DNA from: Candidatus Bathycorpusculum hydrogenotrophicum
GTDB lineage: Archaea; Thermoproteota; Bathyarchaeia; Bathyarchaeales; Bathycorpusculaceae
DNA length: 64,000 nucleotides
Direction of reading: 5' to 3'
Assembly (NCBI GenBank): GCA_009783705.1
Contig: WRCX01000004.1
Location: 1,827 to 65,826, forward strand
Shown here: positions 1 through 64,000 of the stretch, piece after piece
How positions within the stretch are numbered: the first letter of the stretch is position 1
Layout: each line of letters starts with the position of its first letter
Program-made: the position numbers and the translations under genes
The notes under the pieces: generated by a model
Databases searched by the model: none
What the model was told of the DNA's origin: nothing
Seen by the model: the letters and a program-made list of their open reading frames with translations, nothing else

Positions 1-552
1 ATTTCTCAAAACACTGCAGATACCAACACTGAGCGTGCCTACAAAATTCTCTCTGAACGCTTTCAAATTGTGCCCGAGGTGTTGGCTAACGCCGAAATCA
101 GCCAAATTGAGGCTTGTATACGAGTGGCTGGACTCTATCAAGGCAAAGCCAAAACCATTCAAACAGTGTCTCAAACTCTGCTTGAAAAATTCGGTGGAAA
201 TCTCGATTCAATTTTAGCGTTGCCCACTTCAGAGGCTAGAAAAACGCTTATGGATATGCCCGGTGTGGGACCCAAAACAGCAGATGTAGTGTTACTTTTT
301 TCTGCTGGTAAACCCACCCTACCTGTGGATACACACGTTAATCGGGTTTCAAGACGCCTAGGTTTGGCACCTGCACATGGCGGCTATGAAGAGGTGCGGC
401 TAAGTCTACAGAGGTTCTTTGAACCCAAAGATTACCGCTTGGCCCATCTGCTCTTTATTGCGCATGGCCGAAAAACCTGCAAAGCCCAAAAGCCGCTCTG
501 CCCAACCTGTCCTCTCAACACATATTGTCCCTCTAATGGAAGAGTTAACTAA
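1..552 (+). CDS. nth: Endonuclease III (HhH-GPD glycosylase with FCL Fe-S motif), 5'-truncated by window edge
   Basis: Frame is open from base 1 (ISQNTADTNTERAY...). HhH motif LMDMPGVGPKTAD, VDTHVNRV, C-terminal CKAQKPLCPTCPLNTYC. Confidence 0.93.
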   Translation: MSQNTADTNTERAYKILSERFQIVPEVLANAEISQIEACIRVAGLYQGKAKTIQTVSQTLLEKFGGNLDSILALPTSEARKTLMDMPGVGPKTADVVLLFSAGKPTLPVDTHVNRVSRRLGLAPAHGGYEEVRLSLQRFFEPKDYRLAHLLFIAHGRKTCKAQKPLCPTCPLNTYCPSNGRVN

Positions 553-2480
553 TGCAGCTACCCGCAGAAGTCCAAGAATACTTTCCCTACGGCAAGGCCC
601 GTCCCCACCAAGACGAATTTATAACAACTGTTAACAAAGCCCTAAATGACCGTAAAAGCGTACTCATCGAGGGTAGCAATGGTTTGGGCAAAACAATCTC
701 TGCTCTCTCTGCAGTGCTCCCCATTGCAGTCAAAAAAGACCTCAAGGTTCTCTATGTCGCAAGAACCCACCGCCAGCATGACCGAGTCATCGAAGAACTC
801 CGAGCTATATACAAACAACATCCCATAACAGGCGTATCTATCCGTGGACGCAACGAAATGTGTCTTAACGTATTTGCCTCCAAGGGTGCATCTGACTCAC
901 GCTCACTTATGGAAGTCTGCGAGATGCTCAAATCCAAAGGCAGATGTCCCTACCACACAAACGTACAAAACCGCTCTTGGGAGTACCTTCAAATGCAGCA
1001 AGAAATCTCCAGACGCCCCTATATGGGCTCTGAAATTCTGCGTTCCTGCAAAAAAAAGGAACTCTGTGCCTACGACCTAGTTAAGGGCGCAATATCTGAG
1101 GCACGGGTTATCGCACTAAGCTATCTCTATGTCTTTGACCCAATAATCCGAACAGCTTTTCTAAAAAACCTAGAAACTGAGCTCTCAAGGATAATTCTAG
1201 TTGTAGATGAAGCTCACAATCTGCCCGAAACCGCCATAGACATCTCTGGTAGCCAGCTGACCTCATTTGTCATGAAAGCCGCCGAAACAGAAGCCGAAAG
1301 ATACGACTACCGCGACATAGAACAATTCATCCACTACTTCAGAAACGAAATAGAAACCCTAACCGATAAAGTTCACAAAGAAGAAATCATTCCCGCAAGC
1401 CGCATAAAAAGCATAATCGAAAAAGGCGGCATTCAAAATCCACGTTCTTTCTTTGAACACATCCACGAAACCGGGTTGGTAATAAGAAAAAGCATGCTTG
1501 CTGAAGGCAGAAACCCTCGTTCCTACATTAACTCTATGGGCGAATACCTGCAGAAATGGATCGAAACAGCAGATGATGACTCCTACATAAATGTGGCCAG
1601 CCGCTACTTTACCAAAGAAGGCAACAAAACCGGTAAACTCGAAATCGCTGCCCTTGATCCCTCCAAGATAACTGCACCCGTTTTCAGCTCCACTTATGCT
1701 AATGTAATCATGTCAGGTACCCTCCAACCCCTAGAAGCCTACGCCCGCATCACCCATCTCTCACAAGACACCGTGCAATTCTTAGCTCCCTCACCATTTC
1801 CAAAGGAGCACATTTTCTCCGCTGTTTGTAGCGGAGTTACCACCTCAATGGAGAATCGCACACCAAAAATGTACCAGACCATGATTGAACGCATAAACGA
1901 GGTCGTTAACAGCACCCCAACTAACACAGGGATTTTTGCCGCCAGCTTCCAAGTACTCAATGCCTTACTCTCTGAGGGTCTTGAGGAACAGTTACTAAAA
2001 CCACTGTATTGTGAAAAAAGCGGCATGACATCTAAAGCCAACGAAAAATTAGTGCAAGATTTCAAAGTATGCGGCGACCGGGGCGGAGCAGTCTTTTTAG
2101 GCGTGCAAGGTGGTCGTACCTCAGAGGGCGTAGATTTCCCCGGCAACCAAATGAACTCAGTATTGGTTGTAGGTGTACCCTATGCTGAGCCAACCCCACG
2201 CGTAAAAGCACAAATCGACTACTACGAACGATGCTTCCCAGGCCGAGGCCGAGAATACGGCTACACATTACCCGCGATGAAAAAATCCACCCAAGCCGCA
2301 GGCCGACCCATTCGCACCCTAGATGACAAAGGCGCCATAATCTTTCTCGACTACCGCTTTGGATCAGCATACTGCAAAAGCTTCATACCCAGCTGGATAA
2401 CAAACGGCATGAAAACCCTGCCCGATAAACCCGGCATATTGGGTGATGAAGTCAGAGCTTTCTTTTCCTCTCAATCCTGA
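552..2480 (+). CDS. xpd: XPD/Rad3/DinG-family Fe-S SF2 helicase
   Basis: Walker A GSNGLGKT, Fe-S Cys residues (MCLN, EVCEM, RCPY, LCAY), DEAH, MSGTL, SEGVDF, QAAGRPIR. Confidence 0.92.
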   Translation: MQLPAEVQEYFPYGKARPHQDEFITTVNKALNDRKSVLIEGSNGLGKTISALSAVLPIAVKKDLKVLYVARTHRQHDRVIEELRAIYKQHPITGVSIRGRNEMCLNVFASKGASDSRSLMEVCEMLKSKGRCPYHTNVQNRSWEYLQMQQEISRRPYMGSEILRSCKKKELCAYDLVKGAISEARVIALSYLYVFDPIIRTAFLKNLETELSRIILVVDEAHNLPETAIDISGSQLTSFVMKAAETEAERYDYRDIEQFIHYFRNEIETLTDKVHKEEIIPASRIKSIIEKGGIQNPRSFFEHIHETGLVIRKSMLAEGRNPRSYINSMGEYLQKWIETADDDSYINVASRYFTKEGNKTGKLEIAALDPSKITAPVFSSTYANVIMSGTLQPLEAYARITHLSQDTVQFLAPSPFPKEHIFSAVCSGVTTSMENRTPKMYQTMIERINEVVNSTPTNTGIFAASFQVLNALLSEGLEEQLLKPLYCEKSGMTSKANEKLVQDFKVCGDRGGAVFLGVQGGRTSEGVDFPGNQMNSVLVVGVPYAEPTPRVKAQIDYYERCFPGRGREYGYTLPAMKKSTQAAGRPIRTLDDKGAIIFLDYRFGSAYCKSFIPSWITNGMKTLPDKPGILGDEVRAFFSSQS

Positions 2481-3559
2481 ATCTCTTGAAGCTTACGGTT
2501 TAACAAGACCTTGCCGATGATGAGTCGATGAGGTGTTGTGGTAACTGCCGTTTGAACCTTCAAAGTCCGTCTCTCAACATTAATTGCACGCAAAACTCCA
2601 ATACCTAAAAACCTGTTTCCCCAGCCATATAACCCTATAAGTACCCCTTTCTCAGGATCCTGCTTTTTAGGTACAGCATTTCGAGGCTCAACTGTAACTT
2701 GACTAAGTGGATAACATTGCAATTTTGATTTACGCAGATACTTAGCATAGGTCATTTCACGAAGAATCCGCCGTTTCTCTGATGTTCTTTGACTCAACGC
2801 AGGTGAAGGTGTCGCTGTTAATACACCCCCGCCTCCCAGATAAGACATCAACGTCGTAAGCTCATCTTTTATCTGAACCCCAACAACAATATTGGGCTTT
2901 AATTCTTTAATCAAACTCAGCTTATAACGTATAGCATCAATACCTGATACAAAGCCATCTGTGTTGATTATTATAACATCTGCTTGGCGCTGGTTGGCTT
3001 CTCCCATAATGGCCGCTAAGCCCTCAAGCGTTTTGGCAACTGCTGTTGGAGGCGAAGTGACGCCTATAAAGTATCCGTTTTGATACCGTAAATCATAGAG
3101 TTCAACGACAGGTTTAGTGACTATTGCATAGCCAACAGTTGCGCAGGGACCAATATCAGACTGACCCAAATCTCCATCAAGAATTGCGACTCTACGTTTG
3201 GCTTCAACCATCTTGTTTAACATATAGGTGCATAAACTGCTCTTTCCCGAATCCGATGCACCTAAAACTAAAATTACAATAGGCTTTTTCTCAAGTCCCA
3301 ACACGATTTGGATGGGTTTATTCCACGATTCTGGAACCGTATTGCCCTCCATCTCCTGCACCGTTGCGTTTGCACCCAACACAACATCAAAAACCGAGGG
3401 TTCAGATGCAAAAAATGGCATACGTTTACCTTCCCTAACAACAGTCCGCTGTAGTTCATTAAAGGGGCACCCGAACACTTCTGCTTTTCCCGAAATCAGC
3501 TCAACTGATGCTGGACCATCCACTATGAGCGTATTATTGGGTTGTATGGCTTGCCGCAA
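2471..3559 (-). CDS. Clp1/Grc3-family polynucleotide 5'-kinase
   Basis: GASDSGKS P-loop, DGDLGQSDIGP, INTDG motif. Confidence 0.85.
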   Translation of the reverse strand: MRQAIQPNNTLIVDGPASVELISGKAEVFGCPFNELQRTVVREGKRMPFFASEPSVFDVVLGANATVQEMEGNTVPESWNKPIQIVLGLEKKPIVILVLGASDSGKSSLCTYMLNKMVEAKRRVAILDGDLGQSDIGPCATVGYAIVTKPVVELYDLRYQNGYFIGVTSPPTAVAKTLEGLAAIMGEANQRQADVIIINTDGFVSGIDAIRYKLSLIKELKPNIVVGVQIKDELTTLMSYLGGGGVLTATPSPALSQRTSEKRRILREMTYAKYLRKSKLQCYPLSQVTVEPRNAVPKKQDPEKGVLIGLYGWGNRFLGIGVLRAINVERRTLKVQTAVTTTPHRLIIGKVLLNRKLQEIQD

Positions 3560-4190
3560 TCATTGGTCTCCTGTGCACTGAATTACCTAATCGCCCAGCT
3601 ATATGTATAGCTGAAGAAATATGCCTTACTTTTCGGCTATGGCGGCGATCTTTTAGAGGTTGATTGGTTCTGGTCTCATCTACCACCATAAGCACAATCT
3701 GCATCGGCAAAACATAATCAAGCTCTTTGAGCAGATCCCTATAAACTGCTACACCATTACCAATTTTTATAATAACCTTGGTCAAGGTATAGTCAACACT
3801 TTTTAGAATTTTTTGTATGCTTAAAACCAATTGCTGATTACTATAGCAGGTTTCCTGTTCTATGATTTTCCCATCAGCGATAACTGCTAAGCCAATGGCC
3901 TCACCGGGATCAATACCTATAACAATTCTTTTGTAAGCTTCTTTGCCAAGCATTAACCGTTTGGTTGCATTGAGTAAACTATCCAATTCATCCTCGCTGC
4001 AAAAAACCAAAACCTGCTCAAAGTTCACTAGATGCCGTTCCTGAGGCGTAGTTATGACCAGCTCTACCTTAGGCGGCACTGGCGTGCCTGGAACCAGACT
4101 CAAAAATGAAATATCATGTTTTTTGAGCATGTTAACTATGTGGAAGTAGGCTATGCCTCGCACTGTTGCAACAGCAACTTTTTCGTTCAT
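3534..4190 (-). CDS. Conserved protein with YqgF/RuvC-like RNase H-fold domain
   Basis: IVIGIDPGEAIGLAV, KIGNG and VDET motifs. Confidence 0.6.
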   Translation of the reverse strand: MNEKVAVATVRGIAYFHIVNMLKKHDISFLSLVPGTPVPPKVELVITTPQERHLVNFEQVLVFCSEDELDSLLNATKRLMLGKEAYKRIVIGIDPGEAIGLAVIADGKIIEQETCYSNQQLVLSIQKILKSVDYTLTKVIIKIGNGVAVYRDLLKELDYVLPMQIVLMVVDETRTNQPLKDRRHSRKVRHISSAIHIAGRLGNSVHRRPMIAASHTTQ

Positions 4191-4265
4191 ACAACATCCT
4201 TAAAGAGTATACGTTTAAGTGCAAACACAATATCTATCTCTTAATAATCCTTAAAAAGTGATTCC

Positions 4266-4955
4266 ATGGCGCAAATCTCAATCGGCGTAGAATCCATCGA
4301 CAAAGCCATCGGCGGAGGCATAAACCCCCAAACAATCACCCTCATCTACGGCGAACCTGAAACCGGCAAATCCACCTTAGCGATGCAATCCGCAGTCTAC
4401 TGTGCTCTACAGGGACACAAAATCCTCTATGCAGACTGCGACAACAGCTTCTCAACCCAACGCCTCGCACAGCTCTCAGGTGACAGATTTGACGAAGTTG
4501 CTGAGCGCATAATCTTGGTGAAACCACAAGATTTCAAAGAACAAACCGCCCTGATCGATCACATAGAAGACTACACAACAGGCGTTGGTTTAATAGTAAT
4601 AGACACCTTCACGTCTCTCTACAGCGCCAAAGCCGCCGAATTCTCCCGAGCATATGGCACCAACCGAGAATTAAACCGACAACTTGCCCTATTGGCCCAA
4701 ACAGTAAAAACCAAAAAAATTCCATTAGTTATGACCAGCCAAGTCCGAAGTGTAATTGGTAATGATGCCTCAGATGTACGTCCCGTGGCAACTAGGGTTC
4801 TACAATTCTGGGCTGAAAACATCTTGTTTCTAAAACCCACCCAATTTCCCCAAACAATCAAAGTAACAATCGAAAAAGTAGCGGGTCTTCCTCAAAGTGC
4901 TATATGCTACGTACAAATAGGAGGAAACGGAATAAAAGATACCCAACTCCACTAA
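4266..4955 (+). CDS. radB: DNA repair protein RadB (RecA family)
   Basis: IYGEPETGKST, LIVIDTF; short RecA core without N-terminal domain. Confidence 0.85.
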   Translation: MAQISIGVESIDKAIGGGINPQTITLIYGEPETGKSTLAMQSAVYCALQGHKILYADCDNSFSTQRLAQLSGDRFDEVAERIILVKPQDFKEQTALIDHIEDYTTGVGLIVIDTFTSLYSAKAAEFSRAYGTNRELNRQLALLAQTVKTKKIPLVMTSQVRSVIGNDASDVRPVATRVLQFWAENILFLKPTQFPQTIKVTIEKVAGLPQSAICYVQIGGNGIKDTQLH

Positions 4956-4970
4956 AACGGCTGAACACCT

Positions 4971-5489
4971 ATGGATGTCGTCCTGCTCATAATAGAAGCC
5001 CTGAAATTCATTTTCCCAGCCTACTGTGCTAATGCTACTCCCGTCCTTGCAGGCGGCGGTACAAAAATGGACTTTGGCAAAAACTTTACCGACGGCAAAC
5101 GCATTTTTGGCAACAACAAAACCTGGCGTGGATTTTTCTTTGGATGGGCCGTGGGTTTTATGGTTGGTATAGCTGAGGGCTTCATTTTTGGCTTTGACAA
5201 CTATCCCTTGCTATTTAGCGCCCTTATTCCCCTAGGCGCATTATTGGGGGATCTGACAGGAGCATTCATTAAGCGGCGTCTCAACATTGTTCCAGGCGGC
5301 TTATTGCCCATCGTAGACCAAATCGACTTTGTGGTGGGTGCTGTAGTATTCGCGTTACCCTTAGCTTTGATTAGCTGGCAGGGCTTGAGCTGGCCAGTTA
5401 TCGCTGTAGTATTGTTGCTAACTCCACCTATACATTTGCTCACTAACTTTATAGCCTATAAACTAAAACTCAAAAAACACCCTTGGTAA
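4971..5489 (+). CDS. carS: CDP-archaeol synthase (DUF46)
   Basis: PAYCANATPVL, DGKRIFGNNKTWRG, GDLTGAFIKRR, PIVDQIDF. Confidence 0.92.
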   Translation: MDVVLLIIEALKFIFPAYCANATPVLAGGGTKMDFGKNFTDGKRIFGNNKTWRGFFFGWAVGFMVGIAEGFIFGFDNYPLLFSALIPLGALLGDLTGAFIKRRLNIVPGGLLPIVDQIDFVVGAVVFALPLALISWQGLSWPVIAVVLLLTPPIHLLTNFIAYKLKLKKHPW

Positions 5490-5695
5490 TCCATAATTAC
5501 CCAGAATCCTAATTGGACCGCGCAATTACCAAACAAAATAGCGCACGGTTCGATATTGTTGTCTCTAAGTCAACAAAGTTAGCGCTATATTCTTTTGTTA
5601 TATATTTAGCTATTAAATAAAGACAGAGGGGCTGTTGTCAGACCTGTTAATGAATGGTCTGCCAACAACCTGTTGGTTGTGGCTATATGTTTCTA

Positions 5696-6121
5696 TTAAG
5701 CGCCGCCGGTTATCTTGAAGTTAATTGCGCTTTCTATGAATATGTATGATATCAATAGTAAGCTAATGCCGACAATAAGTAACATATAGGCCTGTTTAGG
5801 CTTACTTGTACTTTTTGCACTTTGATATAGAGAGAGCATACCAAAGAAACCTAGTGAATAGAGAATTGCAGTTATTATGGTGTCTCCGCCAAATTGCATG
5901 CTGAGATTAGGATACAGGAAATAAATTGTGCTTCCTGCAGGGTACACCATGATGGGTCGGACGATGAGGGTGTATAAGCCGCCGCTGAAGAGAAATATTG
6001 CATAGCCGATTATGGCAACTGTGATTATGAAGGTTGAGGGTGTATTTGCCGATACCCGACGGAACCATCGACTAAACGAGAACGACATGTCCTCAGTATG
6101 TTTCTTCATTTTTTCTGACAT
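5696..6121 (-). CDS. OST3/OST6/OSTC(DC2)-like oligosaccharyltransferase accessory subunit
   Basis: Three TM helices. FLFSGGLYTLIVRP, FLYPNLSMQFGGDTII...LYSLGFFG and LLIVGISLLLISY match the OSTC pattern from recall. Confidence 0.7.
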   Translation of the reverse strand: MSEKMKKHTEDMSFSFSRWFRRVSANTPSTFIITVAIIGYAIFLFSGGLYTLIVRPIMVYPAGSTIYFLYPNLSMQFGGDTIITAILYSLGFFGMLSLYQSAKSTSKPKQAYMLLIVGISLLLISYIFIESAINFKITGGA

Positions 6122-6335
6122 CAGTGCTCTCTCCTGTAATTATGTCACTTGCTACTTCTTTAGCCCATTCTCCAGTTAAAGTATTTTTCTGTATTTGAAC
6201 TAAATATTCTACCCAATCTATGCCCAGTGCTTTATGCCAAACCGCATATTTCTCCACAATATTGCGATATGCCCCCAAATGCAATGAACAAAACCCGTTG
6301 GCTTCAACTTCTCGGTTACAAATTCTACAGTTCAT
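6093..6335 (-). CDS. Small Zn-finger hypothetical protein
   Basis: CxxC...CxxH N-terminus; follows topA and overlaps the next gene. Confidence 0.65.
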   Translation of the reverse strand: MNCRICNREVEANGFCSLHLGAYRNIVEKYAVWHKALGIDWVEYLVQIQKNTLTGEWAKEVASDIITGESTDVRKNEETY

Positions 6336-6432
6336 AACTATCTTCTTTATAGTGTGTGAGCATCAAAAGACTATGTTGCGGTATGTCTTTAACTTTTTCT
6401 TACAATAGTCACATAAATGCTAACAAATGCTT

Positions 6433-8535
6433 CTAGCAACCAGCTTCAGGTTTATTGGCTGTAGCTTTGGAGTTGCATTGCGGATTTAAGCAGAGCCTCC
6501 AAGGTTTCTTTCCCCGCATATATGTTGCCACCACAGGTGCGTCACATATTTTACAGGCGCTTCCAAGCGGTTTGATTGTACCTTTCTGTGGTAATGGATA
6601 CGCCATATTACATTTGCCCTCAAAAAAACCCGTGCAACCCACAAACCGTTTCCCTGACTTTTTTGAGCGCAGTATAATTAGTTGATTACACCCACATTTT
6701 GGACAGGTTCCAATTGCCCGATCATTTAACCATGACTGCTTAAGTGCTTCGCTCAACTGCGAACCAATAGTTGTTTCTTTGGCTTTGAGTTCTGTAGTAA
6801 CCTGCTTTAGGGTTTCTACGGCATCTGTAAGCACACTTTGTTTGTTCTCTTTGCACTGCTGTATATCCTCCATTTTCCCCTCTAGCATCCGTGTCATTTC
6901 AGGTGAAACAACTACCGGGCAGTACCGCTCAAGGACTCCGATAACTCCAAACCCTAAATCACTCACAGCTAACTGATCTACTCCGTTTAGATATTTGCGG
7001 TCGTGAAGAGTTTGAATGATCGAAGCACGGGTTGCTTTAGTTCCAATTTCCTTTTTTTCCATCTCAAGAAGCAGACTACGCGGATTATAGCGAAGCGGCG
7101 GCTTAGTATAATGTTTCTTCACGCTGAGTTGCGAAACATCTACCGTCTGGCCCTCCATTAGCGGTGGAAAAGTATCTTCTTTTATACGTACATAGGGACG
7201 ATAAAACCTAAACCAGCCCTCCATAAGTGTTCGTGCCAAGCTTAAACAAAAGCGGTAGTCATTGAGGCTGATTGTGATGTTTACATTTTGGCGTACCGCG
7301 GGTTCAGCAAAAACAGCCAAAAAACGCTTTACTACTAAGTCAAAGACATTTCTAGATGAGGCATCTAGGGGTTTTTGTGCTAGATTTCCTGTAGGATATA
7401 TAGCAGGATGGGCGGGGTCGATTTTTTTACCCTCGTTTGGCTTTAAGCTGGGTTTAGCTAAGAGTTCTGATGCCTGTTTTGTGTAAGCGGGCGTTTTTTG
7501 GAGTTTTTTGAGTATGTCTTTGTAGCCGATGGCAGACGGCAGTTTTTGACTGCTTGTCCGCGGATAAGAAATCAGGGCATCAAGATATAGTCGTTGCAGA
7601 ATTGCCGAGGTGCGTATGGGGGTGTAGTGAAAAAGTTTGTAGACTTCTCTTTGCAGGGTGCCCAAATCAAACGGTACTGGCGGTTGAACCTCAGATTCGT
7701 GAACCTCAACTGAAGATACGGTGCCTGTTTTAGTTTTAGCGGCATTCTGAATCGCTTTTGCCTCCGCTAAGGTTTCAAGTGGACGCTCATATTCTACCGC
7801 ATAAATTTTGTTGTCTATGCTGATTTTTGCGGTAAGCTTCCAATACGGTGTAGGCACAAATGATTGGATGTCTTTTTCGCGTTCTTCTAAAAACCGTAGT
7901 GTTGGTCCCTGTACTCTGCCTGTGCTCAAGGTACTATACTGTCCACTGGCGGTTTTAGCGGCCTCTGTGAGGGCTCGGCTGAGATTTATACCATAGAGCC
8001 AGTCGACTTCATGGCGGGTTAGTCCTGCTTCTACCAGTGCAAAATCAAGATGGGGTAAAAGATTATCGTAGGCGGTTTGCAGTTCTTCATCGGTTAGCGT
8101 GGAGTATTTCATGCGTTTAGCGGTATCTTGTTTTTCACCACAGGCGTACTTGAGTATAGTGTAGCCAATGATGCTGCCTTCTATGTCAAAGTCACAGCCA
8201 TCCACAAACATTTCTGCCTCTTTAGCCAAATTCGAGATAACCTTGAGCCAAACCCGAATTCGTCCCGCTTTTTTCTCTGCTTGATAGCGGGGCACCCAAT
8301 GGTAATCAAAAACTGGGTAGTTGCGTTTTTTTTGTTTACTGGTTATGGTGTAGAGATGACCAAGTGCTGGAACAACCACAATGTTGCCACTGCGGTAGGA
8401 TTCATAGTAGGGCACGCCATTTTGGATTGATTTTTTGGGTTTACCCCGCGCATCTAAGGCTGTAGCTATCCGGTTTGCAGCATCGGGTTTTTCAGTGACG
8501 ATTAGTGTGTACTTCACGTGCTCTAACCACCTCAT
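6433..8535 (-). CDS. topA: Type IA DNA topoisomerase with C-terminal Zn ribbons
   Basis: TOPRIM TEKP and DFDIEG, GRVQGPTL, catalytic ISYPRT, GTKATRA, C4 zinc fingers. Confidence 0.95.
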   Translation of the reverse strand: MRWLEHVKYTLIVTEKPDAANRIATALDARGKPKKSIQNGVPYYESYRSGNIVVVPALGHLYTITSKQKKRNYPVFDYHWVPRYQAEKKAGRIRVWLKVISNLAKEAEMFVDGCDFDIEGSIIGYTILKYACGEKQDTAKRMKYSTLTDEELQTAYDNLLPHLDFALVEAGLTRHEVDWLYGINLSRALTEAAKTASGQYSTLSTGRVQGPTLRFLEEREKDIQSFVPTPYWKLTAKISIDNKIYAVEYERPLETLAEAKAIQNAAKTKTGTVSSVEVHESEVQPPVPFDLGTLQREVYKLFHYTPIRTSAILQRLYLDALISYPRTSSQKLPSAIGYKDILKKLQKTPAYTKQASELLAKPSLKPNEGKKIDPAHPAIYPTGNLAQKPLDASSRNVFDLVVKRFLAVFAEPAVRQNVNITISLNDYRFCLSLARTLMEGWFRFYRPYVRIKEDTFPPLMEGQTVDVSQLSVKKHYTKPPLRYNPRSLLLEMEKKEIGTKATRASIIQTLHDRKYLNGVDQLAVSDLGFGVIGVLERYCPVVVSPEMTRMLEGKMEDIQQCKENKQSVLTDAVETLKQVTTELKAKETTIGSQLSEALKQSWLNDRAIGTCPKCGCNQLIILRSKKSGKRFVGCTGFFEGKCNMAYPLPQKGTIKPLGSACKICDAPVVATYMRGKKPWRLCLNPQCNSKATANKPEAGC

Positions 8536-8640
8536 CCCAGCATTCTATCCATTAAAACCTTCAGTTCTATCTTTGATGCTCTATCTTGGGGTTTAGCAAG
8601 CAATAAATATGCCCTGCGGATGTATTTAGGGGGGTATGGG

Positions 8641-8811
8641 ATGCCACAACGTGTTGTTTGTCATGGTTGTAATTATATTCTATATGAGGGCACTGAATTA
8701 AAACCGCCAGATGAAATTATCCAACAAAACAGCGGAAAATGTCCACAATGTAGCCGCAAGCTATCCTTGTTACCCATAGAGGTTGAAATTATACCCCTAA
8801 ACAAGCGTTGA
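8641..8811 (+). CDS. Small Zn-ribbon protein
   Basis: MPQRVVCHGC...KCPQCSRKL; ATG preceded by GGGGG. Confidence 0.65.
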   Translation: MPQRVVCHGCNYILYEGTELKPPDEIIQQNSGKCPQCSRKLSLLPIEVEIIPLNKR

Positions 8812-8818
8812 ATTCCCA

Positions 8819-9535
8819 ATGGAAACCACCTCTGTATCCTCCTCCTCATCTGATTTCTCCTCAGAAACCCACTGGGAAATGGCTGCAAAAACCAAGATGG
8901 GCAAGTATCTAACACGTCTTGAAACAGATTTTATCTCTAGATCTCTTGATCTATCCCAAGAGAACCTATCTGTTATGGATGTGGGTGCTGAGGCAGGTCG
9001 TTTCTCTTTGCTTCCCCAAAACAGCAAAGCCCGTGTTGTCAGCATAGATATAAATGCCTATGCGCTCAGACGCCTCAAACAGAAAAGTCGGCACGTTAAC
9101 ATTATTTTGGCTGATGCAAGAAACCTGCCGCTAAAAGATGGCATATTTGATGTGGTTTTTATGATTGAGGTGCTAGACTACATTCCCGAGCTAGACCAAG
9201 CTTTGGGTGAATGTATGCGCACCCTCAAACCTGAGGCTTCAGCGGTTCTATCGTTTGGTAACAAATCCAGCATAAAAGCTCACTTAAAGGCAATACAGGG
9301 CAAATCATATCGTCACTCATATGGCGAGATGATGCGATGCATATCTAAAACAGAGTTCACAATTAAGCGAAAGTTGGGGTACAGCTGGGTACCTTTCGGT
9401 CGAACTTCACAAAGCAGTTTGGTACCTATTCTGTCGGCATTAGAGAAAATTTTTGGGTTGAGACGTATCGTAAGGTATAGTCCTTGGGTGATCATGCATA
9501 TAACAAGGCATTCACGGACTATGAAACCTGTGTAG
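8819..9535 (+). CDS. Class I SAM-dependent methyltransferase
   Basis: VMDVGAEAG motif I, ADARNLP, FDVV. Confidence 0.8.
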   Translation: METTSVSSSSSDFSSETHWEMAAKTKMGKYLTRLETDFISRSLDLSQENLSVMDVGAEAGRFSLLPQNSKARVVSIDINAYALRRLKQKSRHVNIILADARNLPLKDGIFDVVFMIEVLDYIPELDQALGECMRTLKPEASAVLSFGNKSSIKAHLKAIQGKSYRHSYGEMMRCISKTEFTIKRKLGYSWVPFGRTSQSSLVPILSALEKIFGLRRIVRYSPWVIMHITRHSRTMKPV

Positions 9536-9612
9536 ATATGTTTGGAAAGCCATAAATAAACCTCCCATGTGTAAAATAGTACAAACGGAAATATACACTG
9601 GAGATACCTAAG

Positions 9613-11889
9613 TTGGGGGAAACATTCAAGGAACGACTCGGCGGTTTCAATAGATTCGGACTCAGAATAAGCCACGGCACAATCATTGCAGGCGTAGCGT
9701 TGCTTCTCATACTCTTTATTGCAGTAACCATTCGTCTGTTGCCGCTCCGATGGGAAAACCTTACAGCCGGCACATCATTTCTCAACGAGTTTGACCCCTT
9801 CTACCAGCTCAGTATCACTAGACACATGGTAGACAACGGTCTGCTCTCCCCGTATTATCCTCAGCCTTGGATTGACACAATGAAATGGTATCCAACAGGC
9901 TTAGATATGTCCACTTCACTACCTGCTCTACCAGCGACAGCGGCTGTTCTCTACGGTATAGCATCCATTTTTAGTCCAAACATTGATTTAATGACTTTCT
10001 GCGCAATTCTACCCGCATTTATAGCTGCACTTTCCTGTATTATCATCTACTTTATAGGCAAAGACATGGGCGGCAGAACAGTTGGTTTATTTGCTGCGTT
10101 ATTTCTCGCATTAGCCCCGTCTTTTCTGCAGAGAAGTTCCTTGGGATTCTTTGATACTGAAGTCCCGGGAGTTTTGGGTCTAGTTTTCTTCATATTCTTC
10201 TTCCTGCGTTCTATGGATAGTAATCGTTCGCTTAAGGGCTCCCTTCTGTATTCATTAGGTGCAGGTCTAGCGTTAGCATACTTTATTTCTGGTTGGGGTG
10301 CTGCATACTATGCTATTGCCTTAGCCAGTCTCTTTGTCTTTGTTATGGTTCTCCTCAAACGCTACAGTACCCGAATGCTTGTAACCTACAGCGTAACCTT
10401 TGGTTTAGCCCTGATGATAGGTACCAAAGTTCCCTACATCGGCCTGAGATATCTAACCTCGGGTGCAATTCTGCCTGTAGCCTTTGTATTTGTAGTGCTG
10501 ATAATAGCAGAGCTTCTGCGCAATAACATATCGATAAAAAGTAAGTTAACTCTCACGGTTGCATCATTGGTTGCCATAGTTGGCGGAGTTTCTATCCTTG
10601 CGATAACTGGTTCACTTGTTGATCTGGCAGGTAAATTTATCACAGTTCTAAATCCATTTATCCGATCAGATTCGCCGCTTGTTGACTCTGTAGCTGAACA
10701 GAGGCTATCGGGCTGGGGTAACCTCTATATTGAATTCGGGATCGTTATCCTGTTCTTCCTAATCGGTTTATTCCTCACAATACGCAAACCAACTAACCGA
10801 AACATCTTCATGTTGCTCTTTGCGGCAACTTCGCTATATTTCGCAACTTCAATGGTTCGGTTGTTGGTAATCTTAGCACCGGCATTTGCCATACTCGCCG
10901 CCATAGGCATATATGGTCTGCTAAAGCCGTTCTGCGCAAGTCTAAAAGACACATCTAAAAACATTGCCAAATCCAAACGCAAAATAATGCGCGTCAGCAG
11001 AGAATACGGCGGCATAGCAATCTTGTTTGTATTCATACTCCTAGTAACAAACTTGGCAGTTTCACCACAAAGCGGTGGCATGCCAAGACCAGTATCACAG
11101 GCGCTCACACCTACTGCAATAAGCGCCTCCAGTCTTCCAGTGGGTGGTGCTGGATTAACCGAACCTATCACTGCATGGCTAGATGCCATTACCTGGTTAA
11201 AAGAGAACGCTAAATCAACCGATGTTGTGGTTATGTGGTGGGACTACGGAAACTGGCTAAGCGACCTTGGAAACGTGACCAGTTTGGCAGATAACACCAC
11301 TGTAAACGCTACACAAATAGCAAACGTGGGTTTCATATTCATGGGCGACGAGGAACAAGCCATGAAAATGCTCTCCGCATATGGTCAAGAAAACACCAAA
11401 TACATCGCAATCTTTACAGTCTTAGCTCTCCAGTCAGACACTAGCACAGAAACATACTATATGGTCCCAGCAGGTTATGGCGACGAAGGCAAATGGACTT
11501 GGATGGCACGTATTTCAGGGCAAGATAAACAACGCTTCATAGATCAAGGCTTCATAAGCGCCGCAGATGCATGGGTTGACGAAACCACCTTTGGCGAAAG
11601 CACACAATACGGCTGGCAATGGAATGAGCGCGGTCTAAACACTACTATAGTAAAACTCCTAACCTATACTGAATATACCTACTGTGCATTGATGCAAGAG
11701 CTTGAAGTGCCAGTAAGTCCAAGTTCGCAACAGGTTGAACCGTTGCAATACTTCAAACCTGCGGCATCTGATTCATTCAATTCATTTGCAGGTCTATTGA
11801 CATCGCCCTTCCAATATGGACTGGTACCGATCGTGGCCATCTTTGAGATAGACTGGGCCGCATACAACCTTGATCACCCAGTTCGGTAA
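9613..11889 (+). CDS. aglB: Oligosaccharyltransferase catalytic subunit AglB/STT3
   Basis: EFDPFYQ, FDTE, SVAE, WWDYG, DNTT, DEGKWTWMARI; ~13 TM helices. Confidence 0.95.
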   Translation: MGETFKERLGGFNRFGLRISHGTIIAGVALLLILFIAVTIRLLPLRWENLTAGTSFLNEFDPFYQLSITRHMVDNGLLSPYYPQPWIDTMKWYPTGLDMSTSLPALPATAAVLYGIASIFSPNIDLMTFCAILPAFIAALSCIIIYFIGKDMGGRTVGLFAALFLALAPSFLQRSSLGFFDTEVPGVLGLVFFIFFFLRSMDSNRSLKGSLLYSLGAGLALAYFISGWGAAYYAIALASLFVFVMVLLKRYSTRMLVTYSVTFGLALMIGTKVPYIGLRYLTSGAILPVAFVFVVLIIAELLRNNISIKSKLTLTVASLVAIVGGVSILAITGSLVDLAGKFITVLNPFIRSDSPLVDSVAEQRLSGWGNLYIEFGIVILFFLIGLFLTIRKPTNRNIFMLLFAATSLYFATSMVRLLVILAPAFAILAAIGIYGLLKPFCASLKDTSKNIAKSKRKIMRVSREYGGIAILFVFILLVTNLAVSPQSGGMPRPVSQALTPTAISASSLPVGGAGLTEPITAWLDAITWLKENAKSTDVVVMWWDYGNWLSDLGNVTSLADNTTVNATQIANVGFIFMGDEEQAMKMLSAYGQENTKYIAIFTVLALQSDTSTETYYMVPAGYGDEGKWTWMARISGQDKQRFIDQGFISAADAWVDETTFGESTQYGWQWNERGLNTTIVKLLTYTEYTYCALMQELEVPVSPSSQQVEPLQYFKPAASDSFNSFAGLLTSPFQYGLVPIVAIFEIDWAAYNLDHPVR

Positions 11890-12767
11890 TGCAGGAACGT
11901 AACAAAGTGTTGCCAAGGGTTCCTGACCAGCACAAAGTTGGGCGCCCTCTAATCCCCAACGGTTTAGGCGTTTTTTACGTCCTATTCACAACCGTTTATC
12001 TTTTTTTGGTTTATTTTTTGCAACAAAGCTCCAACCCTGAGCCCGTTTCAGCCGCTTTTACATTAGCGGCTTGTGTGCTCTTTGGCGGTTTTATGGGTAT
12101 GATGGATGACTGGATAGATTTGAAATGGCGCTACAAAGCATTTATGCCCATCATCGCTGCCCTGCCTTTGATTTATTATGCTCAAGCAATCGGTGCCAGA
12201 ACAAGCATAGCTCTGCCCTTTTTAGGCTTGGTGGACTTCGGCAGTGCATACTTCTACATTATAATCCCCCTAATCGTCATGATCGTGACTAATGTTGTAA
12301 ATCAACTTGGAGGATTAAATGGACTTGAATCCATCTGCCCCGCCATAGTCATAGCTGGTCTGATGGCTTTCTCGCCAAACTATCTGCTTATGGTTGGTCC
12401 CCTTCTGTTCTGGCTGGTTTTAGCCGCAATTAACTTTTCCGGAAAAATCTTTGTAGGAAATACAGGCTCATTTGCAATAGGCATGACCGTCGCCTCATTT
12501 GCCGTCATATCCGACTTAAAAGTCAACCTGTTTGTTTCCATTCTCCCCTTCATCTTTAACTCTGCTCTTATCCTGCTCTCTGCCTTTTTTGTAGGCAAAA
12601 AAGCGGCAGTAACATTCGACGGCAAAAAACTCTGCTCTGAGAGCCGAAAAAGCCTTGTAACCATCATAACATACCGCCGTCCTCTCACCGAACGCCAAGT
12701 AGTCTTAATCATCTCATTAATCGTTGGGTTGTTTACTTTGCTTGGAGCATTAACCCATATATTCTAA
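11889..12767 (+). CDS. UDP-GlcNAc:dolichyl-phosphate GlcNAc-1-P transferase (GT4/MraY-like; AglH/ALG7-like)
   Basis: GMMDDW, NVVNQLGGLNGLE, IFVGNTG; TAATG overlap with aglB. Confidence 0.8.
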   Translation: MQERNKVLPRVPDQHKVGRPLIPNGLGVFYVLFTTVYLFLVYFLQQSSNPEPVSAAFTLAACVLFGGFMGMMDDWIDLKWRYKAFMPIIAALPLIYYAQAIGARTSIALPFLGLVDFGSAYFYIIIPLIVMIVTNVVNQLGGLNGLESICPAIVIAGLMAFSPNYLLMVGPLLFWLVLAAINFSGKIFVGNTGSFAIGMTVASFAVISDLKVNLFVSILPFIFNSALILLSAFFVGKKAAVTFDGKKLCSESRKSLVTIITYRRPLTERQVVLIISLIVGLFTLLGALTHIF

Positions 12768-12935
12768 CTCGGCTGATTTACCTGACTTCTCTGTTGTATT
12801 ATATCAAGAAAACTAAAATTAGCGGCACCTTTTAGATTTATTACCGGCTTACTTTTGGTTGCCGCATATCTATTTGTTGTGGATTTATTCCACTGGTATA
12901 GGCACAACTGGAAGTTGCTTAACTATGGCTTTGTT

Positions 12936-13604
12936 TTATAGTGTGTCTAGGGCGTGTTCGATTATGAACATTTCTGGTCCGGTAGTCATGGAGCCTGCTA
13001 CGGAGGCGTTGCTGTTGGCTAGTAGGCCTGTGCCGACATAGGGGATACCGCAGTTAACTGTACCTACATCAACGGGAACTTTGAAGATATTTTCGAGAGT
13101 TTTCTTTTCTTCCTCTTTTAGGAGTGGATGAGCCAAAACACCTTTGTTGGTTGCCACTGCAAGTGAGCCGACATAGGGTAGAGCGGCGATTTCACAGGGT
13201 ACGACTTCTACGCCTAGTGTGTCTGCGATTTGGTTGATTTCTTTGGGTTTGAAGCGGGGGTCTACGATTGCACCTTTGTCGTTGGCAAGTATCAGGTTGC
13301 CGTATGCGGTTTTTTTGCTTTCCATGATGGTTATGTTGCCTGTGAAGACTTTTTTTATGCGTTCTAGTTCTTCGCCACGGATGGAATTGGCTACCAACAT
13401 ACCGTTGCTATTGGCTGATACTAAGGCGCCGGCGAGAACAGAACCGCTGATAGTAGTGTAGATGAGTTGGGCTTTGAGCCAATCTGCGTATTCCTGAGCT
13501 TTCTCTTGGGTAACCATTACTGGAATAATTACTATGTTCTCTGTTGCTAAGGCGTATACGCCGATGCTTGCGCTTCCCACGATACTGGATAGGTAAACAG
13601 TCAA
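12936..13604 (-). CDS. eif6: Translation initiation factor 6 (aIF6)
   Basis: Repeated GNLILANDKGA, GSLAVATNKG, GTVNCG and TTGPE motifs; TTG start. Confidence 0.95.
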   Translation of the reverse strand: MTVYLSSIVGSASIGVYALATENIVIIPVMVTQEKAQEYADWLKAQLIYTTISGSVLAGALVSANSNGMLVANSIRGEELERIKKVFTGNITIMESKKTAYGNLILANDKGAIVDPRFKPKEINQIADTLGVEVVPCEIAALPYVGSLAVATNKGVLAHPLLKEEEKKTLENIFKVPVDVGTVNCGIPYVGTGLLANSNASVAGSMTTGPEMFIIEHALDTL

Positions 13605-13837
13605 AAATCTTCACTGTCCTGTACTTGAACAATACTGTTCTAGACTCCCCCATTTAAAGTTCACGGAAGCGCTTCGACTTCATTTATTTCCAATCCGTTA
13701 CTGACAAGCCCTATTTGGTAAATTTGTCTTCTTTTTTGTTTTGCTTGACAATCTTTGTTTTCTGGTGCTATATTATTTTTTGAGAGTGTTGCAAAAAGGA
13801 TTATAAGACGGTTTAGCCGTTTGTATGTAGAATAGTT

Positions 13838-14242
13838 ATGAGATGCCCAAAGTGTGGAAAAGAGCATTGTGTAAAAGCAGGCTTTAACCACAACAGACAA
13901 CGCTTCAAATGTAAAGACTGCAAATACCAATTCACTCAAACAGACGGCAAAAACACCACAAAACGAGCTTTTGCCCTGTATCTTTACGTGATTGGGCTAT
14001 CAATGAATGCTATTGGTCGAATGTTTAAAGTAGAGTCTTCCACAATTTTATATTGGGTAAGAAATTTTGCACTTAAAACCTATGAAAAACCCGCCCCTCA
14101 GGGTGAGGTTGTTATTGAGCTTGATGAGATGTGGCACTTTTTACATTCAAAAAAAACAAGGTCTGGGTGTGGAAGGCGTACTGTAGAACTACCGGTGAGC
14201 TTGTTGATTGGGAATGCGGAAACCGAAGCGCTCAAACTCTAA
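13838..14242 (+). CDS. insA: IS1 transposase InsA part (Zn ribbon + HTH)
   Basis: CPKCG...QRFKCKDC, HTH, ELDEMWHF. Confidence 0.88.
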   Translation: MRCPKCGKEHCVKAGFNHNRQRFKCKDCKYQFTQTDGKNTTKRAFALYLYVIGLSMNAIGRMFKVESSTILYWVRNFALKTYEKPAPQGEVVIELDEMWHFLHSKKTRSGCGRRTVELPVSLLIGNAETEALKL

Positions 14243-14535
14243 AAGAGATGTTTGACCGTCTTGAATTGTTGAAGGTTGAGGTTTTCTTTGCTGATAACTG
14301 GGAGGCTTATGCGGAGTTGATTCCGCCAGAGTTACTTACTCAAACTAAGGCGCAGACGCATGGGGTGGAGCGTAATAATTTTTGTCAGTGTCATTGGTGT
14401 GGGCGGTTTCGTCGGAAGACTTGTATTGTTTCAAGGAGTTTGTGTATGATTGATTTAACTGTGTCGTTGTTTGCTCGTTTTCATGTCAATGGCTCACGAG
14501 AGGAAATCTGGAACCTTGTTCTTAATCCTTTTTAA
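14131..14535 (+). CDS. insB: IS1 transposase InsB part, expressed by -1 frameshift at A8C (14149-14157)
   Basis: KKNKVWVWKAY, ADNWEAY, VERNN; lies in the -1 frame relative to insA across an A AAA AAC slippery site. Confidence 0.85.
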   Translation: MALFTFKKNKVWVWKAYCRTTGELVDWECGNRSAQTLKEMFDRLELLKVEVFFADNWEAYAELIPPELLTQTKAQTHGVERNNFCQCHWCGRFRRKTCIVSRSLCMIDLTVSLFARFHVNGSREEIWNLVLNPF

Positions 14536-14756
14536 AACACTCTCTATTTTTTTATGTCAAGTCCGGGTCTTCAAATATTTGGGTGGTTTTTTGGTTGATG
14601 TTTTGTGTTCTGGACGTTGTTGGTTGTTAGAGTGTTGCTTAACTTTTGAGTTGTTGTTGGTTGAGTGTAGTTTGTTGATTTTAATTCAACATTTTTTCAG
14701 CTACGCTTAGTTTGTTTGTTTGATTAAAAATAGTTTTAAAATAAAAGAAGAAGTGT

Positions 14757-15239
14757 TTATTGGTTTTCTGCCAAGTAAACGGTTACGTAACCGTCTTTGT
14801 CTTTGGTTACACGCGTTTTGATTCTGCGTGGAGGTTTCTCGATTCCTCGGCCCCAAACTTTTTCATTAACTTCTGGGGCGATGATAACCTGTGGTAATTC
14901 TTCACCTTCGTCTTCTTCAGTGACTTTGGTTTGAAGTTTCATATGTCTAGCTGCAAAGAGTTTGATGATCTGCATAGCGCGTGGTGCGCGCTTTTTAGGT
15001 GGACGAACAAGGGCTCTTTGGAGTGGAATGGTGTAAAATCTTTCTTCAACGATGTCGTCATCTTTCTTTTTGCGTTGGGCTTTGGCTTCTTCTTTAGCTT
15101 GGGTTTTTTGTGATGCCGCTTCTTCTTTAGCTACTGCTTGTTCTGGTTCGGCTGTTTCCTCTATTGTGCCTTCTGGTAATTCTGCTAACTCTTCCAGTTC
15201 TTCTTGTAGTACTTGTTCTTGTTCAGTTTCTTTTGTCAT
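14757..15239 (-). CDS. rpl31e: 50S ribosomal protein L31e with long acidic N-terminal extension
   Basis: ERFYTIPL, KRAPRA, VNEKVWGRGIEKPPRRI. Confidence 0.93.
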   Translation of the reverse strand: MTKETEQEQVLQEELEELAELPEGTIEETAEPEQAVAKEEAASQKTQAKEEAKAQRKKKDDDIVEERFYTIPLQRALVRPPKKRAPRAMQIIKLFAARHMKLQTKVTEEDEGEELPQVIIAPEVNEKVWGRGIEKPPRRIKTRVTKDKDGYVTVYLAENQ

Positions 15240-15252
15240 GGCTATTTTCTCC

Positions 15253-15411
15253 TTACGGCTTTATTTTGCTAGTCCGCCAGTTGCGCCTAGATTTGGGATT
15301 CATTCTGACTTTACCGTCAGTTCTTGCTATGACCCATGTTGGTACGGACTGCGACTCTCTGCCGGCTTTAGCTAAGCGGAGTTTTTTCGCGGTTGGTTTT
15401 ACTCTTGCCAT
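15253..15411 (-). CDS. rpl39e: 50S ribosomal protein L39e (52 aa, below ORF-track cutoff)
   Basis: Manual translation MARVKPTAKKLRLAKAGRESQSVPTWVIARTDGKVRMNPKSRRNWRTSKIKP; conserved synteny. Confidence 0.93.
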   Translation of the reverse strand: MARVKPTAKKLRLAKAGRESQSVPTWVIARTDGKVRMNPKSRRNWRTSKIKP

Positions 15412-15414
15412 TTT

Positions 15415-15744
15415 CTATATCCTTCTGATGGTTGTCTCTCGCTTCCGTGATTGAAGCTGTAGTAGGATCGATTTGAGCTGTACATCTGAGAGTGGAATCG
15501 GCAATCTGCCGGTTTGAGCCATCTCGATGAGCTGCAACTCGATTTGTTCAGCAAAGTCTCGTTTAACCATTTTCAGGTTATTTAGCCTTTGCCGTGCTTC
15601 AGGCGACAAAATCTTTGCTAAGAGCGCCTGTTTTTGTTGTTCAATTTGTTGTTCGGCTTGAGCTTGTCTCTGGTCATCGCTTACTCGATTCTGCATCGAG
15701 TGAAGCTTTCTTTTACGAATTTGCTCAAGCTCGTCATCTGACAT
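15415..15744 (-). CDS. PDCD5-like DNA-binding protein
   Basis: MSDDELEQIRKRKL, ILSPEARQRL; conserved position after rps19e. Confidence 0.92.
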   Translation of the reverse strand: MSDDELEQIRKRKLHSMQNRVSDDQRQAQAEQQIEQQKQALLAKILSPEARQRLNNLKMVKRDFAEQIELQLIEMAQTGRLPIPLSDVQLKSILLQLQSRKRETTIRRI

Positions 15745-15750
15745 GGTTTC

Positions 15751-16215
15751 CTATTCGCCTTGATACTTCTTGAGCTCAGGTGTAGTCTTGAAGAGTTCTT
15801 TTGCAAGATCCCCTGCAACTTCCTGTGCTAGCTTGCGTCCTTTGGGTGTCATGATTCTACCCTTTGGACGAGTAACTTGGATTAAACCGGCTGTTTCAAG
15901 TTGTTTGAGAGCTTTACGTATGTTGCTCCCTCCGGCTTTTGTAGCCCGATTCGGCTTACTGCCCCGGTTTTTTCTTCCGCCATAATCTGAGCGGAGGTTC
16001 TCCAGACCGATTGGACCGTGAACGTAAACTTTACGCATTATAGATGCGCTTCTTGTATACCACCATGCTGGATTCTGTGGTTGTTTCTCAACATGAGAGC
16101 CGGTCTTAGCGAAGGGTGCCCATGGCAAAGGTTGCACTTCATCAACATTTTCCATAAGATACTTTGCTAAACGATCGATGAACATTGAAGATGGAACGTC
16201 ATGAGGAGTCATCAA
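15751..16215 (-). CDS. rps19e: 30S ribosomal protein S19e
   Basis: AKTGSHVEKQP, WWYTRSASIMRK, RKALKQLE. Confidence 0.95.
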   Translation of the reverse strand: MMTPHDVPSSMFIDRLAKYLMENVDEVQPLPWAPFAKTGSHVEKQPQNPAWWYTRSASIMRKVYVHGPIGLENLRSDYGGRKNRGSKPNRATKAGGSNIRKALKQLETAGLIQVTRPKGRIMTPKGRKLAQEVAGDLAKELFKTTPELKKYQGE

Positions 16216-16581
16216 AGGTACTCTATCCTGTAGTTTTTCCTTGCACTAAAACAATGACGCCTAATATAAATGTATTCAGGCAACTCATCACACACAAGAC
16301 CAAGCCTGCCCACCTGCTCTCTGACCAAACTTTACCACACATAATACATATGTGCCTAAACAGGCCACTAAAAAACAATCCCACAAATTATTAATTGATT
16401 TCCCCGCAACTAACAGATATTTCAGTGAAAATACCAGTGTTTTTCTCCTGATCATTCCTCCTTTAACTAATACAGGTGTATTTTTAACCTCTGATGCGTC
16501 GGTTTCTACAATAAATGGTGACAAAATAAGTAGCCAGGTATTGCTTGATTTTTTTGTTTGCGCCCTTATAGATTTTTATAG

Positions 16582-17121
16582 ATGAGACTAAACCTTACTG
16601 ATGTAGAAAAATTACCAAGTGGAGAAACATCGTTGAAAGATGATAAACGTCGTGGGATGCTTGAAAAGGTTCTAAAAGACCATGACTATCAGGAAAGCGC
16701 TCTTTTAGAGATTTTGCATGGAGCACAGGAAATCTATGGATTTCTTGACAAAGAATTGCTCACCGAAATCGCTGGGGTACTAAACATTCCACACAGTCAA
16801 GTATATGGCGTCGCCACCTTCTACAGCTTCTTTAAACTCCGCAAACCCGGCGAACATGTCGTCACCGCTTGCCTTGGCACCGCATGCTACGTTAAAGGTG
16901 TCGAGCCTATCATAGCGGCAATAGAAAAAGAATTCAACCTCAAACGAGGCGGCTCAACTGAGGATGGCAAACTCTCCATACTCCAAACACGATGCATAGG
17001 CGCATGCGCCATGGCACCAATCCTCTCAGTGGATGATGTAGTCATAGGAAAAGCCACCAAAGAAGTCGTCATCGCACACATCAAGAAGGTCTTGGGGGAA
17101 ACTAACTCTGAAACTGTCTGA
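16582..17121 (+). CDS. hoxE: Bidirectional hydrogenase subunit HoxE (NuoE-like 2Fe-2S)
   Basis: YGVATFY, CLGTACYVKG, RCIGACAMAP. Confidence 0.85.
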   Translation: MRLNLTDVEKLPSGETSLKDDKRRGMLEKVLKDHDYQESALLEILHGAQEIYGFLDKELLTEIAGVLNIPHSQVYGVATFYSFFKLRKPGEHVVTACLGTACYVKGVEPIIAAIEKEFNLKRGGSTEDGKLSILQTRCIGACAMAPILSVDDVVIGKATKEVVIAHIKKVLGETNSETV

Positions 17122-18760
17122 TCTACACAAAATTCTCGAGCAGGAACTTGAATTCGAACGTGCCTACAACTTTCGCATAAACGTCTGTTGCTCTAGTAGC
17201 TGTACCTCACTCAACGCCCCCAAACTAATAAAAGCCTTCCAAGACGTTGTCAAAGAACTGGGCGTAGAAAAACAATGCAAAGTCGCCCGCACAGGTTGCA
17301 TAGGCGCATGCTCCGCCGGACCAACCGTTCTTATCGAACCCGGCGCTTATCTCTACCAAAACATAACCCCCGACAAAGTCCACAACATAGTTCGGGATCA
17401 CATCGTTTTGGGCACTCCAGTCAAAGAACTCCTCTATGAAAGCGGCGGATTCTTTAAAAAACAACACCGCCTTGTCCTGCGAAACGCAGGTAAAATAGAT
17501 CCCAACCGCATCCAAGACTACATAGCCATGGGCGGCTACACCGCACTAGCCAAATGCCTCTCAGACATGACCCCCCAGGGTATCATAACCGAAATCCTAT
17601 CCAGCGGACTGCGCGGAAGAGGCGGCGCGGGTTTCCCCACAGGCCAAAAATGGCGCCTAGTCGTCCAAGCTAACAACACCCCAAAATACATCGTTGCCAA
17701 CCTTGACGAAGGCGACCCCGGCGTCTACGCTAACCGATCCATCGCCGAAGCCGATCCCCATGCCATAATCGAGGGCATGCTCATCGCCGCATACGTCACC
17801 GGCGCAGAAAAAGGCTACATCTACATCCGAAAAGAATACCCCCTGGCCATTCAAACCCTCCAAAAAGCCATCGAACAAGCCAAAGCTATGTCCTTGCTAG
17901 GCGATAACATCTTGGAAACTTCTCTAAAGTTTGATTTAACTCTACGCTTTGGAGCAGGCGCATTTGTGGCAGGCGAAGAAACCGCAATTTTAGCCTCAGT
18001 TGAAGGCCGCCGAGCAATGCCCCGCCCCCGTCCACCCTACCCCGCCAACTCGGGTCTCTGGCAAAAACCCACCCTTATACAAAACGTGGAAACCCTCGCA
18101 AACATCCCCCTAATTATCCAAAACAGTGCTGCATGGTTCTCCAAAACCGGCACCCCCGCATGCACAGGCACCAAATGCTTCTCCCTAACCGGCAAAGTAA
18201 AAAACCCCGGCCTAATCGAAGTCCCCATGGGCATCACACTGCGTGAAGTAGTGTTTGACATCGGCGGCGGAATCCCTGATGGTAAAAAATTCAAAGCTGC
18301 CCTAATCGGTGGACCCTCAGGAGGTTGTCTGCCTGAACAACTTCTCGAAGTACCCATAGACTACGACTCTCTAACCAAAGTCGGAGCGATCATGGGCTCA
18401 GGCGGCATTGTAGTGCTAGACGAAGACAGTTGCATGGTAGACACCGCACGATACTTTACAGAATTCTGCGTCGACGAATCATGCGGTCGATGCACCCCCT
18501 GCCGCGCAGGCCTACCCCGTATGCTAGAAATTTTCCAAAAAATCACCCACGGCCAGGGTGAATACAGCGATCTTGAGGTCTTAGAAAAATCCTGCCGCTT
18601 CATACGCGAAGCCAGTCTCTGCGGTCTAGGACAAACCGCACCAAACCCCGTACTTACCACTCTACGCTACTTCAAAAACGAATACCTGCGCCACATAGAA
18701 AACAAAGAATGCGAAGCGGGCGTATGCTTTAAAAACCGAGACGAGGACGAAACCAAATGA
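17108..18760 (+). CDS. hoxF: Diaphorase large subunit HoxF (NuoF-like) with N-terminal thioredoxin-like 2Fe-2S domain; probable CTG start
   Basis: Frame is open upstream of 17408 and encodes INVCCSSSC...TGCIGACSAGP. GLRGRGGAGFP, DEGDPG, GEETA, ESCGRCTPCR, SLCGLG. Confidence 0.88.
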   Translation: MKLSDLHKILEQELEFERAYNFRINVCCSSSCTSLNAPKLIKAFQDVVKELGVEKQCKVARTGCIGACSAGPTVLIEPGAYLYQNITPDKVHNIVRDHIVLGTPVKELLYESGGFFKKQHRLVLRNAGKIDPNRIQDYIAMGGYTALAKCLSDMTPQGIITEILSSGLRGRGGAGFPTGQKWRLVVQANNTPKYIVANLDEGDPGVYANRSIAEADPHAIIEGMLIAAYVTGAEKGYIYIRKEYPLAIQTLQKAIEQAKAMSLLGDNILETSLKFDLTLRFGAGAFVAGEETAILASVEGRRAMPRPRPPYPANSGLWQKPTLIQNVETLANIPLIIQNSAAWFSKTGTPACTGTKCFSLTGKVKNPGLIEVPMGITLREVVFDIGGGIPDGKKFKAALIGGPSGGCLPEQLLEVPIDYDSLTKVGAIMGSGGIVVLDEDSCMVDTARYFTEFCVDESCGRCTPCRAGLPRMLEIFQKITHGQGEYSDLEVLEKSCRFIREASLCGLGQTAPNPVLTTLRYFKNEYLRHIENKECEAGVCFKNRDEDETK

Positions 18761-19467
18761 ACCTCCACACTCTAAAACTCAAAATCGACGGTATAGACGT
18801 TGAATGCACCGAAGGCTCAACCATACTAACTGCCGCAAAAGCCATCGGCATAAACATCCCCACCCTTTGCTATCTAGACGGTTTAACACCCTACGGTGGT
18901 TGCCGACTATGTATAGTTGAGGTTAGCGGCACAAGCAAACTCTTCCCCGCATGTGCCACCCCTGTTGCATCAGGCATGGAAGTTACCACGCAGTCCCCCA
19001 AACTCTATGAATACCGAAAAATGGTATTAGAAACCTTGCTGGCCGAACGAACTCACATTTGTGCAGTTTGTGTTGCCAATGATCACTGTGAACTCCAAGC
19101 TCTAGCCAATCAACACGGCATAGATCATGTTTCCTATGAACGAAACTGGAGTACCAACAAAATCGACTCTACCCACGACTCTTTGGTAATCGACCCTAAC
19201 CGTTGCATTCTCTGCACTCGATGCATTCGAGTCTGCGATGAACTCGAAGGCGTCCACACTCTTGACCTCAAATTCCGCGGCAAAAACGCCGATGTCATAA
19301 TGGACCAAGACGAACCCTGGGTCAAAGCCTGTAGCTGTACATCCTGCCGCAAATGTGCCAAAGTCTGCCCCGTTGGAGCTATATACGTTGAAGGCGAAAA
19401 CATTGAAACCACCAAAATTCCCGATGTCGCCGCCTTTATAGTCGAGCGGAGGAAACGCCTCAAATGA
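18757..19467 (+). CDS. hoxU: Diaphorase small subunit HoxU
   Basis: IPTLCY, GGCRLC, HICAVC, RCILCTRC, CTSCRKCAKVCP. Confidence 0.9.
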   Translation: MNLHTLKLKIDGIDVECTEGSTILTAAKAIGINIPTLCYLDGLTPYGGCRLCIVEVSGTSKLFPACATPVASGMEVTTQSPKLYEYRKMVLETLLAERTHICAVCVANDHCELQALANQHGIDHVSYERNWSTNKIDSTHDSLVIDPNRCILCTRCIRVCDELEGVHTLDLKFRGKNADVIMDQDEPWVKACSCTSCRKCAKVCPVGAIYVEGENIETTKIPDVAAFIVERRKRLK

Positions 19468-20006
19468 ATCCAAACCAAAAAATACGCGTCGCAACAGTCT
19501 GGCTCAGCGGTTGCAGCGGATGCCACATGAGCTTTCTAGATCAAGACGAACGACTGATAGACTTGGCAAAAAAAATCACTCTGGTATACAGCCCCTTTGC
19601 TGATGTAAAAGAGTTCCCAAAAGATGTCGCAATCACCCTAATCGAGGGCGCTGTGGCAAACGAAGAACAAAAAGAACTGCTAAAAACCATCCGATCCCGA
19701 ACAGCAATTCTAGTTTCTCTAGGCGACTGCGCAGTTACAGGCAACGTCGTTGCACTGCGCAATGGCTTGCCACACACCGACCAAGCAGTCCTAGAACGCG
19801 CCTACAAAGACCCAGCAGTTCTTAACGCTCAAATTCCTGACCAAGTACCCAAACTGCTCACCCATGCCCGACCCCTACACGAAATCATTAAAGTCGATCA
19901 CTACATCCCCGGTTGCCCACCAAACGCCGATCTGATTAACTATATACTAACCGAATTACTGGCTGGGCGAACACCCACCATGGAGGGACATTCCAAGTAT
20001 GGCTGA
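19464..20006 (+). CDS. hoxY: NiFe hydrogenase small subunit HoxY
   Basis: CSGCHMS, GDCAVTGNV, PGCPP; short 180-aa form. Confidence 0.9.
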   Translation: MNPNQKIRVATVWLSGCSGCHMSFLDQDERLIDLAKKITLVYSPFADVKEFPKDVAITLIEGAVANEEQKELLKTIRSRTAILVSLGDCAVTGNVVALRNGLPHTDQAVLERAYKDPAVLNAQIPDQVPKLLTHARPLHEIIKVDHYIPGCPPNADLINYILTELLAGRTPTMEGHSKYG

Positions 20007-21435
20007 TAAAAAAATCTTAATTTCACCCGTTACACGGATTGAAGGACACGCACAAATTACCATCCATCTAAACGATGATGACACAGTCAAAGAAGCAAAC
20101 TTTAAAGTCACTGATTTCCGAGGCTTTGAAAAATTCACAGAAAACCGCCCATTCTATGAAATGCCCTCAATTACCAGCCGCGCCTGCGGCATATGCCCCG
20201 TGAGCCACCTCTTAGCCAGCGCTAAAGCCTGCGACCAAATCGTTGGCGTTAACCCTCCAAAAACAGCTATAAAACTCAGGCGCCTCATGCACATGGGCCA
20301 ACTAATCCAGTCTCATGCATTAAATTTCTTCCACCTCTCCTCACCTGATTTTTTGATGGGATTTGACTCAAACCCTTTGCAACGTAACATTTTCGGATTA
20401 ATAGACAAAGAACCCGAATTAGCCATGCGCGGCATTCGACTGCGCAAATTCGGACAAGACATCATCGAGAAGATAGCAGGCAAAAAAATCCATTCCAGCG
20501 AATGGGTTCAACCCGGAGGTGCCAAATGGCCTCTAACACAAGAACGCGCCGACTACCTCCGTGCCAATCTCCCCGAAGCTCTTGATGCCGCACAAAAAAC
20601 GCTGGATATGTACAAACAAATGCTCGATGGCCTCCAAGAAGAAGTAGCAAACTTTGGTAGTTTCCCAACCTACTACATGGGCCTAGTAACCCCCGACGAC
20701 GGCTTAGAGCACTATGACGGCAAACTCCGAATCATAGACCCAACCGGAGCTACAGTCGTCGAATGTGTAGACCCCGCAAAATACCAAGACTTCATAGGTG
20801 AAGCCGTGGAGCCATGGTCTTATATGAAATTCCCCTACTTCAAAAACGTCGGCTATCCCAGCGGTGCTTATCGTGTCGGCCCCCTAGCGCGTCTAAATGT
20901 TGCCTCTCACTGTGGCACACCCCTAGCCGATGAGGCACTCAAAGACTTCAAAAAACTAGGCAAAAACGGTCCTGTTCAGAGCACATTCCACTACCACTAC
21001 GCTCGTCTTATCGAGGTGTTGTTCTGTATCGAAACCTCTAAGCGTCTCTTATCTGATCCCGATATCCAATCTGAGAACATTCGCTCAAAAGCCTTTGTAA
21101 ACAACCCTGAAGGCATAGGCGTCACAGAAGCTCCCCGCGGTACCCTAATTCACCACTACAAAGTCGATCCTCAGGGCATGATAACTTGGAACAACATGGT
21201 TATCGCCACTGAGCACAACAACATCGCCTACAACATGGCTATAACCCAGGTCGCAAAAAAATACGTCAAAGCACGCGAACTACAAGAAGGCATGCTCAAC
21301 CGCGTAGAAGCCGTCATCCGAGCATTTGACCCCTGTTTGAGCTGTGCCACACACGCCCTTGGAAGTGTGCCTCTGGATATACAACTCGTTGCATCCAATG
21401 GAACACTTCTAGACCGCAAAATAAGACAACACTAA
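19999..21435 (+). CDS. hoxH: NiFe hydrogenase large subunit HoxH (group 3)
   Basis: TRIEGH, L1 RACGICPVSH, EAPRGTL, L2 DPCLSCATH plus a cleavable C-terminal tail. Confidence 0.93.
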   Translation: MADKKILISPVTRIEGHAQITIHLNDDDTVKEANFKVTDFRGFEKFTENRPFYEMPSITSRACGICPVSHLLASAKACDQIVGVNPPKTAIKLRRLMHMGQLIQSHALNFFHLSSPDFLMGFDSNPLQRNIFGLIDKEPELAMRGIRLRKFGQDIIEKIAGKKIHSSEWVQPGGAKWPLTQERADYLRANLPEALDAAQKTLDMYKQMLDGLQEEVANFGSFPTYYMGLVTPDDGLEHYDGKLRIIDPTGATVVECVDPAKYQDFIGEAVEPWSYMKFPYFKNVGYPSGAYRVGPLARLNVASHCGTPLADEALKDFKKLGKNGPVQSTFHYHYARLIEVLFCIETSKRLLSDPDIQSENIRSKAFVNNPEGIGVTEAPRGTLIHHYKVDPQGMITWNNMVIATEHNNIAYNMAITQVAKKYVKARELQEGMLNRVEAVIRAFDPCLSCATHALGSVPLDIQLVASNGTLLDRKIRQH

Positions 21436-21730
21436 CTCTGCATCAACACCAACCCCCTCTTTCACCAAGCAAGACTCGCCTAACCTGCCGGTTGCACACA
21501 AACGCTACTCTTTTGATGAAACAAGCACTGTCTCTATTTTCTAAAACTTAACTTTCTATAACCCTTTTTGGTTAAGCGCTGACTTGACATGTTGTTTAAA
21601 TTCTTTGTACCCTTGTAGTATTATTGTTTTTAATTAAATATGAGCCGTAGCTTTAGCCTCTAGATACCCAGCGATTTATCCCTGTAGTTCAAGCAAGTGC
21701 TCATTCTATTTTAAAAGATGGTTGATTTAG

Positions 21731-22684
21731 TTGAACAAGAGTTTAGTAGCATTTTGTCTATTGGTCCTTCTGAGTGTTCTTTTAGTGGTTCCCCTAAAAC
21801 CCGCAGGGGCTACAACGGTGTTTTCAGATAATTTTTCCTCTGGAAATTTTGAGCGCTGGTCTCAATCATTTGTTGTTTCTGGCGCAAGTCAAAGTGTTAG
21901 CGGCGGCATCGCCCGATTTATCGTTCCCACTCCAACTGCTGGGAGCAATTCATGTTCATACCTTGTAAGAGACGGTTTCACCTCAACAGTAAACAGCACC
22001 ATCATAGCCTCCCAAGATATTTTGGTAGCAAACGTTCCCAATGGGTCTCCACAGGGTAACGGTGCCATATTTTTTCTCTATGTATGTGACTCAACCGATT
22101 TAGGCGGTAATGCCGGAAACATTGGCATTGGTATAGATGGTTCAACGCTATGGTCCATGTGGATAGGCGGAAGTCTCATCTACACATATGTTTTTCAAAC
22201 AACCGGTTCATCCCCAACAAGCAATACATGGTACCATATTGTTCTAACTATTAACAATCAAGCCCAAACGGCCACTTTAGCAGTTAATGGTATAGTTGTG
22301 ATTAATGTTTCTCAGCAAGAATTCACCGATAAACCCCATCCCATAAGTCTTATGTCTGGAATGGGTGAAGACTGGTGGAGCGATGGCTCGGGACAACAAG
22401 AAATCAATATTGATAATGTTCAACTCGACATCTCAGACGCATCCACATCCCTTGGTATTCCAAATAATATCTATCCACTTTCACCCTCTCCAAACAACCC
22501 TTTTGATACCCCAAATATCATGGTCACACCCTCCATTTCGCCACCCTTTCTGTATCCTACTCAAAAATTGATGCCCGTGGATGTTGACGTGTTCATTGGG
22601 TTAACACTTATGGGCGTCACTATCTTGACTGTTTTAGTCGGTGTTCTAATCGCTGTGTTTAGACACAAACATAGTGCTAAGTAA
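21731..22684 (+). CDS. Secreted beta-sandwich (LamG/concanavalin-like) protein with Pro-rich linker and C-terminal membrane anchor
   Basis: Signal peptide, FSDNFSSG, WYHIVLTI, IDNVQL, C-terminal TM followed by RHK. Confidence 0.6.
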   Translation: MNKSLVAFCLLVLLSVLLVVPLKPAGATTVFSDNFSSGNFERWSQSFVVSGASQSVSGGIARFIVPTPTAGSNSCSYLVRDGFTSTVNSTIIASQDILVANVPNGSPQGNGAIFFLYVCDSTDLGGNAGNIGIGIDGSTLWSMWIGGSLIYTYVFQTTGSSPTSNTWYHIVLTINNQAQTATLAVNGIVVINVSQQEFTDKPHPISLMSGMGEDWWSDGSGQQEINIDNVQLDISDASTSLGIPNNIYPLSPSPNNPFDTPNIMVTPSISPPFLYPTQKLMPVDVDVFIGLTLMGVTILTVLVGVLIAVFRHKHSAK

Positions 22685-23089
22685 GAGCAAGTAGTAAACA
22701 CAAATAATCTTGCTTAACATCTGCCAGGAAAAAACTTGATGAAAGTGGATTCTGCTCTTTTTTTTACTTCTTTTAAAAGAGTGTGGTGTTTTATCGGTAT
22801 CATTGGGTCTAAGAAAATTAAGGCTGTTTTTTTATTGATGGAAGGTTGTGGTTGTTATAGCTTTTAGCTGTTAACTGTTTTGGTGAGGTCGTTGTTGTTA
22901 TCGTGTTTTATCTTGTTAGGTGGAAATATGTGGGTGTATGTTTTTGGCTTATGTTTTTGATGTGTACCTACAATCCTGTATTCATTAAGCGCCATCTACG
23001 ATTCATTTGTGAGTCATCAGTAGGCTTAATAATGCTGATATATCTTGTAAAAATGTATTAATTCACAATACATTATAAAGTGAACTGTT

Positions 23090-26000
23090 ATGCGCCTCCT
23101 CATAAAAAAAGTCAACATACAACCTAACAAAAAACCAAAAACAAAACAAATTATAACACACTACCTACTACCCACACTACTCATCCTGACACTAATAATA
23201 ACAACAGCCCTCATCATACAAACCAACAACAACGTAAACGCCCTCACAAGAACCGACCAATACGATACAACATATTATGTATCCGCAAATGGAAACGACA
23301 CCACAAATGACGGCTTATCTACAGACACTCCTTTTGCAACACTAGCAAAAACAGCAGAGATAATCAATGGCAAGGAAATAGACGGAAATTATCTTGTCAT
23401 TGTTATGACTGATCTAACCTCAACCGCATGTGCCCGCTACTATGATCACAGCGTCACTATCACAAGCATCAGTGACACACCCCTTACCGTCACCCGCGGC
23501 ACCAACTTTACTGTTATAGCAGATAACGCACGCAGCTGGTACAACCCACCCATGCTAGAAATCCAAAGCACAAACCTAACCACAACCGCCCCTAAAATCA
23601 CCTTAACCCTCAAAAACATCATCTTTGACGACGCATATCTTCACGAAGGTACAACATTTAGCTACGCACCAACCCCACATGGTAATGAATCAAGCACAGC
23701 CTATGTCCAAGACGCCATAGTCTCCTCCTATGCCCTCTCTGCAACCATCATATTAGACACAGGCGCCGAACTACACAACTTCGGAGGCATGACCGCAATA
23801 CGTGCCGGCTACCAAGCCACTGTAGTACTTAACAGCGACAGCCTAATCACCGATATTCGACCCAACGCAAACACAAACAACCGCGAAGTCAACACAGCCA
23901 CAAACAACTGGGCCGCCAATGGTGAGGCCGCCATAAGCATTGCAGATTCTTATCTCTACATGCACTCAGGCTCAAAAATTACAAACATTGCAAACACACA
24001 CGCCATAAAATTCACCGGAACCATCGCATGTTTCATGGACGGCGAAATCTCCAACATGATAGGCAATAAAGGCATGGACACCGATCCCAACGGCAACGGA
24101 AGAGGAGTCAAAAGTGCAATATATTTTGACCGGAGCGCAACTGTCGACCATACCAATACAGCTGCACATATTTCTGGTTCAGCTATTATCGGTCCAAACG
24201 CAACCATACACAGCAACGCCATAAAATGCGGTGCCATATGTGTTTCTCGCAACCCAAACACTTCAGTAAAAATACATGGCAAAATCAACAACAACACAGG
24301 TGGAACAGGTTCACTAGGCTTAGGAGCAAATGGCGGGGGTCTCTACATCGTCAGCGGCGGTACAATATATCTAGAAGACGGTTGCGAAATTACCGGCAAC
24401 AGCATTAGAGGTGGCGCCTACGGCGGTGCAGCCAGTGTTCAGCAGAGCGGCTCAAAATTGGTTATGAATGGCGGCACCATTTCTGGAAACAGCGGGTCAG
24501 TAGCCAACCCCGGTATAACCGTAAATAAGGGCGATGCAAGTTTTGAGATGAATGGTGGCATCATTGAAAATGGTGATCAAGCGCTACATCTCTATGAAAG
24601 CGGCTCAGATGGTACCGTGGGCAAGCTTACACTAAACGCAGGCACAGTCTCGGGTGTAACAGTGGACCCCAACATTCTCTTTGGGTATCATATCCAACGT
24701 TATCTTTTCATAAACCAAGACAATGTCACCATTGAAACGGGATACGCACGTGTTGCTGGCCGAAACGTATACCCCATAAGCGCGGATTTTAAAATCGGCA
24801 ATCCAAACACAGCAACCTACACAAATATCCAATCAAACCTGCCCAAAGACTGGACCATGCCCACTAACAACGGTAATGTTATTGGGTTCTGGTTACAAAA
24901 AAACGGCAGTGCAAAATACTCCATACCAAAACCAACAACAGGCACGGGTGGGATTAACTATAACGCGTCTCTTAACAGCTATTTTGTTGCCATACAAGCA
25001 ACAACAGCTGACGGCATAGCAGATACCAACATTCCACTCAAACTCTACCCGACATCAATTATCCGCGTAGGCAATGCCGATCACATTGTTGTATCTGTTC
25101 CTCTTGATGCATACCCAAACGGTGCTACTGTGGCCCTTGTTCAACCCACAACTGTATACGGTGAAATCATCATCACCGGACCCCCAACATTATACTATGA
25201 CCTAACCGCTAACGACTACACCATCAACTACACCACTTCATACAATATGCCGCAAGGACTACACGCCGCACTAATAGCCGATGGACACAACAACGAAAAC
25301 ACACAATTTCAACTTATCCTCTATCCTGATTCCCGTACAACTCCTGATCTCTCAAACTTGGTTCTAACAAGCGATATCTTTGAGATCAAAGACATACCTG
25401 TTTGGAACACAGCTACCCACGAAGTTGTTTTGACCCTTAAACTAAAAGATGACTGGAACACCACGACAGACCTGGAGTTAAATTTCGAATTTAACTGCAA
25501 TATGGTTGCTACAGAGTTTGAAGAAGGTGAATTTCTAAGACTTACAGGTGACCTTATAATTAACGGAAAGGGGCAAACCTATGAAGTACCTAGCAATGAA
25601 GCAAAAACTGAAATGAAGATACAAAAGGGCAATCTTGATATAAAAAAAATTCTTTCAGGCAATAGAGCAGAGGACACAAAAACTTTCCACTTCACCATAA
25701 CCTTTAGTGACGGCGGCACATATGATGGCATTGTAAACGGAACCACCATTCCATTAAAGGGTGGTGAGAACAAACTCATCGAAGGTATAATTCAAGGAAT
25801 AAACTATACCGTTATTGAACAGGAGGCAAATCAGGACGGTTATACAACAACCTCAAGAGGTGCAAGCGGCACCATATCGGAAAACCTCTCTGAAGCCATC
25901 TTTATCAATTCCCGCGGTTTACCTGAGTATGTTGTGACCATTAATGACAGCTTTGCCGGCGAGTTATCTGGTGCAGGTAAGTATATTGAAAGCACCAATG

Positions 26001-27619
26001 TTACCATTCGTGCAGGCAATTGCAAGGGTTATGACTTCTCTGGCTGGACAGTTGACGATGTAACGGTTGGGCTTGAGAACAACACAAGTGCTACTACCTC
26101 TTTTATTATGCCTGCAAATAATGTTACACTCACAGCAAACTGGACGCCCATTGCATACAATATCGTCTATGTACTGTCTAGTGGAACTAATGCACCAAGT
26201 AATCCTTCTATGTACACTGCGCTTGATCTCCCCCTTAGCATAGCGGCACCCTCTAGAACAAACTTCCTCTTTGTAGGCTGGATCGCAATTTATTCTGATG
26301 GAACTCCCGCTTTAACAACTTCAACCGTTAGCTACAGTATCCCCCAAAACACTACTGGTAGGGTTATCTTATATGCTCAATGGCAACAAACTGGCGGTGT
26401 AAGCCGCTATACAGTAACATACAACGGTAATGGCAATACAGGGGGTGTAGTGCCCATAGACACTAACAGTCCCTATATCCGTGGAAGTACAGTAGTAGTA
26501 TTAAGTCAAGGTAGCTTAATCCGCGAAAACTATACTTTCCTTGGATGGGCAACAAACCCCACCGCAGACATACCAACCTACACAGTTGACTCCGAATTTA
26601 CCATACAAACTGACACCGTTCTATATGCAGTATGGACTCAAACCAAATACACAGTAACCTACAAACCGGGCGAACATGGCACCTTTGATGAACAAGTCAC
26701 AACTGATCTTTCCTTTGGTATCCCAACACCTAAATCACCTGAAGTAACAGGTGAAATCGGCTGGATATTTACCGGTTGGAATCCAATACCCAGCGAAACA
26801 GTTACAGAAAATGCTATCTACACAGCACAATGGAAACAAGAACCCAACCCAGAGCTGTTTACAGTACAGTTTGTAGATTGGGATGGAAGACTCTTAAAAT
26901 CTGAGCAAGTTTCCTATGGCGGTAATGCAACTGCACCGGCTAATCCATCACGTGTGGGGTATACATTTACCGGTTGGAGCCCCTCCACCTTTACCAACAT
27001 CACCTCTGATCTAACAGTTATTGCGCGATACAGCCAAAACGGTGGCGGCAGTAGTGGTGGAGGTGGATCATCAAATAAACCCACACCCAGCCCATCTCCA
27101 TCTCCCAGTCCCTCGCCTTTACCTAGTTTATCGCCTTCACCCAGTCCATCAGCTCCTCCCATTGGCGGTGGTACAGATGAGAACGAGTTACCCGCTTGGG
27201 CTCTGGTAAACTTGATTTTAAGTATAGTGGGTTTGGTATTGGCTATTCTGTTGGTGGTTTGGGTGTTATTATCACGCAAACAAAAACAAACAAAACAACC
27301 ACAAGAAAAGCAAACACCGGCTAATCAGGATAAGTATGGAGCTAATCAAAGAGAAGCCAAAGAAGAAGTGAGAAAGCAGAAGCGGTATCGAACCTTGTGG
27401 TTTGTCTTAGGGGGCATTATGGGTATTGGGGGTTTTATTGTGTTTCTGCTTACAGAGGATACGAGCCGTCCAATGATCTTAGTTGATAAATGGACCATCG
27501 TAAACGTCATCATGTTTGCAGTACAACTCATCGCTATAACCTTCACCTTTAAACCCAAAAATAAAAAAAACAAAGAAGACGCTAAACAAGAGGTGCATAG
27601 CGCCTCTTCTCCCCGCTAA
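23090..27619 (+). CDS. Large adhesin-like surface protein (beta-helix region, InlB/Flg_new-like repeats, PS linker, two C-terminal TM helices)
   Basis: YYVSANGND, Gly-rich GGxI repeats, FxGW...LYAxW repeats, KPTPSPSPSPSP, WALVNLIL. Confidence 0.75.
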   Translation: MRLLIKKVNIQPNKKPKTKQIITHYLLPTLLILTLIITTALIIQTNNNVNALTRTDQYDTTYYVSANGNDTTNDGLSTDTPFATLAKTAEIINGKEIDGNYLVIVMTDLTSTACARYYDHSVTITSISDTPLTVTRGTNFTVIADNARSWYNPPMLEIQSTNLTTTAPKITLTLKNIIFDDAYLHEGTTFSYAPTPHGNESSTAYVQDAIVSSYALSATIILDTGAELHNFGGMTAIRAGYQATVVLNSDSLITDIRPNANTNNREVNTATNNWAANGEAAISIADSYLYMHSGSKITNIANTHAIKFTGTIACFMDGEISNMIGNKGMDTDPNGNGRGVKSAIYFDRSATVDHTNTAAHISGSAIIGPNATIHSNAIKCGAICVSRNPNTSVKIHGKINNNTGGTGSLGLGANGGGLYIVSGGTIYLEDGCEITGNSIRGGAYGGAASVQQSGSKLVMNGGTISGNSGSVANPGITVNKGDASFEMNGGIIENGDQALHLYESGSDGTVGKLTLNAGTVSGVTVDPNILFGYHIQRYLFINQDNVTIETGYARVAGRNVYPISADFKIGNPNTATYTNIQSNLPKDWTMPTNNGNVIGFWLQKNGSAKYSIPKPTTGTGGINYNASLNSYFVAIQATTADGIADTNIPLKLYPTSIIRVGNADHIVVSVPLDAYPNGATVALVQPTTVYGEIIITGPPTLYYDLTANDYTINYTTSYNMPQGLHAALIADGHNNENTQFQLILYPDSRTTPDLSNLVLTSDIFEIKDIPVWNTATHEVVLTLKLKDDWNTTTDLELNFEFNCNMVATEFEEGEFLRLTGDLIINGKGQTYEVPSNEAKTEMKIQKGNLDIKKILSGNRAEDTKTFHFTITFSDGGTYDGIVNGTTIPLKGGENKLIEGIIQGINYTVIEQEANQDGYTTTSRGASGTISENLSEAIFINSRGLPEYVVTINDSFAGELSGAGKYIESTNVTIRAGNCKGYDFSGWTVDDVTVGLENNTSATTSFIMPANNVTLTANWTPIAYNIVYVLSSGTNAPSNPSMYTALDLPLSIAAPSRTNFLFVGWIAIYSDGTPALTTSTVSYSIPQNTTGRVILYAQWQQTGGVSRYTVTYNGNGNTGGVVPIDTNSPYIRGSTVVVLSQGSLIRENYTFLGWATNPTADIPTYTVDSEFTIQTDTVLYAVWTQTKYTVTYKPGEHGTFDEQVTTDLSFGIPTPKSPEVTGEIGWIFTGWNPIPSETVTENAIYTAQWKQEPNPELFTVQFVDWDGRLLKSEQVSYGGNATAPANPSRVGYTFTGWSPSTFTNITSDLTVIARYSQNGGGSSGGGGSSNKPTPSPSPSPSPSPLPSLSPSPSPSAPPIGGGTDENELPAWALVNLILSIVGLVLAILLVVWVLLSRKQKQTKQPQEKQTPANQDKYGANQREAKEEVRKQKRYRTLWFVLGGIMGIGGFIVFLLTEDTSRPMILVDKWTIVNVIMFAVQLIAITFTFKPKNKKNKEDAKQEVHSASSPR

Positions 27620-27785
27620 CCTATCCAGCTATTCTTGGATAGACTCTGCATTTTTAACTTTAAAATAACTGTTAAATGTGCCCGCTTGCGGCATGCCTTG
27701 TTTGTTGCCTGCTTATATTGTCTGCTTTTAGTTACACAGTTTGCATAGTATACAAAAAATAAACTGTTACTTCCAGATTAGGTTG

Positions 27786-28067
27786 TTACTCTTTACACTG
27801 TTTGAGGTTACGGAGTTGCTCAAATGTCTGATTTAGTATTGCATGATCCGCTATGGTTCTAACGGCGGAAACTGGAAGACAAACTGTAACCTTACCAAGA
27901 AAGGGTTGCTTAAACCCAAGCCGTTGTGTCGACTCATCAGTCAAATTAACAAACATGCTCTTTATCTGCCAGGTATCCATGTCTACGTCAGCGCTGTTAA
28001 TTTCACCAAGTTCAAAATTATCTGCAGTAAATGCCTTTTTCCAAAAAAGCCGAGTTATTTCAACCAT
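27786..28067 (-). CDS. PRC-barrel domain protein
   Basis: KKAFTADNFELGEI...DTWQI...LPVSAVRTIADHAIL pattern. Confidence 0.7.
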   Translation of the reverse strand: MVEITRLFWKKAFTADNFELGEINSADVDMDTWQIKSMFVNLTDESTQRLGFKQPFLGKVTVCLPVSAVRTIADHAILNQTFEQLRNLKQCKE

Positions 28068-28164
28068 AAAAAAGCCTCATTATAAAAATGCCCGATGCGG
28101 TTTATATCTGTTAGTTAGAAGCCTTTTAACATCCTGCTTCTATAATGTAGTGGTGGTATTTGTT

Positions 28165-28560
28165 TTGTCAGATTCTCAACAGCAAAGAAAACTCTCCGCT
28201 GAAGAAGAACAAATTATAGTCTACAAAGACACTGAGATGCCTTTTACCGGTAAATACAATACTTTCTGGGGAAAAGGTACCTATATCTGCAAAAGATGCG
28301 GGGCCAAACTGTACCGTTCAGAGCACAAATTTGAGGCCGACTGCGGCTGGCCCAGCTTTGATGAAGAAATCCCCGGCGCAGTGAAACGGTTACCTGATCC
28401 TGATGGTATACGAGTAGAAATTGAATGTGCCAACTGCGGTGCCCACCTCGGGCATGTCTTCACAGGTGAGCACTTAACCCAGAGGAATACACGACACTGT
28501 GTTAATTCATTGTCGATGGAATTCATTCCAGATAAACCAGTATCTTCTGGAGAACAGTAA
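28165..28560 (+). CDS. msrB: Methionine-R-sulfoxide reductase
   Basis: TEMPFTG, CKRC, GWPSF, CANCGAHLGHVF, RHCVNS. Probable TTG start after GTGGTGG; the ORF-track start at 27853 is over-extended. Confidence 0.92.
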   Translation: MSDSQQQRKLSAEEEQIIVYKDTEMPFTGKYNTFWGKGTYICKRCGAKLYRSEHKFEADCGWPSFDEEIPGAVKRLPDPDGIRVEIECANCGAHLGHVFTGEHLTQRNTRHCVNSLSMEFIPDKPVSSGEQ

Positions 28561-28751
28561 AATGGCAAGTTGTGGAATGCTTAATACCTTATAGCATGCA
28601 ATCTACCGGTAGGTGATTATTGTGCCGCAGATGCCATATGGTGGAGATATTTTGGGAGAGTGGAAACAAATCAAGCAAGGCAACGCGTCCCGCTAAACTT
28701 TCTGAAACATCCCTCATAAGTCTGAAAATTTGTGAGCGCTGTATTTAACGA

Positions 28752-29348
28752 TCAAAGGATAAAACAATAATCAGTGACTTTTTTTCTGGGTGGTGCCGAT
28801 GGTTGTTCATCTGGATAACCAAGTATAATGAATGCATGTGGTTCAACATGTTTGGGGATCTTTAGGGTTTCCTGCACAAGTTGCCTACAGAAGGCAGGTG
28901 CACAATACCAGCAAGTACCCAAACCGATTGCATGGGCTACCAAAAGCAGATTTTGGATACCTGCACCTAAACTCGCCACCGCCAAATCCCGCTCAATACT
29001 CTGCCGCACTTCATCGGAAAATTTCCTAAGACCCTCCACTGTTAAGCATGCCAAAATCAACACCGGGGCACCTGCAAAGCGCTCTACCCGTTCACTGCGC
29101 GTTTTAGCATCAACCCCATGATTATCCCTTGCGACATCTATTGCCCAAACATCTGCCATCTGCTCAGCCAAATCCCGCTTAACTTGAGCATCCTCTAAGA
29201 CAATAAACCGCCACGGCTGACTGTTATGTGCCGAAGGCGCCCAAGCCACCGTCTCCAAAACCGTTTGTACAACCTCTTTGGGAACTGGTTTAGACTGATA
29301 GCTACGAATACTTCGTCGTTGCCTAATTACATCATACAAATCGGGCAT
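28752..29348 (-). CDS. Nitroreductase-family protein
   Basis: RRSIRSY, APSAHNSQPWRF, AIGLGTCW, LGYP. Confidence 0.88.
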   Translation of the reverse strand: MPDLYDVIRQRRSIRSYQSKPVPKEVVQTVLETVAWAPSAHNSQPWRFIVLEDAQVKRDLAEQMADVWAIDVARDNHGVDAKTRSERVERFAGAPVLILACLTVEGLRKFSDEVRQSIERDLAVASLGAGIQNLLLVAHAIGLGTCWYCAPAFCRQLVQETLKIPKHVEPHAFIILGYPDEQPSAPPRKKVTDYCFIL

Positions 29349-29379
29349 AACAAAATAAAAAGAAAAGTTGGTTTTATGT

Positions 29380-30402
29380 TTATGCTTGGTTGGGTTCTAA
29401 TATGACTTTTAGCGAATTACCCGCCTCAGCCATCAACCGAAAACCTTCCTGAGCTTCAGTGAGCGGCAGTCGATGGGTAATCATGTCCTTAACGTTGAGC
29501 TTGCCTGTTGACAAAACGGCCAATGCGTCTTCGATATCATTGGGTGCCGCACCGTAGCTTGTGCGCATGGTGATTTCGTTACGCCAAAACTGATTGATAG
29601 GCACCTGTAGTTTCACAGTTGGATCAGGCACAGCAAAGAACAGAATCGAACCCCCATTTTCCACACAATCCATCGAGGCCATAGCCGCTGAGATTGCACC
29701 AGTACAAACAATGACTTGATCAGCTAAATGTCCCGTTAACTCTCGCAGTTTCTCTGATAGGTTGGTTTTAGCATCAAGCGCATGGTGCGCACCAAATTTC
29801 TTGGCCAACTCTAACCGATAGGGGTTGATATCAGCGACAATTATGTTCTCAACACCATGATATTTGGCGAGCTGAGCGTGGAGAATACCGCTGATGCCGC
29901 TGCCAATGATAAGAACCGTATCTTCTTTTTTGAGTCCTGTTAATCTCTGTCCACGCGATACGCAAGCCAACGGCTCAATAAAGGTGCCTTCCTCAAAACT
30001 CATCGCATCAGGCAATCTATAGATGCCATGTTCTACATTGATTTTGGGAACTAGCACATACTGAGCAAAACCGCCGGGATAAAAGTTGGTAGTGTGGAGG
30101 GTATGACAGGCAGTATGATTACCTCTTTGGCAATGCCGGCACTCAAAACAAGGCACATGATGGGAAACAAAAACCCGTTCGCCATTCCAGTTCTTAACTT
30201 TGTCTCCAACTTGATCGATGATACCTGTGACTTCATGGCCCAACACACGCGGTGCCTTGGGAACACGATACCACTCAATAACATCACTACCACAGATACC
30301 GCTCGCCATCACTTTGAGCCGAACTTCTTCCTCACCGACTTTAGGTGTTGGAATCTCTTGTACCTGCACATCATGATTGTTATAATAAAAAGCAGCTAAC
30401 AA
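29380..30402 (-). CDS. Zn-dependent (sugar/polyol-type) alcohol dehydrogenase
   Basis: GICGSD, GHE, CFECRHCQRGNHTAC, GSGISG. Confidence 0.88.
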   Translation of the reverse strand: MLAAFYYNNHDVQVQEIPTPKVGEEEVRLKVMASGICGSDVIEWYRVPKAPRVLGHEVTGIIDQVGDKVKNWNGERVFVSHHVPCFECRHCQRGNHTACHTLHTTNFYPGGFAQYVLVPKINVEHGIYRLPDAMSFEEGTFIEPLACVSRGQRLTGLKKEDTVLIIGSGISGILHAQLAKYHGVENIIVADINPYRLELAKKFGAHHALDAKTNLSEKLRELTGHLADQVIVCTGAISAAMASMDCVENGGSILFFAVPDPTVKLQVPINQFWRNEITMRTSYGAAPNDIEDALAVLSTGKLNVKDMITHRLPLTEAQEGFRLMAEAGNSLKVILEPNQA

Positions 30403-30428
30403 TAAAATTCACCCAAAAAAGAGGCTGA

Positions 30429-31226
30429 TTAGGTTTTGCCTGCTTTTATTTGATTGTAGAGATCCTCAGCTTCCTGCGCAGTATAACCCTCATGAATTAT
30501 AGCGCGGATGGCTCTGATAGATGCAACAGGATACTCTGTCTGCCAGATATTGCGACCCAAATTGACCCCTGCCGCACCTTTCTGCATACCATCATAGACA
30601 AAATCAAAGACTTCCCGCTGAGTCTCCGTCTTAGGTCCACCCGCAATAACAACAGGTACTGGACAGCCGTTAATGATCTTTTCAAAATTCTCTTGACAGT
30701 AGTAGGTTTTAACAACACGAGCACCGATCTCGGCGGCGATTCTAGCGGAGAGCGCTAGATAACGTGCCTCACGCTTTTCCAGTTCTTTACCCACAGCACA
30801 AACAGCCATGACCGGAACACCATAGTCCTCACACTCATCAACAAGCTTGGACAAGTTGGTTAAACTCTTGTTCTCATATTTACTGCCAACAAAAACCGAC
30901 ATCGACACAGCTGAGGCATTAAGACGCAAAATTTCCCCAATGGAGGTAACTAACGACTCATCAGCTAGATCTTCCCCAACAACTGAAACCGCACCAGAAA
31001 CCCGCATAATAATCGGTTTCTCGATAGCTGGATCAACACAATTACGCAACACACCACGAGTAAGCATCAAAGCATCAGCATACTGATAAATCGGTTTAAT
31101 TGTCTCCGCCGGCTTCTCAAGGCAACGTGTTGGACCTTGGAAGTAACCATGATCAATGGGCAAAAACAAAGCCTTTCCATCTTTCTCAAAGAGCCGACTC
31201 AAACGGTTTTTCATACCCCAATCCAT
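30429..31226 (-). CDS. lsrF: LsrF-like thiolase / DhnA-type class I aldolase
   Basis: MDWGMKNRLSR, DHGYFQGPT, TRGVLR, KTYY, IAGGPK, GRNIWQ closely resemble LsrF as recalled. Confidence 0.8.
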   Translation of the reverse strand: MDWGMKNRLSRLFEKDGKALFLPIDHGYFQGPTRCLEKPAETIKPIYQYADALMLTRGVLRNCVDPAIEKPIIMRVSGAVSVVGEDLADESLVTSIGEILRLNASAVSMSVFVGSKYENKSLTNLSKLVDECEDYGVPVMAVCAVGKELEKREARYLALSARIAAEIGARVVKTYYCQENFEKIINGCPVPVVIAGGPKTETQREVFDFVYDGMQKGAAGVNLGRNIWQTEYPVASIRAIRAIIHEGYTAQEAEDLYNQIKAGKT

Positions 31227-31443
31227 AATAAATTTCTCCAAAAAGCAGTTGATCTGAGAATTAAATAACCTTATGCTAAACAAACAGCTATTTGATTTGC
31301 CGAAGGCTAACCTACAAGACTCTTTTTGAACGCTATTTGACTTTGAGTAGTTTTATGAATATGTATATGAAATACGGCATAACTATTCTGTTAAACACCC
31401 TGAAAAATTAAGTGCTTTTATTGGAAAAGTTATCCAATATGCA

Positions 31444-33105
31444 CTATAGGGTAACTGGTTTTGTTGTTTGGTTTTTTCGCCGTTTGAAATAGATTAGCAG
31501 GATGCCAGCGGTTATAGGGAGTAACAAAATGGCAGCTATTAGCCACATATACGGAAAAGGGGCGTTTACATAGTAGATGTTACTGTATCGGTTTGCTACG
31601 GGGTAATCTGGATCGTCATAGACTATGTCGAGTTTTAAACCGTACTTGTCTAGCTGGGTGTGTACTTGGTTCCAGATTTGTTGGCAGGTATCGTTTGCTG
31701 GCCATAGTCCCCAGATTGTGTCTTGGGGGTTGCGCATGCCCCAGCCAAAGTTTTTGGGTAATACTAGGGCGGCTTCGGCTTTTATGCTGCCATGGGTGAC
31801 GTCTGGGTTTTGGACCACCTCTGTCCAGAAGCGCTCCAGCGCCTGATAGTGTTCGTCTTCGAGGGTGTTTGGGTTTGTGGGGTCTTCAGAGTAGTTAAAG
31901 ACAATGATGTATTCTGCGCCTGTTTCGTATGATGTTTTCATTTGTTCAAATATCTCTTGTCCATCAGCAAGAAAGGGTCGCTGTGTGTATTTCCAGGTGA
32001 TGATGGTGCCCCAGCTTTTGCCTTGCAAATTTGCGGCCCCCCGCACCAACCCAATCTCCTGTTCGATAGTGTTGTTCCAGCCTAACTCGGCAAGTACCAT
32101 ATCATATCCTCCGCGGAAATCCCACCAATGTAGTGCATAATCCGCGGTAAACAGAGGTACTGAGACGTTTTCTAAGAATTGCATACGTCTTGCGTATTCA
32201 GCTTCAAATGCTTGAGCGGTTCCATCGCAGGTGTTGAAGGGATTTCTATCTAGAACCACACTTCGGGGTTCCACTTCAGTGATTCGTGCACTGCCATTTG
32301 TCATTGTGTAGAACGTGTACTCTTGGTTGTCCCACTCTCCAATTTTATCCAAAACGGTGATATCATCATTAGGATAATACATGACCTCCGACTCTATTCG
32401 GTATCGGTAATCGTACTCAAATCGAACAGTTGTTCCATTTGGGTATTCAATATATAGTTCTTCTGGACAAGGAATATTTTGTATAATCTCATATGAATGG
32501 TCTGGATGAGAAATGTGGAGTGTACCATTTTTTGTTTTGTCTGGTGCGATTGTAGTTACTTTTATGGTGCTGTTGGGGTAATAATAACTCTGACGGCTAT
32601 CTTTGATCCATTCACCTATGCTGATAGAGCCATCGGCTTCTTTTGCTACGCTTCTATTTGGCTCTGTAAACCATACTCGATCATCGAGCATTTTTCCGCC
32701 CGGTTCATCATAAAAATATATTCCTATGAAATGGTTGTCCCATCGTTGTGGTATCCTATCAAGCCATTCCTGTGTAACAGCATTGCCCGCGTTGGTACCA
32801 ATGTATACTGAGAAGTTAAGTCCAGCGGCGATTGTATAGTCACCGATTTCTTCTACCTCTGTGAAGTTTAGTTCTCCTGAAGAGAGTATGAAGAGGTTAG
32901 TGTAGGTTTTGACTTTGTCGATTAGCTGTTTTGCGCCATCGACTGTGTCCCCCTCGTAAGTTACACCAACATAGACAGTCTTGTCAGTAGGGGAGACGTT
33001 ATCTGCCATGATAAGGGTTGCTGAAACAATCCCTATTAAAAACATAGTAATAACAGTCAGTAGTACTGTTCGCTTTATGTAGCAACAACCTTTATACTTT
33101 AGCAT
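31444..33105 (-). CDS. Uncharacterised membrane-anchored secreted protein, paralog 1 of 4
   Basis: Signal peptide, YVGVTY, YFYDEPGGK, WWDFRGGYD, RGAANL, C-terminal TM + KRRK. Confidence 0.8.
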   Translation of the reverse strand: MLKYKGCCYIKRTVLLTVITMFLIGIVSATLIMADNVSPTDKTVYVGVTYEGDTVDGAKQLIDKVKTYTNLFILSSGELNFTEVEEIGDYTIAAGLNFSVYIGTNAGNAVTQEWLDRIPQRWDNHFIGIYFYDEPGGKMLDDRVWFTEPNRSVAKEADGSISIGEWIKDSRQSYYYPNSTIKVTTIAPDKTKNGTLHISHPDHSYEIIQNIPCPEELYIEYPNGTTVRFEYDYRYRIESEVMYYPNDDITVLDKIGEWDNQEYTFYTMTNGSARITEVEPRSVVLDRNPFNTCDGTAQAFEAEYARRMQFLENVSVPLFTADYALHWWDFRGGYDMVLAELGWNNTIEQEIGLVRGAANLQGKSWGTIITWKYTQRPFLADGQEIFEQMKTSYETGAEYIIVFNYSEDPTNPNTLEDEHYQALERFWTEVVQNPDVTHGSIKAEAALVLPKNFGWGMRNPQDTIWGLWPANDTCQQIWNQVHTQLDKYGLKLDIVYDDPDYPVANRYSNIYYVNAPFPYMWLIAAILLLPITAGILLIYFKRRKNQTTKPVTL

Positions 33106-33168
33106 GCTGGCAGGTAAATAGTTAGGTTCTACTTATTTTTATTCCCAAATTCGGTGTGAGGTTTATTT

Positions 33169-33378
33169 TTAGAGGGGTCTTAGAATTAAGTAACCTTTTT
33201 CTATAAGCCAGTGATGGAATTGCCATGTCGTATATAGACACGATTGGCTGCATTTTTCACGTGTCTGTTCATATGCCGTTGATCCCTCAACCTGTTTGTT
33301 TAGTTCTATTTGTACTGGACATTGGACATCTTTACAGAATTCTCGCCGTTTATACTCCACATAGCCTTCAGGAGCCAT
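33169..33378 (-). CDS. Small Cys/His-rich hypothetical protein
   Basis: FCKDVQCP...CSQSC...QFHHWL; protein-like composition. Confidence 0.6.
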   Translation of the reverse strand: MAPEGYVEYKRREFCKDVQCPVQIELNKQVEGSTAYEQTREKCSQSCLYTTWQFHHWLIEKGYLILRPL

Positions 33379-33848
33379 AGTTATCAACCGCTAATTTCAG
33401 CCTAACCTAATAAGCCTACTGCCTAATCTGTGCTTACACAAGCCGCAGGCAGGTTACTAACCCACACAACAATCAACAAAAAACCTTAATTGCGCATTTT
33501 TTGCGATAAATTCTATTTATGGGCTGTTCTATCTAGAAAATGCCTTACACTCTTGTGTAGTAATATAGTGATAAGAGTGGGTAGTTTGGATAGAGATAGC
33601 GGTAAAATTAAAGTGTGGATTGTAAAGAAGCGGTTGCAGGGGTGGGTTGTTACTGGTATTTGTGTTTTTGTTAGGATAAGTCGGGGTAGCGTGTTGTGAT
33701 GACTGATTGTGGCTGATGATAAGTAGTTGAATCTCATTTAACAGGTTAGTTATAATCTTTGTTTTTTGTGGCGATTGTTGATTAGTACAGTTGTTTACGA
33801 ATAGAGTTAAAAACTAAGCCGTATACTTCTTCTATTAGGGACTAAAGT

Positions 33849-34538
33849 TTGGATAAGAAACACGGGTTACTTTACTGTGCAGGTTTTCTATTGATTGCCT
33901 TGATTGTTGGTTGTTTTGTTACGTCAAATTACCAGTACCAAAACTTTAGCTCCAATCAGAACCCAAACTATGGTCCTTTAAACATAGCCAGTTTTAACGC
34001 TATAACCCTTAGTCCGTATAATTTGTTGACGTTTCCGTCTTTGGTTTCCCTTCAAACGCCTCTTATAAGCCATGAGGTTCTGGCTAATTCAACTCGGAGC
34101 CAAATCTTCAACCACATCAGCCAAAACCCAGGCGTTCAATTTCGCGCAATTGCTTCAGCGCTTTGTTTGCCTGTGGGTTTAGCAGAGTACCATCTTGATA
34201 TATTGAGCCGTTCAGGATTAGTTTCGTTTATCCGCGACGGACGGTACAAGCGGTTTTTTGTTTCCAAGCGGTTTAGCATAAGCGATATGAAGCTGATTTG
34301 TGTGTTGCGGCGCAGAACGCCTAAAAAAATTTTTACTGTGCTCTTATCTAAGCGGCAGCTATCCCATGGTCAATTAGCCGAGGAAGTTTCGGTTACCTCC
34401 CAAGCGCTGACTTGGCAGATGAAAACCCTCAAAGACACTCAGCTAATCCTACATGTTAATGACGGTCTGCGAATAGTCTATTCGATCGATCAATCCGCGG
34501 CACCGCTACTGGAGAAATATCTCACTGTTGTAGAATAG
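33849..34538 (+). CDS. Winged-helix (ArsR-like, tandem HTH) regulator with N-terminal hydrophobic segment
   Basis: RSQIFNHISQNPG...EYHLDIL; second HTH LSHGQLAEEVSVTSQALTWQM. Confidence 0.75.
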   Translation: MDKKHGLLYCAGFLLIALIVGCFVTSNYQYQNFSSNQNPNYGPLNIASFNAITLSPYNLLTFPSLVSLQTPLISHEVLANSTRSQIFNHISQNPGVQFRAIASALCLPVGLAEYHLDILSRSGLVSFIRDGRYKRFFVSKRFSISDMKLICVLRRRTPKKIFTVLLSKRQLSHGQLAEEVSVTSQALTWQMKTLKDTQLILHVNDGLRIVYSIDQSAAPLLEKYLTVVE

Positions 34539-34582
34539 CCTTTTTTAATATCTATTTTTTATTATCTGCTGATTGATGAGTT

Positions 34583-35224
34583 ATGTCCAAAATTTATCTT
34601 CTAGGCGGCGAAAATGTCTATAGCCGAAGCGCAAAGCAGGTTAACCTAGAGGCCTTTGAGGGCGCGGCTCAGCCGCTTAACGTTTTGATATTGCCTTGGG
34701 CACGGGCATCTTTTGATCAGCAATACCAAAAACGACAGACCTTAACTGATTATTTTAGAAGCCTAGGCGCTAGGGCTGTGAATTTTGCGGAATATGGCCC
34801 AATAGAAGCTACCGCCGAACAGATGACCGAGGCAGGCTTAGTTTATTTGACGGGCGGTCAACCCAGCATTCTTATCAACCGCCTAAAAACCATAGGCGTC
34901 GACCAGTTGCTTGAGAATTATGGCGGCGTGATGGTTGGCCGCAGTGCAGGCGCTTTGGCTCTCTGTAAACGGTGCGTAACCACCTGCAGAAGCAACTCCA
35001 AAGTCCGAATCGTCAACGGCTTAGGCTTAGTAAACATCACCCTAAAAGCGCACTATACTCCCAAAAAAGACGAGGCCCTAAAGAGCTTTTCTCTAACCGA
35101 GGATATTTTTGCTGTTCCTGAAGGATCCGCCTTGGTCTATGAGGCTGGCAAACTCTATGCAATGGGTGAGGCCTACCTTTTTAGCAAAGGTAACCGCCAA
35201 ATCTTTACTCAAACCTGTTTATAA
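34583..35224 (+). CDS. Peptidase S51/dipeptidase E-like (class I glutamine amidotransferase fold)
   Basis: VYLTGGQP, GRSAGA nucleophile elbow, KAHY. Confidence 0.8.
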   Translation: MSKIYLLGGENVYSRSAKQVNLEAFEGAAQPLNVLILPWARASFDQQYQKRQTLTDYFRSLGARAVNFAEYGPIEATAEQMTEAGLVYLTGGQPSILINRLKTIGVDQLLENYGGVMVGRSAGALALCKRCVTTCRSNSKVRIVNGLGLVNITLKAHYTPKKDEALKSFSLTEDIFAVPEGSALVYEAGKLYAMGEAYLFSKGNRQIFTQTCL

Positions 35225-35458
35225 TTCACTGAATAACAACTTTTTTAGGCGGGTATAAACACAGAGTTAATGATTGTTATGCGTAGATTTGCCTTAGTAG
35301 CAATCCTTTTAACAGTACTTATAACTGTATCTGCGGTAGGTGTTTTAGGTTCAACTGTTGCAACTAGTTGCGTTTGGGATCGCGAGACCGGCGCACTTGT
35401 CTATGCAAAAACATCTTAACAAAACTATACCCTAGAAACCAGTGTAGATCAGACAAAC

Positions 35459-36745
35459 ATGTGGCCCTCTGATATCTTCAGTTTTAGCCCCTCCACATTC
35501 TATACACTAATCTCCATTGTTGCTGTGTTAATCGCAATTTTGGTCACGCTCTCTGCTATTTGGATAAAGCAGAAAAAGCAAAAGCCGCTGTTACTTGCGC
35601 TTCAAATTGTCGGGGCCCTCTTTACGGCAATTTTCCTATTTGCCTATATAGGCGGCATGTTTATGACGCCCTCTACAACTGTTTTACACTCTGAACTTCC
35701 CGTTCGCATAGCCTTGTTTGTTTCTGGTGCCGCGTTTCTGACTTTAATTCTGACAAACGCCATTATGGCTCTGCGGGAAAAAACCCTCAAAAGCTCCTTG
35801 GCGTTAAAAATTGGTTTACTTGTAGTTGCAGTTGCATACTTTCTCTTTACTCTTCATGCTCTCTTTACTTTGGAGTGGATAGGTGAATGGAATCGTTTTG
35901 CTAGCGGGTCTATCTCTACAATAATACTTGTTCAAGATGTCAGTGCTTTTGTGGGCGTAATCGCCCGATTCATAGCTGGTATAATTGCCATAGCAGGTGT
36001 TGGGCTCTATTTTCGCAGTGGGTTTCCTTCAACCCAAAGATTCTATAAGATTCTGCGGGGGATCTTGGTGCTTGAGGCGTCCTATTGGTTTGCCCTTATA
36101 CCCACTGCTGTTACCTTGGGCTACATTGCTGGAGTTTTCTACGGATCATCTACCATAGGCTTATTGGGTGCTCTTGCTTGGACCACTATCCCCTTATTTG
36201 TGGAATCTATGGTGTTGCCCTCTGCTTTGATTGTTTTAGCTAAAAAATTGGATTACAAAAAGCCCGCTGTTGACGCTATTAGATGGGCGTGGATTTCTGG
36301 TGTGTTGTTGATAGTGGTTTTCTGGTTAACCAACATGGGAACTTGGATGCTTACCGTTGGAACTAATGGGCTTAGCTATCTTGTTGCTTATCCCCAGAAT
36401 ATGTTTAGCTTCATTATAACGGTGGTTGGTCTTATTGGATTAGTTCTCTTTACGGTTTATTTCGCTAAGAAACGTGGTCTTACCTCAAGTTGGCAGACTC
36501 TTAATCTGCGGGGCGTGGGTGTTATTATCACCTTGTTAGGCCTTTTTTTCCTTTGGAACTATCTTGGTTGGATATTTTTTGGTGGTGACTATGTTTGGAG
36601 TAACTGGTATGCTTGGTTTCTTGGGCATAACTTGGATTTATGGATGTTGACCTTGCCCCTATTTGGTGTACCTTTGATGTTTTATTGTCCAAACAGAGAC
36701 ACTGTGGGGTCTAGGGGCGGTGCATCAGCTGTTAAATCTGGTTAG
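35459..36745 (+). CDS. Polytopic membrane protein, unknown function (possibly 5'-truncated by an upstream in-frame stop)
   Basis: ~11-12 hydrophobic segments; an in-frame upstream signal-peptide ORF at 35270-35419. Confidence 0.7.
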   Translation: MWPSDIFSFSPSTFYTLISIVAVLIAILVTLSAIWIKQKKQKPLLLALQIVGALFTAIFLFAYIGGMFMTPSTTVLHSELPVRIALFVSGAAFLTLILTNAIMALREKTLKSSLALKIGLLVVAVAYFLFTLHALFTLEWIGEWNRFASGSISTIILVQDVSAFVGVIARFIAGIIAIAGVGLYFRSGFPSTQRFYKILRGILVLEASYWFALIPTAVTLGYIAGVFYGSSTIGLLGALAWTTIPLFVESMVLPSALIVLAKKLDYKKPAVDAIRWAWISGVLLIVVFWLTNMGTWMLTVGTNGLSYLVAYPQNMFSFIITVVGLIGLVLFTVYFAKKRGLTSSWQTLNLRGVGVIITLLGLFFLWNYLGWIFFGGDYVWSNWYAWFLGHNLDLWMLTLPLFGVPLMFYCPNRDTVGSRGGASAVKSG

Positions 36746-36793
36746 GTTTGAAACTCTTATATACACCAGTTGATAATTTCTCTTTTGAGTGTC

Positions 36794-37102
36794 ATGGCCG
36801 AAGTTTGTTCAACATGCGGATTACCTAAAGACCTGTGCGTTTGCGGCGAAATAGAGAAAGAGCAGCAACGTATACGTATACGTCTTGAAACCCGAAAGTT
36901 CGGTAAAGCAACCACGATTATTGATGGAATGGATGATAAAAATCAGAACCTTCAAAGTGTCGCCCAGAAGCTTAAAACTTATTGCGCCTGTGGCGGGACC
37001 CATAAAAATGGGCAAATCATGTTGCAAGGTGACCATCGTGATCGTGTCAAAGAGTTTCTGATAAAGATCGGATACCCTCAGGAAAACATCGAGTTACAGT
37101 AA
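36794..37102 (+). CDS. sui1: Translation initiation factor aIF1/SUI1
   Basis: CSTCGLPKDLCVC, RKFGK, LKTYCACGGT, LQGDHR. Confidence 0.95.
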   Translation: MAEVCSTCGLPKDLCVCGEIEKEQQRIRIRLETRKFGKATTIIDGMDDKNQNLQSVAQKLKTYCACGGTHKNGQIMLQGDHRDRVKEFLIKIGYPQENIELQ

Positions 37103-37136
37103 GTAACTCGCAAGCCGCTAATTTGGTGCATCTCGG

Positions 37137-37406
37137 ATGAAAAAGGCAGATAGCTTACGTGAGATCTTCAAAAACACAAAACGCAGAAAGCCAACCGCAA
37201 TTTTTTGCCCCCGATGTTGTAGTCCAAAAATTCAATTAGCCAGTAGTTTAGCTGTTTGGCTGACTCCTAAACAGTACTACTGCGAAAACTGCGGCTACAC
37301 AGGCATTATAGTTATGGAACTTGAAGAAGCTCCCGAGCTGGATAAAGCTGAAGAAGGTTCTGAGATATATCAAGAAGAAACTGAGATAGACCAAGAAAAA
37401 AAGTAG
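37137..37406 (+). CDS. Small Zn-ribbon protein with acidic tail
   Basis: FCPRCCS...YYCENCGY. Confidence 0.65.
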   Translation: MKKADSLREIFKNTKRRKPTAIFCPRCCSPKIQLASSLAVWLTPKQYYCENCGYTGIIVMELEEAPELDKAEEGSEIYQEETEIDQEKK

Positions 37407-37430
37407 AGTGCGCTTGATAGATAAGCGCTC

Positions 37431-38375
37431 TTAATCGGGTAATTCGAGGTTTAGCTGTTTTTTGAGTGTCTTGTAGCGGTTTCGCACGGTAACTTCGGTT
37501 ACTCCGGCGGCTTCTGCTATGTCTTTTTGGGTTTTCTTTTCGTTGTTTTGGAGACATGCGATGTAGAGGGCAGCAGCGGCTAGTCCCATGGGGTCTTTTC
37601 CTGCAGCAGCACGTTTACGTCTGGCTTCCCGAAGGATGTTGATTGCTGCACCTTGGGTTTTTCCTGATATGCCGGTTTTTTCAGCGATCTTGGATACATA
37701 GGTCAGAGGATCTGCGATGGGCATGTGAACTTCGAGTTCTCGGAGCAACAATCTGTAGCATCGAGCGACATCTTTTTTGTCAACTAGGCTGGCTTCAGCG
37801 ATTTCGCGCAATGTTCTTGGTGTTCCGCTTCCACGACATGCTGCATACAATGCGGCTGCGGCTATAGCAGCGATGGAGCGTCCTCGGACTAATCCTTTGT
37901 CGAGGGCTTTTCGGTAGACAACGGCGGCTTTTTCTTTGATCGGTGGTGGGATGTAGACTTTGTCTGAGAGGCGGTCTAGTTCGGCCATGGCTTGTGCGAG
38001 GTTGCGGTCGATGGATGAGTGAACTCGGCTTCGGATCTGCCATTTTCTAAGACGCCACATTTGGAGTCTTGTTGATAGGGGCAGTTTTCTGCCAAACGCA
38101 TCGCGGTCCACTTGGCTGATGGCTGTGGATAAGCCTTTGTCGTGGACGGAGTAAGAGGTGGGTACACCGACGCGGCTTCTGGACGCTTTTTCTTCTTGGG
38201 TGAATGCGCGCCATTCTGGTCCTTTGTCCATCATTTGTTCGTAGAGGACAAGGCCGCAGTCGCCGCAGACGGTTTCTCCTGTGTCGTAATCGTGAACCAG
38301 GTTTGCGCCGCCACACTCGGGGCATTTTTCTGCCTGTCGTTGGGTTGTTTTCGGTGCTTCTTTTTTTATGCTCAC
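37431..38375 (-). CDS. tfb: Transcription initiation factor IIB
   Basis: CPECG...CGDCG, GPEWRAF, two cyclin repeats, AGVTEVTVRNRY. Confidence 0.97.
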   Translation of the reverse strand: MSIKKEAPKTTQRQAEKCPECGGANLVHDYDTGETVCGDCGLVLYEQMMDKGPEWRAFTQEEKASRSRVGVPTSYSVHDKGLSTAISQVDRDAFGRKLPLSTRLQMWRLRKWQIRSRVHSSIDRNLAQAMAELDRLSDKVYIPPPIKEKAAVVYRKALDKGLVRGRSIAAIAAAALYAACRGSGTPRTLREIAEASLVDKKDVARCYRLLLRELEVHMPIADPLTYVSKIAEKTGISGKTQGAAINILREARRKRAAAGKDPMGLAAAALYIACLQNNEKKTQKDIAEAAGVTEVTVRNRYKTLKKQLNLELPD

Positions 38376-38473
38376 TTATTCTACCTCACTTGGATATGCG
38401 TAGAACCGTCACTATGGCCAATTCGGCTAGAAACAGTACATTCGGCTCGCGCAAACTAAGCTGATGAACTGTT

Positions 38474-38486
38474 TATATATTTAAGC
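38474..38486 (-). promoter_or_regulatory. Probable TATA box of tfb
   Basis: TTAAATATA(TAAA) on the minus strand ~100 nt upstream of the GTG start; GTGAGGT Shine-Dalgarno near the start. Confidence 0.45.
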
Positions 38487-38745
38487 TTTGTGGTTTATTA
38501 AACCTGTTGCACACATTCACTTCGAAATCAGCATAATGCGCCCCATAAAAAATGTAAAAAAATGTAAAAATCTAACAAACAAAAAAACAACCCCCCTTAT
38601 CTATCCCATAGCTTCTACGATCACAAACCAACCAAACCTCTGCCAAACAAGCCAAACCCCAAACAAATTTCAATATGCTTATTAGGAGAAAAGTCGCCCT
38701 TTAACCTCTAACAATAAATAACGCCGTACATAATCAAAACAACGC

Positions 38746-38821
38746 AGCCCGTTGGTGTAGTGGTCAAGCATTTCGGGCTTTGGACCCGACGACGAGAGTT
38801 CGAATCTCTCACGGGCTACCA
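38746..38821 (+). tRNA. tRNA-Gln(TTG), CCA encoded
   Basis: Acceptor AGCCCGT/ACGGGCT, anticodon arm TCGGG-CTTTGGA-CCCGA, GTTCGAAT T-loop. Confidence 0.96.
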
Positions 38822-38915
38822 CCAATATACACAAATTTTGAAGCACCTCCGCTCACAAAAAAATGAGCTGTGAGAGCCAGCCCAAAATTTGTTACTGCAT
38901 TTCTCTTCTTTTGGT

Positions 38916-40433
<1,518 letters not shown>

Positions 40434-40844
40434 AACTGCCCATCCTGTCCTTCTACCCACACTATTGTTATTCGTGAACTTAAAGATAGTTTAAAGCTAC
40501 TCATGACAAAATAGATCAACTATTACCTGATATCTCCGTCTCTTAATTTTAATCGACATACCCTCGCGCAACGGACTAAATATTTTTGGTTAACCTGTTG
40601 CTTTTATGGATAAAGGGATATAAGACAAAACCCAAATAATCAAACCTGTAATGCGATGGGCAACCGGATCAAGTATCCAAAACCTACCGCGACACCAACG
40701 ATCTATGTGCCGCTCCTACACTAACCCCAAACTTAAACAATAATCAACCATATGTATAGGCGGTCACTAACAAGCTAAGACTAACCCCTTAGCTCCTCAA
40801 GCCTGCCCATAATTGAATTACACAAAGGATATGAGTGAAAAAGC

Positions 40845-41945
40845 ATGAACATGCAAGATAAAATCAAACAGGTACTAATGGACTACGACCCAAACGAAAT
40901 CCGCATCGGCGTCTTGGGCAGCCACTCAGCCCTAGAAATCGCCTCAGGCGCAAAACAAGAAGGCTTTGAAACCGTAGTCGTATGCCAAAGCGGACGAGAA
41001 AAAACCTACGCCCGCTACTACCGAAACATCTTTGACAAATTCATCTTTCTAGACCAATTCCAAGACATAACCCAACCTCAAACAATAGACGAACTCCAAG
41101 AACTAAACACCGTCTTTGTTCCCAACCGCTCCTTTAGCGTATACACAGGCTATGAAGCCATAGAAACAAAATTCACCGTACCCCTAATGGGTAACCGTTA
41201 CCTCCTAAAAACCGAAGAACGCACCGCCCCTAAAAACCAACTCTGGCTCCTAAAACAAGCCGGCATCCAACTCCCCCAAGCCTTCCAATCACCAAACGAC
41301 ATCGACCGCCCCGTCATCATCAAAGTCGCGGAAAAAAACAGAACTATCGAGCGCGCATTTTTCTATGCCTCAAGCCCACAAGAATACCAACAAGAAGCCG
41401 AAAAACGCATCAAAGCCGGCATAATCACTCCTGAAGCACTAAAAGAAGCCGTTATCGAAGAATATGTTCTTGGCGCAAAATTTAACGCCAACTATTTCTA
41501 CTCCCCCCTAAACGATGATATTGATCTTTTAGGCTTTGACCGCCGCATCCAAACCGATCTTGATGGCATTTTGGATCTGCCGGCAAGAGAACAACTAGAA
41601 CTAAACATAGCCTCCCAAAACATCGAAATCGGACACCAAGGCGCAACCATGCGCGAGAGTCAACTTGAAAAAATCTTTGAAGCCGCAGAACGCTGGGTCA
41701 ATATCTGCTACAAAGAATTCCCCCCCGGCATGATCGGTTTATTTGCATTACAAGGTGCAGTTACAAAAGACCTCCAATTCCGCGTATTTGATGTGAGTCC
41801 CCGTGTTCCTGGTTGTCCCTGTGTAGAACCTACCTCACCCTACATGAAATACAAATACGGCGTAGAAGTCGGCCCCGGCAAACGTGTAGCCATGGAAATC
41901 AAACGTGCAATAAGAAAACACCGCCTCTCAGAAGTGGTAACCTAA
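40845..41945 (+). CDS. PurP-like ATP-grasp protein (DUF1246/DUF1297), divergent paralog
   Basis: GVLGSHSALE, VPNRSF, IEIGH...RESQLE, FDVSPRVPG. Confidence 0.85.
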   Translation: MNMQDKIKQVLMDYDPNEIRIGVLGSHSALEIASGAKQEGFETVVVCQSGREKTYARYYRNIFDKFIFLDQFQDITQPQTIDELQELNTVFVPNRSFSVYTGYEAIETKFTVPLMGNRYLLKTEERTAPKNQLWLLKQAGIQLPQAFQSPNDIDRPVIIKVAEKNRTIERAFFYASSPQEYQQEAEKRIKAGIITPEALKEAVIEEYVLGAKFNANYFYSPLNDDIDLLGFDRRIQTDLDGILDLPAREQLELNIASQNIEIGHQGATMRESQLEKIFEAAERWVNICYKEFPPGMIGLFALQGAVTKDLQFRVFDVSPRVPGCPCVEPTSPYMKYKYGVEVGPGKRVAMEIKRAIRKHRLSEVVT

Positions 41946-43030
41946 TGATCGACAGCGTAGCCATAGGGAAAATCATAGAAAAATACGACCCCACAAAACT
42001 CGCCATAGGCACCCTTGGCTCTCACAGCTCTTTAAACATCTTTAAAGGCGCCAAAGAAGAAGGCTTCCGAACCGTATGCATTTGCAAAGAAAAAGACGCT
42101 ATCATCTACCAAAAATATCCCATAGTCGATGAACTAATCACCGTAAAAGACTTCACTGAACTGCTCAACCCCAACCTACAGGAGCGCCTCCGAAAACTAA
42201 ATGTCATTTTAATTCCACACGGCTCCTTTACCGCCTATCTTAGCACCGAACAACTAACCAACAATTTAGAGGTGCCCCTTATGGGAAACCGTCAACTGCT
42301 CCACTGGGAAGCCAACCGCAAACGCCAAGAAGAATGGCTAAAACAAGCCGGCCTACGCTTGCCAGCAACCTTTAACTCACCTGATGACATCGACCGACTC
42401 ACCATCGCCAAACTCCAAGGCGCCAAAGGCGGCCGAGGATACTTCCTAGCCAACTCCCCAAACGGTTTCTACAAAAAAGCCAACGAAATGCTAAAACGAG
42501 GCCTGCTAACCAAAGAAGACCTCGAACACGTACACCTCCAAGAATATGCCCTAGGCGTCAACATCTACCCCAGCTACTTTAGCAGCATCCTAAACAATGA
42601 CGTAGAACTCCTAGCCATGGACCGCCGCTACGAATCCGCCGTAGATAGCATCGGAAAAATTCCCGCCCAAGAACAACTTGACATCAACATCGCTCCAACC
42701 TACACTGTCGTAGGAAACTTTCCCGTAGTCCTCCGAGAATCCCTTCTGCCTGAAGTATTGCAAATGGGTGAAAATGTCCACAAAAAAGCTGCAGAACTAG
42801 CACCACCTGGCATCATTGGGCCTTTCTGCCTCGAAACTGTCATCACTGATGATCTTAAAATCTACACTTTTGAAATCAGTGCCCGCATCGTAGCTGGAAC
42901 AAACGTCGGCATCGGAACCTCACCCTACGCCTATCTACGCTACGGCGAAAACATGTACATGGGCAGACGCATAGCCCTAGAACTCAAAGAAGCAACAAAA
43001 CAAAAACGCCTCCACGAAATAGTTGCCTAA
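41945..43030 (+). CDS. purP: FAICAR synthetase PurP
   Basis: TLGSHSSL, IPHGSF, GAKGGRGYF, DRRYES, RESLLP, GPFCLE, FEISARI; TAATG overlap. Confidence 0.88.
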   Translation: MIDSVAIGKIIEKYDPTKLAIGTLGSHSSLNIFKGAKEEGFRTVCICKEKDAIIYQKYPIVDELITVKDFTELLNPNLQERLRKLNVILIPHGSFTAYLSTEQLTNNLEVPLMGNRQLLHWEANRKRQEEWLKQAGLRLPATFNSPDDIDRLTIAKLQGAKGGRGYFLANSPNGFYKKANEMLKRGLLTKEDLEHVHLQEYALGVNIYPSYFSSILNNDVELLAMDRRYESAVDSIGKIPAQEQLDINIAPTYTVVGNFPVVLRESLLPEVLQMGENVHKKAAELAPPGIIGPFCLETVITDDLKIYTFEISARIVAGTNVGIGTSPYAYLRYGENMYMGRRIALELKEATKQKRLHEIVA

Positions 43031-43189
43031 CATACTAATTCAACAACTTTTCTTTTTACTCTCTCTGTCGTCATAAAACTCGTGTTTTTAAAGCCCAAAT
43101 AACTCGATCACTCGTGTTCCGCTTTGGAATAGGGTTGTTCCGTAAACAGAGCTAATAGTTGCTTTAGGCTAAATGCATCAGGGAAAAGC

Positions 43190-44866
43190 ATGAAAAGGGT
43201 ATCTAAAATTATTATCTGCTCAATATTGTTGCTAACTGTTCTTTCAGTTGCTATTATAGCAAATGTATCGTTAGCTGAAACTGATGCCGATAATAACTCC
43301 TTCTATGTCGGTGTAACCTATGGTGGAGATACCGTCGAGGGCGCAAAACAACTAATCGACAAAGTCAAAGACTCCACTAATCTCTTTATCCTATCCTCTG
43401 GAGGACTGATATATAACATTACAGCCGTGGAAGAAATTGGCGACTATGCAATCGTTTCTGGCCTTAATTTTGCAACATCCTTTGGTCCATACTTCTCCAT
43501 TGTTCCTCACGGATGGGTTGACACTGCGCAACAACGCTGGGGTAGCAGTTTCATAGGGATATATTTCTATGATGAACCCGGTGGAAAAATGCTTGATGAC
43601 ACTGTATGGTTCCCAGATGAAAGCGGCGGGGATCAGTCCGTAACAAAACTAGAGATTGGCGGTATTAGTTTACGTAAACATATGATATCTGCTAGCAATG
43701 TATCTGATTATTATTCTAACGGTATCGTAAAAGTAACTTTTAATGACCTATATGAATCAAAGACTGGTCGATTAGATGTTGATTATCCGGACGGATCATC
43801 CAAAACTATACTCGATGTCCCCTGGCAAGAAGAAAGCTTCATAGAGTACCCAAATGGAACCAAAACTTGGTTCAGGCCATACTGGTTCAATACTGAAATA
43901 ACATATTATCCTGATGGGGATATCACTGTTTGGGAACATATCGATGAGGAAAATCACTATGATATGTTCTATACAGCAGTGAATGGCAGCAAACGCATTG
44001 CTGAAGTGGAACCGCTGAGTGCAGTTTTAGAGAGGAACCCCATCAAGACCCATAATGTGGCCGCACAAGTATTTGAAAATGAACTCGCAAGACGACTTTC
44101 ACCCTTAGAAAACAGCACCATACCTCTGTTTACCTCGGATTATGGGCTGTATTGGTGGGATTTCCGCGGAGGATATGATTTAGTTCTTGCCCAAATAGGC
44201 TGGAACAACACTCTTGAGCAAGAAATCGCCCTAGTCAGAGGCGCAGCAAACCTCCAAAACAAAAACTGGGGTACCATCATCACCTGGAAATACACCCACA
44301 CACCGTTTCTCGCTGACGGCCAAGAAATGTTTGAACAAATGAAAACCTCCTACGAAACAGGAGCCAAATACGTCATAGTTTTTAACTACTCCGAAGACCC
44401 CCAAAACCCAAACATCCTCCAAGACGAACACTATCAGGCGCTGGAGCGTTTTTGGCTGGAGGTAGTTCAAAACCCAGAGGTAACTCATGGCGGCATAAAA
44501 GCCGAAGCCGTTCTAGTACTACCCCCAAACTATGGCTGGGGCATGCGTAACCCAACCGATTGCATCTGGGGTATCTGGGAAACAGACAACAATTCTCCAC
44601 AAATCTGGAACCAAGTACACACCCAGCTAGACAAGTACGGTTTAAAACTCGACATAGTCTATGACGACTCCGACTACCCCGTAGCTGGCCGATATAACAA
44701 CATCTACTATGTAAACCCACCCTTCCCCTATGTATGGCTAATAGCCGCCATTTTGTTGCTCCCTATAGTTGTTGGTGTTTTACTGATCTATACATTAGAC
44801 GGCGAAAAAACCAAACAACAAACCCCATCACCCCTACATTGTAGGCTGAATAACTTTCTTTTTTGA
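43190..44866 (+). CDS. Membrane-anchored secreted protein, paralog 2 of 4 (C-terminal tail frameshifted)
   Basis: Same motifs as 31444-33105; 2-nt insertion at ~44790 alters the tail. Confidence 0.8.
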   Translation: MKRVSKIIICSILLLTVLSVAIIANVSLAETDADNNSFYVGVTYGGDTVEGAKQLIDKVKDSTNLFILSSGGLIYNITAVEEIGDYAIVSGLNFATSFGPYFSIVPHGWVDTAQQRWGSSFIGIYFYDEPGGKMLDDTVWFPDESGGDQSVTKLEIGGISLRKHMISASNVSDYYSNGIVKVTFNDLYESKTGRLDVDYPDGSSKTILDVPWQEESFIEYPNGTKTWFRPYWFNTEITYYPDGDITVWEHIDEENHYDMFYTAVNGSKRIAEVEPLSAVLERNPIKTHNVAAQVFENELARRLSPLENSTIPLFTSDYGLYWWDFRGGYDLVLAQIGWNNTLEQEIALVRGAANLQNKNWGTIITWKYTHTPFLADGQEMFEQMKTSYETGAKYVIVFNYSEDPQNPNILQDEHYQALERFWLEVVQNPEVTHGGIKAEAVLVLPPNYGWGMRNPTDCIWGIWETDNNSPQIWNQVHTQLDKYGLKLDIVYDDSDYPVAGRYNNIYYVNPPFPYVWLIAAILLLPIVVGVLLIYTLDGEKTKQQTPSPLHCRLNNFLF

Positions 44867-45104
44867 TATTTTTATCTATTTAACACTATAGTGTTGGCCA
44901 GGTTCCGTTTAAGCGATACTTTGTTTGTTTCTGTTTTCCTATACTTTGTGCAGTGTACAGTGACGCTTTTTAACTAACCCCTAATCGGACCCCTTTCTGT
45001 CTCAAAATGCTGTGCCCAAGTCAATATGGTGTTCTGCTTTAGAACAAAAGTGTTCTGTAAAGAGAATTAATAACCCCTTTAGCCCTAAACGTGCTGGGAA
45101 AAAC

Positions 45105-46723
45105 ATGAAAATCGCAATAAAACTCATCGTATGGCTGATACTAACAATTTTCTTAGTCACTACTATAGCAAACGTTTCGTTAGCTGAAAATCACCCTGAT
45201 ACTGCATCATTTTATGTTGGTGTGACCTATGGTGGAGCTACAGTTGAGGGTGCAAAGCTTCTAATAGATAAAGTCAAAGACTGCACCAACCTCTTTATCC
45301 TAGCCTCAGGAAACCTGCAACAAAACACCACAGCAATAGAAGAAATCGGAGACTATGCAATCGCTGCCGGCCTCAACTTTGCTCCATACTTTGGCACCTC
45401 TAGTAGCATGACTGCTTATCAAAACTTTGCCAAGACCGCACAACAACGCTGGGGCAACCACTTCACAGGTATGTATTTCTTTGATGAACCGGGCGGAAAA
45501 ATACTCGATGCCACTGATGCATACTTGACAATCAAAAACAACACCTACCTAGCAAAACGAAACACGGGTAACATCATAATAAGTGAATATAGTATAGATG
45601 GTTATGGCAGTAGCTATGTAACTAATTATTGTCCTAACGGTACAGTAAAAGTGACTACCACATTTCCAGATAAATCAAGAAATGGCACACTATACATTAA
45701 TCATCAAGATAATTCATACGAAATATATCAAATGCACCTTGGCGCGAAAAACCACATATTGAGTATCCCAACGGAACTAAAAGCGATTTCACCCCATATA
45801 CCATCGAGAGAGAGGTCACGTATTGTTCTAATAAGGATATCACAATTTGGGAGCGGGATTGGGAAAGTCAAGAGTACCTGTTATACACAAAGATAAATGG
45901 TAGTGCGCGGATTGCGCAGGTAGAACCTTTGAGTACAGTTTTAAATAGACACCCCCTCGGGAATGATGTGGTAGCTCAGGCCTTTGAAACCTACACCGCA
46001 AGCTATTTACAGCCTCTAAAAAACCAATCTGCAACTATCTTTACAGCTGATTATGGATTGTATTGGTGGGATTTTCGAAGCGGCTACGATTTTGTGCTTG
46101 CTGAGTTAGGCTGGAACAACACTCTTGAGCAAGAAATCGCCTTAGTCAGAGGAGCTGCAAATTTGCAAGGTAAAAGCTGGGGTACAATCCTTACTTGGAA
46201 ATACACTCATCCGCCCTTTCTTGCTGATGGTCAAGAGATGTTTGAACAAATGAAAACCTCCTATGAAGCCGGAGCAAAGTATGTAGTAATTTTTAACTAC
46301 TCAGAAGATCCAAAAAATCCTGATACTCTTCAAGAGGAACACTTTCAGGCGCTGGAGCGCTTCTGGACAGAGGTGGTCCAAAACCCAGACGTCACCCATG
46401 ACAGCATAAAAGCCGAAGCCGCCCTAGTATTACCCAAAAACTTTGGCTGGGGCATGCGCAACCCCCAAGACACAATCTGGGGACTATGGCCAGCAAACGA
46501 TACGTGTCGGCAGATCTGGAATCAAGTGCAAACTCAGCTGAATCAGTATGGGTTAAAACTTGACATAGTCTATGATGATCCTGACTATCCCGCGGCAGGC
46601 CGATATAACAACATCACCTATGTGCACTCTACTTTTCCCTATGTCTGGCTGGTAGTTGCTATTTTGTTTCTTTCTATATCGTCTGGTGTTTTATTGATCT
46701 ATGTTAGACGAAGAAGAAATTAA
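45105..46723 (+). pseudogene. Paralog 3 of 4, split by a 1-nt deletion at 45730-45732
   Basis: Adding one A joins EIYQ to NAPWREKPHIEYPNGT, collinear with the other paralogs. Confidence 0.8.
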
Positions 46724-46869
46724 TAACACCCCTTCTTCTTTAGATACTCAAATAATCTTTTTGTCTTTCCAAATTTTAGTATGCCCTAAAGTCTCTGTTT
46801 GGTTATGGGGATAAAGATAAGAAGTGCTATGTTCTATTTTCTAACAAGTAGCAATAAGTTTGTGGTTGG

Positions 46870-48444
46870 ATGAAACATACCGTAATACTTGTAACTATTG
46901 TGCTCCTTATTATGATGATACTTCTTTCATCTGTTACTGTTATGGGCGATGTCTCGTCAGCTGAAAATACCTCAGATAACCTTCAGCCTTTCTATGTCGG
47001 TGTTACATATGGCGGTGAATCAGTTCAAGAAGCAAAAGAGCTTATTGATACTGTAAAAGAATATACCAATTTTTTTGTTTTACAATCAGAGTATTTACAG
47101 TGGAATATTTCCGCTGTGAATGAAATATGTAATTATGCTATGACTTCTGGTTTGTATTGTGCCGCTTTTTGTGGTGTTTATCTTGATGTAGGTAATACTG
47201 CTGAATTAGCTATGTGGCTTAATGTTGCAAAAGAACGGTGGGGCGAGCAGTTTATTGGAATATACTACGATGACGAACCTGGCAGAAAAATGATTGATTC
47301 TACGGTCGTTTTGGAACGGATACTTACCCGCGGTGAATTTGGACTTAGATTTCAATATCATCTCATAAAGGATTCCTCTGGAAAAATTCAGCTTGATGTT
47401 GATGGAATTAACTATGAGTTTTTTCCTGATGGTGAGATCACGGTTTTAGAAAGGGGTCGCTTAATTACTTATTATCCTGACGGAACAATCACCTTATCAG
47501 ACTGGGAAAATAACAATTTTTACACACCTGAAAATATCACAACATATTCCTCACAAATACCAACCTATGAACAGGTCGTAGAACAAAATCCTGTCAAAAA
47601 CAACGATGATGCCGCTAAGGTATTTGTAAACAAGAACAAGGCTGCCATGGAAGACCGTTATCGTTTAAACAAAATGCAGCTAGAGAAGTCAATTTTAATT
47701 TTTACCGCTGATTCCAGTCTTTACTGGTGGGATTATCAAAGCGGTTACGATTTTGTACTTGCCAAATTAGGCAAAAACGACAAAGTAGCACAAGAAATCA
47801 GCTTAGTGAGAGGTGCCGCAAATCTATACGGTAAAAGTTGGGGTACCTTTCTTACTTCAAAATCCTATGATTCGTCCGATCTTGCTGATGGTCAAGAAAT
47901 GTTTGAGCAAATGCGCGATTCCTATGAGGCTGGGGCGGAATATGTGGTAGTTTTTAACGCCTACTCCTATAACCCAGAAAATCCAAATACCCTCCAAGAG
48001 GAACATTTCCAAGCTCTGGAACGCTTTTGGATTGAGGTAGTTCAAAACTCCCAAGTTACCCATGGCGATATCAAAGTAGAAGCAGTTTTAGTGTTACCTC
48101 AAAACTATGGCTGGGGCATGCATAACAGGGGTAGCTATGACTGGGGCAAGACCTCTGACTGTCTTTGGGGTATATGGGACACCAATAGCACTACCCAACA
48201 AATCCGAAACCAAATGCAAACCCGCCTCAACCAATACGGTTTAAAACTCGACATAGTTTTTGATGATCCTGCCTACCCCATAGAAAACCGATACAACAAC
48301 ATTTACTATTGGGATTCTCCCCCGCCGGCTTCGTTTTTTGATTTTTTCACTTTATATTTTGGGTTGTTGGTAGCGGCTATTTTGCTGTTCCCTATAGTTG
48401 TGGTAGGGTTGCTGGTTTATTTTAGACGCCGAAAAATCATTTAA
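46870..48444 (+). CDS. Membrane-anchored secreted protein, paralog 4 of 4
   Basis: FYVGVTYGG, YYDDEPG, WWDYQSGYD, RGAANL, TM + RRRK. Confidence 0.8.
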   Translation: MKHTVILVTIVLLIMMILLSSVTVMGDVSSAENTSDNLQPFYVGVTYGGESVQEAKELIDTVKEYTNFFVLQSEYLQWNISAVNEICNYAMTSGLYCAAFCGVYLDVGNTAELAMWLNVAKERWGEQFIGIYYDDEPGRKMIDSTVVLERILTRGEFGLRFQYHLIKDSSGKIQLDVDGINYEFFPDGEITVLERGRLITYYPDGTITLSDWENNNFYTPENITTYSSQIPTYEQVVEQNPVKNNDDAAKVFVNKNKAAMEDRYRLNKMQLEKSILIFTADSSLYWWDYQSGYDFVLAKLGKNDKVAQEISLVRGAANLYGKSWGTFLTSKSYDSSDLADGQEMFEQMRDSYEAGAEYVVVFNAYSYNPENPNTLQEEHFQALERFWIEVVQNSQVTHGDIKVEAVLVLPQNYGWGMHNRGSYDWGKTSDCLWGIWDTNSTTQQIRNQMQTRLNQYGLKLDIVFDDPAYPIENRYNNIYYWDSPPPASFFDFFTLYFGLLVAAILLFPIVVVGLLVYFRRRKII

Positions 48445-48492
48445 CAAAAACCCTCTACACCGCTTTGTAGCCTACCTTGACACCTATTAATG

Positions 48493-49269
48493 TTACAGTT
48501 GTTGGTTGGTGAGGCAATGTTTGAGTAAGGTTTCAAAGCTTTGTCGGTTTCTGTTTTTTCTATAATTGCGCAATGCCTCCAGTAATTCTGGTTTGTCTCT
48601 CTTCCCAATGATGCTTGCGATTGTTTTGCAGACTTCACTTTGACCTTGAAACAGAAACTGGCAAACTGAGGTAACATTGGATGCATTACGCTGAGTGCTG
48701 GCCGTTTCAAAATCAACGATAAATGGGGTATTGGTTTTGTTGACCAAAAGATGTTTAGGTGCTTTGCTAAGCTCACCATGATCCAAACCAATTTCATCCA
48801 GACGCCAGCATTGCTCTAAGATCTCTTTTACAATGGTCTGCACCGCGGACTTGCTTCTATGAGTTGTTGTTAGCCACTCCTCTAACAAGTAACCATCAAT
48901 GAGTTCCATCAAAAGAAAATGCTTGGTTGTTGCTACAAACTGTGGACCTGCCCCAACAGTGTTGGCCTTGACAAGTAATTCTGCTTCATGTTCTAAGCTC
49001 TCGCGCTCAGAGTCCACGCGTTGCATCTTTAGAGCCAATTTTTTACCCTGCGCATGCGCCACTATAACAATACCCACATAACCCTTACCCAGAACCGATA
49101 AGGTAAAGGCGGAGGATTTACCTGAAAATTCTACCGCTTCCACACCCAACATTTTTAATTCTTCCATACGGGGCTGCATCTCCTCAGGCGTTGCTCGGGG
49201 ATAACATACAACCGATGCGTATGGTTCCTCTACAAGATGATTTATGGGGACTAAAGCGGAGTGTGGCAT
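48493..49269 (-). CDS. RIO/Bud32-like Ser/Thr protein kinase (COG2112-like)
   Basis: LGKGYVG, ALK, DHGELS, VDFE. Confidence 0.8.
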   Translation of the reverse strand: MPHSALVPINHLVEEPYASVVCYPRATPEEMQPRMEELKMLGVEAVEFSGKSSAFTLSVLGKGYVGIVIVAHAQGKKLALKMQRVDSERESLEHEAELLVKANTVGAGPQFVATTKHFLLMELIDGYLLEEWLTTTHRSKSAVQTIVKEILEQCWRLDEIGLDHGELSKAPKHLLVNKTNTPFIVDFETASTQRNASNVTSVCQFLFQGQSEVCKTIASIIGKRDKPELLEALRNYRKNRNRQSFETLLKHCLTNQQL

Positions 49270-49401
49270 TATCTCTCAAATCCACACTACAAGCAAAAAG
49301 CCTTCCGCATACTCGAGAGATATCTAAATTAGTTGTCTTGTTGGGTCTTGCAAGTTTTATTGATGGGAATGGTTAAAAGTATACTAGGTTATCCTTTTTG
49401 T

Positions 49402-52400
49402 ATGTCGCAGTCAAGTTCTGAGTTGCAAAATTCTGTTCTAGAGATTTTTAACCGTCTAAATTCTCAGCAAAGTGAAGCTGTAAAAGAGATTGATCGTCCG
49501 CTTCTTATAATTGCGGGTGCGGGTTCAGGGAAAACCTTGACTGTAGCAAGTAAAATAGCGTATTTGATTGCAAAAGGTGTGCCGCCAGAGAATATATTGG
49601 CTTTAACTTTTAATCAAAAAGCAGCTGAAGAACTCAAAGTACGCGTAACAGAGTTGATGAAAAATCCTGCAGATCTCAACATATCAACGTTTCATTCTTT
49701 TTGTAATCAAGTTATACAGGATAATATTCTCAACACTAAACTAAATGCTAATTTTAAAGTCATTACTGAAACAGCACAGTTAGTCTATTTAGCTAAAAAC
49801 ATTAACAGTTTTGGTCTTGAGCATCTGGAGTTCAACCACAAACCCTACACCTTAGCTGAGGAGATGAAAAAATTCATATCCCGATGCAAAGACGAATTTG
49901 TAACCCCTCAAGACCTGCAGCAATACCTCCAAGAACAAAAACTACTCACACTTGATGAGGAGGTGCAGGAGGATCTAAACAATCTTCAAGATATTCTCAA
50001 GATTTATCAGGCCTATGAGGCCTACAAGCTCCAAAATAATCTCCTAGATTTTGGAGATATGCTTTGTATAGTGCACAATCTGCTAAAGAGCAAACCTCTA
50101 GTTCTGCAGAGCTATCAAGAGAAATTTCAATTTGTAATCGTTGATGAATTCCAAGACACCAACTATATCCAACTTCAAATAGTCAATTTGATTGCAAAAA
50201 AACATGGCCACATTACCGTTGTTGGCGATGATGATCAAAGTATTTACCGCTTCCGAGGGGCGCATCTCACAAATATAGCCGAATTCAAAAAAACGTTCCC
50301 AAACTTTGTCGAAAAAGCCCTAGAACACAACTATCGTAGCACCAAAAAAATAGTCACCACAGCCAACGCCTTAATAGAAAACAGTCCCGAGAGAACCCTA
50401 AAACAGCTCTTTACAAACAATCCCAACGGCGACCAAATAGATATCATCGAAACCCCCAATGACGCCTCACAAGCAAACTATATTGTTGAAGTAACAAAAG
50501 AACTCCTAAAGACCCATCCACCCCAAGATATCGCTATTCTATGTAGACGAAGAGCAAGCGCCGAACCCATAATTAACACCTTTAGAAAACACGCCCTACC
50601 ATTCAACTTTATTGGCGAAACCGGCTTCTTCCAAGAACCCATAATAAAAGACATCACCGCATTTCTAAAAGTCCTCAGCAATCCCCTAGAAAGCAACGTT
50701 GAAATCGTTAGAATCCTAAACCGACCCAACTATGGCATAAAACAAGTCGATATATGCAAATTTACCAGTTACGCAAAACAAACCGGCCTCTCCCTCTATG
50801 AGACCTTTGATCACCTAAACAAAATAGCCGTAGACAAACTCAAATTCCCCATAGTCAAACAAGCCCTATCTGATATACTAAACAAAAAAAATAGACTACG
50901 CCCCCTAGATCTTGTGCATACCATTCTTTTTGAACGCGAATTCTACAAATACGAGCTAGCCCTCAAAAATAACCACAACCTCCAACTGTTAAACCAATTC
51001 TATGCATTTGCCGAAGAATTCAACAGCATATACCCCGATAGCGACATTGACGACTTCACAGACTACCTCACATATGCCTCAAACTTTGAAATCGAAGAAA
51101 AAAACAACAGCGAACAAACCATCATCATATCCACAATCCATGGCGTAAAAGGCATGCAATACCCCGTTGTTATCATCCCCGATGTCAACGAACGAAAAAT
51201 ACCCACCACCTATCAAAAAGACAAATTCGCCATCCCCCAAAAACTCCTAAAAGGCATCCCCTCCAACCATGACGACAAAGAACTCCACATCCAAGAAGAA
51301 CGACGCCTATTCTATGTAGCCATAACCCGCGCCAAAGAAAAACTAATCATAACCTACGCTAATCGCCACGGAGAAAACAAAACCGACTCCAAACCCTCCC
51401 GATTTCTCCAAGAAATCAACTATCAACAAAACCCCGACCTAACCTTCCAACAAATAAACCCCCAAGAAATACCCCTCGAATCAACAAACACCGAAAACCA
51501 AACAAAAACCACCTTGCTCCAACAAGTCATAGCAAACCTAACAACCGGACAATTCAATGAAGCAATAGAAACTGTTCTTCTCTTCGCTAAAGTAACCAAC
51601 AAAACCATAGACATACAAACCGATATAATCAAAAAAATCAAAGAACCAAACTACACCTCAATTGAACAAGTAACCCAAAAACCTCTAACGGTTCTCTCAG
51701 ACCACGTTTTTAGTGTCTCCCAATTTGTCAGCTACCAAAAATGCCCCCGACAATACCACTACCGCCATGTAATGAAAATCCCAGAAAAACCCCGCTACTA
51801 CTTTGAATTCGGAACAACCATACACAACATCGCAGAACAACTAACCCGACTACAAAAAGAAAAACAACCCGTTAATGAAACAATAGCTGAAGAGTTGCTG
51901 GCCAAGTTTTGGAGCTCAAAAAGCTACCTAAGCGAACTTGATGAAAAAAGAGACTATGCCGAAGCAAAATCCATCTTGAAGATCTTTCTTGAAGAACAAA
52001 GCAAAAACAAAACCGAAATCTTAGATATCGAACGATGGTTTGAAACTGCCGTGGGAAACGTACGCATCAGAGGAAGAATCGACCGCATCGACAAAGACGA
52101 AACAGGCTACACAGTTATAGACTACAAAACAAGCAAAACCGCATCATCACTAAATGAACTCAAAAAAGACATGCAACTATTAGTCTACGCACTTGCAGTC
52201 AAAGAAATATATGGCAGTGAAAGCCAGCTAAAAGTCGGCGATTGGTTCTTGCGACCTAACAAACAAGTCTTTTTTACCCCCGAAAAACAAGCCATCGAGA
52301 ACATCCAAACCGAAATCCAAGATATGTCTAAAAAAATCAACTCAGCCGTATTTGACCCCAAAAAAGACGCCTGGAACTGCCGCGAATGCGACTACGCATG

Positions 52401-52413
52401 CCTATGCGATTAA
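49402..52413 (+). CDS. UvrD/PcrA SF1 helicase fused to a PD-(D/E)xK (RecB/Cas4-like) nuclease with Fe-S staple
   Basis: AGAGSGKT, VDEFQDTN, GDDDQSIYRFRG, NYRS, EERRLFYVAITRA; CPRQY...GRIDRID...IDYKT...CRECDYACLC. Confidence 0.9.
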   Translation: MSQSSSELQNSVLEIFNRLNSQQSEAVKEIDRPLLIIAGAGSGKTLTVASKIAYLIAKGVPPENILALTFNQKAAEELKVRVTELMKNPADLNISTFHSFCNQVIQDNILNTKLNANFKVITETAQLVYLAKNINSFGLEHLEFNHKPYTLAEEMKKFISRCKDEFVTPQDLQQYLQEQKLLTLDEEVQEDLNNLQDILKIYQAYEAYKLQNNLLDFGDMLCIVHNLLKSKPLVLQSYQEKFQFVIVDEFQDTNYIQLQIVNLIAKKHGHITVVGDDDQSIYRFRGAHLTNIAEFKKTFPNFVEKALEHNYRSTKKIVTTANALIENSPERTLKQLFTNNPNGDQIDIIETPNDASQANYIVEVTKELLKTHPPQDIAILCRRRASAEPIINTFRKHALPFNFIGETGFFQEPIIKDITAFLKVLSNPLESNVEIVRILNRPNYGIKQVDICKFTSYAKQTGLSLYETFDHLNKIAVDKLKFPIVKQALSDILNKKNRLRPLDLVHTILFEREFYKYELALKNNHNLQLLNQFYAFAEEFNSIYPDSDIDDFTDYLTYASNFEIEEKNNSEQTIIISTIHGVKGMQYPVVIIPDVNERKIPTTYQKDKFAIPQKLLKGIPSNHDDKELHIQEERRLFYVAITRAKEKLIITYANRHGENKTDSKPSRFLQEINYQQNPDLTFQQINPQEIPLESTNTENQTKTTLLQQVIANLTTGQFNEAIETVLLFAKVTNKTIDIQTDIIKKIKEPNYTSIEQVTQKPLTVLSDHVFSVSQFVSYQKCPRQYHYRHVMKIPEKPRYYFEFGTTIHNIAEQLTRLQKEKQPVNETIAEELLAKFWSSKSYLSELDEKRDYAEAKSILKIFLEEQSKNKTEILDIERWFETAVGNVRIRGRIDRIDKDETGYTVIDYKTSKTASSLNELKKDMQLLVYALAVKEIYGSESQLKVGDWFLRPNKQVFFTPEKQAIENIQTEIQDMSKKINSAVFDPKKDAWNCRECDYACLCD

Positions 52414-52596
52414 CAAACAACCTCAAATTACCAACAACAGACAAACAAAACTGCCTAATGATTCTATTGTTTTGTTTCCATACACTGAGTCTGATGGACA
52501 AATGTGTTTGGTCAATGCTCAAACTTTATCTATTCGGTAGCGGCATAAAAAAATTAGCACATCGCGGTGCTATCCAAATTAGGCGAAATCACCGTT

Positions 52597-53169
52597 ATGA
52601 CTGAGGTATCAACATTTAATCAGGGCAAAGAGCAGCCCATCAAAGCTTCTGAAATCGACCCAACTTTCAAGTATGAACTTGAAAAAATTCCCGGGGCAGA
52701 AAAACTCCTTCTCTGTTTCCAATGCGGTACTTGTACCTCTGATTGTCCAATCGCCAGATTTAGTGACAGCTACCGCCCCCGAACCCTTATCCGCCTAGCA
52801 CAGCTGGGCCTAAGAGACCGCGTATTAAACAGCGACACACTCTGGCTTTGCTCCGCCTGTTTTACCTGCACAGATCGCTGTCCACAAAATGTCGAAGTCG
52901 ACAGCATCATACGAGTATTTCGCAACCTAGCTATTGAGAAGGGCTATATTCCACAGGGACTTCGCGACCAAACCCAAACCCTACTCGAAACCGGATATAT
53001 ATCCAAAGTTCCCGAATCAAGAATCAAAAAACGCGAAACCTATGGCCTACCCCCGCTACCAAAAACTAACCCCGAAACAATAAAAAAAATACTTAGCGGC
53101 ATCCCGTTTTTTGATCACCTCCAAGCAATACCAAACCCTCAAGGAGACAACAAAAATGACTCCCAGTAA
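52597..53169 (+). CDS. hdrC: Heterodisulfide reductase subunit C
   Basis: CFQCGTCTSDCP, WLCSACFTCTDRCP. Confidence 0.9.
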   Translation: MTEVSTFNQGKEQPIKASEIDPTFKYELEKIPGAEKLLLCFQCGTCTSDCPIARFSDSYRPRTLIRLAQLGLRDRVLNSDTLWLCSACFTCTDRCPQNVEVDSIIRVFRNLAIEKGYIPQGLRDQTQTLLETGYISKVPESRIKKRETYGLPPLPKTNPETIKKILSGIPFFDHLQAIPNPQGDNKNDSQ

Positions 53170-54061
53170 ATGTCTCTTCTTTTTGGGTTGCGCCATACCC
53201 TCCCGCGGTATCTCTTATGAAATCAGCGCCAGAAAAATCCTCACAAAACTCAACGTAGAACTAATAGAGATGCCCGAATTCAACTGTTGCGGCCTACCCC
53301 TCGACTCTATCAACCACCAAGCCATGCTGATCTTGGCAGCAAAAAACCTCGCCCTAGCTGAACAGCAGGGCTTAAACATCCTCACCCTATGCCCCGGATG
53401 TGCCAGCACCCTCAAAAAAGTCAACAAAACCCTAAAAACAGACCCCCAACAAAAAGACAAAATCAACCAACACCTCAAAGCAACAGACCTCACCTACAAT
53501 GGAACCATCGAAACCAAACACCTGCTCCAGTTCCTCAAAGAAGACATAGGCATAGAAAACATCAAAACCACCATAACCCATCCACTCACAAACCTCAAAG
53601 TCGCCGAACACAACGGCTGCCATATCCTGCGACCCAAAAAAATCATAACCTTCGACGACCCCGAAGACCCCCAAACCCTAAAAACCCTCATCGAAGCCAC
53701 CGGAGCTGAATGCCTCGACTACACTGATAAAACCCAATGTTGCGGCCTACCCAGCGCCGGTATAAGCGAAAAAATCGCCCTCCAACTCGCACGCGATAAG
53801 CTCAACCACATAAAAAACGTTGGTGCCCAAGCGCTAATCACGATATGCCCTTCCTGTCACACAATGTATGACACAAATCAACCCAGAGTAGAAAAAACCT
53901 TTGACGAAACCTACCGCATCCCCATACTACACTCCCCCCAACTCCTAGGCTTAGCCATGGGCCTAACACCCCAAGAATTAGCCTTTGGCGAACTCCGCAT
54001 AAACCCAGAAAAAATAATCCAACAATTCACCCCATCAACTACACAAAAACAAATCAGCTAA
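53156..54061 (+). CDS. hdrB: Heterodisulfide reductase subunit B
   Basis: Two CCG domains (NCCGLP...CPGC; HNGCH...CCG...CPSC). Confidence 0.9.
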   Translation: MTPSKCLFFLGCAIPSRGISYEISARKILTKLNVELIEMPEFNCCGLPLDSINHQAMLILAAKNLALAEQQGLNILTLCPGCASTLKKVNKTLKTDPQQKDKINQHLKATDLTYNGTIETKHLLQFLKEDIGIENIKTTITHPLTNLKVAEHNGCHILRPKKIITFDDPEDPQTLKTLIEATGAECLDYTDKTQCCGLPSAGISEKIALQLARDKLNHIKNVGAQALITICPSCHTMYDTNQPRVEKTFDETYRIPILHSPQLLGLAMGLTPQELAFGELRINPEKIIQQFTPSTTQKQIS

Positions 54062-54253
54062 TAGTTTTATAACCCCGTGTTTTTGGTTTTATGGAACGAA
54101 TTGCACAATACCACCTTAAACCCGCCGAATTCGACGGTTTAGAAAAGAACCCTGCTGATATACCCTTGTTGACTATATGCTTACTTGAGAATCCCTTACA
54201 GTTTAGGGTTAAACCTTATCTGAATAAACCTGCATTATCTGTGCTTGATGTTT

Positions 54254-54613
54254 ATGCAACCTCAGCCTCCTAACCCCACACATAAACGCATGAAACGTGA
54301 AAAGCAAACCATAACCCAAATGGTTGATCTCTACTGCAAAAACCACCACAACACCAAAGGCGAACTGTGTGCTGAATGCAAAGAATTCCACGAATACGCT
54401 CTTCTACGGCTCGACAAATGCCCCTTCCAAGAAAAGAAAACTACCTGCGGCAAATGCGTCATTCACTGCTACCGTCCAGATATGAACCAAAAAGCAAAAG
54501 TCATTATGCGCTACTCCGGCCCACGTATGCTTCTACATCATCCCGGATCTGTTCTCCATCACGCCTGGGACTCAAGACGAAAACCACCCACACTGACAAA
54601 AAAGACCTCTTAA
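54254..54613 (+). CDS. YgbA / nitrous-oxide-stimulated-promoter family protein
   Basis: REKQTITQMVDLYC...CPFQEKKTTCGKC..HCY...MRYSGPRMLLHHP. Confidence 0.85.
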   Translation: MQPQPPNPTHKRMKREKQTITQMVDLYCKNHHNTKGELCAECKEFHEYALLRLDKCPFQEKKTTCGKCVIHCYRPDMNQKAKVIMRYSGPRMLLHHPGSVLHHAWDSRRKPPTLTKKTS

Positions 54614-54657
54614 CAACCCTTTTCTATGATTCCTCTTTATCCATATTGGTGGACACA

Positions 54658-55146
54658 TTGGTTGAGGGTATTGAGCAACAACTCAAAGACTGGTTCTCTG
54701 ATAGGGACAAAGTGGTTGTTGCAGGTATTGGCAATCCCATCCGAGGAGACGACTACGCAGGCCTAAAAATTGCGGAGAACCTACAGAACAAAGTCTCAAG
54801 TAACGTCTGTGTGCTAGAATGTGAAACAGTTCCTGAAAACTATTTGGTAGATATTGAACAGTTCCACCCCACACATATACTGCTCATCGATGTTGCCCTC
54901 ATAGGTATCCAACCCGGCGAAACCAAATTAGTAAAGGCCACAACAATTGATGAAGTCTCTACTTTTTCATCACATGGGTTATCCCTAAGGCTTTTCTGTG
55001 AATACATCACAAAACTACTTCCAGATGTACAAATATCACTATTACTCATTGAACCCACAAACATGGACTTCGGATATGAATTGAGCCCCAAAGTGCAGAC
55101 AACAGTTGATAAGCTGACTGAGATTCTGCAGAGTTTACTCACCTAG
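54658..55146 (+). CDS. hycI: Hydrogenase maturation endopeptidase (HycI-like)
   Basis: GIGNPIRGDD, ETVPEN, LLIDVA, SSHGL. The ORF-track start at 54376 is over-extended. Confidence 0.85.
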   Translation: MVEGIEQQLKDWFSDRDKVVVAGIGNPIRGDDYAGLKIAENLQNKVSSNVCVLECETVPENYLVDIEQFHPTHILLIDVALIGIQPGETKLVKATTIDEVSTFSSHGLSLRLFCEYITKLLPDVQISLLLIEPTNMDFGYELSPKVQTTVDKLTEILQSLLT

Positions 55147-55611
55147 TTGCTTACGCTTAAAAACATAATCAGTTGTCAATAGTAGCTTGCCTTTGGAGTA
55201 GTTGTTTTCTTTGATTTCAAACTGGTTCCTATTTACCCATTTGGCGGTAATTTGTTCTTCTTGTTCTTGATCCTCAAAAGTACCCCGCCAATACAACTCC
55301 AAAGTGGCATCATCAATCCATTGCCCCCTGTGATCATGAATCTGCCCATCCGAACTTGATCTCAGCAAATGTATTGTATCATCTGCTGAGTCAACTGTCC
55401 AGAAGTCATTTTGGTAAAAGTCTTCATAGCCTTCAATGTGACCATTGATTTCACAGTTTATCCCCATATGTTCTTCTTTTGCACTCATTTCACCACAGCC
55501 AGCCACCACTTTAACCTCACTGGTTTTCATGGCAATACCCATAGCCCACTCGTCAACGAGTTGTCTGAGCCATTCTTCTGCTTTGGTTAGTTCCAAATTT
55601 TTCTGAGACAC
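55135..55611 (-). CDS. Hypothetical beta-barrel protein (DUF1579-like)
   Basis: WLRQLVDEW start and beta-rich pattern ending in FKRK; weak family recall. Confidence 0.5.
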   Translation of the reverse strand: MSQKNLELTKAEEWLRQLVDEWAMGIAMKTSEVKVVAGCGEMSAKEEHMGINCEINGHIEGYEDFYQNDFWTVDSADDTIHLLRSSSDGQIHDHRGQWIDDATLELYWRGTFEDQEQEEQITAKWVNRNQFEIKENNYSKGKLLLTTDYVFKRKQLGE

Positions 55612-55794
55612 ACCCTTGACCTCACAATAGTTTTAAAAAGCGAACTGATAAGCCAATGTGGCTGTATTGCTACAGCAACGGAATTATCAACAACCCTAAC
55701 ACACAAAAACTCTGGCACAAAGTTGAGATGAGCAGAATATGGCTCTGACTTTAAACGTTAATTAGCTACCGACGTTATCTGCCTTGTGATACGT

Positions 55795-56274
55795 ATGACT
55801 GGCCTGGCAATTATAATCATGGGTTCTGAGCGGGACCTCGAATTTTCACGCGAAATCGCCAAATACCTCAAACTCTTAGGAGTAAGCTACGAATTCCGCG
55901 TTGCATCCGCACATAAAACCCCTCTAACGGTGCTAGAAATTCTCAAAGAATTTGAAAACCAACAAGTTGTCTACCTCACCGTTGCAGGCCGCTCCAATGC
56001 CCTTAGTGCCTTTATTGATGGCAACACTGCCCACCCCGTCATAGCTGTTCCACCCTACAGCGAAAAATACGGCGGCACAGACATCTACTCTTCACTTCGA
56101 GTACCAAGCGGTATCGGCTTAGTTGTCACCATCGAACCCGAAGGCGCCGCCATTGCAACCGCAAAAATTCTAGCACTAAACGACCCCACCCTGCTTGCTA
56201 ATGTCCAAACCTACCAAAACAATAAAAAACAAGAACTTGAGCGGGCTAATGAAACCGTCAAGAACCTAAAGTAA
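55795..56274 (+). CDS. purE: AIR carboxylase PurE, class II type
   Basis: IMGSERD, SAHKTP, AGRSNAL, DIYSSLRVPSG. Confidence 0.9.
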   Translation: MTGLAIIIMGSERDLEFSREIAKYLKLLGVSYEFRVASAHKTPLTVLEILKEFENQQVVYLTVAGRSNALSAFIDGNTAHPVIAVPPYSEKYGGTDIYSSLRVPSGIGLVVTIEPEGAAIATAKILALNDPTLLANVQTYQNNKKQELERANETVKNLK

Positions 56275-56279
56275 TATTC

Positions 56280-56741
56280 TTACTTTAGCTCATTTTTTAT
56301 TGTCTTTAGCGCAAAAACTATGTCCTTGAGCGGGTTCATGCCTGCCTTTTTGTTATATTCACATCTAGAGCAGTGCACACTTATCTTTGCTTCATGTTCA
56401 CATACATCACATTTACATGCTGTATTGCTTCGTAGCGTGTTAGAGTCAAGCATAACATTGAACAGCAAAAACCCCACAATTGTCCCAAGCACCACAGCAA
56501 ACCCTGCATTAGCGGCTGTGAGTAAAAGCGCGGCTGTCAAAAGCCCTGCCATAGAGCCAAAACTCACAAAAGTTCGGGTTTTTATGCCATACTTTTTATC
56601 AATTCGGCTCCACAATATGTTTTCTTCTACAAAGTTGCCTCTTTTGGCAAAAGCAACATAATTCACAAGCGTTAAAACTATGGCGGCACCTAAACCTACA
56701 CCATAGTAGAGCAACACTAGACCTGTTATATTTGAAATCAT
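56280..56741 (-). CDS. Membrane protein with C-terminal Cys cluster
   Basis: Three TM segments plus CKCDVC...HCSRC. Confidence 0.55.
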   Translation of the reverse strand: MISNITGLVLLYYGVGLGAAIVLTLVNYVAFAKRGNFVEENILWSRIDKKYGIKTRTFVSFGSMAGLLTAALLLTAANAGFAVVLGTIVGFLLFNVMLDSNTLRSNTACKCDVCEHEAKISVHCSRCEYNKKAGMNPLKDIVFALKTIKNELK

Positions 56742-57049
56742 CCCTCTCTCTCCCTTTCTTTCTAAATACTCTCAAACGCTTTAATGGACACAATAAAATT
56801 CTGTCTGCGCGCCTAAGATAATTGTCATATTACTTGTAATTACGTGATAAAAATGTTGTGACAAGCGCATGTATGATATATTTTTGACCTAAACACAATA
56901 CCTTCGTTTTATATCTGACCATCTGGCAATCAGGTAGCTTGTGTTTCTCAGGGTTTTCCCTTTGATAAAAGTGCCAAACGATGACTTGCCATAACAAAAC
57001 CTATGACCAACCAATAATATATTTATGTGTGCATCACCTAGACTCATCT

Positions 57050-57125
57050 GCTGGGGTGGCCGAATGGCTTAGGCGGTAGCCTGCAGAGCTGCTCTATATG
57101 GGTTCAATTCCCATCCCCAGCTCCA
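57050..57125 (+). tRNA. tRNA-Cys(GCA), CCA encoded
   Basis: Acceptor GCTGGGG/CCCCAGC, U73 discriminator, anticodon arm GTAGC-CTGCAGA-GCTGC, T arm ATGGG-TTCAATT-CCCAT. Confidence 0.95.
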
Positions 57126-57203
57126 AATTAATCCTTTTACGAATCTTCCTCTTGTCCTGAGTGCTCGGTCTTTCTGTAGGTGCTATTAAGAAGGCGAGTG
57201 GTT

Positions 57204-57617
57204 TTAATTGGTTTTTTCAAAGTTAGTGAGTATTTGTTTAACTGTAACTATTTTGATACCTCTAAAACTATTTAATGCCAGTAGATGTTTGTCTCCGGAA
57301 ACAATAATGTCTACTTTTCCATCATAGGCCGTCTCAATAATCATGTCATCTTTAGGATCTTCTTTAACAAGCTTAAATTTTGAAACTACGTCCACTATTT
57401 CAGCTGTTTGCATCAAAGCTAAGATAATTCGATGGCGTTCCTCTTCAGTAGTTTTGAATTTTGGTCTTTGCAAAACAAGGTCAAACTCTTTTAGAATCGT
57501 CTCGGAGATAACTAAAGTGAATTCTTTACAGAGGCCTTTCTTTAAGAGTTCTCTTGATTTGCCGTCAGATATTATGGCGCTAACTAAAACGTTGGTGTCA
57601 AACACCACTCGAAACAT
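57204..57617 (-). CDS. PIN-domain (VapC-like, PIN_3) toxin
   Basis: VVFDTNVLVSA, EDPKDD, IVSGDKHLL. Confidence 0.92.
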   Translation of the reverse strand: MFRVVFDTNVLVSAIISDGKSRELLKKGLCKEFTLVISETILKEFDLVLQRPKFKTTEEERHRIILALMQTAEIVDVVSKFKLVKEDPKDDMIIETAYDGKVDIIVSGDKHLLALNSFRGIKIVTVKQILTNFEKTN

Positions 57618-57627
57618 CGTTTATCGT

Positions 57628-57897
57628 CTACTTTCTGGTTTCTTTGATTTCTTTTTGTATTTCTGCATTGGATAGTTTTAGTTCTTTTTTGTCCATTAGT
57701 TTGAATATGTCTTCCCATTCTTTTTTTAGGTCTGGGAGTTGTAGTTTTTTCATTATAATGGTGTCGCCTTTTCCGTAGACTAGCAATTTGGTTTTTGGTT
57801 TTATTTCTAGTTCTTCGCGGATGGATTTGGGAATGACTACTTGTCCTTTCTCGCTCATTATGGTGACTTCTAGTTCTTCAGTCATAGCAATCATCAT
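57628..57897 (-). CDS. AbrB/MazE/SpoVT-family antitoxin
   Basis: SEKGQVVIPKSIREEL. Confidence 0.9.
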   Translation of the reverse strand: MMIAMTEELEVTIMSEKGQVVIPKSIREELEIKPKTKLLVYGKGDTIIMKKLQLPDLKKEWEDIFKLMDKKELKLSNAEIQKEIKETRK

Positions 57898-58509
57898 TGT
57901 AAGAATATTTTACTTTCCTATTATTAATCTTTTTCAGGGCTAATGGCTTGATCTGTTGACAACTTTTGTGTTGATTATGGCTTTATGGAAAAGTTATGCG
58001 GCAAATTTGAGTTTGCCGTTTGTTCCACCCGACGGGTTCTGTTTATGCGTTCGTGAATTGATCTTCTATTCTTCGTGGTGTTCGCCTTGGGATCTATTGG
58101 GTATAGCTGTTTTTTCATAAACAACTGCTGATATATCGGTAATTGACGTTATTTAACTATACTTTACCGATATATGAAAACAGTTTTTGAGTTTGCGTGA
58201 GTTTTACTGCTGTGACATTTACGTTTGAGACGGCATTTATCTCATCAAATGAACTGGGTATTGGTAAGATAAATGATAAGATAAAGAAACGGCTCTTGAT
58301 GTGAACATAGTTGTGTTGCTGACACTGATGACGCTAATTACACTGTTTCTCTGTTATAAGAAAAGAGGCAAGATGATGAAATTTATGGCTAAATAAACTG
58401 TTTTGTGTTATGTGTGGTTAGTTATTGTTTTGTGTATTGAAGAGTGCTGGTTTTACGTAACGCTGGCCTTGGTGTTTTGTTGAGTTTTGAATTAATAAAC
58501 TGGTGCTGG

Positions 58510-58584
58510 ATGTTGTTTAGGGGAAAAAGGGGTTGAGTGGATGATTTCTCTGTGGTCTGTTGATGCATTTCCCATCCCCTGCTC
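58510..58584 (+). repeat. att-like junction 1: 62-bp arm + degenerate tRNA-Cys 3' end
   Basis: ATGTTGTTTAGGGGAAAAAGGGGTTGAGTGGATGATTTCTCTGTGGTCTGTTGATGCATTTC followed by CCATCCCCTGCTC. Confidence 0.9.
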
Positions 58585-58790
58585 TTTATTGTTGTACCTG
58601 CATCTCTTCCTTATGTCCAGTTTGGGTGTAAATTAACCGTTTTGGAATTAAATCGACAAGTGATATTTAACTCATAAATCATAGTTTTTATGTCACTTTT
58701 CATTATCGTATGGTTGAGCGTAATTGTGTGGATTACTTTAAATAATTTTGTGTTATGTAGTATTATGTCTGTAGTTGGAAGGATGTTTCA

Positions 58791-59027
58791 ATGGTAAAAA
58801 ACATCATAGAATTAGGTGAAGAGGAAAACAGAGTAATTAATATAGTTAAGGCAAAGTATGGGTTTAAGGATAAGAGCCAAGCTTTAAGCGTTATTATCAA
58901 ACGTTATGAAGAATCGGAGCTTGAGCCTCAGCTAAGACCTGAGTTTGTAGCAGAAATCGGAGAGACAATTAAGCGAGGCAAGTTTGTTAAGGTTAAAGAT
59001 TTCGAAGAAGAATATGGGCTAAAGTGA
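58791..59027 (+). CDS. DUF2683-like antitoxin
   Basis: NRVINIVKAKYGFKDKSQA...EPQLRPEF; upstream of a RelE-type toxin. Confidence 0.75.
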   Translation: MVKNIIELGEEENRVINIVKAKYGFKDKSQALSVIIKRYEESELEPQLRPEFVAEIGETIKRGKFVKVKDFEEEYGLK

Positions 59028-59034
59028 CTGTTGC

Positions 59035-59295
59035 TTGTATAGCCTTGAGATTGAAGAACAAGTTTCTAAAACCTTTCACAAACTTTTAAAAAAAGACAGA
59101 TCTCAATTAGAGGCTATAAACAAGAAGATACAGCAGATTTTATCTGATCCGTATCAATTTAAACCATTAAAACACCCCTTAGACGGTTTTCGCAGAACAC
59201 ACATTGGTTCTTTTGTTCTCATATATCGTGTAACCGAAAATCCACCAACGGTTCAAATAGTGCAGTACACACATCACGATAAAGCCTATCTCTAA
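59035..59295 (+). CDS. RelE/ParE-family toxin
   Basis: KKIQQILSDP...FKPL...RRTHIGSFVLIY...HHDKAY. Confidence 0.88.
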   Translation: MYSLEIEEQVSKTFHKLLKKDRSQLEAINKKIQQILSDPYQFKPLKHPLDGFRRTHIGSFVLIYRVTENPPTVQIVQYTHHDKAYL

Positions 59296-59444
59296 ACGCT
59301 TCAGAAGAGAATCGCAATTTTTCTATGTTGTTTGAAGATTTTGGTTGTTAGAAAGCTCGTGAATACAATGGTGCTAACTGGGGCAAATCGGTGGTATGTG
59401 CTATTATTATTGGCTAGATGTCGGTAATTGGTAAGGGTGCGTTT

Positions 59445-59518
59445 ATGTTGTTTAGGGGAAAAAGGGGTTGAGTGGATGATTTCTCTGTGGTCTGTTGATG
59501 CATTTCTCATCCCGGCTC
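59445..59518 (+). repeat. att-like junction 2
   Basis: Identical 62-bp arm (59445-59506), then TCATCCCGGCTC. Confidence 0.9.
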
Positions 59519-59633
59519 TTTATTGTTGTACCTGCATCTCTTCTTCATGTCCGGTCTTATTGGGAGTTTCTAAAACCTTCGTAAGGGCACAAACTATTTT
59601 AGGTTTTAAGTAGCACTACTTTTGGGTTTAACA

Positions 59634-59881
59634 TTGACTGAGAGTATAACTTTTTCGGCAGTGTTGTGGAAGGAAGGCCGATTGCAGATTGCGTGGTCTC
59701 CAGAACTGGATATATAGCTAGCCAAGGCAAAAATGTTGAGGATGCTTTGGGAAATCTGCGGGAGGCAATTGAGCTCTATCTTGAAGATGAAGATGCAAAA
59801 ATTCCAACTGACCGATCTGCCATTCTTACCACTTTGAGTGTTCAAACACATGCCCAAGCGGGAACCTCTGTCAGGCAGTAA
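59634..59881 (+). pseudogene. hicB: HicB antitoxin, frameshifted by a TA duplication at 59715-59716
   Basis: FSAVLWKEGRLQIAWSPELDI in one frame continues as ASQGKNVEDALGNLREAIELYLED in another. Confidence 0.85.
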
Positions 59882-60077
59882 AATAATCAAGGCACTTAGT
59901 AAGGCTGGGTTTCAAGTAGTGGGACAAAAAGGAAGCCATGTCCGATTAAAAAAGAAAACATTTTCGGGCATAAACATTGTAATTGTTCCGATCCACCCCG
60001 AAATCAAGAAAGGAACCTTAAGTCCATACTGCGGCAAGCTGGATTAACAGCAGAAGAAAACTCGAAAGGCTCTGTAA
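59850..60077 (+). pseudogene. hicA: HicA toxin, frameshifted near 60020
   Basis: LSKAGF...QKGSHVRLKK...VPIHPEIKKGTL; SILRQAGLT lies in a different frame. Confidence 0.85.
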
Positions 60078-60286
60078 TAGCTGAGATTTACTCGATAATT
60101 ATCTCTTGTTTTTCAGCAAAAATACGGTTCAATATTGGTTTTAGCTGAATAATTATGCCTATATTTTTAGAAATTTCGTGCGTATTTAGTTCTTGGCAAG
60201 CGCTTATCCAAAGGTTGTATGTGCATTTGATCAATGAACCTCGGGTGCATTTTTGCTGAGTTTTGAATTAAAAGTTGGTGTTTGTT

Positions 60287-60361
60287 ATGTTGTTTAGGGG
60301 AAAAAGGGGTTGAGTGGATGATTTCTCTGTGGTCTGTTGATGCATTTCTCATCCCCAGCTC
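60287..60361 (+). repeat. att-like junction 3
   Basis: Identical 62-bp arm (60287-60348), then TCATCCCCAGCTC; 12 nt are identical to the tRNA-Cys 3' end. Confidence 0.9.
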
Positions 60362-60427
60362 TTTGGTGTTGCGTGTAATGCGTTTCCTCCTGTTTCGGTT
60401 TTAAAAGGTTCCAAAACCATTAAGAAC

Positions 60428-61642
60428 ATGACAATAACAAAAACTAACCCTGTTATCCATGACTATGAGCGGGTTCTTGAGCGGAACCGCCAAAACATTA
60501 AGCCTTTACGCAATAGCGAGCTAAGTTTACAGTTTTTAGACCACTTAAGTGCCCTTGGGTTGTCAGTGGGCAGAGTAGCAAAATACGCCGCCCACCTACC
60601 TGTATTACTGCCTCTTATTGATGTAGATCTTAAAGCGTTAACGAAAACGGATGCTGAACACATAGTAGCGGCGATAAATAGCCGACCAAACAAAGCCTCC
60701 ACTAAAAGCGACAACAAACTTTTGCTACGAAAACTTGTTCAATACGCCAAAGAGGGCAGTTGCGCTAAAGGCACACCTTTGCCCTCTGAGGTAAGCTGGA
60801 TAAGTTTAGCAATAAAAGAAAAAAACCCCCGCGTAACCCCTGAAACCCTTTTGACCTCTGAGGATTTTGCGGCAATTATTCGAGCCACCCAAAATAAGCG
60901 TGATAGGGCTATGGTGTATGTGCTTTTTGAAGCGGCTTTGCGACCTGGTGAGCTTTTAACCATGACTGTAGGTAGTGTAGCGTTTAAGGATAATTATTGC
61001 CTTATCACTGCAAATGGTAAGACGGGTATTAAGCGGATTCCTTTGGTTGTTGCTTGCAAGCCCTTGCTTGAGTGGTTAGAGGATCATCCTTTTGGTGATG
61101 AGCCGTCTTCGTCTTTGTGGTGTTCACTTGCTCATAATTGTGTGGGTAAACAGTTGAGCTACATGCGTTTTCGCGATATAATTCAGCGTTTGGCTAAGCG
61201 GGCTGGTTTGAAGAGGACGGTTTGGCCGTATTTGTATCGTCATAGTTCTTTGACCGCTATGGCTAAAGTATTTACCGAGTGCCGTTTGGAGCAGTTTGCG
61301 GGTTGGAAATATGGCAGTAAGATGACAAGACGATATGTGCATTTTTCTGCTAGAGATTTAGAAGATGCAGTTTTGGAGTTGCACGGTATAAAGTCTGTTT
61401 CAAAAAACACTGGCTTGATGCAAGTCGTTGATTGCCCAAGGTGTAGCAATAAAAATCCTTTTGGAACTACAAGATGCACCACCTGTGGCATGATATTAGA
61501 CAAGGAAACCGCCTTAAGATTTGAAGAAACTCAAAGGCAAAAAGAGGGGATATTGCAGGAACAAAACATAGAGTTAAAACAACGCATAGAAAAGTTGGAG
61601 AGTTTTGTCTCCTCCCTTATTCCTACCTCTGGCAAGCTTTGA
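60428..61642 (+). CDS. Tyrosine integrase with C-terminal Zn ribbon and coiled coil
   Basis: ALRPGE (R), GKTG (K), YLYRHS, AGW, MTRRYVH (Y), CPRC...CTTCG. Confidence 0.92.
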   Translation: MTITKTNPVIHDYERVLERNRQNIKPLRNSELSLQFLDHLSALGLSVGRVAKYAAHLPVLLPLIDVDLKALTKTDAEHIVAAINSRPNKASTKSDNKLLLRKLVQYAKEGSCAKGTPLPSEVSWISLAIKEKNPRVTPETLLTSEDFAAIIRATQNKRDRAMVYVLFEAALRPGELLTMTVGSVAFKDNYCLITANGKTGIKRIPLVVACKPLLEWLEDHPFGDEPSSSLWCSLAHNCVGKQLSYMRFRDIIQRLAKRAGLKRTVWPYLYRHSSLTAMAKVFTECRLEQFAGWKYGSKMTRRYVHFSARDLEDAVLELHGIKSVSKNTGLMQVVDCPRCSNKNPFGTTRCTTCGMILDKETALRFEETQRQKEGILQEQNIELKQRIEKLESFVSSLIPTSGKL

Positions 61643-61770
61643 TTTGTTTTTCAACAAGTGCCTTTAATTCTCCAATTTCTTCTAATATTTTTTCTAAAAC
61701 CTGTTTGCTTATTGTTATTTGTTTGCTCATTGGTTATCGTAAATGGTGAAGGGCTGAATTTTTAAAACTA

Positions 61771-62376
61771 CGACATGGTTTAGGGCAATACGTGCTCCAA
61801 AAAGGCACGTTTTAATTAAAACCATGTCGCCTAAAAAAGACCACACACTATTAAGGTGTTAAGTTCGTTTAGTGCCATGCTTGGTTGAGAGTGTGTTTGT
61901 TGTGTCCTAGTTTGGGGCAAGATGGTTCCTTTTTGGGACTGTCTTGACCAAAACTAGGGATCAGCCCAATATTATAGAACACACAATATATCAATACCTA
62001 AACCTGTAAGTACAAACATCTTTTGTTGTTTTTTTGTAGTGACATAGTTAGGGCAATACGTGCTCCAAAGGGGCACGTTTTGGCTAAAGTATGTCACTAA
62101 AAAGGAAGGCTAAAGTTGTGTTAAGAAGATTAGCTTTAGCAATAGTGGGTTGGGGGTTTGTTTATGTGTAGAGCCATAGTTTGGGGAAAATGATTCCTTT
62201 TGGGGGCTGTCTTGATCAAACTAGGCTTGTCAAATATTATGGAACACATCCACGTGTTTGTTTCTAAAGGCTGTAAAAACACAAATGCTCTTACAGTAAT
62301 GTGGTTTTTGGGAGGTTGTGACCTGATTTGGGCAATACGTGTTCTTTTGGTGCACGTATTGGGCAAAACAGGTCGC
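61771..62376. repeat. ~270-bp-period array of imperfect palindromes (A-B-A-B-A)
   Basis: GGGCAATACGTG at 61783, 62051 and 62330; TAGTTTGGGG at 61908 and 62178. Confidence 0.8.
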
Positions 62377-62761
62377 GCCCTGTACACAGCCTGTAGTTTA
62401 CCAATAAAACATGAAAACTACCATACCCACCACAAACAGTTCTTTGTATTTTGAAATTGGATGGTTATGGTTTTAGGTTAAACAAGGTAGTCTGTGTGTT
62501 GTTTTGATCAAGGTATGGTTGCTATCTATGCTGTTGTTGTGTGTAGTTTTTTGTGTAGTGTGTTTTCTTTAAAGTTAGGTGTTGTTTTGGTGAGGGGTTG
62601 GTTGTGTGGGGGCGAAAAAAGGGCAGTGGGGGCGAGTATGGGCAGAGTTGGTTTGGGTGGTGGTTAGCCTTTAAATATTTGAAGCGTGCATAAACTCTTG
62701 TTCTGTTAAGAACATTCTTGCCTGTTTGGTAGCTTGTCGGCTTTAAGACGTTTCTCCATAG

Positions 62762-63086
62762 CGGGAAACCACGGGAAACAACAATTTTACACTCAGTGTA
62801 AACTCTACTTCTCACAAAACTCACTAAAAACTCCAAACGGGAAACCCTCAAAAACAACTTATTTCATCAAAAGATAGCGGGAAAAACCAACCAAACAACA
62901 AATAAACTGAAACATACGTCTTATTTGATTAAAACAGCCTAAAACAAACACTAAAAAAGCAAGAAAAATAGAGTGAGACGGGAAACAAAAAGGGGAAACC
63001 CGGGAAACAGGCGGGAAACACACAACACAGCACGGGAAACACAAGACAAACGAGAAACAATAAAAACGCAAAATAGATAGGGAAAA
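62762..63086 (+). repeat. Cluster of CGGGAAAC octamers (7 exact + 4 variants)
   Basis: Exact copies at 62762, 62772, 62838, 62979, 63001, 63012 and 63033. Confidence 0.8.
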
Positions 63087-63123
63087 TGTTAACAAGTTAA
63101 TTGATGTTGAAAGGGCGTTTTGC

Positions 63124-63993
63124 CTATAGTTTTTTGTTTTCCAGTTTCTTTAGGGTATCCACACTTTTGTTGCGAAGCATAGCTGTCAACTGTTCTCTTG
63201 CCAAGCAATTAAGCTCCTCAACACGTTCCGACTGTGGCACACCCTTGCTTATGTAGAGTGCATTTACGTTTTCAAGATTCGCCAAAACAAGCAACTGCTC
63301 AATAGACGCATAATCCCTCATATTCCCAGTCTTATCCATATTATCTGCTCGCCACTGCGCTGCAGTAACTCCAAACAAAGCCACATTTAAAACGTCTGCC
63401 TCATCAGCATAAACAAACGCCTTCTGCTTAGCCGTAAGCATCTTTGGCACCAAATTATCTTTAATCGCATCGGTATGCACTCTGTAATTAATCTTTGACA
63501 AAATACGTCCAACATTCCACTCTAAAGAAACTCGTCTACTCTCATCAGACTTTAACCGCTGATAATCCTTAACAACATACAATTCAAACTCTGCTGAAAT
63601 CCATGATGCAAACTTGAAAGCAATATCCTTATGCGCAAACACTCCACCCCCACGCCCAACTTTAACCGAAATTCCAACTGCGTTTGTAGTGTTGACCCAT
63701 TTTTGGGGTGAAAGGGTAAAGGCGTTTGCTCCTGCTTCATGTAAAAACCTATCGAATTCGATAGGTTTAAAACTAGGATTATACAGCTGTTCCCACAAAC
63801 CCAAATACTCAATAGTATTTCGAGCCCGCATCCAATTATTAATCACAATAAAAGCATCATCAGCATTTTTGTACTTTGCAATATCTGTTAAACTGATAAA
63901 ATCGTCATCATTGTCACCAGTGCCTTTGGTTAATACGGTTATTTCTGTTCCTTTCGCAATGATTTTACCCTTGAAAACTCTGCAATCGCCCAA
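63124..63993 (-). CDS. KilA-N domain DNA-binding protein (start may lie beyond the window)
   Basis: FISLTDIAK, NWMR...YLGLWE, GRGGGVFAHKDIAFKFASW, ADEADVLNVALFG. Confidence 0.88.
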   Translation of the reverse strand: MGDCRVFKGKIIAKGTEITVLTKGTGDNDDDFISLTDIAKYKNADDAFIVINNWMRARNTIEYLGLWEQLYNPSFKPIEFDRFLHEAGANAFTLSPQKWVNTTNAVGISVKVGRGGGVFAHKDIAFKFASWISAEFELYVVKDYQRLKSDESRRVSLEWNVGRILSKINYRVHTDAIKDNLVPKMLTAKQKAFVYADEADVLNVALFGVTAAQWRADNMDKTGNMRDYASIEQLLVLANLENVNALYISKGVPQSERVEELNCLAREQLTAMLRNKSVDTLKKLENKKL

Positions 63994-64000
63994 AATAACT

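Follow-up and report, generated by a model that had tools for sequence, protein, structure and literature searches.

Gene content of the tRNA-Cys locus

In Candidatus Bathycorpusculum (Bathyarchaeia) from the termite gut, ∼1-kb toxin-antitoxin (TA) units without a recombinase stand in a row after a tRNA-Cys gene. The source assembly is a 2.24-Mb MAG of 107 contigs, and the window (the whole 64-kb stretch of DNA analysed) contains, in this order, the tRNA gene, the cassettes c1, c2 and c3, and the tyrosine integrase of a larger element, E4 (Table 1). The array extends beyond the window with the rest of E4 and a fifth unit, c5, and chromosomal synteny is back near 70540, to the right of the array. 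A previous reading of the letters (the sequence-only reading) had arranged the locus as tRNA-Cys, PIN+AbrB, junction, DUF2683+RelE, junction, HicB+HicA, junction and integrase, which was upheld by ARAGORN, Rfam and Pfam. The unit lengths that it gave were reproduced as well, the start-to-start spacing being 1461, 935 and 842 bp for c1, c2 and c3, respectively, and no recombinase ORF was found among the ORFs of these three units. Its claim of one TA pair per unit holds in that each has one type II pair, but the HicB and HicA genes of c3 are decayed, with one frameshift per gene. The cassettes lie in both orientations. c1 has a non-coding right-arm region of ∼600 bp with conserved blocks at 57903-57958, 58309-58366 and 58452-58509.

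Table 1 Features of the tRNA-Cys array (positions beyond the window are contig C4 positions minus 1826)
Feature	Position	Strand	Remarks
tRNA-Cys(GCA)	57050-57125	+	complete, encoded CCA present; ARAGORN; Rfam tRNA 56.2 bits
Cassette c1	57126-58565		1.44 kb; left arm P' 57126-∼57165; ends in P1 arm 58510-58571
c1 PIN_3 toxin	57204-57617	-	Pfam
c1 AbrB/MazE antitoxin	57628-57897	-	Pfam
Junction J1	58510-58584	+	62-bp P1 arm (58510-58571), core CATTTCCCATCCCCTGCTC (58566-58584)
Cassette c2	58585-59500		935 bp core to core; P' TTTATTGTTGTACCTGCATCTCTTCC...; P1 arm 59445-59506
c2 DUF2683, antitoxin-like	58791-59027	+	Pfam
c2 ParE/RelE toxin	59035-59295	+	Pfam
Junction J2	59445-59518	+	P1 arm (59445-59506), core with 1-nt deletion (CATTTCTCATCCC-GGCTC)
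Cassette c3	59519-60342		842 bp; P'; P1 arm 60287-60348
c3 HicB remnant	∼59640-59881		frameshift near 59712
c3 HicA	59838-60047		Pfam; C-terminal frameshift near 60020
Junction J3	60287-60361	+	P1 arm (60287-60348), core CATTTCTCATCCCCAGCTC; left attachment junction of E4
Element E4	60362-68352		7,991 bp (8.0 kb); left 3.6 kb (60362-64000, + strand) inside window
E4 left arm P'	60362-60427
E4 tyrosine integrase	60428-61642		Pfam Phage_integrase; start 67 nt from core
E4 repeat/palindrome and CGGGAAAC-iteron region	61770-63060
E4 KilA-N gene	63124-64050	-	crosses window end
E4 NACHT+LRR gene	64508-68164	-	beyond window
E4 right end	∼68264-68352		P2 arm ∼68264-68339, core GCATCCCCAGCTC 68340-68352; extrapolated window coordinates
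Cassette c5	68353-69248		beyond window, directly after E4; P' TTTACTGTTGC...
c5 HicA	68520-68741	-	pair intact
c5 HicB	68742-68960	-	pair intact
c5 right-arm block	69070-69127
c5 P1 arm	69205-69248		ends at arm position 45, without core

Considering that the genome is a 107-contig MAG and that many contigs of related MAGs end right after tRNA-Cys, the array might result from collapse of the repeated arm or from mis-joined contigs, a worry that the sequence-only reading had itself raised. Such an artefact appears very improbable. At least three assemblies, with a contig of 80 kb among them, gave the identical order; since independent assemblies (ENA ERZ27257295 k141_229604 and GCA_009778815.1) show this layout, it is not a one-off assembly collapse. 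In addition, the final k of 141 exceeds the length of the exact repeats (62-85 nt), each junction has unique flanks, and the alternative arrangements described below are internally consistent across JGI, ENA and NCBI data.

Arms, cores and integrase

The att core corresponds to the final 19-21 nt of tRNA-Cys (57105-57123/5). The tRNA 3' end CAATTCCCATCCCCAGCTC is repeated with 17/19 matches at 58566 and 60343, after the first and third arms, and as a copy with a 1-nt deletion at 59501, after the second, in agreement with what had been described. The J1 and J2 cores are mutated, by a T substitution and by this deletion, respectively. The claim that all three junctions carry the same 62-bp sequence was confirmed: a 61-nt arm pattern matched without mismatch at 58511, 59446 and 60288 and nowhere else in the window, where zero matches were expected by chance (100 shuffles). 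A dispersed genome-wide repeat had been named as a possible objection; across the whole 2.24-Mb assembly, P1 is confined to the tRNA-Cys locus, where a further copy, the fourth, is truncated and lies 5.2 kb beyond the end of the window. The consensus TTTAYTGTTGCnTCTGCAnCTCTTCCTCATGT is common to the P' left arms of c2, c3, c5, E4, the integrase element of G014 and other P1 cassettes; a chromosomal flank gave no alignment with it. Because the order P1 arm, core, P' is found at each internal junction, every one of them is an attP-like site. The observation of a TA array with identical arms at tRNA-Cys is therefore confirmed.

These small cassettes stand beside a tyrosine recombinase, chromosomal integrons typically have TA cassettes, and integrons exist in Archaea (10.1101/2022.02.06.479319), so that a true integron or CALIN, with the arms as attC sites and the integrase as IntI, had to be considered. 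We find this reading scarcely credible. The fold of the P1 arm was not significant (z from +1.4 to 0), and arm plus core folded no better than shuffled sequences on either strand; the E4 integrase had no integron-integrase family match, only sub-threshold Xer-type ones; the cassettes are not co-oriented; the recombination core is a tRNA 3' end; and the 8-kb element that the integrase inserts is its own. The integron-like behavior that the sequence-only reading had proposed is thus contradicted as a mechanism.

The integrase of E4 has orthologs with 94-98% amino acid identity adjoining tRNA-Cys in three other species (G015, G016 and G026), in which the E4 sequence (88-93% nucleotide identity) also lies directly at tRNA-Cys. 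On this comparison, it belongs to a tRNA-Cys-specific integrase clade. No excisionase was identified. The idea that the cassettes and the integrase element have one attP arm in common did not hold at this locus, E4 ending here in a different right arm, P2; P1 adjoins E4-type KilA-N genes in G018 and G026, and in G014 a decayed integrase of the E4 type is 5 kb away from it. P1 arm and tRNA-Cys core are kept in four other species, and all five genomes with strong P1 arms have this integrase family, vs 21 out of 120 genomes in the genus.

That E4 itself ends in P2, together with three paralogous integrases in the same genome (68-72% amino acid identity to that of E4), E4-free arrays (L111, see below) and a second, unrelated tyrosine recombinase element within the arrays of L046 and L121, could indicate that another recombinase, host Xer-type or paralogous, moves the cassettes as in the dif modules of Acinetobacter, the E4 integrase being coincidental. 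This seems quite improbable, considering that the E4 integrase clade targets the tRNA-Cys 3' end, which is also the common core, whereas the paralogs are located at tRNA-Leu and tRNA-Thr; moreover, the cassette P' arms match E4-type P', and in other species P1 is found next to E4-type genes.

Arrangements in near-identical strains

Among public assemblies with cassettes 97-100% identical to those above, cassette number and order vary and every cassette is bounded by arm and core, which is what the sequence-only reading had named as support for its proposal. In L111 (GCA_031283255.1, 99.7% identical), the order is c2, c3, c5 and chromosome with E4 precisely missing, the c3 arm being joined through TTTCTCATCCCCAGCTC to the P' of c5. 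The two ends of E4 are identical over just 15 nt (CATCCCCAGCTCTTT), not enough for homologous recombination, and E4 is a discrete site-specific insertion. Its presence or absence at the c3-c5 junction shows that internal arm-core junctions serve as integration targets. Other arrangements include U-c1-c5 (L046 and L121), a GNAT unit followed by c1 (L122), c5-c2 in two independent data sets (L128 and L129), c2 followed by chromosome (L043) and a P1 arm followed by a HicBA cassette (L044 and L047). Elsewhere, c1 was found at 99.3-100% identity with a different left neighbor, arm and core preceding it in place of the tRNA, and c2 after c1, after c5 or after another c2; the c2-c3 linkage is kept in all three arrangement classes containing c3. 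P1 arms belong not only to the TA units c1, c2, c3 and c5 but also to non-TA units, namely the GNAT unit and one of 2.9 kb that encodes unknown proteins.

Joints of arm, core and a cassette's own left end, predicted for circles, were present in two contigs. L112 (970 bp) closes on itself, the right end, arm and core of c2 being joined to the left end of the same c2, and L128 (4157 bp; order c2, c3, c5::IS, c2) has an exact 141-nt terminal overlap. Both are assembler-closed loops, for which tandem duplications or graph artefacts could be an alternative. Taken with the different orders and numbers of units, they point to a putative cassette-like mobile system.

Proposed origin and mobilization of the cassettes

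On balance, we favor, with modest confidence, a composite genomic island at tRNA-Cys, that arose through site-specific accretion of the autonomous E4 and non-autonomous, CIME-like TA mini-elements, which are probably moved in trans by the E4 integrase. E4 would be one autonomous member, with integrase, iteron/palindrome region, KilA-N and NACHT-LRR cargo, recombining at the tRNA-Cys 3' end. Around it lie at least four mini-elements (c1, c2, c3 and c5; 0.84-1.46 kb), each with one type II TA operon as sole cargo. On the left they have a P' arm of ∼40 bp that is homologous to the arm next to the integrase in E4-type elements, and on the right a P1 arm of 60-250 bp and a copy of the tRNA-Cys 3' core. 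An E4-type integrase could excise single cassettes or runs of them as circles by junction-by-junction recombination and reinsert the circles into the tRNA or any junction; we infer from these features that the E4 integrase may thereby mobilize cassettes in trans. Strand exchange would take place in the last few core bases (about NGCTC), and the TA pairs may be kept through stabilizing themselves or the array.

A second explanation is that deletion reduced tandem full-length tRNA-Cys integrative elements to the ∼1-kb units, whose TA pairs survive since their loss is counter-selected. In this case, exchange among the 62-250-bp arms (homologous recombination, gene conversion and unequal crossing-over) would account for the changes in order and number, rather than integrase action on single cassettes. 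The P1 arms within the genome are 100% identical (n=3), yet unlike the arm of the orthologous c2 in L043, which suggests possible intragenomic homogenization or arm-internal crossovers. Likewise, the c1-c5 joint in L046 has a c3-type core, compatible with a deletion through homologous recombination within the arm, which is identical. Given the mutations in both the J1 and the J2 core and the pseudogenized c3 pair, part of the array may be fossil, and its right end is decayed: the truncated, coreless arm of c5 is joined to a 56-nt copy of c1 57903-57958, and no attR was found at the right chromosomal boundary. The L128 copy of c5 has full arm and core. The standard bacterial route is decay to CIMEs and subsequent accretion (PMC5704250), and archaeal mobile elements are reported to lose their integrase after integration (PMC8371274). 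Homologous recombination between the arms (62-120 bp) can explain part of the variation and is a serious rival, and the cassettes could have originated by simple internal deletion of full elements.

As an account of the whole array, however, fossil remnants are rather unlikely. At least three independent deletions would be needed, each removing an integrase that starts 67 nt from the core yet sparing the P arm and ∼40 bp of P', and the c5-before-c2 order and the c2-c2 joint require duplication or re-insertion, not deletion. At the c5'-c2 joint, the strongly diverged arm joined to c2 has a longest exact match of 17 nt to other arms, too little for efficient homologous recombination, so that site-specific exchange is favored there. 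In L124, c1 is 98.6% identical whereas its adjacent chromosomal flank is 89% identical, suggesting that c1 moves faster than the chromosome. Finally, the integrase element evidently uses internal junctions.

Comparison with known systems

Integron arrays, including archaeal integrons (10.1101/2022.02.06.479319) and the TA cassettes of chromosomal integrons, resemble the present array at the level of function, in their small recombinase-less units beside a tyrosine recombinase, strain-dependent order and number, suspected circular intermediates and frequent TA cargo. In contrast, there is no IntI-specific signature or attC hairpin here, the recombination site is a double-stranded arm with a tRNA 3' core, the cassettes, which lie in both orientations, have their own promoters, and the integrase is part of an element of its own, which it moves. 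The dif modules of Acinetobacter plasmids are likewise small: they have one or two genes, in many cases a TA pair, encode no recombinase themselves, lie between sites for tyrosine recombinases and are exchanged among replicons. They are plasmid-borne and host Xer-dependent, with 28-bp XerC/XerD sites in alternating orientation (PMC13141974, PMC6449649), whereas the bounds here are direct repeats of the tRNA-Cys core with long asymmetric arms at a chromosomal site, and the element-encoded integrase is the likely catalyst.

Serial tRNA integration, with tandem elements split by partial tRNA copies, is shared with the tycheposons and tRNA-anchored islands of Prochlorococcus (10.1101/2020.12.28.424599) and Islander tandem islands (PMC4383910), whose excision circles and tandem joints are PCR-detectable and which grow by accretion and decay. 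Each tycheposon has its own recombinase and usually a replication module, however, and their description does not include integrase-less ∼1-kb units with conserved arms. In Archaea, tyrosine integrases target tRNA genes, and tandem integration and post-integration integrase loss are known (PMC8371274); that review mentions no minimal TA-only arrays with full attP-like ends and strain-level permutation, and none was found in Archaea in our literature topic searches.

Among the closest known systems are also the Streptococcus CIMEs and their site-specific accretion with ICEs/IMEs (Pavlovic 2004; Bellanger 2011; reviewed in PMC5704250). Like the cassettes, CIMEs have lost integration and transfer genes but kept attL and attR, adjoin, in tandem, an element with an integrase at the 3' end of a gene for a tRNA or another product, and have internal chimeric att sites used for more integration and for joint or separate excision. 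For the cassettes, origin by decay is a possible route. They differ from CIMEs in their archaeal host and lack of a conjugation module, in being far smaller (at least four in a row, with little beyond one TA operon each), and in that all units have one conserved arm family and are permuted between near-identical strains.

Organization of the tRNA-Cys array

The array consists of small recombinase-less cassettes (c1, c2, c3 and c5) and one integrase-bearing element (E4), whose features are collected in the table below. Using a 61-nt query for the 62-bp right arm of the cassettes (P1), we found three matches without mismatch in the window and none in the 100 dinucleotide-preserving shuffles that served as the null. 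The arms start 935 and 842 bp apart, and 1461 bp separate the tRNA 3' end from its first copy; the unit spacings of the sequence-only reading were thus reproduced by the repeat finder. Its general layout, in which repeated 62-bp arms, each with a copy of the tRNA-Cys 3' end (the core), follow tRNA-Cys, was also confirmed by ARAGORN, Rfam, the arm scan, the repeat finder and Pfam. The cassette boundaries are direct repeats of arm and core, in one orientation throughout.

Features of the tRNA-Cys array in window numbering (positions past the window end are extrapolated, that is, contig position minus 1826)
Feature	Position	Strand	Content	Source
tRNA-Cys(GCA)	57050-57125			ARAGORN, Rfam
tRNA-Cys 3' end	57105-57123			Repeat finder
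P1 arms	58511, 59446, 60288		0 mismatches	Arm scan
Core copies	58566, 59501, 60343		17/19; 1-nt deletion; 17/19	
c1		minus	PIN_3 + MazE/AbrB	Pfam
c2		plus	DUF2683 + ParE/RelE	Pfam
c3		plus	HicA + HicB, frameshift in each gene	Pfam (HicA)
E4, left core	60343-60361		Left end of 7,991 bp; integrase 67 nt downstream	
Tyrosine integrase	60428-61642		404 aa	Pfam Phage_integrase
Palindromes and hairpins	61770-63060		Three ~60-nt nested palindromes (61768, 62036, 62315), two other hairpin repeats	
Iterons	62760-63050		At least eight CGGGAAAC	
NACHT + LRR_5 gene	64508-68164		Contig 66334-69990	
E4, right end	68264-68370		70-nt P2 arm + GCATCCCCAGCTC + P'-like sequence	
E4, right core	68340-68352			
c5 (fifth unit)	Beyond window, after E4	minus	Intact HicA + HicB (HicB_lk)	
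Extended right-arm block	58309-58366, 69070-69127			
PaaI-like thioesterase	72709-73071			

A scan of the whole 2.24-Mb, 107-contig assembly, in which the window spans C4:1827-65826, placed P1 at this locus only, including a fourth copy 5.2 kb beyond the window end. P1 was therefore rejected as a dispersed repeat, which the sequence-only reading had named among the findings that would speak against its model. P1 was also rejected as a pseudo-tRNA: the junctions gave no tRNA or tmRNA call. In the Rfam scan, only the tRNA was matched and no other RNA family.

With regard to cargo, c1, c2 and c5 have the predicted layout of type II toxin-antitoxin (TA) modules, that is, two small, adjacent and co-oriented genes with toxin and antitoxin domains. 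No recombinase ORF was found in c1-c3 or c5, and the earlier claim of three units without a recombinase was borne out for c1-c3 by ORF and Pfam analysis. The claim of one TA pair per unit stood with respect to domains in c1, c2 and c3, but the HicB/HicA pair of c3 is decayed. P1-armed units also carry cargo other than TA pairs: the proteins encoded by one 2.9-kb unit (U) are unknown, and a GNAT unit has the arm as well. Exact-protein look-ups returned no identical protein on record for HicA of c5, and nothing new for KilA-N and the c3 ORF. The P1 arm of c5 breaks off at position 45, where it runs into a 56-nt copy of c1 (57903-57958), probably the remnant of a sixth, c1-like unit. Synteny with relatives returns near 70540 (extrapolated), and no attR core was recognisable at this chromosomal boundary.

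The left ends of c2, c3, c5, E4, the integrase element of another genus genome (G014) and other P1 cassettes align to a common left arm (P'), TTTAYTGTTGCnTCTGCAnCTCTTCCTCATGT. Thus, each unit has both attP arms and each internal junction reads P-core-P'. Within the core, the 5' part (TTTC[C/T]CATCCCC + N) mostly varies together with the arm to its left (c2, c3, U and c5', a c5 copy with a diverged arm), and the 3' end (GCTC; GCTCCA for c1) tracks the unit to its right, which suggests that strand exchange occurs within the last few core bases.

The integrase-bearing element

Because two cores bound it, with the right end formed by a different arm (P2) and P'-like sequence, the integrase belongs to a discrete element, E4. 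E4 has the defining features of a tRNA-targeting integrative element: cores derived from the tRNA-Cys 3' end and an integrase beside one att site. Downstream of the integrase are a repeat/iteron region, a KilA-N gene and a 1218-aa NACHT-LRR gene. An SSV-type (self-partitioning) integrase was rejected, because the att core is not within the gene, which is intact. A role in the replication or regulation of E4 is conceivable for the palindromes and the iterons that follow them; the element has no recognisable Rep gene. The NACHT-LRR product has weak similarity to an antiphage NACHT family, and its 69-bp tandem repeats vary in copy number among assemblies (1195, 1218 and 1264 aa).

The integrase family was present in 21 of the 120 genus genomes. 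The same element, 88-93% identical in nucleotide sequence and with integrase orthologues 94-98% identical in amino-acid sequence, directly adjoins tRNA-Cys in three of them (G015, G016 and G026), and this integrase clade is therefore tRNA-Cys-specific. Three paralogous integrases are encoded in the genome, one each at tRNA-Leu and tRNA-Thr and one on a small contig; that another recombinase than that of E4 moves the cassettes appears very unlikely.

P2 recurs in this genome at island ends beside tRNA-Leu-like cores, on contigs C11 (~35850-37700), C3 (189-284) and C80 (~3570-3617). On C11, two copies 1.75 kb apart surround a single 338-aa ORF. Such recurrence raises the possibility that mini-units bounded by arm and core may exist at tRNAs other than tRNA-Cys.

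Rearranged arrays in near-identical strains

Contigs for comparison were retrieved by exact-protein look-ups and the arm scan; all genomes compared were MAGs or metagenome contigs. The array is modular, and the variable cassette order and number predicted for relatives was indeed found, with cassettes 97-100% identical placed in other arrangements. The order tRNA–c1–c2–c3–E4–c5 recurs in two independent assemblies, and it is highly improbable that the array is an assembly artefact. In L111 (GCA_031283255.1, JGI Ga0466717_095854; 99.7% identical), the order is c2–c3–c5–chromosome: the missing stretch is precisely the 7,991 bp bounded by the two cores of E4, with flanks that are likewise 99.7% identical. 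Since the only sequence shared with the E4 ends at this joint is CATCCCCAGCTCTTT, the presence or absence of E4 is a site-specific event, and the target of E4 at this locus was an internal junction, not the tRNA itself.

Two further loci (L046 and L121) read U–c1–c5, in which the arm and core of another unit, not the tRNA, precede c1, and c2 and c3 are absent. The GNAT unit adjoins c1 in L122, c2 adjoins the chromosome (SMC) in L043, and in L124 c1, at 98.6% identity, adjoins a chromosomal flank at 89% identity. Two contigs from different data sets (L128 and L129) read c5–c2, and c5 there has a complete arm and core. The joint of arm, core and a unit's own left end that had been expected from circular cassettes is present in L112 (970 bp), where the right end of c2 runs through arm and core into its own left end, and in L128 (4157 bp), which reads c2–c3–c5::IS–c2 and whose two ends overlap exactly over 141 nt, as is characteristic of a loop in a k=141 assembly. 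Both are assembly-level joints, in which a circle and a tandem duplication look alike.

Could homologous recombination between the arms have produced these arrangements? Several features are consistent with such recombination: the arm copies of this genome are 100% identical to one another, unlike the orthologous c2 arm found elsewhere; the c1–c5 joint has a c3-type core; the c1–c2 and c2–c3 junctions have mutated cores; c3 consists of two pseudogenes; and the array shows decay at its right end. However, the c5–c2 and c2–c2 joints, the diverged arm of c5' and the repeated retention of the 40-bp P' in every unit are poorly explained by it, and we consider it an unlikely, though not negligible, source of the rearrangements.

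The conserved extended right-arm block (GTTGTGTTGCTGACACTGATGACGCTAATTAyAyTGTTTCTCTGTTAkAAGAAAAGA) was struck at the same spot by two other mobile elements (L128 1790-3090; L046 reverse complement 2265-2330). The IS-like transposon found in L128 and L129 has inverted ends of ~20 bp (GCCTTGGGACAAAAGTAG) and is flanked by a target duplication of 10 bp (CTGTTAGAAG). The element inserted in L046 and L121 encodes an unrelated tyrosine recombinase (382 aa) and a primase-like protein (878 aa).

Distribution in the genus

The arm-bearing records belonged to Candidatus Bathycorpusculum and were MAGs from termite guts (labelled, for example, Emb289, Lab288 and Pmx449). P1 together with the tRNA-Cys core was 76-95% conserved in four other species of the genus and six JGI metagenome contigs. 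In these species, P1 stands beside an E4-type KilA-N gene (G018 and G026) or at a distance of 5 kb from an E4-type integrase that is decayed (G014), and it therefore looks like a native right arm of the E4 family; E4 of the present genome seems to have exchanged its right end. No intermediate between a full element and a TA-only unit was found.

We also surveyed all tRNA-Cys loci of 80 genus members for short core-to-core units. Arrays of tRNA-Cys fragments were common, but many 'units' whose cores had two to three mismatches contained ordinary genes, and the survey was therefore left out as support. In a distant member (G048, contig C3, locus L038, oriented 1441-3800), tRNA-Cys precedes three units (1038, 488 and 745 bp) that are delimited by longer fragments of tRNA-Cys and whose arms are unrelated; no integrase is nearby. 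Judged from size and sequence motifs, two of the units (1.0 and 0.75 kb) are VapBC-only, with a PIN-like toxin preceded by a small gene.

In at least nine related MAGs, the contig breaks off between a few hundred bases and 4.3 kb past tRNA-Cys, which fits a repeat-rich or heterogeneous locus in the sampled populations. The gene upstream of tRNA-Cys (55500-57050) varies by lineage. The PaaI-like thioesterase gene, 15 kb downstream here, is inverted and adjoins tRNA-Cys in many genomes; this difference in position and orientation points to an inversion that had the att region of tRNA-Cys as one of its endpoints.

Proposed mechanism and significance

On balance, we favor, with somewhat better than even confidence, an accretion of an autonomous element and trans-mobilisable, CIME-like TA mini-elements. 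Each cassette would be a minimal ~1-kb element without a recombinase, composed of P', the tRNA-Cys 3' core, the P1 arm and a single TA operon. Cassettes would be excised as circles, singly or in runs, and reinserted at the tRNA or at any existing junction, with the integrase supplied in trans by an E4-type element; the TA pairs may help to stabilise the units. Evidence for such excision and integration in trans is indirect and comes from the self-closing contigs L112 and L128 and the permuted order of the modules. The tRNA-Cys locus would thereby become a strain-variable, shufflable array.

If the mini-elements are mobilised in trans, they would be, as far as the literature searched shows, the first archaeal non-autonomous integrative cassettes. 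Type II TA modules would then spread as minimal selfish hitchhikers on an integrase encoded elsewhere, and the frequent MAG contig breaks at tRNA-Cys in the genus would be accounted for. Although the archaeon itself is uncultured, the idea is testable in a heterologous host, given the well-defined substrates (19-nt core, ~40-bp P' and 62-bp P1 arm) and an integrase that consists of one 404-aa protein.

Comparison with known systems

Integrons have an IntI with an additional domain, palindromic attC sites that fold as single strands and mostly promoterless, co-oriented cassettes downstream of attI/Pc, none of which is found here. The NCBIfam scan gave no match to an integron-integrase model, only Xer-type and generic tyrosine-recombinase matches far below cut-offs, and the nearest PDB matches of the integrase were archaeal XerA and XerC-like proteins. 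No attC-like fold of arm and core beyond shuffles was observed in DNA of either strand (z = +1.44, +1.15 and -0.04). The cassettes are not co-oriented (c1 and c5 minus, c2 and c3 plus) and the integrase lies mid-array. The integron-like label of the sequence-only reading was thus abandoned as a mechanism, and a true integron is exceedingly improbable. As the arm has no structure beyond chance and the integrase no integron-integrase signature, the recombination is, to judge from these features, of the classical double-stranded att type, not attC chemistry. Archaeal integrons exist (10.1101/2022.02.06.479319), and integron arrays are a functional analogue. We regard the chances as evenly balanced that the present system of termite-gut Bathyarchaeia is integron-analogous but mechanistically distinct, with ~1-kb elements carrying a full double-stranded attP and a TA operon that are excised and reinserted in trans by an E4-type integrase, making the tRNA-Cys locus a strain-variable array. 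If true, shufflable cassette arrays would have arisen by a second route as well, one independent of attC/IntI.

Among the literature searched by topic, no description of such an arrangement in Archaea was found; tandem integration and loss of the integrase are documented in a review of tyrosine recombinases in Archaea, which mentions no arrays of minimal units with TA cargo only (PMC8371274). The TA-carrying dif modules of Acinetobacter are a functional analogue (PMC13141974, PMC6449649), but they are delimited by 28-bp XerC/XerD-binding pdif sites in alternating orientation, whereas the boundaries here are co-oriented direct repeats. Tycheposon islands (10.1101/2020.12.28.424599) were likewise considered as a functional analogue; tycheposons are marine bacterial elements with their own tyrosine (or serine) recombinase of the tycheposon clade and a replication module. 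Of the concepts described so far, the bacterial CIME with site-specific accretion comes closest (PMC5704250). CIMEs are without integration or transfer genes and keep both att sites, related to those of an autonomous element, and this description applies to c1-c3 and c5: P' aligns with the arms of E4- and G014-type integrase elements, and the P1 arm and core stand at the right end.

What the first reader, a model, noticed from the sequence alone, without database searches (positions are those of the whole stretch)
58510..60361. Junctions have tyrosine-recombinase core-site geometry plus an internal direct repeat
Seen: at junction 3 the site reads CTGTTGATG-[CATTTCT]-CATCCCCAG, i.e. 9-bp inverted arms (7/9 complementary) flanking a 7-nt spacer. 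The tRNA supplies the right half exactly ([CAATTCC]-CATCCCCAG). About 23 nt upstream in the arm, GATGATTTCTC nearly repeats GATGCATTTCTC. Junctions 1 and 2 also share ~35 further nt downstream, and junctions 1 and 3 share TGAGTTTTGAATTA upstream. Established: lambda-type integrases act on inverted core sites around a ~7-bp overlap, helped by arm-type sites. Inference: this defines the crossover and a candidate accessory binding site. Caveat: the spacer differs from the tRNA spacer by 1-2 nt, which could hinder classical homology-dependent exchange.
Basis: partly seen in the sequence, partly recalled or inferred. Interest (0 to 1): 0.62.

Follow-up and report, generated by a model that had tools for sequence, protein, structure and literature searches.

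The report
Attachment-site junctions of stacked archaeal mobile cassettes
The three repeats are recombination joints left when three small toxin-antitoxin modules were inserted one after another, by a site-specific integrase, into the end of a tRNA-Cys gene of a termite-gut archaeon; this is a known kind of process, seen here in an unusual miniature, cassette-like form.

Summary
Three 85-112-nt repeats (58510, 59445, 60287) each read [56-nt arm, 100% identical in all three] - [7-nt spacer CATTTCY] - [tRNA-Cys 3' end CATCCCCAGCTC] - [related right arm]. They are hybrid att junctions (P-O-P') in a tandem array: tRNA-Cys | VapBC | J1 | RelE/ParE pair | J2 | HicAB | J3 | integrase element.

Three sister species carry the orthologous integrase element directly at tRNA-Cys, with no toxin-antitoxin units. 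A metagenome contig joins two of the units (99% identical) in a different order. This bounds the crossover to about 14 nt (tRNA positions 56-69) and supports his placement.

The 9-bp inverted repeat is not significant on its own: it appears in 5-13% of shuffles, is 7/9 only at J3, and is absent from the family's other arm type. The upstream GATGATTTCTC lies in the best-conserved block of an arm family found across the genus, so an accessory site is plausible. A further conserved motif, CTCTTCCTCA, lies in every right arm.

It is not an integron: the integrase lacks the IntI signature and the site forms no attC-like hairpin. Verdict: a tRNA-targeting tyrosine-integrase system with integrase-less toxin-antitoxin mini-cassettes. 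Moderately interesting.

The parts
57050..57125 (+). tRNA-Cys(GCA), the chromosomal target; the present attL. Its 3' part from C56 (57105) onward, and the sequence downstream, belong to unit A.
   Evidence: ARAGORN; Rfam tRNA 56 bits. In L035 the same 3' segment plus unit A follows a P arm instead of the tRNA body.
57105..57123 (+). Core 'O' in the tRNA: spacer CAATTCC (57105-57111; T-loop nt 56-60 plus T-stem 61-62) and right half CATCCCCAGCTC (57112-57123).
   Evidence: (D4). Identity with all junctions begins exactly at 57105.
57144..57151 (+). Right-arm (P') motif TCTTCCTC of unit A.
   Evidence: Alignment A4. The same motif lies at the same distance behind eight different tRNAs next to paralogous or orthologous integrases.
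57204..57897 (-). Unit A cargo: VapC (PIN, 57204-57617) and VapB (AbrB/MazE-type, 57628-57897).
   Evidence: Pfam PIN_3 2e-22, MazE_antitoxin 6e-08.
58481..58494 (+). Upstream block TGAGTTTTGAATTA, shared by J1 and J3. Variants precede J4 and the X arm.
   Evidence: (D17).
58510..58621 (+). Junction 1: P arm of unit A (58510-58565), spacer CATTTCC (58566-58572), right core CATCCCCTGCTC (58573-58584), P' arm of unit B with TCTTCCTT (58605-58612).
58540..58550 (+). It is the local version of the conserved P-arm block. Also at 59475-59485 and 60317-60327.
58791..59295 (+). Unit B cargo: DUF2683 antitoxin-like protein (58791-59027) and RelE/ParE/YafQ toxin (59035-59295).
   Evidence: Pfam DUF2683 8e-10, ParE_toxin 5e-08; NCBIfam YafQ family 4e-18.
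59445..59555 (+). Junction 2: P arm of unit B, spacer CATTTCT (59501-59507), right core with a 1-nt deletion CATCCCGGCTC (59508-59518), P' arm of unit C with TCTTCTTC (59539-59546).
59666..60047 (+). Unit C cargo: HicB-like protein (59666-59881) and HicA (59838-60047). By my reading of the sequence, the HicA C-terminus looks frameshifted.
   Evidence: Pfam HicA_toxin 1e-15; sequence read.
60287..60397 (+). Junction 3: P arm of unit C (60287-60342, including CTGTTGATG at 60334-60342), spacer CATTTCT (60343-60349), right core CATCCCCAGCTC (60350-60361), P' arm of the integrase element with GTTTCCTC (60382-60389).
   Evidence: From 60343 rightwards it is orthologous (88-93% nt identity) to the attL of G184, G306 and G081, where it directly follows tRNA-Cys.
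60399..60408 (+). TTTTAAAAGG, a likely TATA box of the integrase gene. It is conserved upstream of the integrase gene across the family.
   Evidence: sequence; inference from archaeal promoter consensus.
60428..61642 (+). Tyrosine integrase, 404 aa. Catalytic R, K, R, W and Y align with P. abyssi XerA; the first His is replaced by Tyr. It has a C-terminal CxxC...CxxC extension.
   Evidence: Pfam Phage_integrase 2e-16; PDB 4a8e alignment; three paralogues in the genome.

Best explanation
J1, J2 and J3 are hybrid attachment sites of the form P-O-P'. They were produced by serial site-specific integration into the 3' end of tRNA-Cys in a Bathyarchaeon of the 'Ca. Bathycorpusculum' genus.

The integrase-bearing element arrived first, giving tRNA-O-P'c-int, the state still seen in sister species. 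Three integrase-less mini-elements then integrated one after another into the regenerated tRNA site, each pushing the older ones downstream. Each mini-element carries one toxin-antitoxin pair and a full attP-like site: a 56-nt left arm P, the core O, and a right arm P'. The order of arrival was HicAB, then RelE/ParE, then VapBC.

Each junction therefore joins the right end (P) of one unit to the core and left end (P') of the next. Strand exchange takes place in the part of the core that matches tRNA positions 56 to about 69. The most likely site is a 6-8-bp overlap equal or close to the 7-nt spacer CAWTTCY, which covers the 3' half of the T-loop and the first two T-stem bases. The integrase would bind CATCCCCAG on the right and the end of the P arm (..TGATG) on the left.

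Two conserved blocks are candidate cis-acting accessory sites: the P-arm block around GATGATTTCTC and the P' motif CTCTTCCTCA, 33 nt after the spacer in the four window junctions. The mini-units have no recombinase, so they must be moved in trans. Two flanking junctions can excise a unit as a circle carrying one P-O-P' site, which makes the units behave like cassettes.

Shown: the anatomy, the occupied-versus-unoccupied comparison, the alternative module order, and the breakpoint positions. Inferred: the order of events, the exact cleavage points, which protein binds which block, and present-day activity.
For: (1) Anatomy. tRNA-Cys is followed by three units. Each ends in the same 56-nt arm followed by a 17/19 copy of the tRNA 3' end. 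An intact tyrosine integrase starts 67 nt after J3.

(2) Sister species. G184, G306 and G081 have the orthologous integrase element (88-93% nt identity to 60343-63652) directly abutting tRNA-Cys, with no toxin-antitoxin units. The homology starts exactly at the spacer.

(3) Alternative order. Metagenome contig L035 carries unit A (99.3% over 1499 nt) and unit D (99.6% over 786 nt) joined to each other by a complete P-CATTTCT-CATCCCCAGCTC-P'd junction. There unit A is preceded by another P arm instead of the tRNA. In G000 the order is tRNA-A-B-C-Int-D. The only sequence shared by the alternative partners at the D junction is about 16 nt. This argues against assembly chimeras and against homologous recombination.

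(4) Breakpoints. Unit A's left end is joined at GGGTT|CAATTCC (tRNA) or at TGATG|CAATTCC (L035). Unit D's left end is joined at AAAATCG|CATCCCC or at CATTTCT|CATCCCC. The A-B and A-D junctions first differ at spacer position 7 and then at CATCCCC[T/A]. In G133 the P arm ends at GATGCAACTC|A.

(5) The integrase family. It sits immediately 3' of tRNA-Cys, Leu, Thr, Glu, Asp, Asn or Gly. In these loci a conserved C(T/C)CTTCCTCA motif lies 17-30 nt after the tRNA end. The toxin-antitoxin units keep this motif although they have no integrase gene.

(6) Arm homologues. Homologous P arms lie next to displaced tRNA-Cys or tRNA-Ala 3' ends, 0.7-10 kb downstream of those tRNAs, in other species.
Against: The 9-bp inverted repeat is not significant, is degraded in J1 and J2, and is absent from X-type arms.

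The spacer is not identical between presumed partners. Classical lambda-, Cre- or Flp-type exchange would disfavour this.

The right core carries a substitution in J1 and a deletion in J2, while the P arm is 100% conserved. The inner junctions may therefore be decaying scars rather than active sites.

The integrase element's own right end carries a different (X-type) arm, not the P arm. It is thus not shown that this integrase acts on P arms.

Related P-type sequences are dispersed through genomes of the genus, sometimes among genes that look like housekeeping genes. Not every copy need be a mobile-element end.
Confidence: 0.8

Rival explanations
1. The P arm is a dispersed genomic repeat with another job, such as a regulatory site, a small RNA or a MITE-like element. 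It only happens to lie beside tRNA-like fragments, and the junction 'geometry' is incidental.
For: A sequence model of the arm hits many places in genomes of the genus, up to about 35 per genome. In G203 and G247 some copies flank ORFs that I read from their sequence as TBP-, Alba- and aRF1-like; no family search was run on them. Many copies lack a recognisable tRNA 3' end. The central block is a palindrome in many copies (GGAGATATCTCC, ATGGCGATATCGCCAT).
Against: Copies within a locus are co-oriented, with each other and with the nearby tRNA. Similarity always ends inside the T-loop/T-stem segment, as att arms would. Unit A keeps its P arm in two different contexts. There is no Rfam match, no consensus fold and no excess folding energy. 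Orientation relative to the neighbouring genes is not consistent.
Confidence: 0.1
2. The array and its variants arose by homologous recombination or unequal crossing-over between the 60-110-nt repeats, not by site-specific exchange.
For: J1-J3 share 62 identical nt, enough for occasional RadA-dependent exchange. Such exchange among tandem integrated elements has been proposed for archaea (review PMC8371274, read).
Against: The alternative partners at unit D's left end (X arm versus P arm) share only about 16 nt. The tRNA and the P arm share nothing to the left of the spacer, yet are joined to the same unit A at one exact base. The sister-species attL aligns to J3 exactly from the spacer onward.
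Confidence: 0.06
3. It is an integron-like platform. The repeats act as attC-type sites that are recombined as folded single strands next to their integrase.
For: The integrase is adjacent to an array of short cassettes, each ending in a conserved site. Toxin-antitoxin cargo is typical of chromosomal integrons. Integrons have been reported in Archaea (bioRxiv 10.1101/2022.02.06.479319).
Against: The integron-integrase model TIGR02249 scores 16.6 bits against a cut-off of 265. Single-strand folding of either strand is no better than shuffles (z = 0.3 and 0.2). A test for co-variation between the arm's 5' block and the T-loop segment was negative (p = 0.37). Units hold two genes, in either orientation. 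The site is a tRNA 3' end, as in classical double-strand att sites.
Confidence: 0.03

Closest known systems
tRNA-targeting tyrosine integrases of integrative elements and prophages (lambda-type att logic; crossover in a tRNA loop flanked by its stem; Williams 2002, from my own knowledge; archaeal cases reviewed in PMC8371274)
   Same: A tyrosine recombinase lies next to the tRNA. The element supplies a copy of the tRNA 3' end. Displaced copies mark element ends. The crossover segment coincides with a 7-nt tRNA loop region. Long arms carry conserved blocks.
   Different: The left core half-site in these P arms is not a T-stem copy. The spacers of the partners are not identical. The elements in the array are only about 0.9-1.4 kb and lack a recombinase.
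CIMEs and accretion with ICEs/IMEs in Streptococcus (reviewed in PMC5704250, PMC7563491)
   Same: Units flanked by att sites but lacking integrase and transfer genes are stacked in tandem with an integrase-bearing element at a tRNA or other conserved site. They can in principle be mobilised by the neighbour's integrase.
   Different: This host is an archaeon. The units are minimal, with one toxin-antitoxin pair each. Their left-hand arm (P) differs from the integrase element's own arm (X). No conjugation genes are present.
Tycheposons and tRNA-anchored islands of Prochlorococcus (bioRxiv 10.1101/2020.12.28.424599)
   Same: Repeated integration at the same tRNA pushes older elements inward. Partial tRNAs are scattered through the island. 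Cargo modules behave as plug-in cassettes.
   Different: Tycheposons carry their own recombinase and replication module. Here most units carry none.
Chromosomal integrons with toxin-antitoxin cassettes (Vibrio superintegron, from my own knowledge; integrons in Archaea, 10.1101/2022.02.06.479319)
   Same: An array of short cassettes lies next to a tyrosine recombinase. The cassette-end repeats are highly similar. The cargo is toxin-antitoxin pairs.
   Different: There is no IntI signature, no attC hairpin and no attI. The sites are tRNA-derived double-strand att sites. Orientation and gene number per unit are not integron-like.
Tandem integrated elements in archaea (Thaumarchaeota iMGE survey PMC6563490; Thermococcales/Methanococcales, PMC8371274)
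   Same: The same att site is re-used by successive elements, giving arrays with internal att copies.
   Different: The arrays described there consist of full-size, integrase-bearing elements or casposons, not one-operon integrase-less cassettes. This integrase is not of the SSV type, whose gene is split on integration.

Membership tests
Tyrosine-integrase att sites at a tRNA gene (integrative element, tandem array) | Tyrosine recombinase with its catalytic residues encoded beside the site | tested here: met
   Pfam PF00589 2e-16. R, K, R, W and Y align with XerA 4a8e; the first His is replaced by Tyr.
Tyrosine-integrase att sites at a tRNA gene (integrative element, tandem array) | Direct repeats equal to the tRNA 3' end delimit the inserted DNA | tested here: met
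   A 19-nt block (17/19 identical) at 57105, 58566, 59501 and 60343, plus one at C4:70167.
Tyrosine-integrase att sites at a tRNA gene (integrative element, tandem array) | Related genomes show the site without the insert, or with other inserts, with breakpoints at the repeat | tested here: met
   G184, G306 and G081 have tRNA-Cys directly followed by the integrase element. L035 has unit A joined to unit D.
Tyrosine-integrase att sites at a tRNA gene (integrative element, tandem array) | Inverted core-type half-sites around a 6-8-bp overlap | tested here: inconclusive
   7/9 at J3 only. It occurs in 5-12.5% of shuffles. Only the inner GATG/CATC is kept in J1-J3. It is absent in X arms.
Tyrosine-integrase att sites at a tRNA gene (integrative element, tandem array) | Identical overlap sequence in the recombining partners | tested here: not met
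   The spacers are CAATTCC (tRNA), CATTTCC, CATTTCT and AAAATCG. This means either tolerance of heterology or a shifted overlap.
Tyrosine-integrase att sites at a tRNA gene (integrative element, tandem array) | Integrase-dependent excision and integration (circles, empty sites) | not testable with these tools
No episomal form was found in viral contigs.
Cis-mobilizable element (CIME)-type units | Flanked by att sites of a neighbouring integrative element and devoid of recombinase and transfer genes | tested here: met
   Units A, B and C hold only toxin-antitoxin genes. Their P' arms carry the family motif.
Cis-mobilizable element (CIME)-type units | Mobilised by the neighbour's integrase | not testable with these tools
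   This is an inference only. The units' P arm differs from the integrase element's X arm.
Integron | IntI-type integrase with its extra domain | tested here: not met
   TIGR02249 scores 16.6 bits against a cut-off of 265.
Integron | attC sites that fold as imperfect single-strand hairpins | tested here: not met
   z = 0.32 and 0.22 against shuffles. No consensus structure. No co-variation.
SSV-type ('suicidal') archaeal integrase | attP lies inside the integrase gene, which is split on integration | tested here: not met
   The ORF is intact at 404 aa. The att site ends 67 nt upstream of its start codon.

The most novel reading that the evidence does not exclude
The P arm defines a genus-wide recombination system. 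In this reading, hundreds of integrase-less gene modules of 0.5-8 kb in 'Ca. Bathycorpusculum' genomes each end in a conserved arm of about 60 nt (A-run, GGGGWTTTG, palindromic GGGTGAYATCTCC block, T-arm mimic). They are exchanged at the near-universal tRNA T-loop sequence (TTCAAATCC) by integrases acting in trans. This would build co-oriented cassette arrays at tRNA genes and at non-tRNA sites: a double-strand, tRNA-based functional analogue of integrons in Archaea.
Probability: 0.25. Interest if true: 0.75.

Novelty: new variant of a known kind. Interest (0 to 1): 0.5.

Why it matters
The att sites and crossover points of archaeal integrases have been mapped for very few systems, and none in Bathyarchaeia. 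Here natural recombinants narrow the exchange to about 14 nt of the tRNA T-arm. They also point to three conserved cis blocks that can be tested directly.

The array shows that single toxin-antitoxin operons can be packaged as minimal att-bearing cassettes and stacked at a tRNA gene by a recombinase acting in trans. This is a route for spreading defence and addiction modules in uncultured archaea. If the arm family found across the genus works the same way, it would be a general gene-shuffling platform comparable in effect to integrons.

The compact sites (about 110 nt) and the family's range of tRNA specificities (Cys, Leu, Thr, Glu, Asp, Asn, Gly) could also serve as genetic tools for archaea.

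Tried and rejected
(1) attC-like single-strand hairpin. DNA folding of both strands of J3 gave z = 0.32 and 0.22. RNAalifold found no consensus pairs in 37 arm copies.

(2) A long-range pairing that I thought I saw, between the arm's 5' GGGGWTTTG and the T-loop/T-stem CAAWTCCCC. Cognate pairs score no better than non-cognate pairs (4.50 versus 4.42 Watson-Crick pairs of 9; permutation p = 0.37). It is complementarity at the consensus level only.

(3) Known RNA family. Rfam found nothing but the tRNA itself.

(4) The P arm as a degenerate tRNA or a split-tRNA half. By eye it is not supported; only positions 56-74 resemble tRNA-Cys.

(5) Exact-pattern searches for the G000-type arm. It was found only in G133 (= WQVG01000011, Ca. 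Bathycorpusculum acetigenerans) and in one other metagenome contig. The 2-mismatch hits in the genus were chance.

(6) Episomal forms in IMG/VR. No integrase relative and no X-arm match.

(7) Finding the island's distal attR (P-O-B'). No further tRNA-Cys fragment lies on the contig. The flank conserved in G202 and G213 maps to another contig (C10) and contains another integrase remnant.

(8) Read-level evidence for excision.

(9) Assembly artefact. Rejected, because independent assemblies (L035 and three sister genomes) reproduce the junction halves.
Full report
**1. What is there**

The window is C4:1827-65826 of a 2.24-Mb, 107-contig genome. It belongs to the same genus as WQVG01000011, 'Candidatus Bathycorpusculum acetigenerans', a termite-gut Bathyarchaeon.

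tRNA-Cys(GCA) lies at 57050-57125. Downstream of it are three short units.
- Unit A: VapC (PIN) and VapB on the minus strand, 57204-57897.
- Unit B: a DUF2683 protein and a RelE/ParE/YafQ toxin, 58791-59295.
- Unit C: a HicB-like protein and HicA, 59666-60047.

Each unit is followed by one of three repeats: J1 58510-58621, J2 59445-59555 and J3 60287-60371. A 404-aa tyrosine recombinase starts 67 nt after the core of J3, at 60428. Its catalytic Arg, Lys, Arg, Trp and Tyr align with XerA of Pyrococcus abyssi.

**2. Check of the observation**

Each junction reads as follows:
- a 56-nt arm (P), ATGTTGTTTAGGGGAAAAAGGGGTTGAGTGGATGATTTCTCTGTGGTCTGTTGATG, identical in all three;
- a 7-nt spacer, CATTTCC in J1 and CATTTCT in J2 and J3;
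- the tRNA-like right core, CATCCCCAGCTC, which is CATCCCCTGCTC in J1 and CATCCC-GGCTC in J2;
- a right arm (P').

The tRNA reads CAATTCC-CATCCCCAGCTC at 57105-57123.

The 9-bp inverted repeat is 7/9 at J3, 6/9 at J1 and worse at J2. A repeat of that quality turns up in 5% of dinucleotide shuffles of the unit, or 12.5% if spacers of 6-8 nt are allowed. It carries little weight by itself. The direct repeat GATGATTTCTC / GATGCATTTCTC is rarer, at 0.6% of shuffles.

**3. What the junctions are**

The decisive evidence is comparative.

(a) Three sister species (G184, G306, G081) carry the orthologous integrase element, 88-93% identical in DNA to 60343-63652. There it directly abuts tRNA-Cys...GGGTTCAATTCCCATCCCCAGCTC|TTCTCTGTTGCGTGTAATGCGTTTCCTCC..., followed by the same TATA-like box and the integrase gene. 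There are no toxin-antitoxin units. Homology to G000 begins exactly at the spacer of J3. J3 is therefore that attL with the tRNA body replaced by the P arm of unit C.

(b) A metagenome contig (L035) contains unit A (99.3% over 1499 nt) and a unit D (HicAB). In G000, unit D lies 8 kb further on, beyond the integrase element (99.6% over 786 nt). In L035 the two are joined to each other by a complete P-CATTTCT-CATCCCCAGCTC-P'd junction. Unit A in L035 is preceded not by the tRNA but by another, slightly different, P arm.

(c) In G000, unit D's left end is joined to a different arm, which I call X...CAAACAACAAAATCG|CATCCCCAGCTC.

The same modules therefore occur in different orders, always cut and rejoined at the core. 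The sequence shared by the alternative partners at unit D's left end is only about 16 nt. This excludes chimeric assembly and makes homologous recombination unlikely.

The simplest history is serial integration into the regenerated tRNA site: the integrase element first, then C, then B, then A. Each junction is then P(left unit)-O-P'(right unit).

**4. Where the crossover is**

- Unit A's left end is joined at GGGTT|CAATTCC in G000 and at TGATG|CAATTCC in L035.
- Unit D's left end is joined at AAAATCG|CATCCCC in G000 and at CATTTCT|CATCCCC in L035. This is the right edge of the spacer.
- The A-B junction (G000) and the A-D junction (L035) are identical through GATGCATTTC. They first differ at spacer position 7, and next at CATCCCC[T/A].
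- In G133 a homologous P arm ends at GATGCAACTC|A at a non-tRNA site.
- X-type arms in front of tRNA-Leu, tRNA-Thr and tRNA-Cys cores become tRNA-identical from T-loop position 57/58.

Together these bound the exchange to tRNA positions 56-69 (CAWTTCYCATCCCC). Joints at both edges of the 7-nt spacer are what staggered cuts with segregation of a heteroduplex overlap would give. I put the exact 7-nt register at about 50% and the 14-nt window at about 85%.

His caveat stands: the spacer is not identical between partners. Either heterology is tolerated, or the true overlap is shifted a few bases to the right.

**5. Arms and candidate accessory sites**

All right arms align, and a conserved C(T/C)CTTCCTCA lies 17-30 nt after the tRNA end. 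The aligned arms come from unit A behind the tRNA, J1, J2, J3, unit D, G133, and the paralogous integrases of G000 at tRNA-Leu, at tRNA-Thr and on C76. The same motif precedes integrases of this family behind eight different tRNAs in other species. The toxin-antitoxin units keep it although they have no integrase gene (57144, 58605, 59539, 60382). This points to a role in recombination rather than only in integrase-gene expression.

The P arm has homologues beside displaced tRNA-Cys and tRNA-Ala 3' ends in other species. Their best-conserved block, GGGTGAYATCTCC, is palindromic as GGAGATATCTCC or ATGGCGATATCGCCAT in many copies. The upstream copy is therefore a real conserved element. The downstream 'copy' overlaps the variable spacer and is not conserved.

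The integrase elements' own right arm is the X type: an X-O(Thr)-P'-int junction exists in G133. That this integrase also acts on P arms is therefore an inference.

**6. What it is not**

It is not an integron. The IntI model scores 16.6 bits against a cut-off of 265. There is no excess single-strand folding, no consensus structure and no co-variation. Units hold two genes, in either orientation.

It is not an SSV-type split integrase, because the gene is intact. It is not a known RNA family.

**7. Wider context, and limits**

A sequence model of the P arm finds many copies in genomes of the genus, up to about 35 per genome. They are often co-oriented in arrays 0.2-4 kb apart. The tRNA-like part differs from copy to copy, and there is frequently no tRNA within 10-16 kb. 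Some of these modules hold ORFs that I read from their sequence as housekeeping-type (TBP-, Alba- and aRF1-like); no family search was run on them. It is open whether all these copies are element ends. This is the basis of the 'novel case' and of the main rival explanation.

The mutated right cores of J1 and J2 suggest that the inner junctions may be decaying.

**8. Comparison and verdict**

Tandem re-use of an att site is known in archaea (PMC6563490, PMC8371274). Integrase-less att-flanked units stacked with an integrative element are known as CIMEs in streptococci (PMC5704250). tRNA-anchored islands built by repeated integration are known from Prochlorococcus tycheposons (10.1101/2020.12.28.424599).

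New here are the minimal one-operon toxin-antitoxin cassettes, the two arm families, the crossover map in a Bathyarchaeon, and the possible genus-wide spread. I rate it a new variant of a known kind, with interest 0.5.

Noticed in passing
L005:12059-12177 (= window coordinate 68232-68350, beyond the window end); copies at G000 C11:35832-35930, C11:37642-37714, C3:189-284, C80:3551-3648, C26:18506-18576: A second, 'X-type' right-arm family of about 75 nt: TTTAGTGTTTAAATATGAACTCTCAAAGTCTAAGCCGTGATTTTGAGGAAAGGCTCCAGACACAAACAG, containing a CTCAAAGTC...GATTTTGAG hairpin. Each copy is followed by the 3' end of a tRNA (Leu, Cys or other). In G133:C74 one directly precedes O(Thr)-P'-int, so it is probably the integrase elements' own attP arm.
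   Followed up: partly
genus-wide; e.g. G224:C11:739219-749840, G224:C11:974539-977956, G203:C1:191685-195134, G247:C1:1224919-1232391: Co-oriented arrays of P-arm-like sites (A-run, GGGGWTTTG, GGGTGAYATCTCC, T-arm mimic), with differing tRNA-like ends, often no tRNA gene nearby and no integrase of this family. There are up to about 35 copies per genome.
   Followed up: partly
L005:12897-13130 (window coordinate 69070-69303): A fourth P arm (J4) after a HicAB unit D. It is cut off at ...GATGATTTCTCTGTG and continues into sequence 87% identical to 57903-57958 (upstream of vapB). This looks like a deletion that removed a second VapBC-type unit.
   Followed up: partly
61768-62376: Nested palindromes and repeats downstream of the integrase gene (families D2, D3, I1-I4). 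They are conserved at 68-77% identity in the orthologous element of G184. They may be the element's origin or iterons.
   Followed up: no
63124-64000 and L005:6951-11991: The integrase element's cargo includes a KilA-N protein and a 1218-aa NACHT-LRR (STAND) NTPase, which is a likely defence gene.
   Followed up: partly
59838-60047: HicA of unit C appears frameshifted near its C-terminus. It reads ...KKGTLSPYCGKLD*; the +1 frame gives the usual ...KSILRQAGL. This could be a pseudogene or an assembly error. It is my reading of the sequence and was not tested.
   Followed up: no
window 56742-57049 versus L005:16921-19062 (window coordinate 73094-75235): In G184 and G306 the 5' flank of tRNA-Cys is the POR operon. 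In G000 that operon lies at the far end of the island, in inverted orientation. The whole tRNA-plus-island segment is therefore inverted in one lineage relative to the other.
   Followed up: partly
L020:9920-14890 (G133:C11): A related element with a decayed integrase and a P arm is inserted between a membrane-protein gene and ribosomal protein P1, not at a tRNA. The empty site in G000 is at about C28:12700-12950. The left joint carries a tRNA-Cys-like GAGTTCAAATCCCATCCCCCGCTC. This suggests integration at a secondary site, or a rearrangement.
   Followed up: partly
L035 (reverse complement) 2319-3400: Another, unrelated tyrosine recombinase gene interrupts the extended P arm of unit D in the metagenome contig.
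   Followed up: no
L059, L055, L052 (tRNA-Cys loci of G203, G210, G205); G000 C10:21104-21271: Remnants of a second integrase family (C-terminus ...KLFRKRK) lie on the opposite strand right after tRNA-Cys, with direct repeats ATAAACCCATATACT in their arm. tRNA-Cys is a hotspot for several element families in this genus.
   Followed up: no
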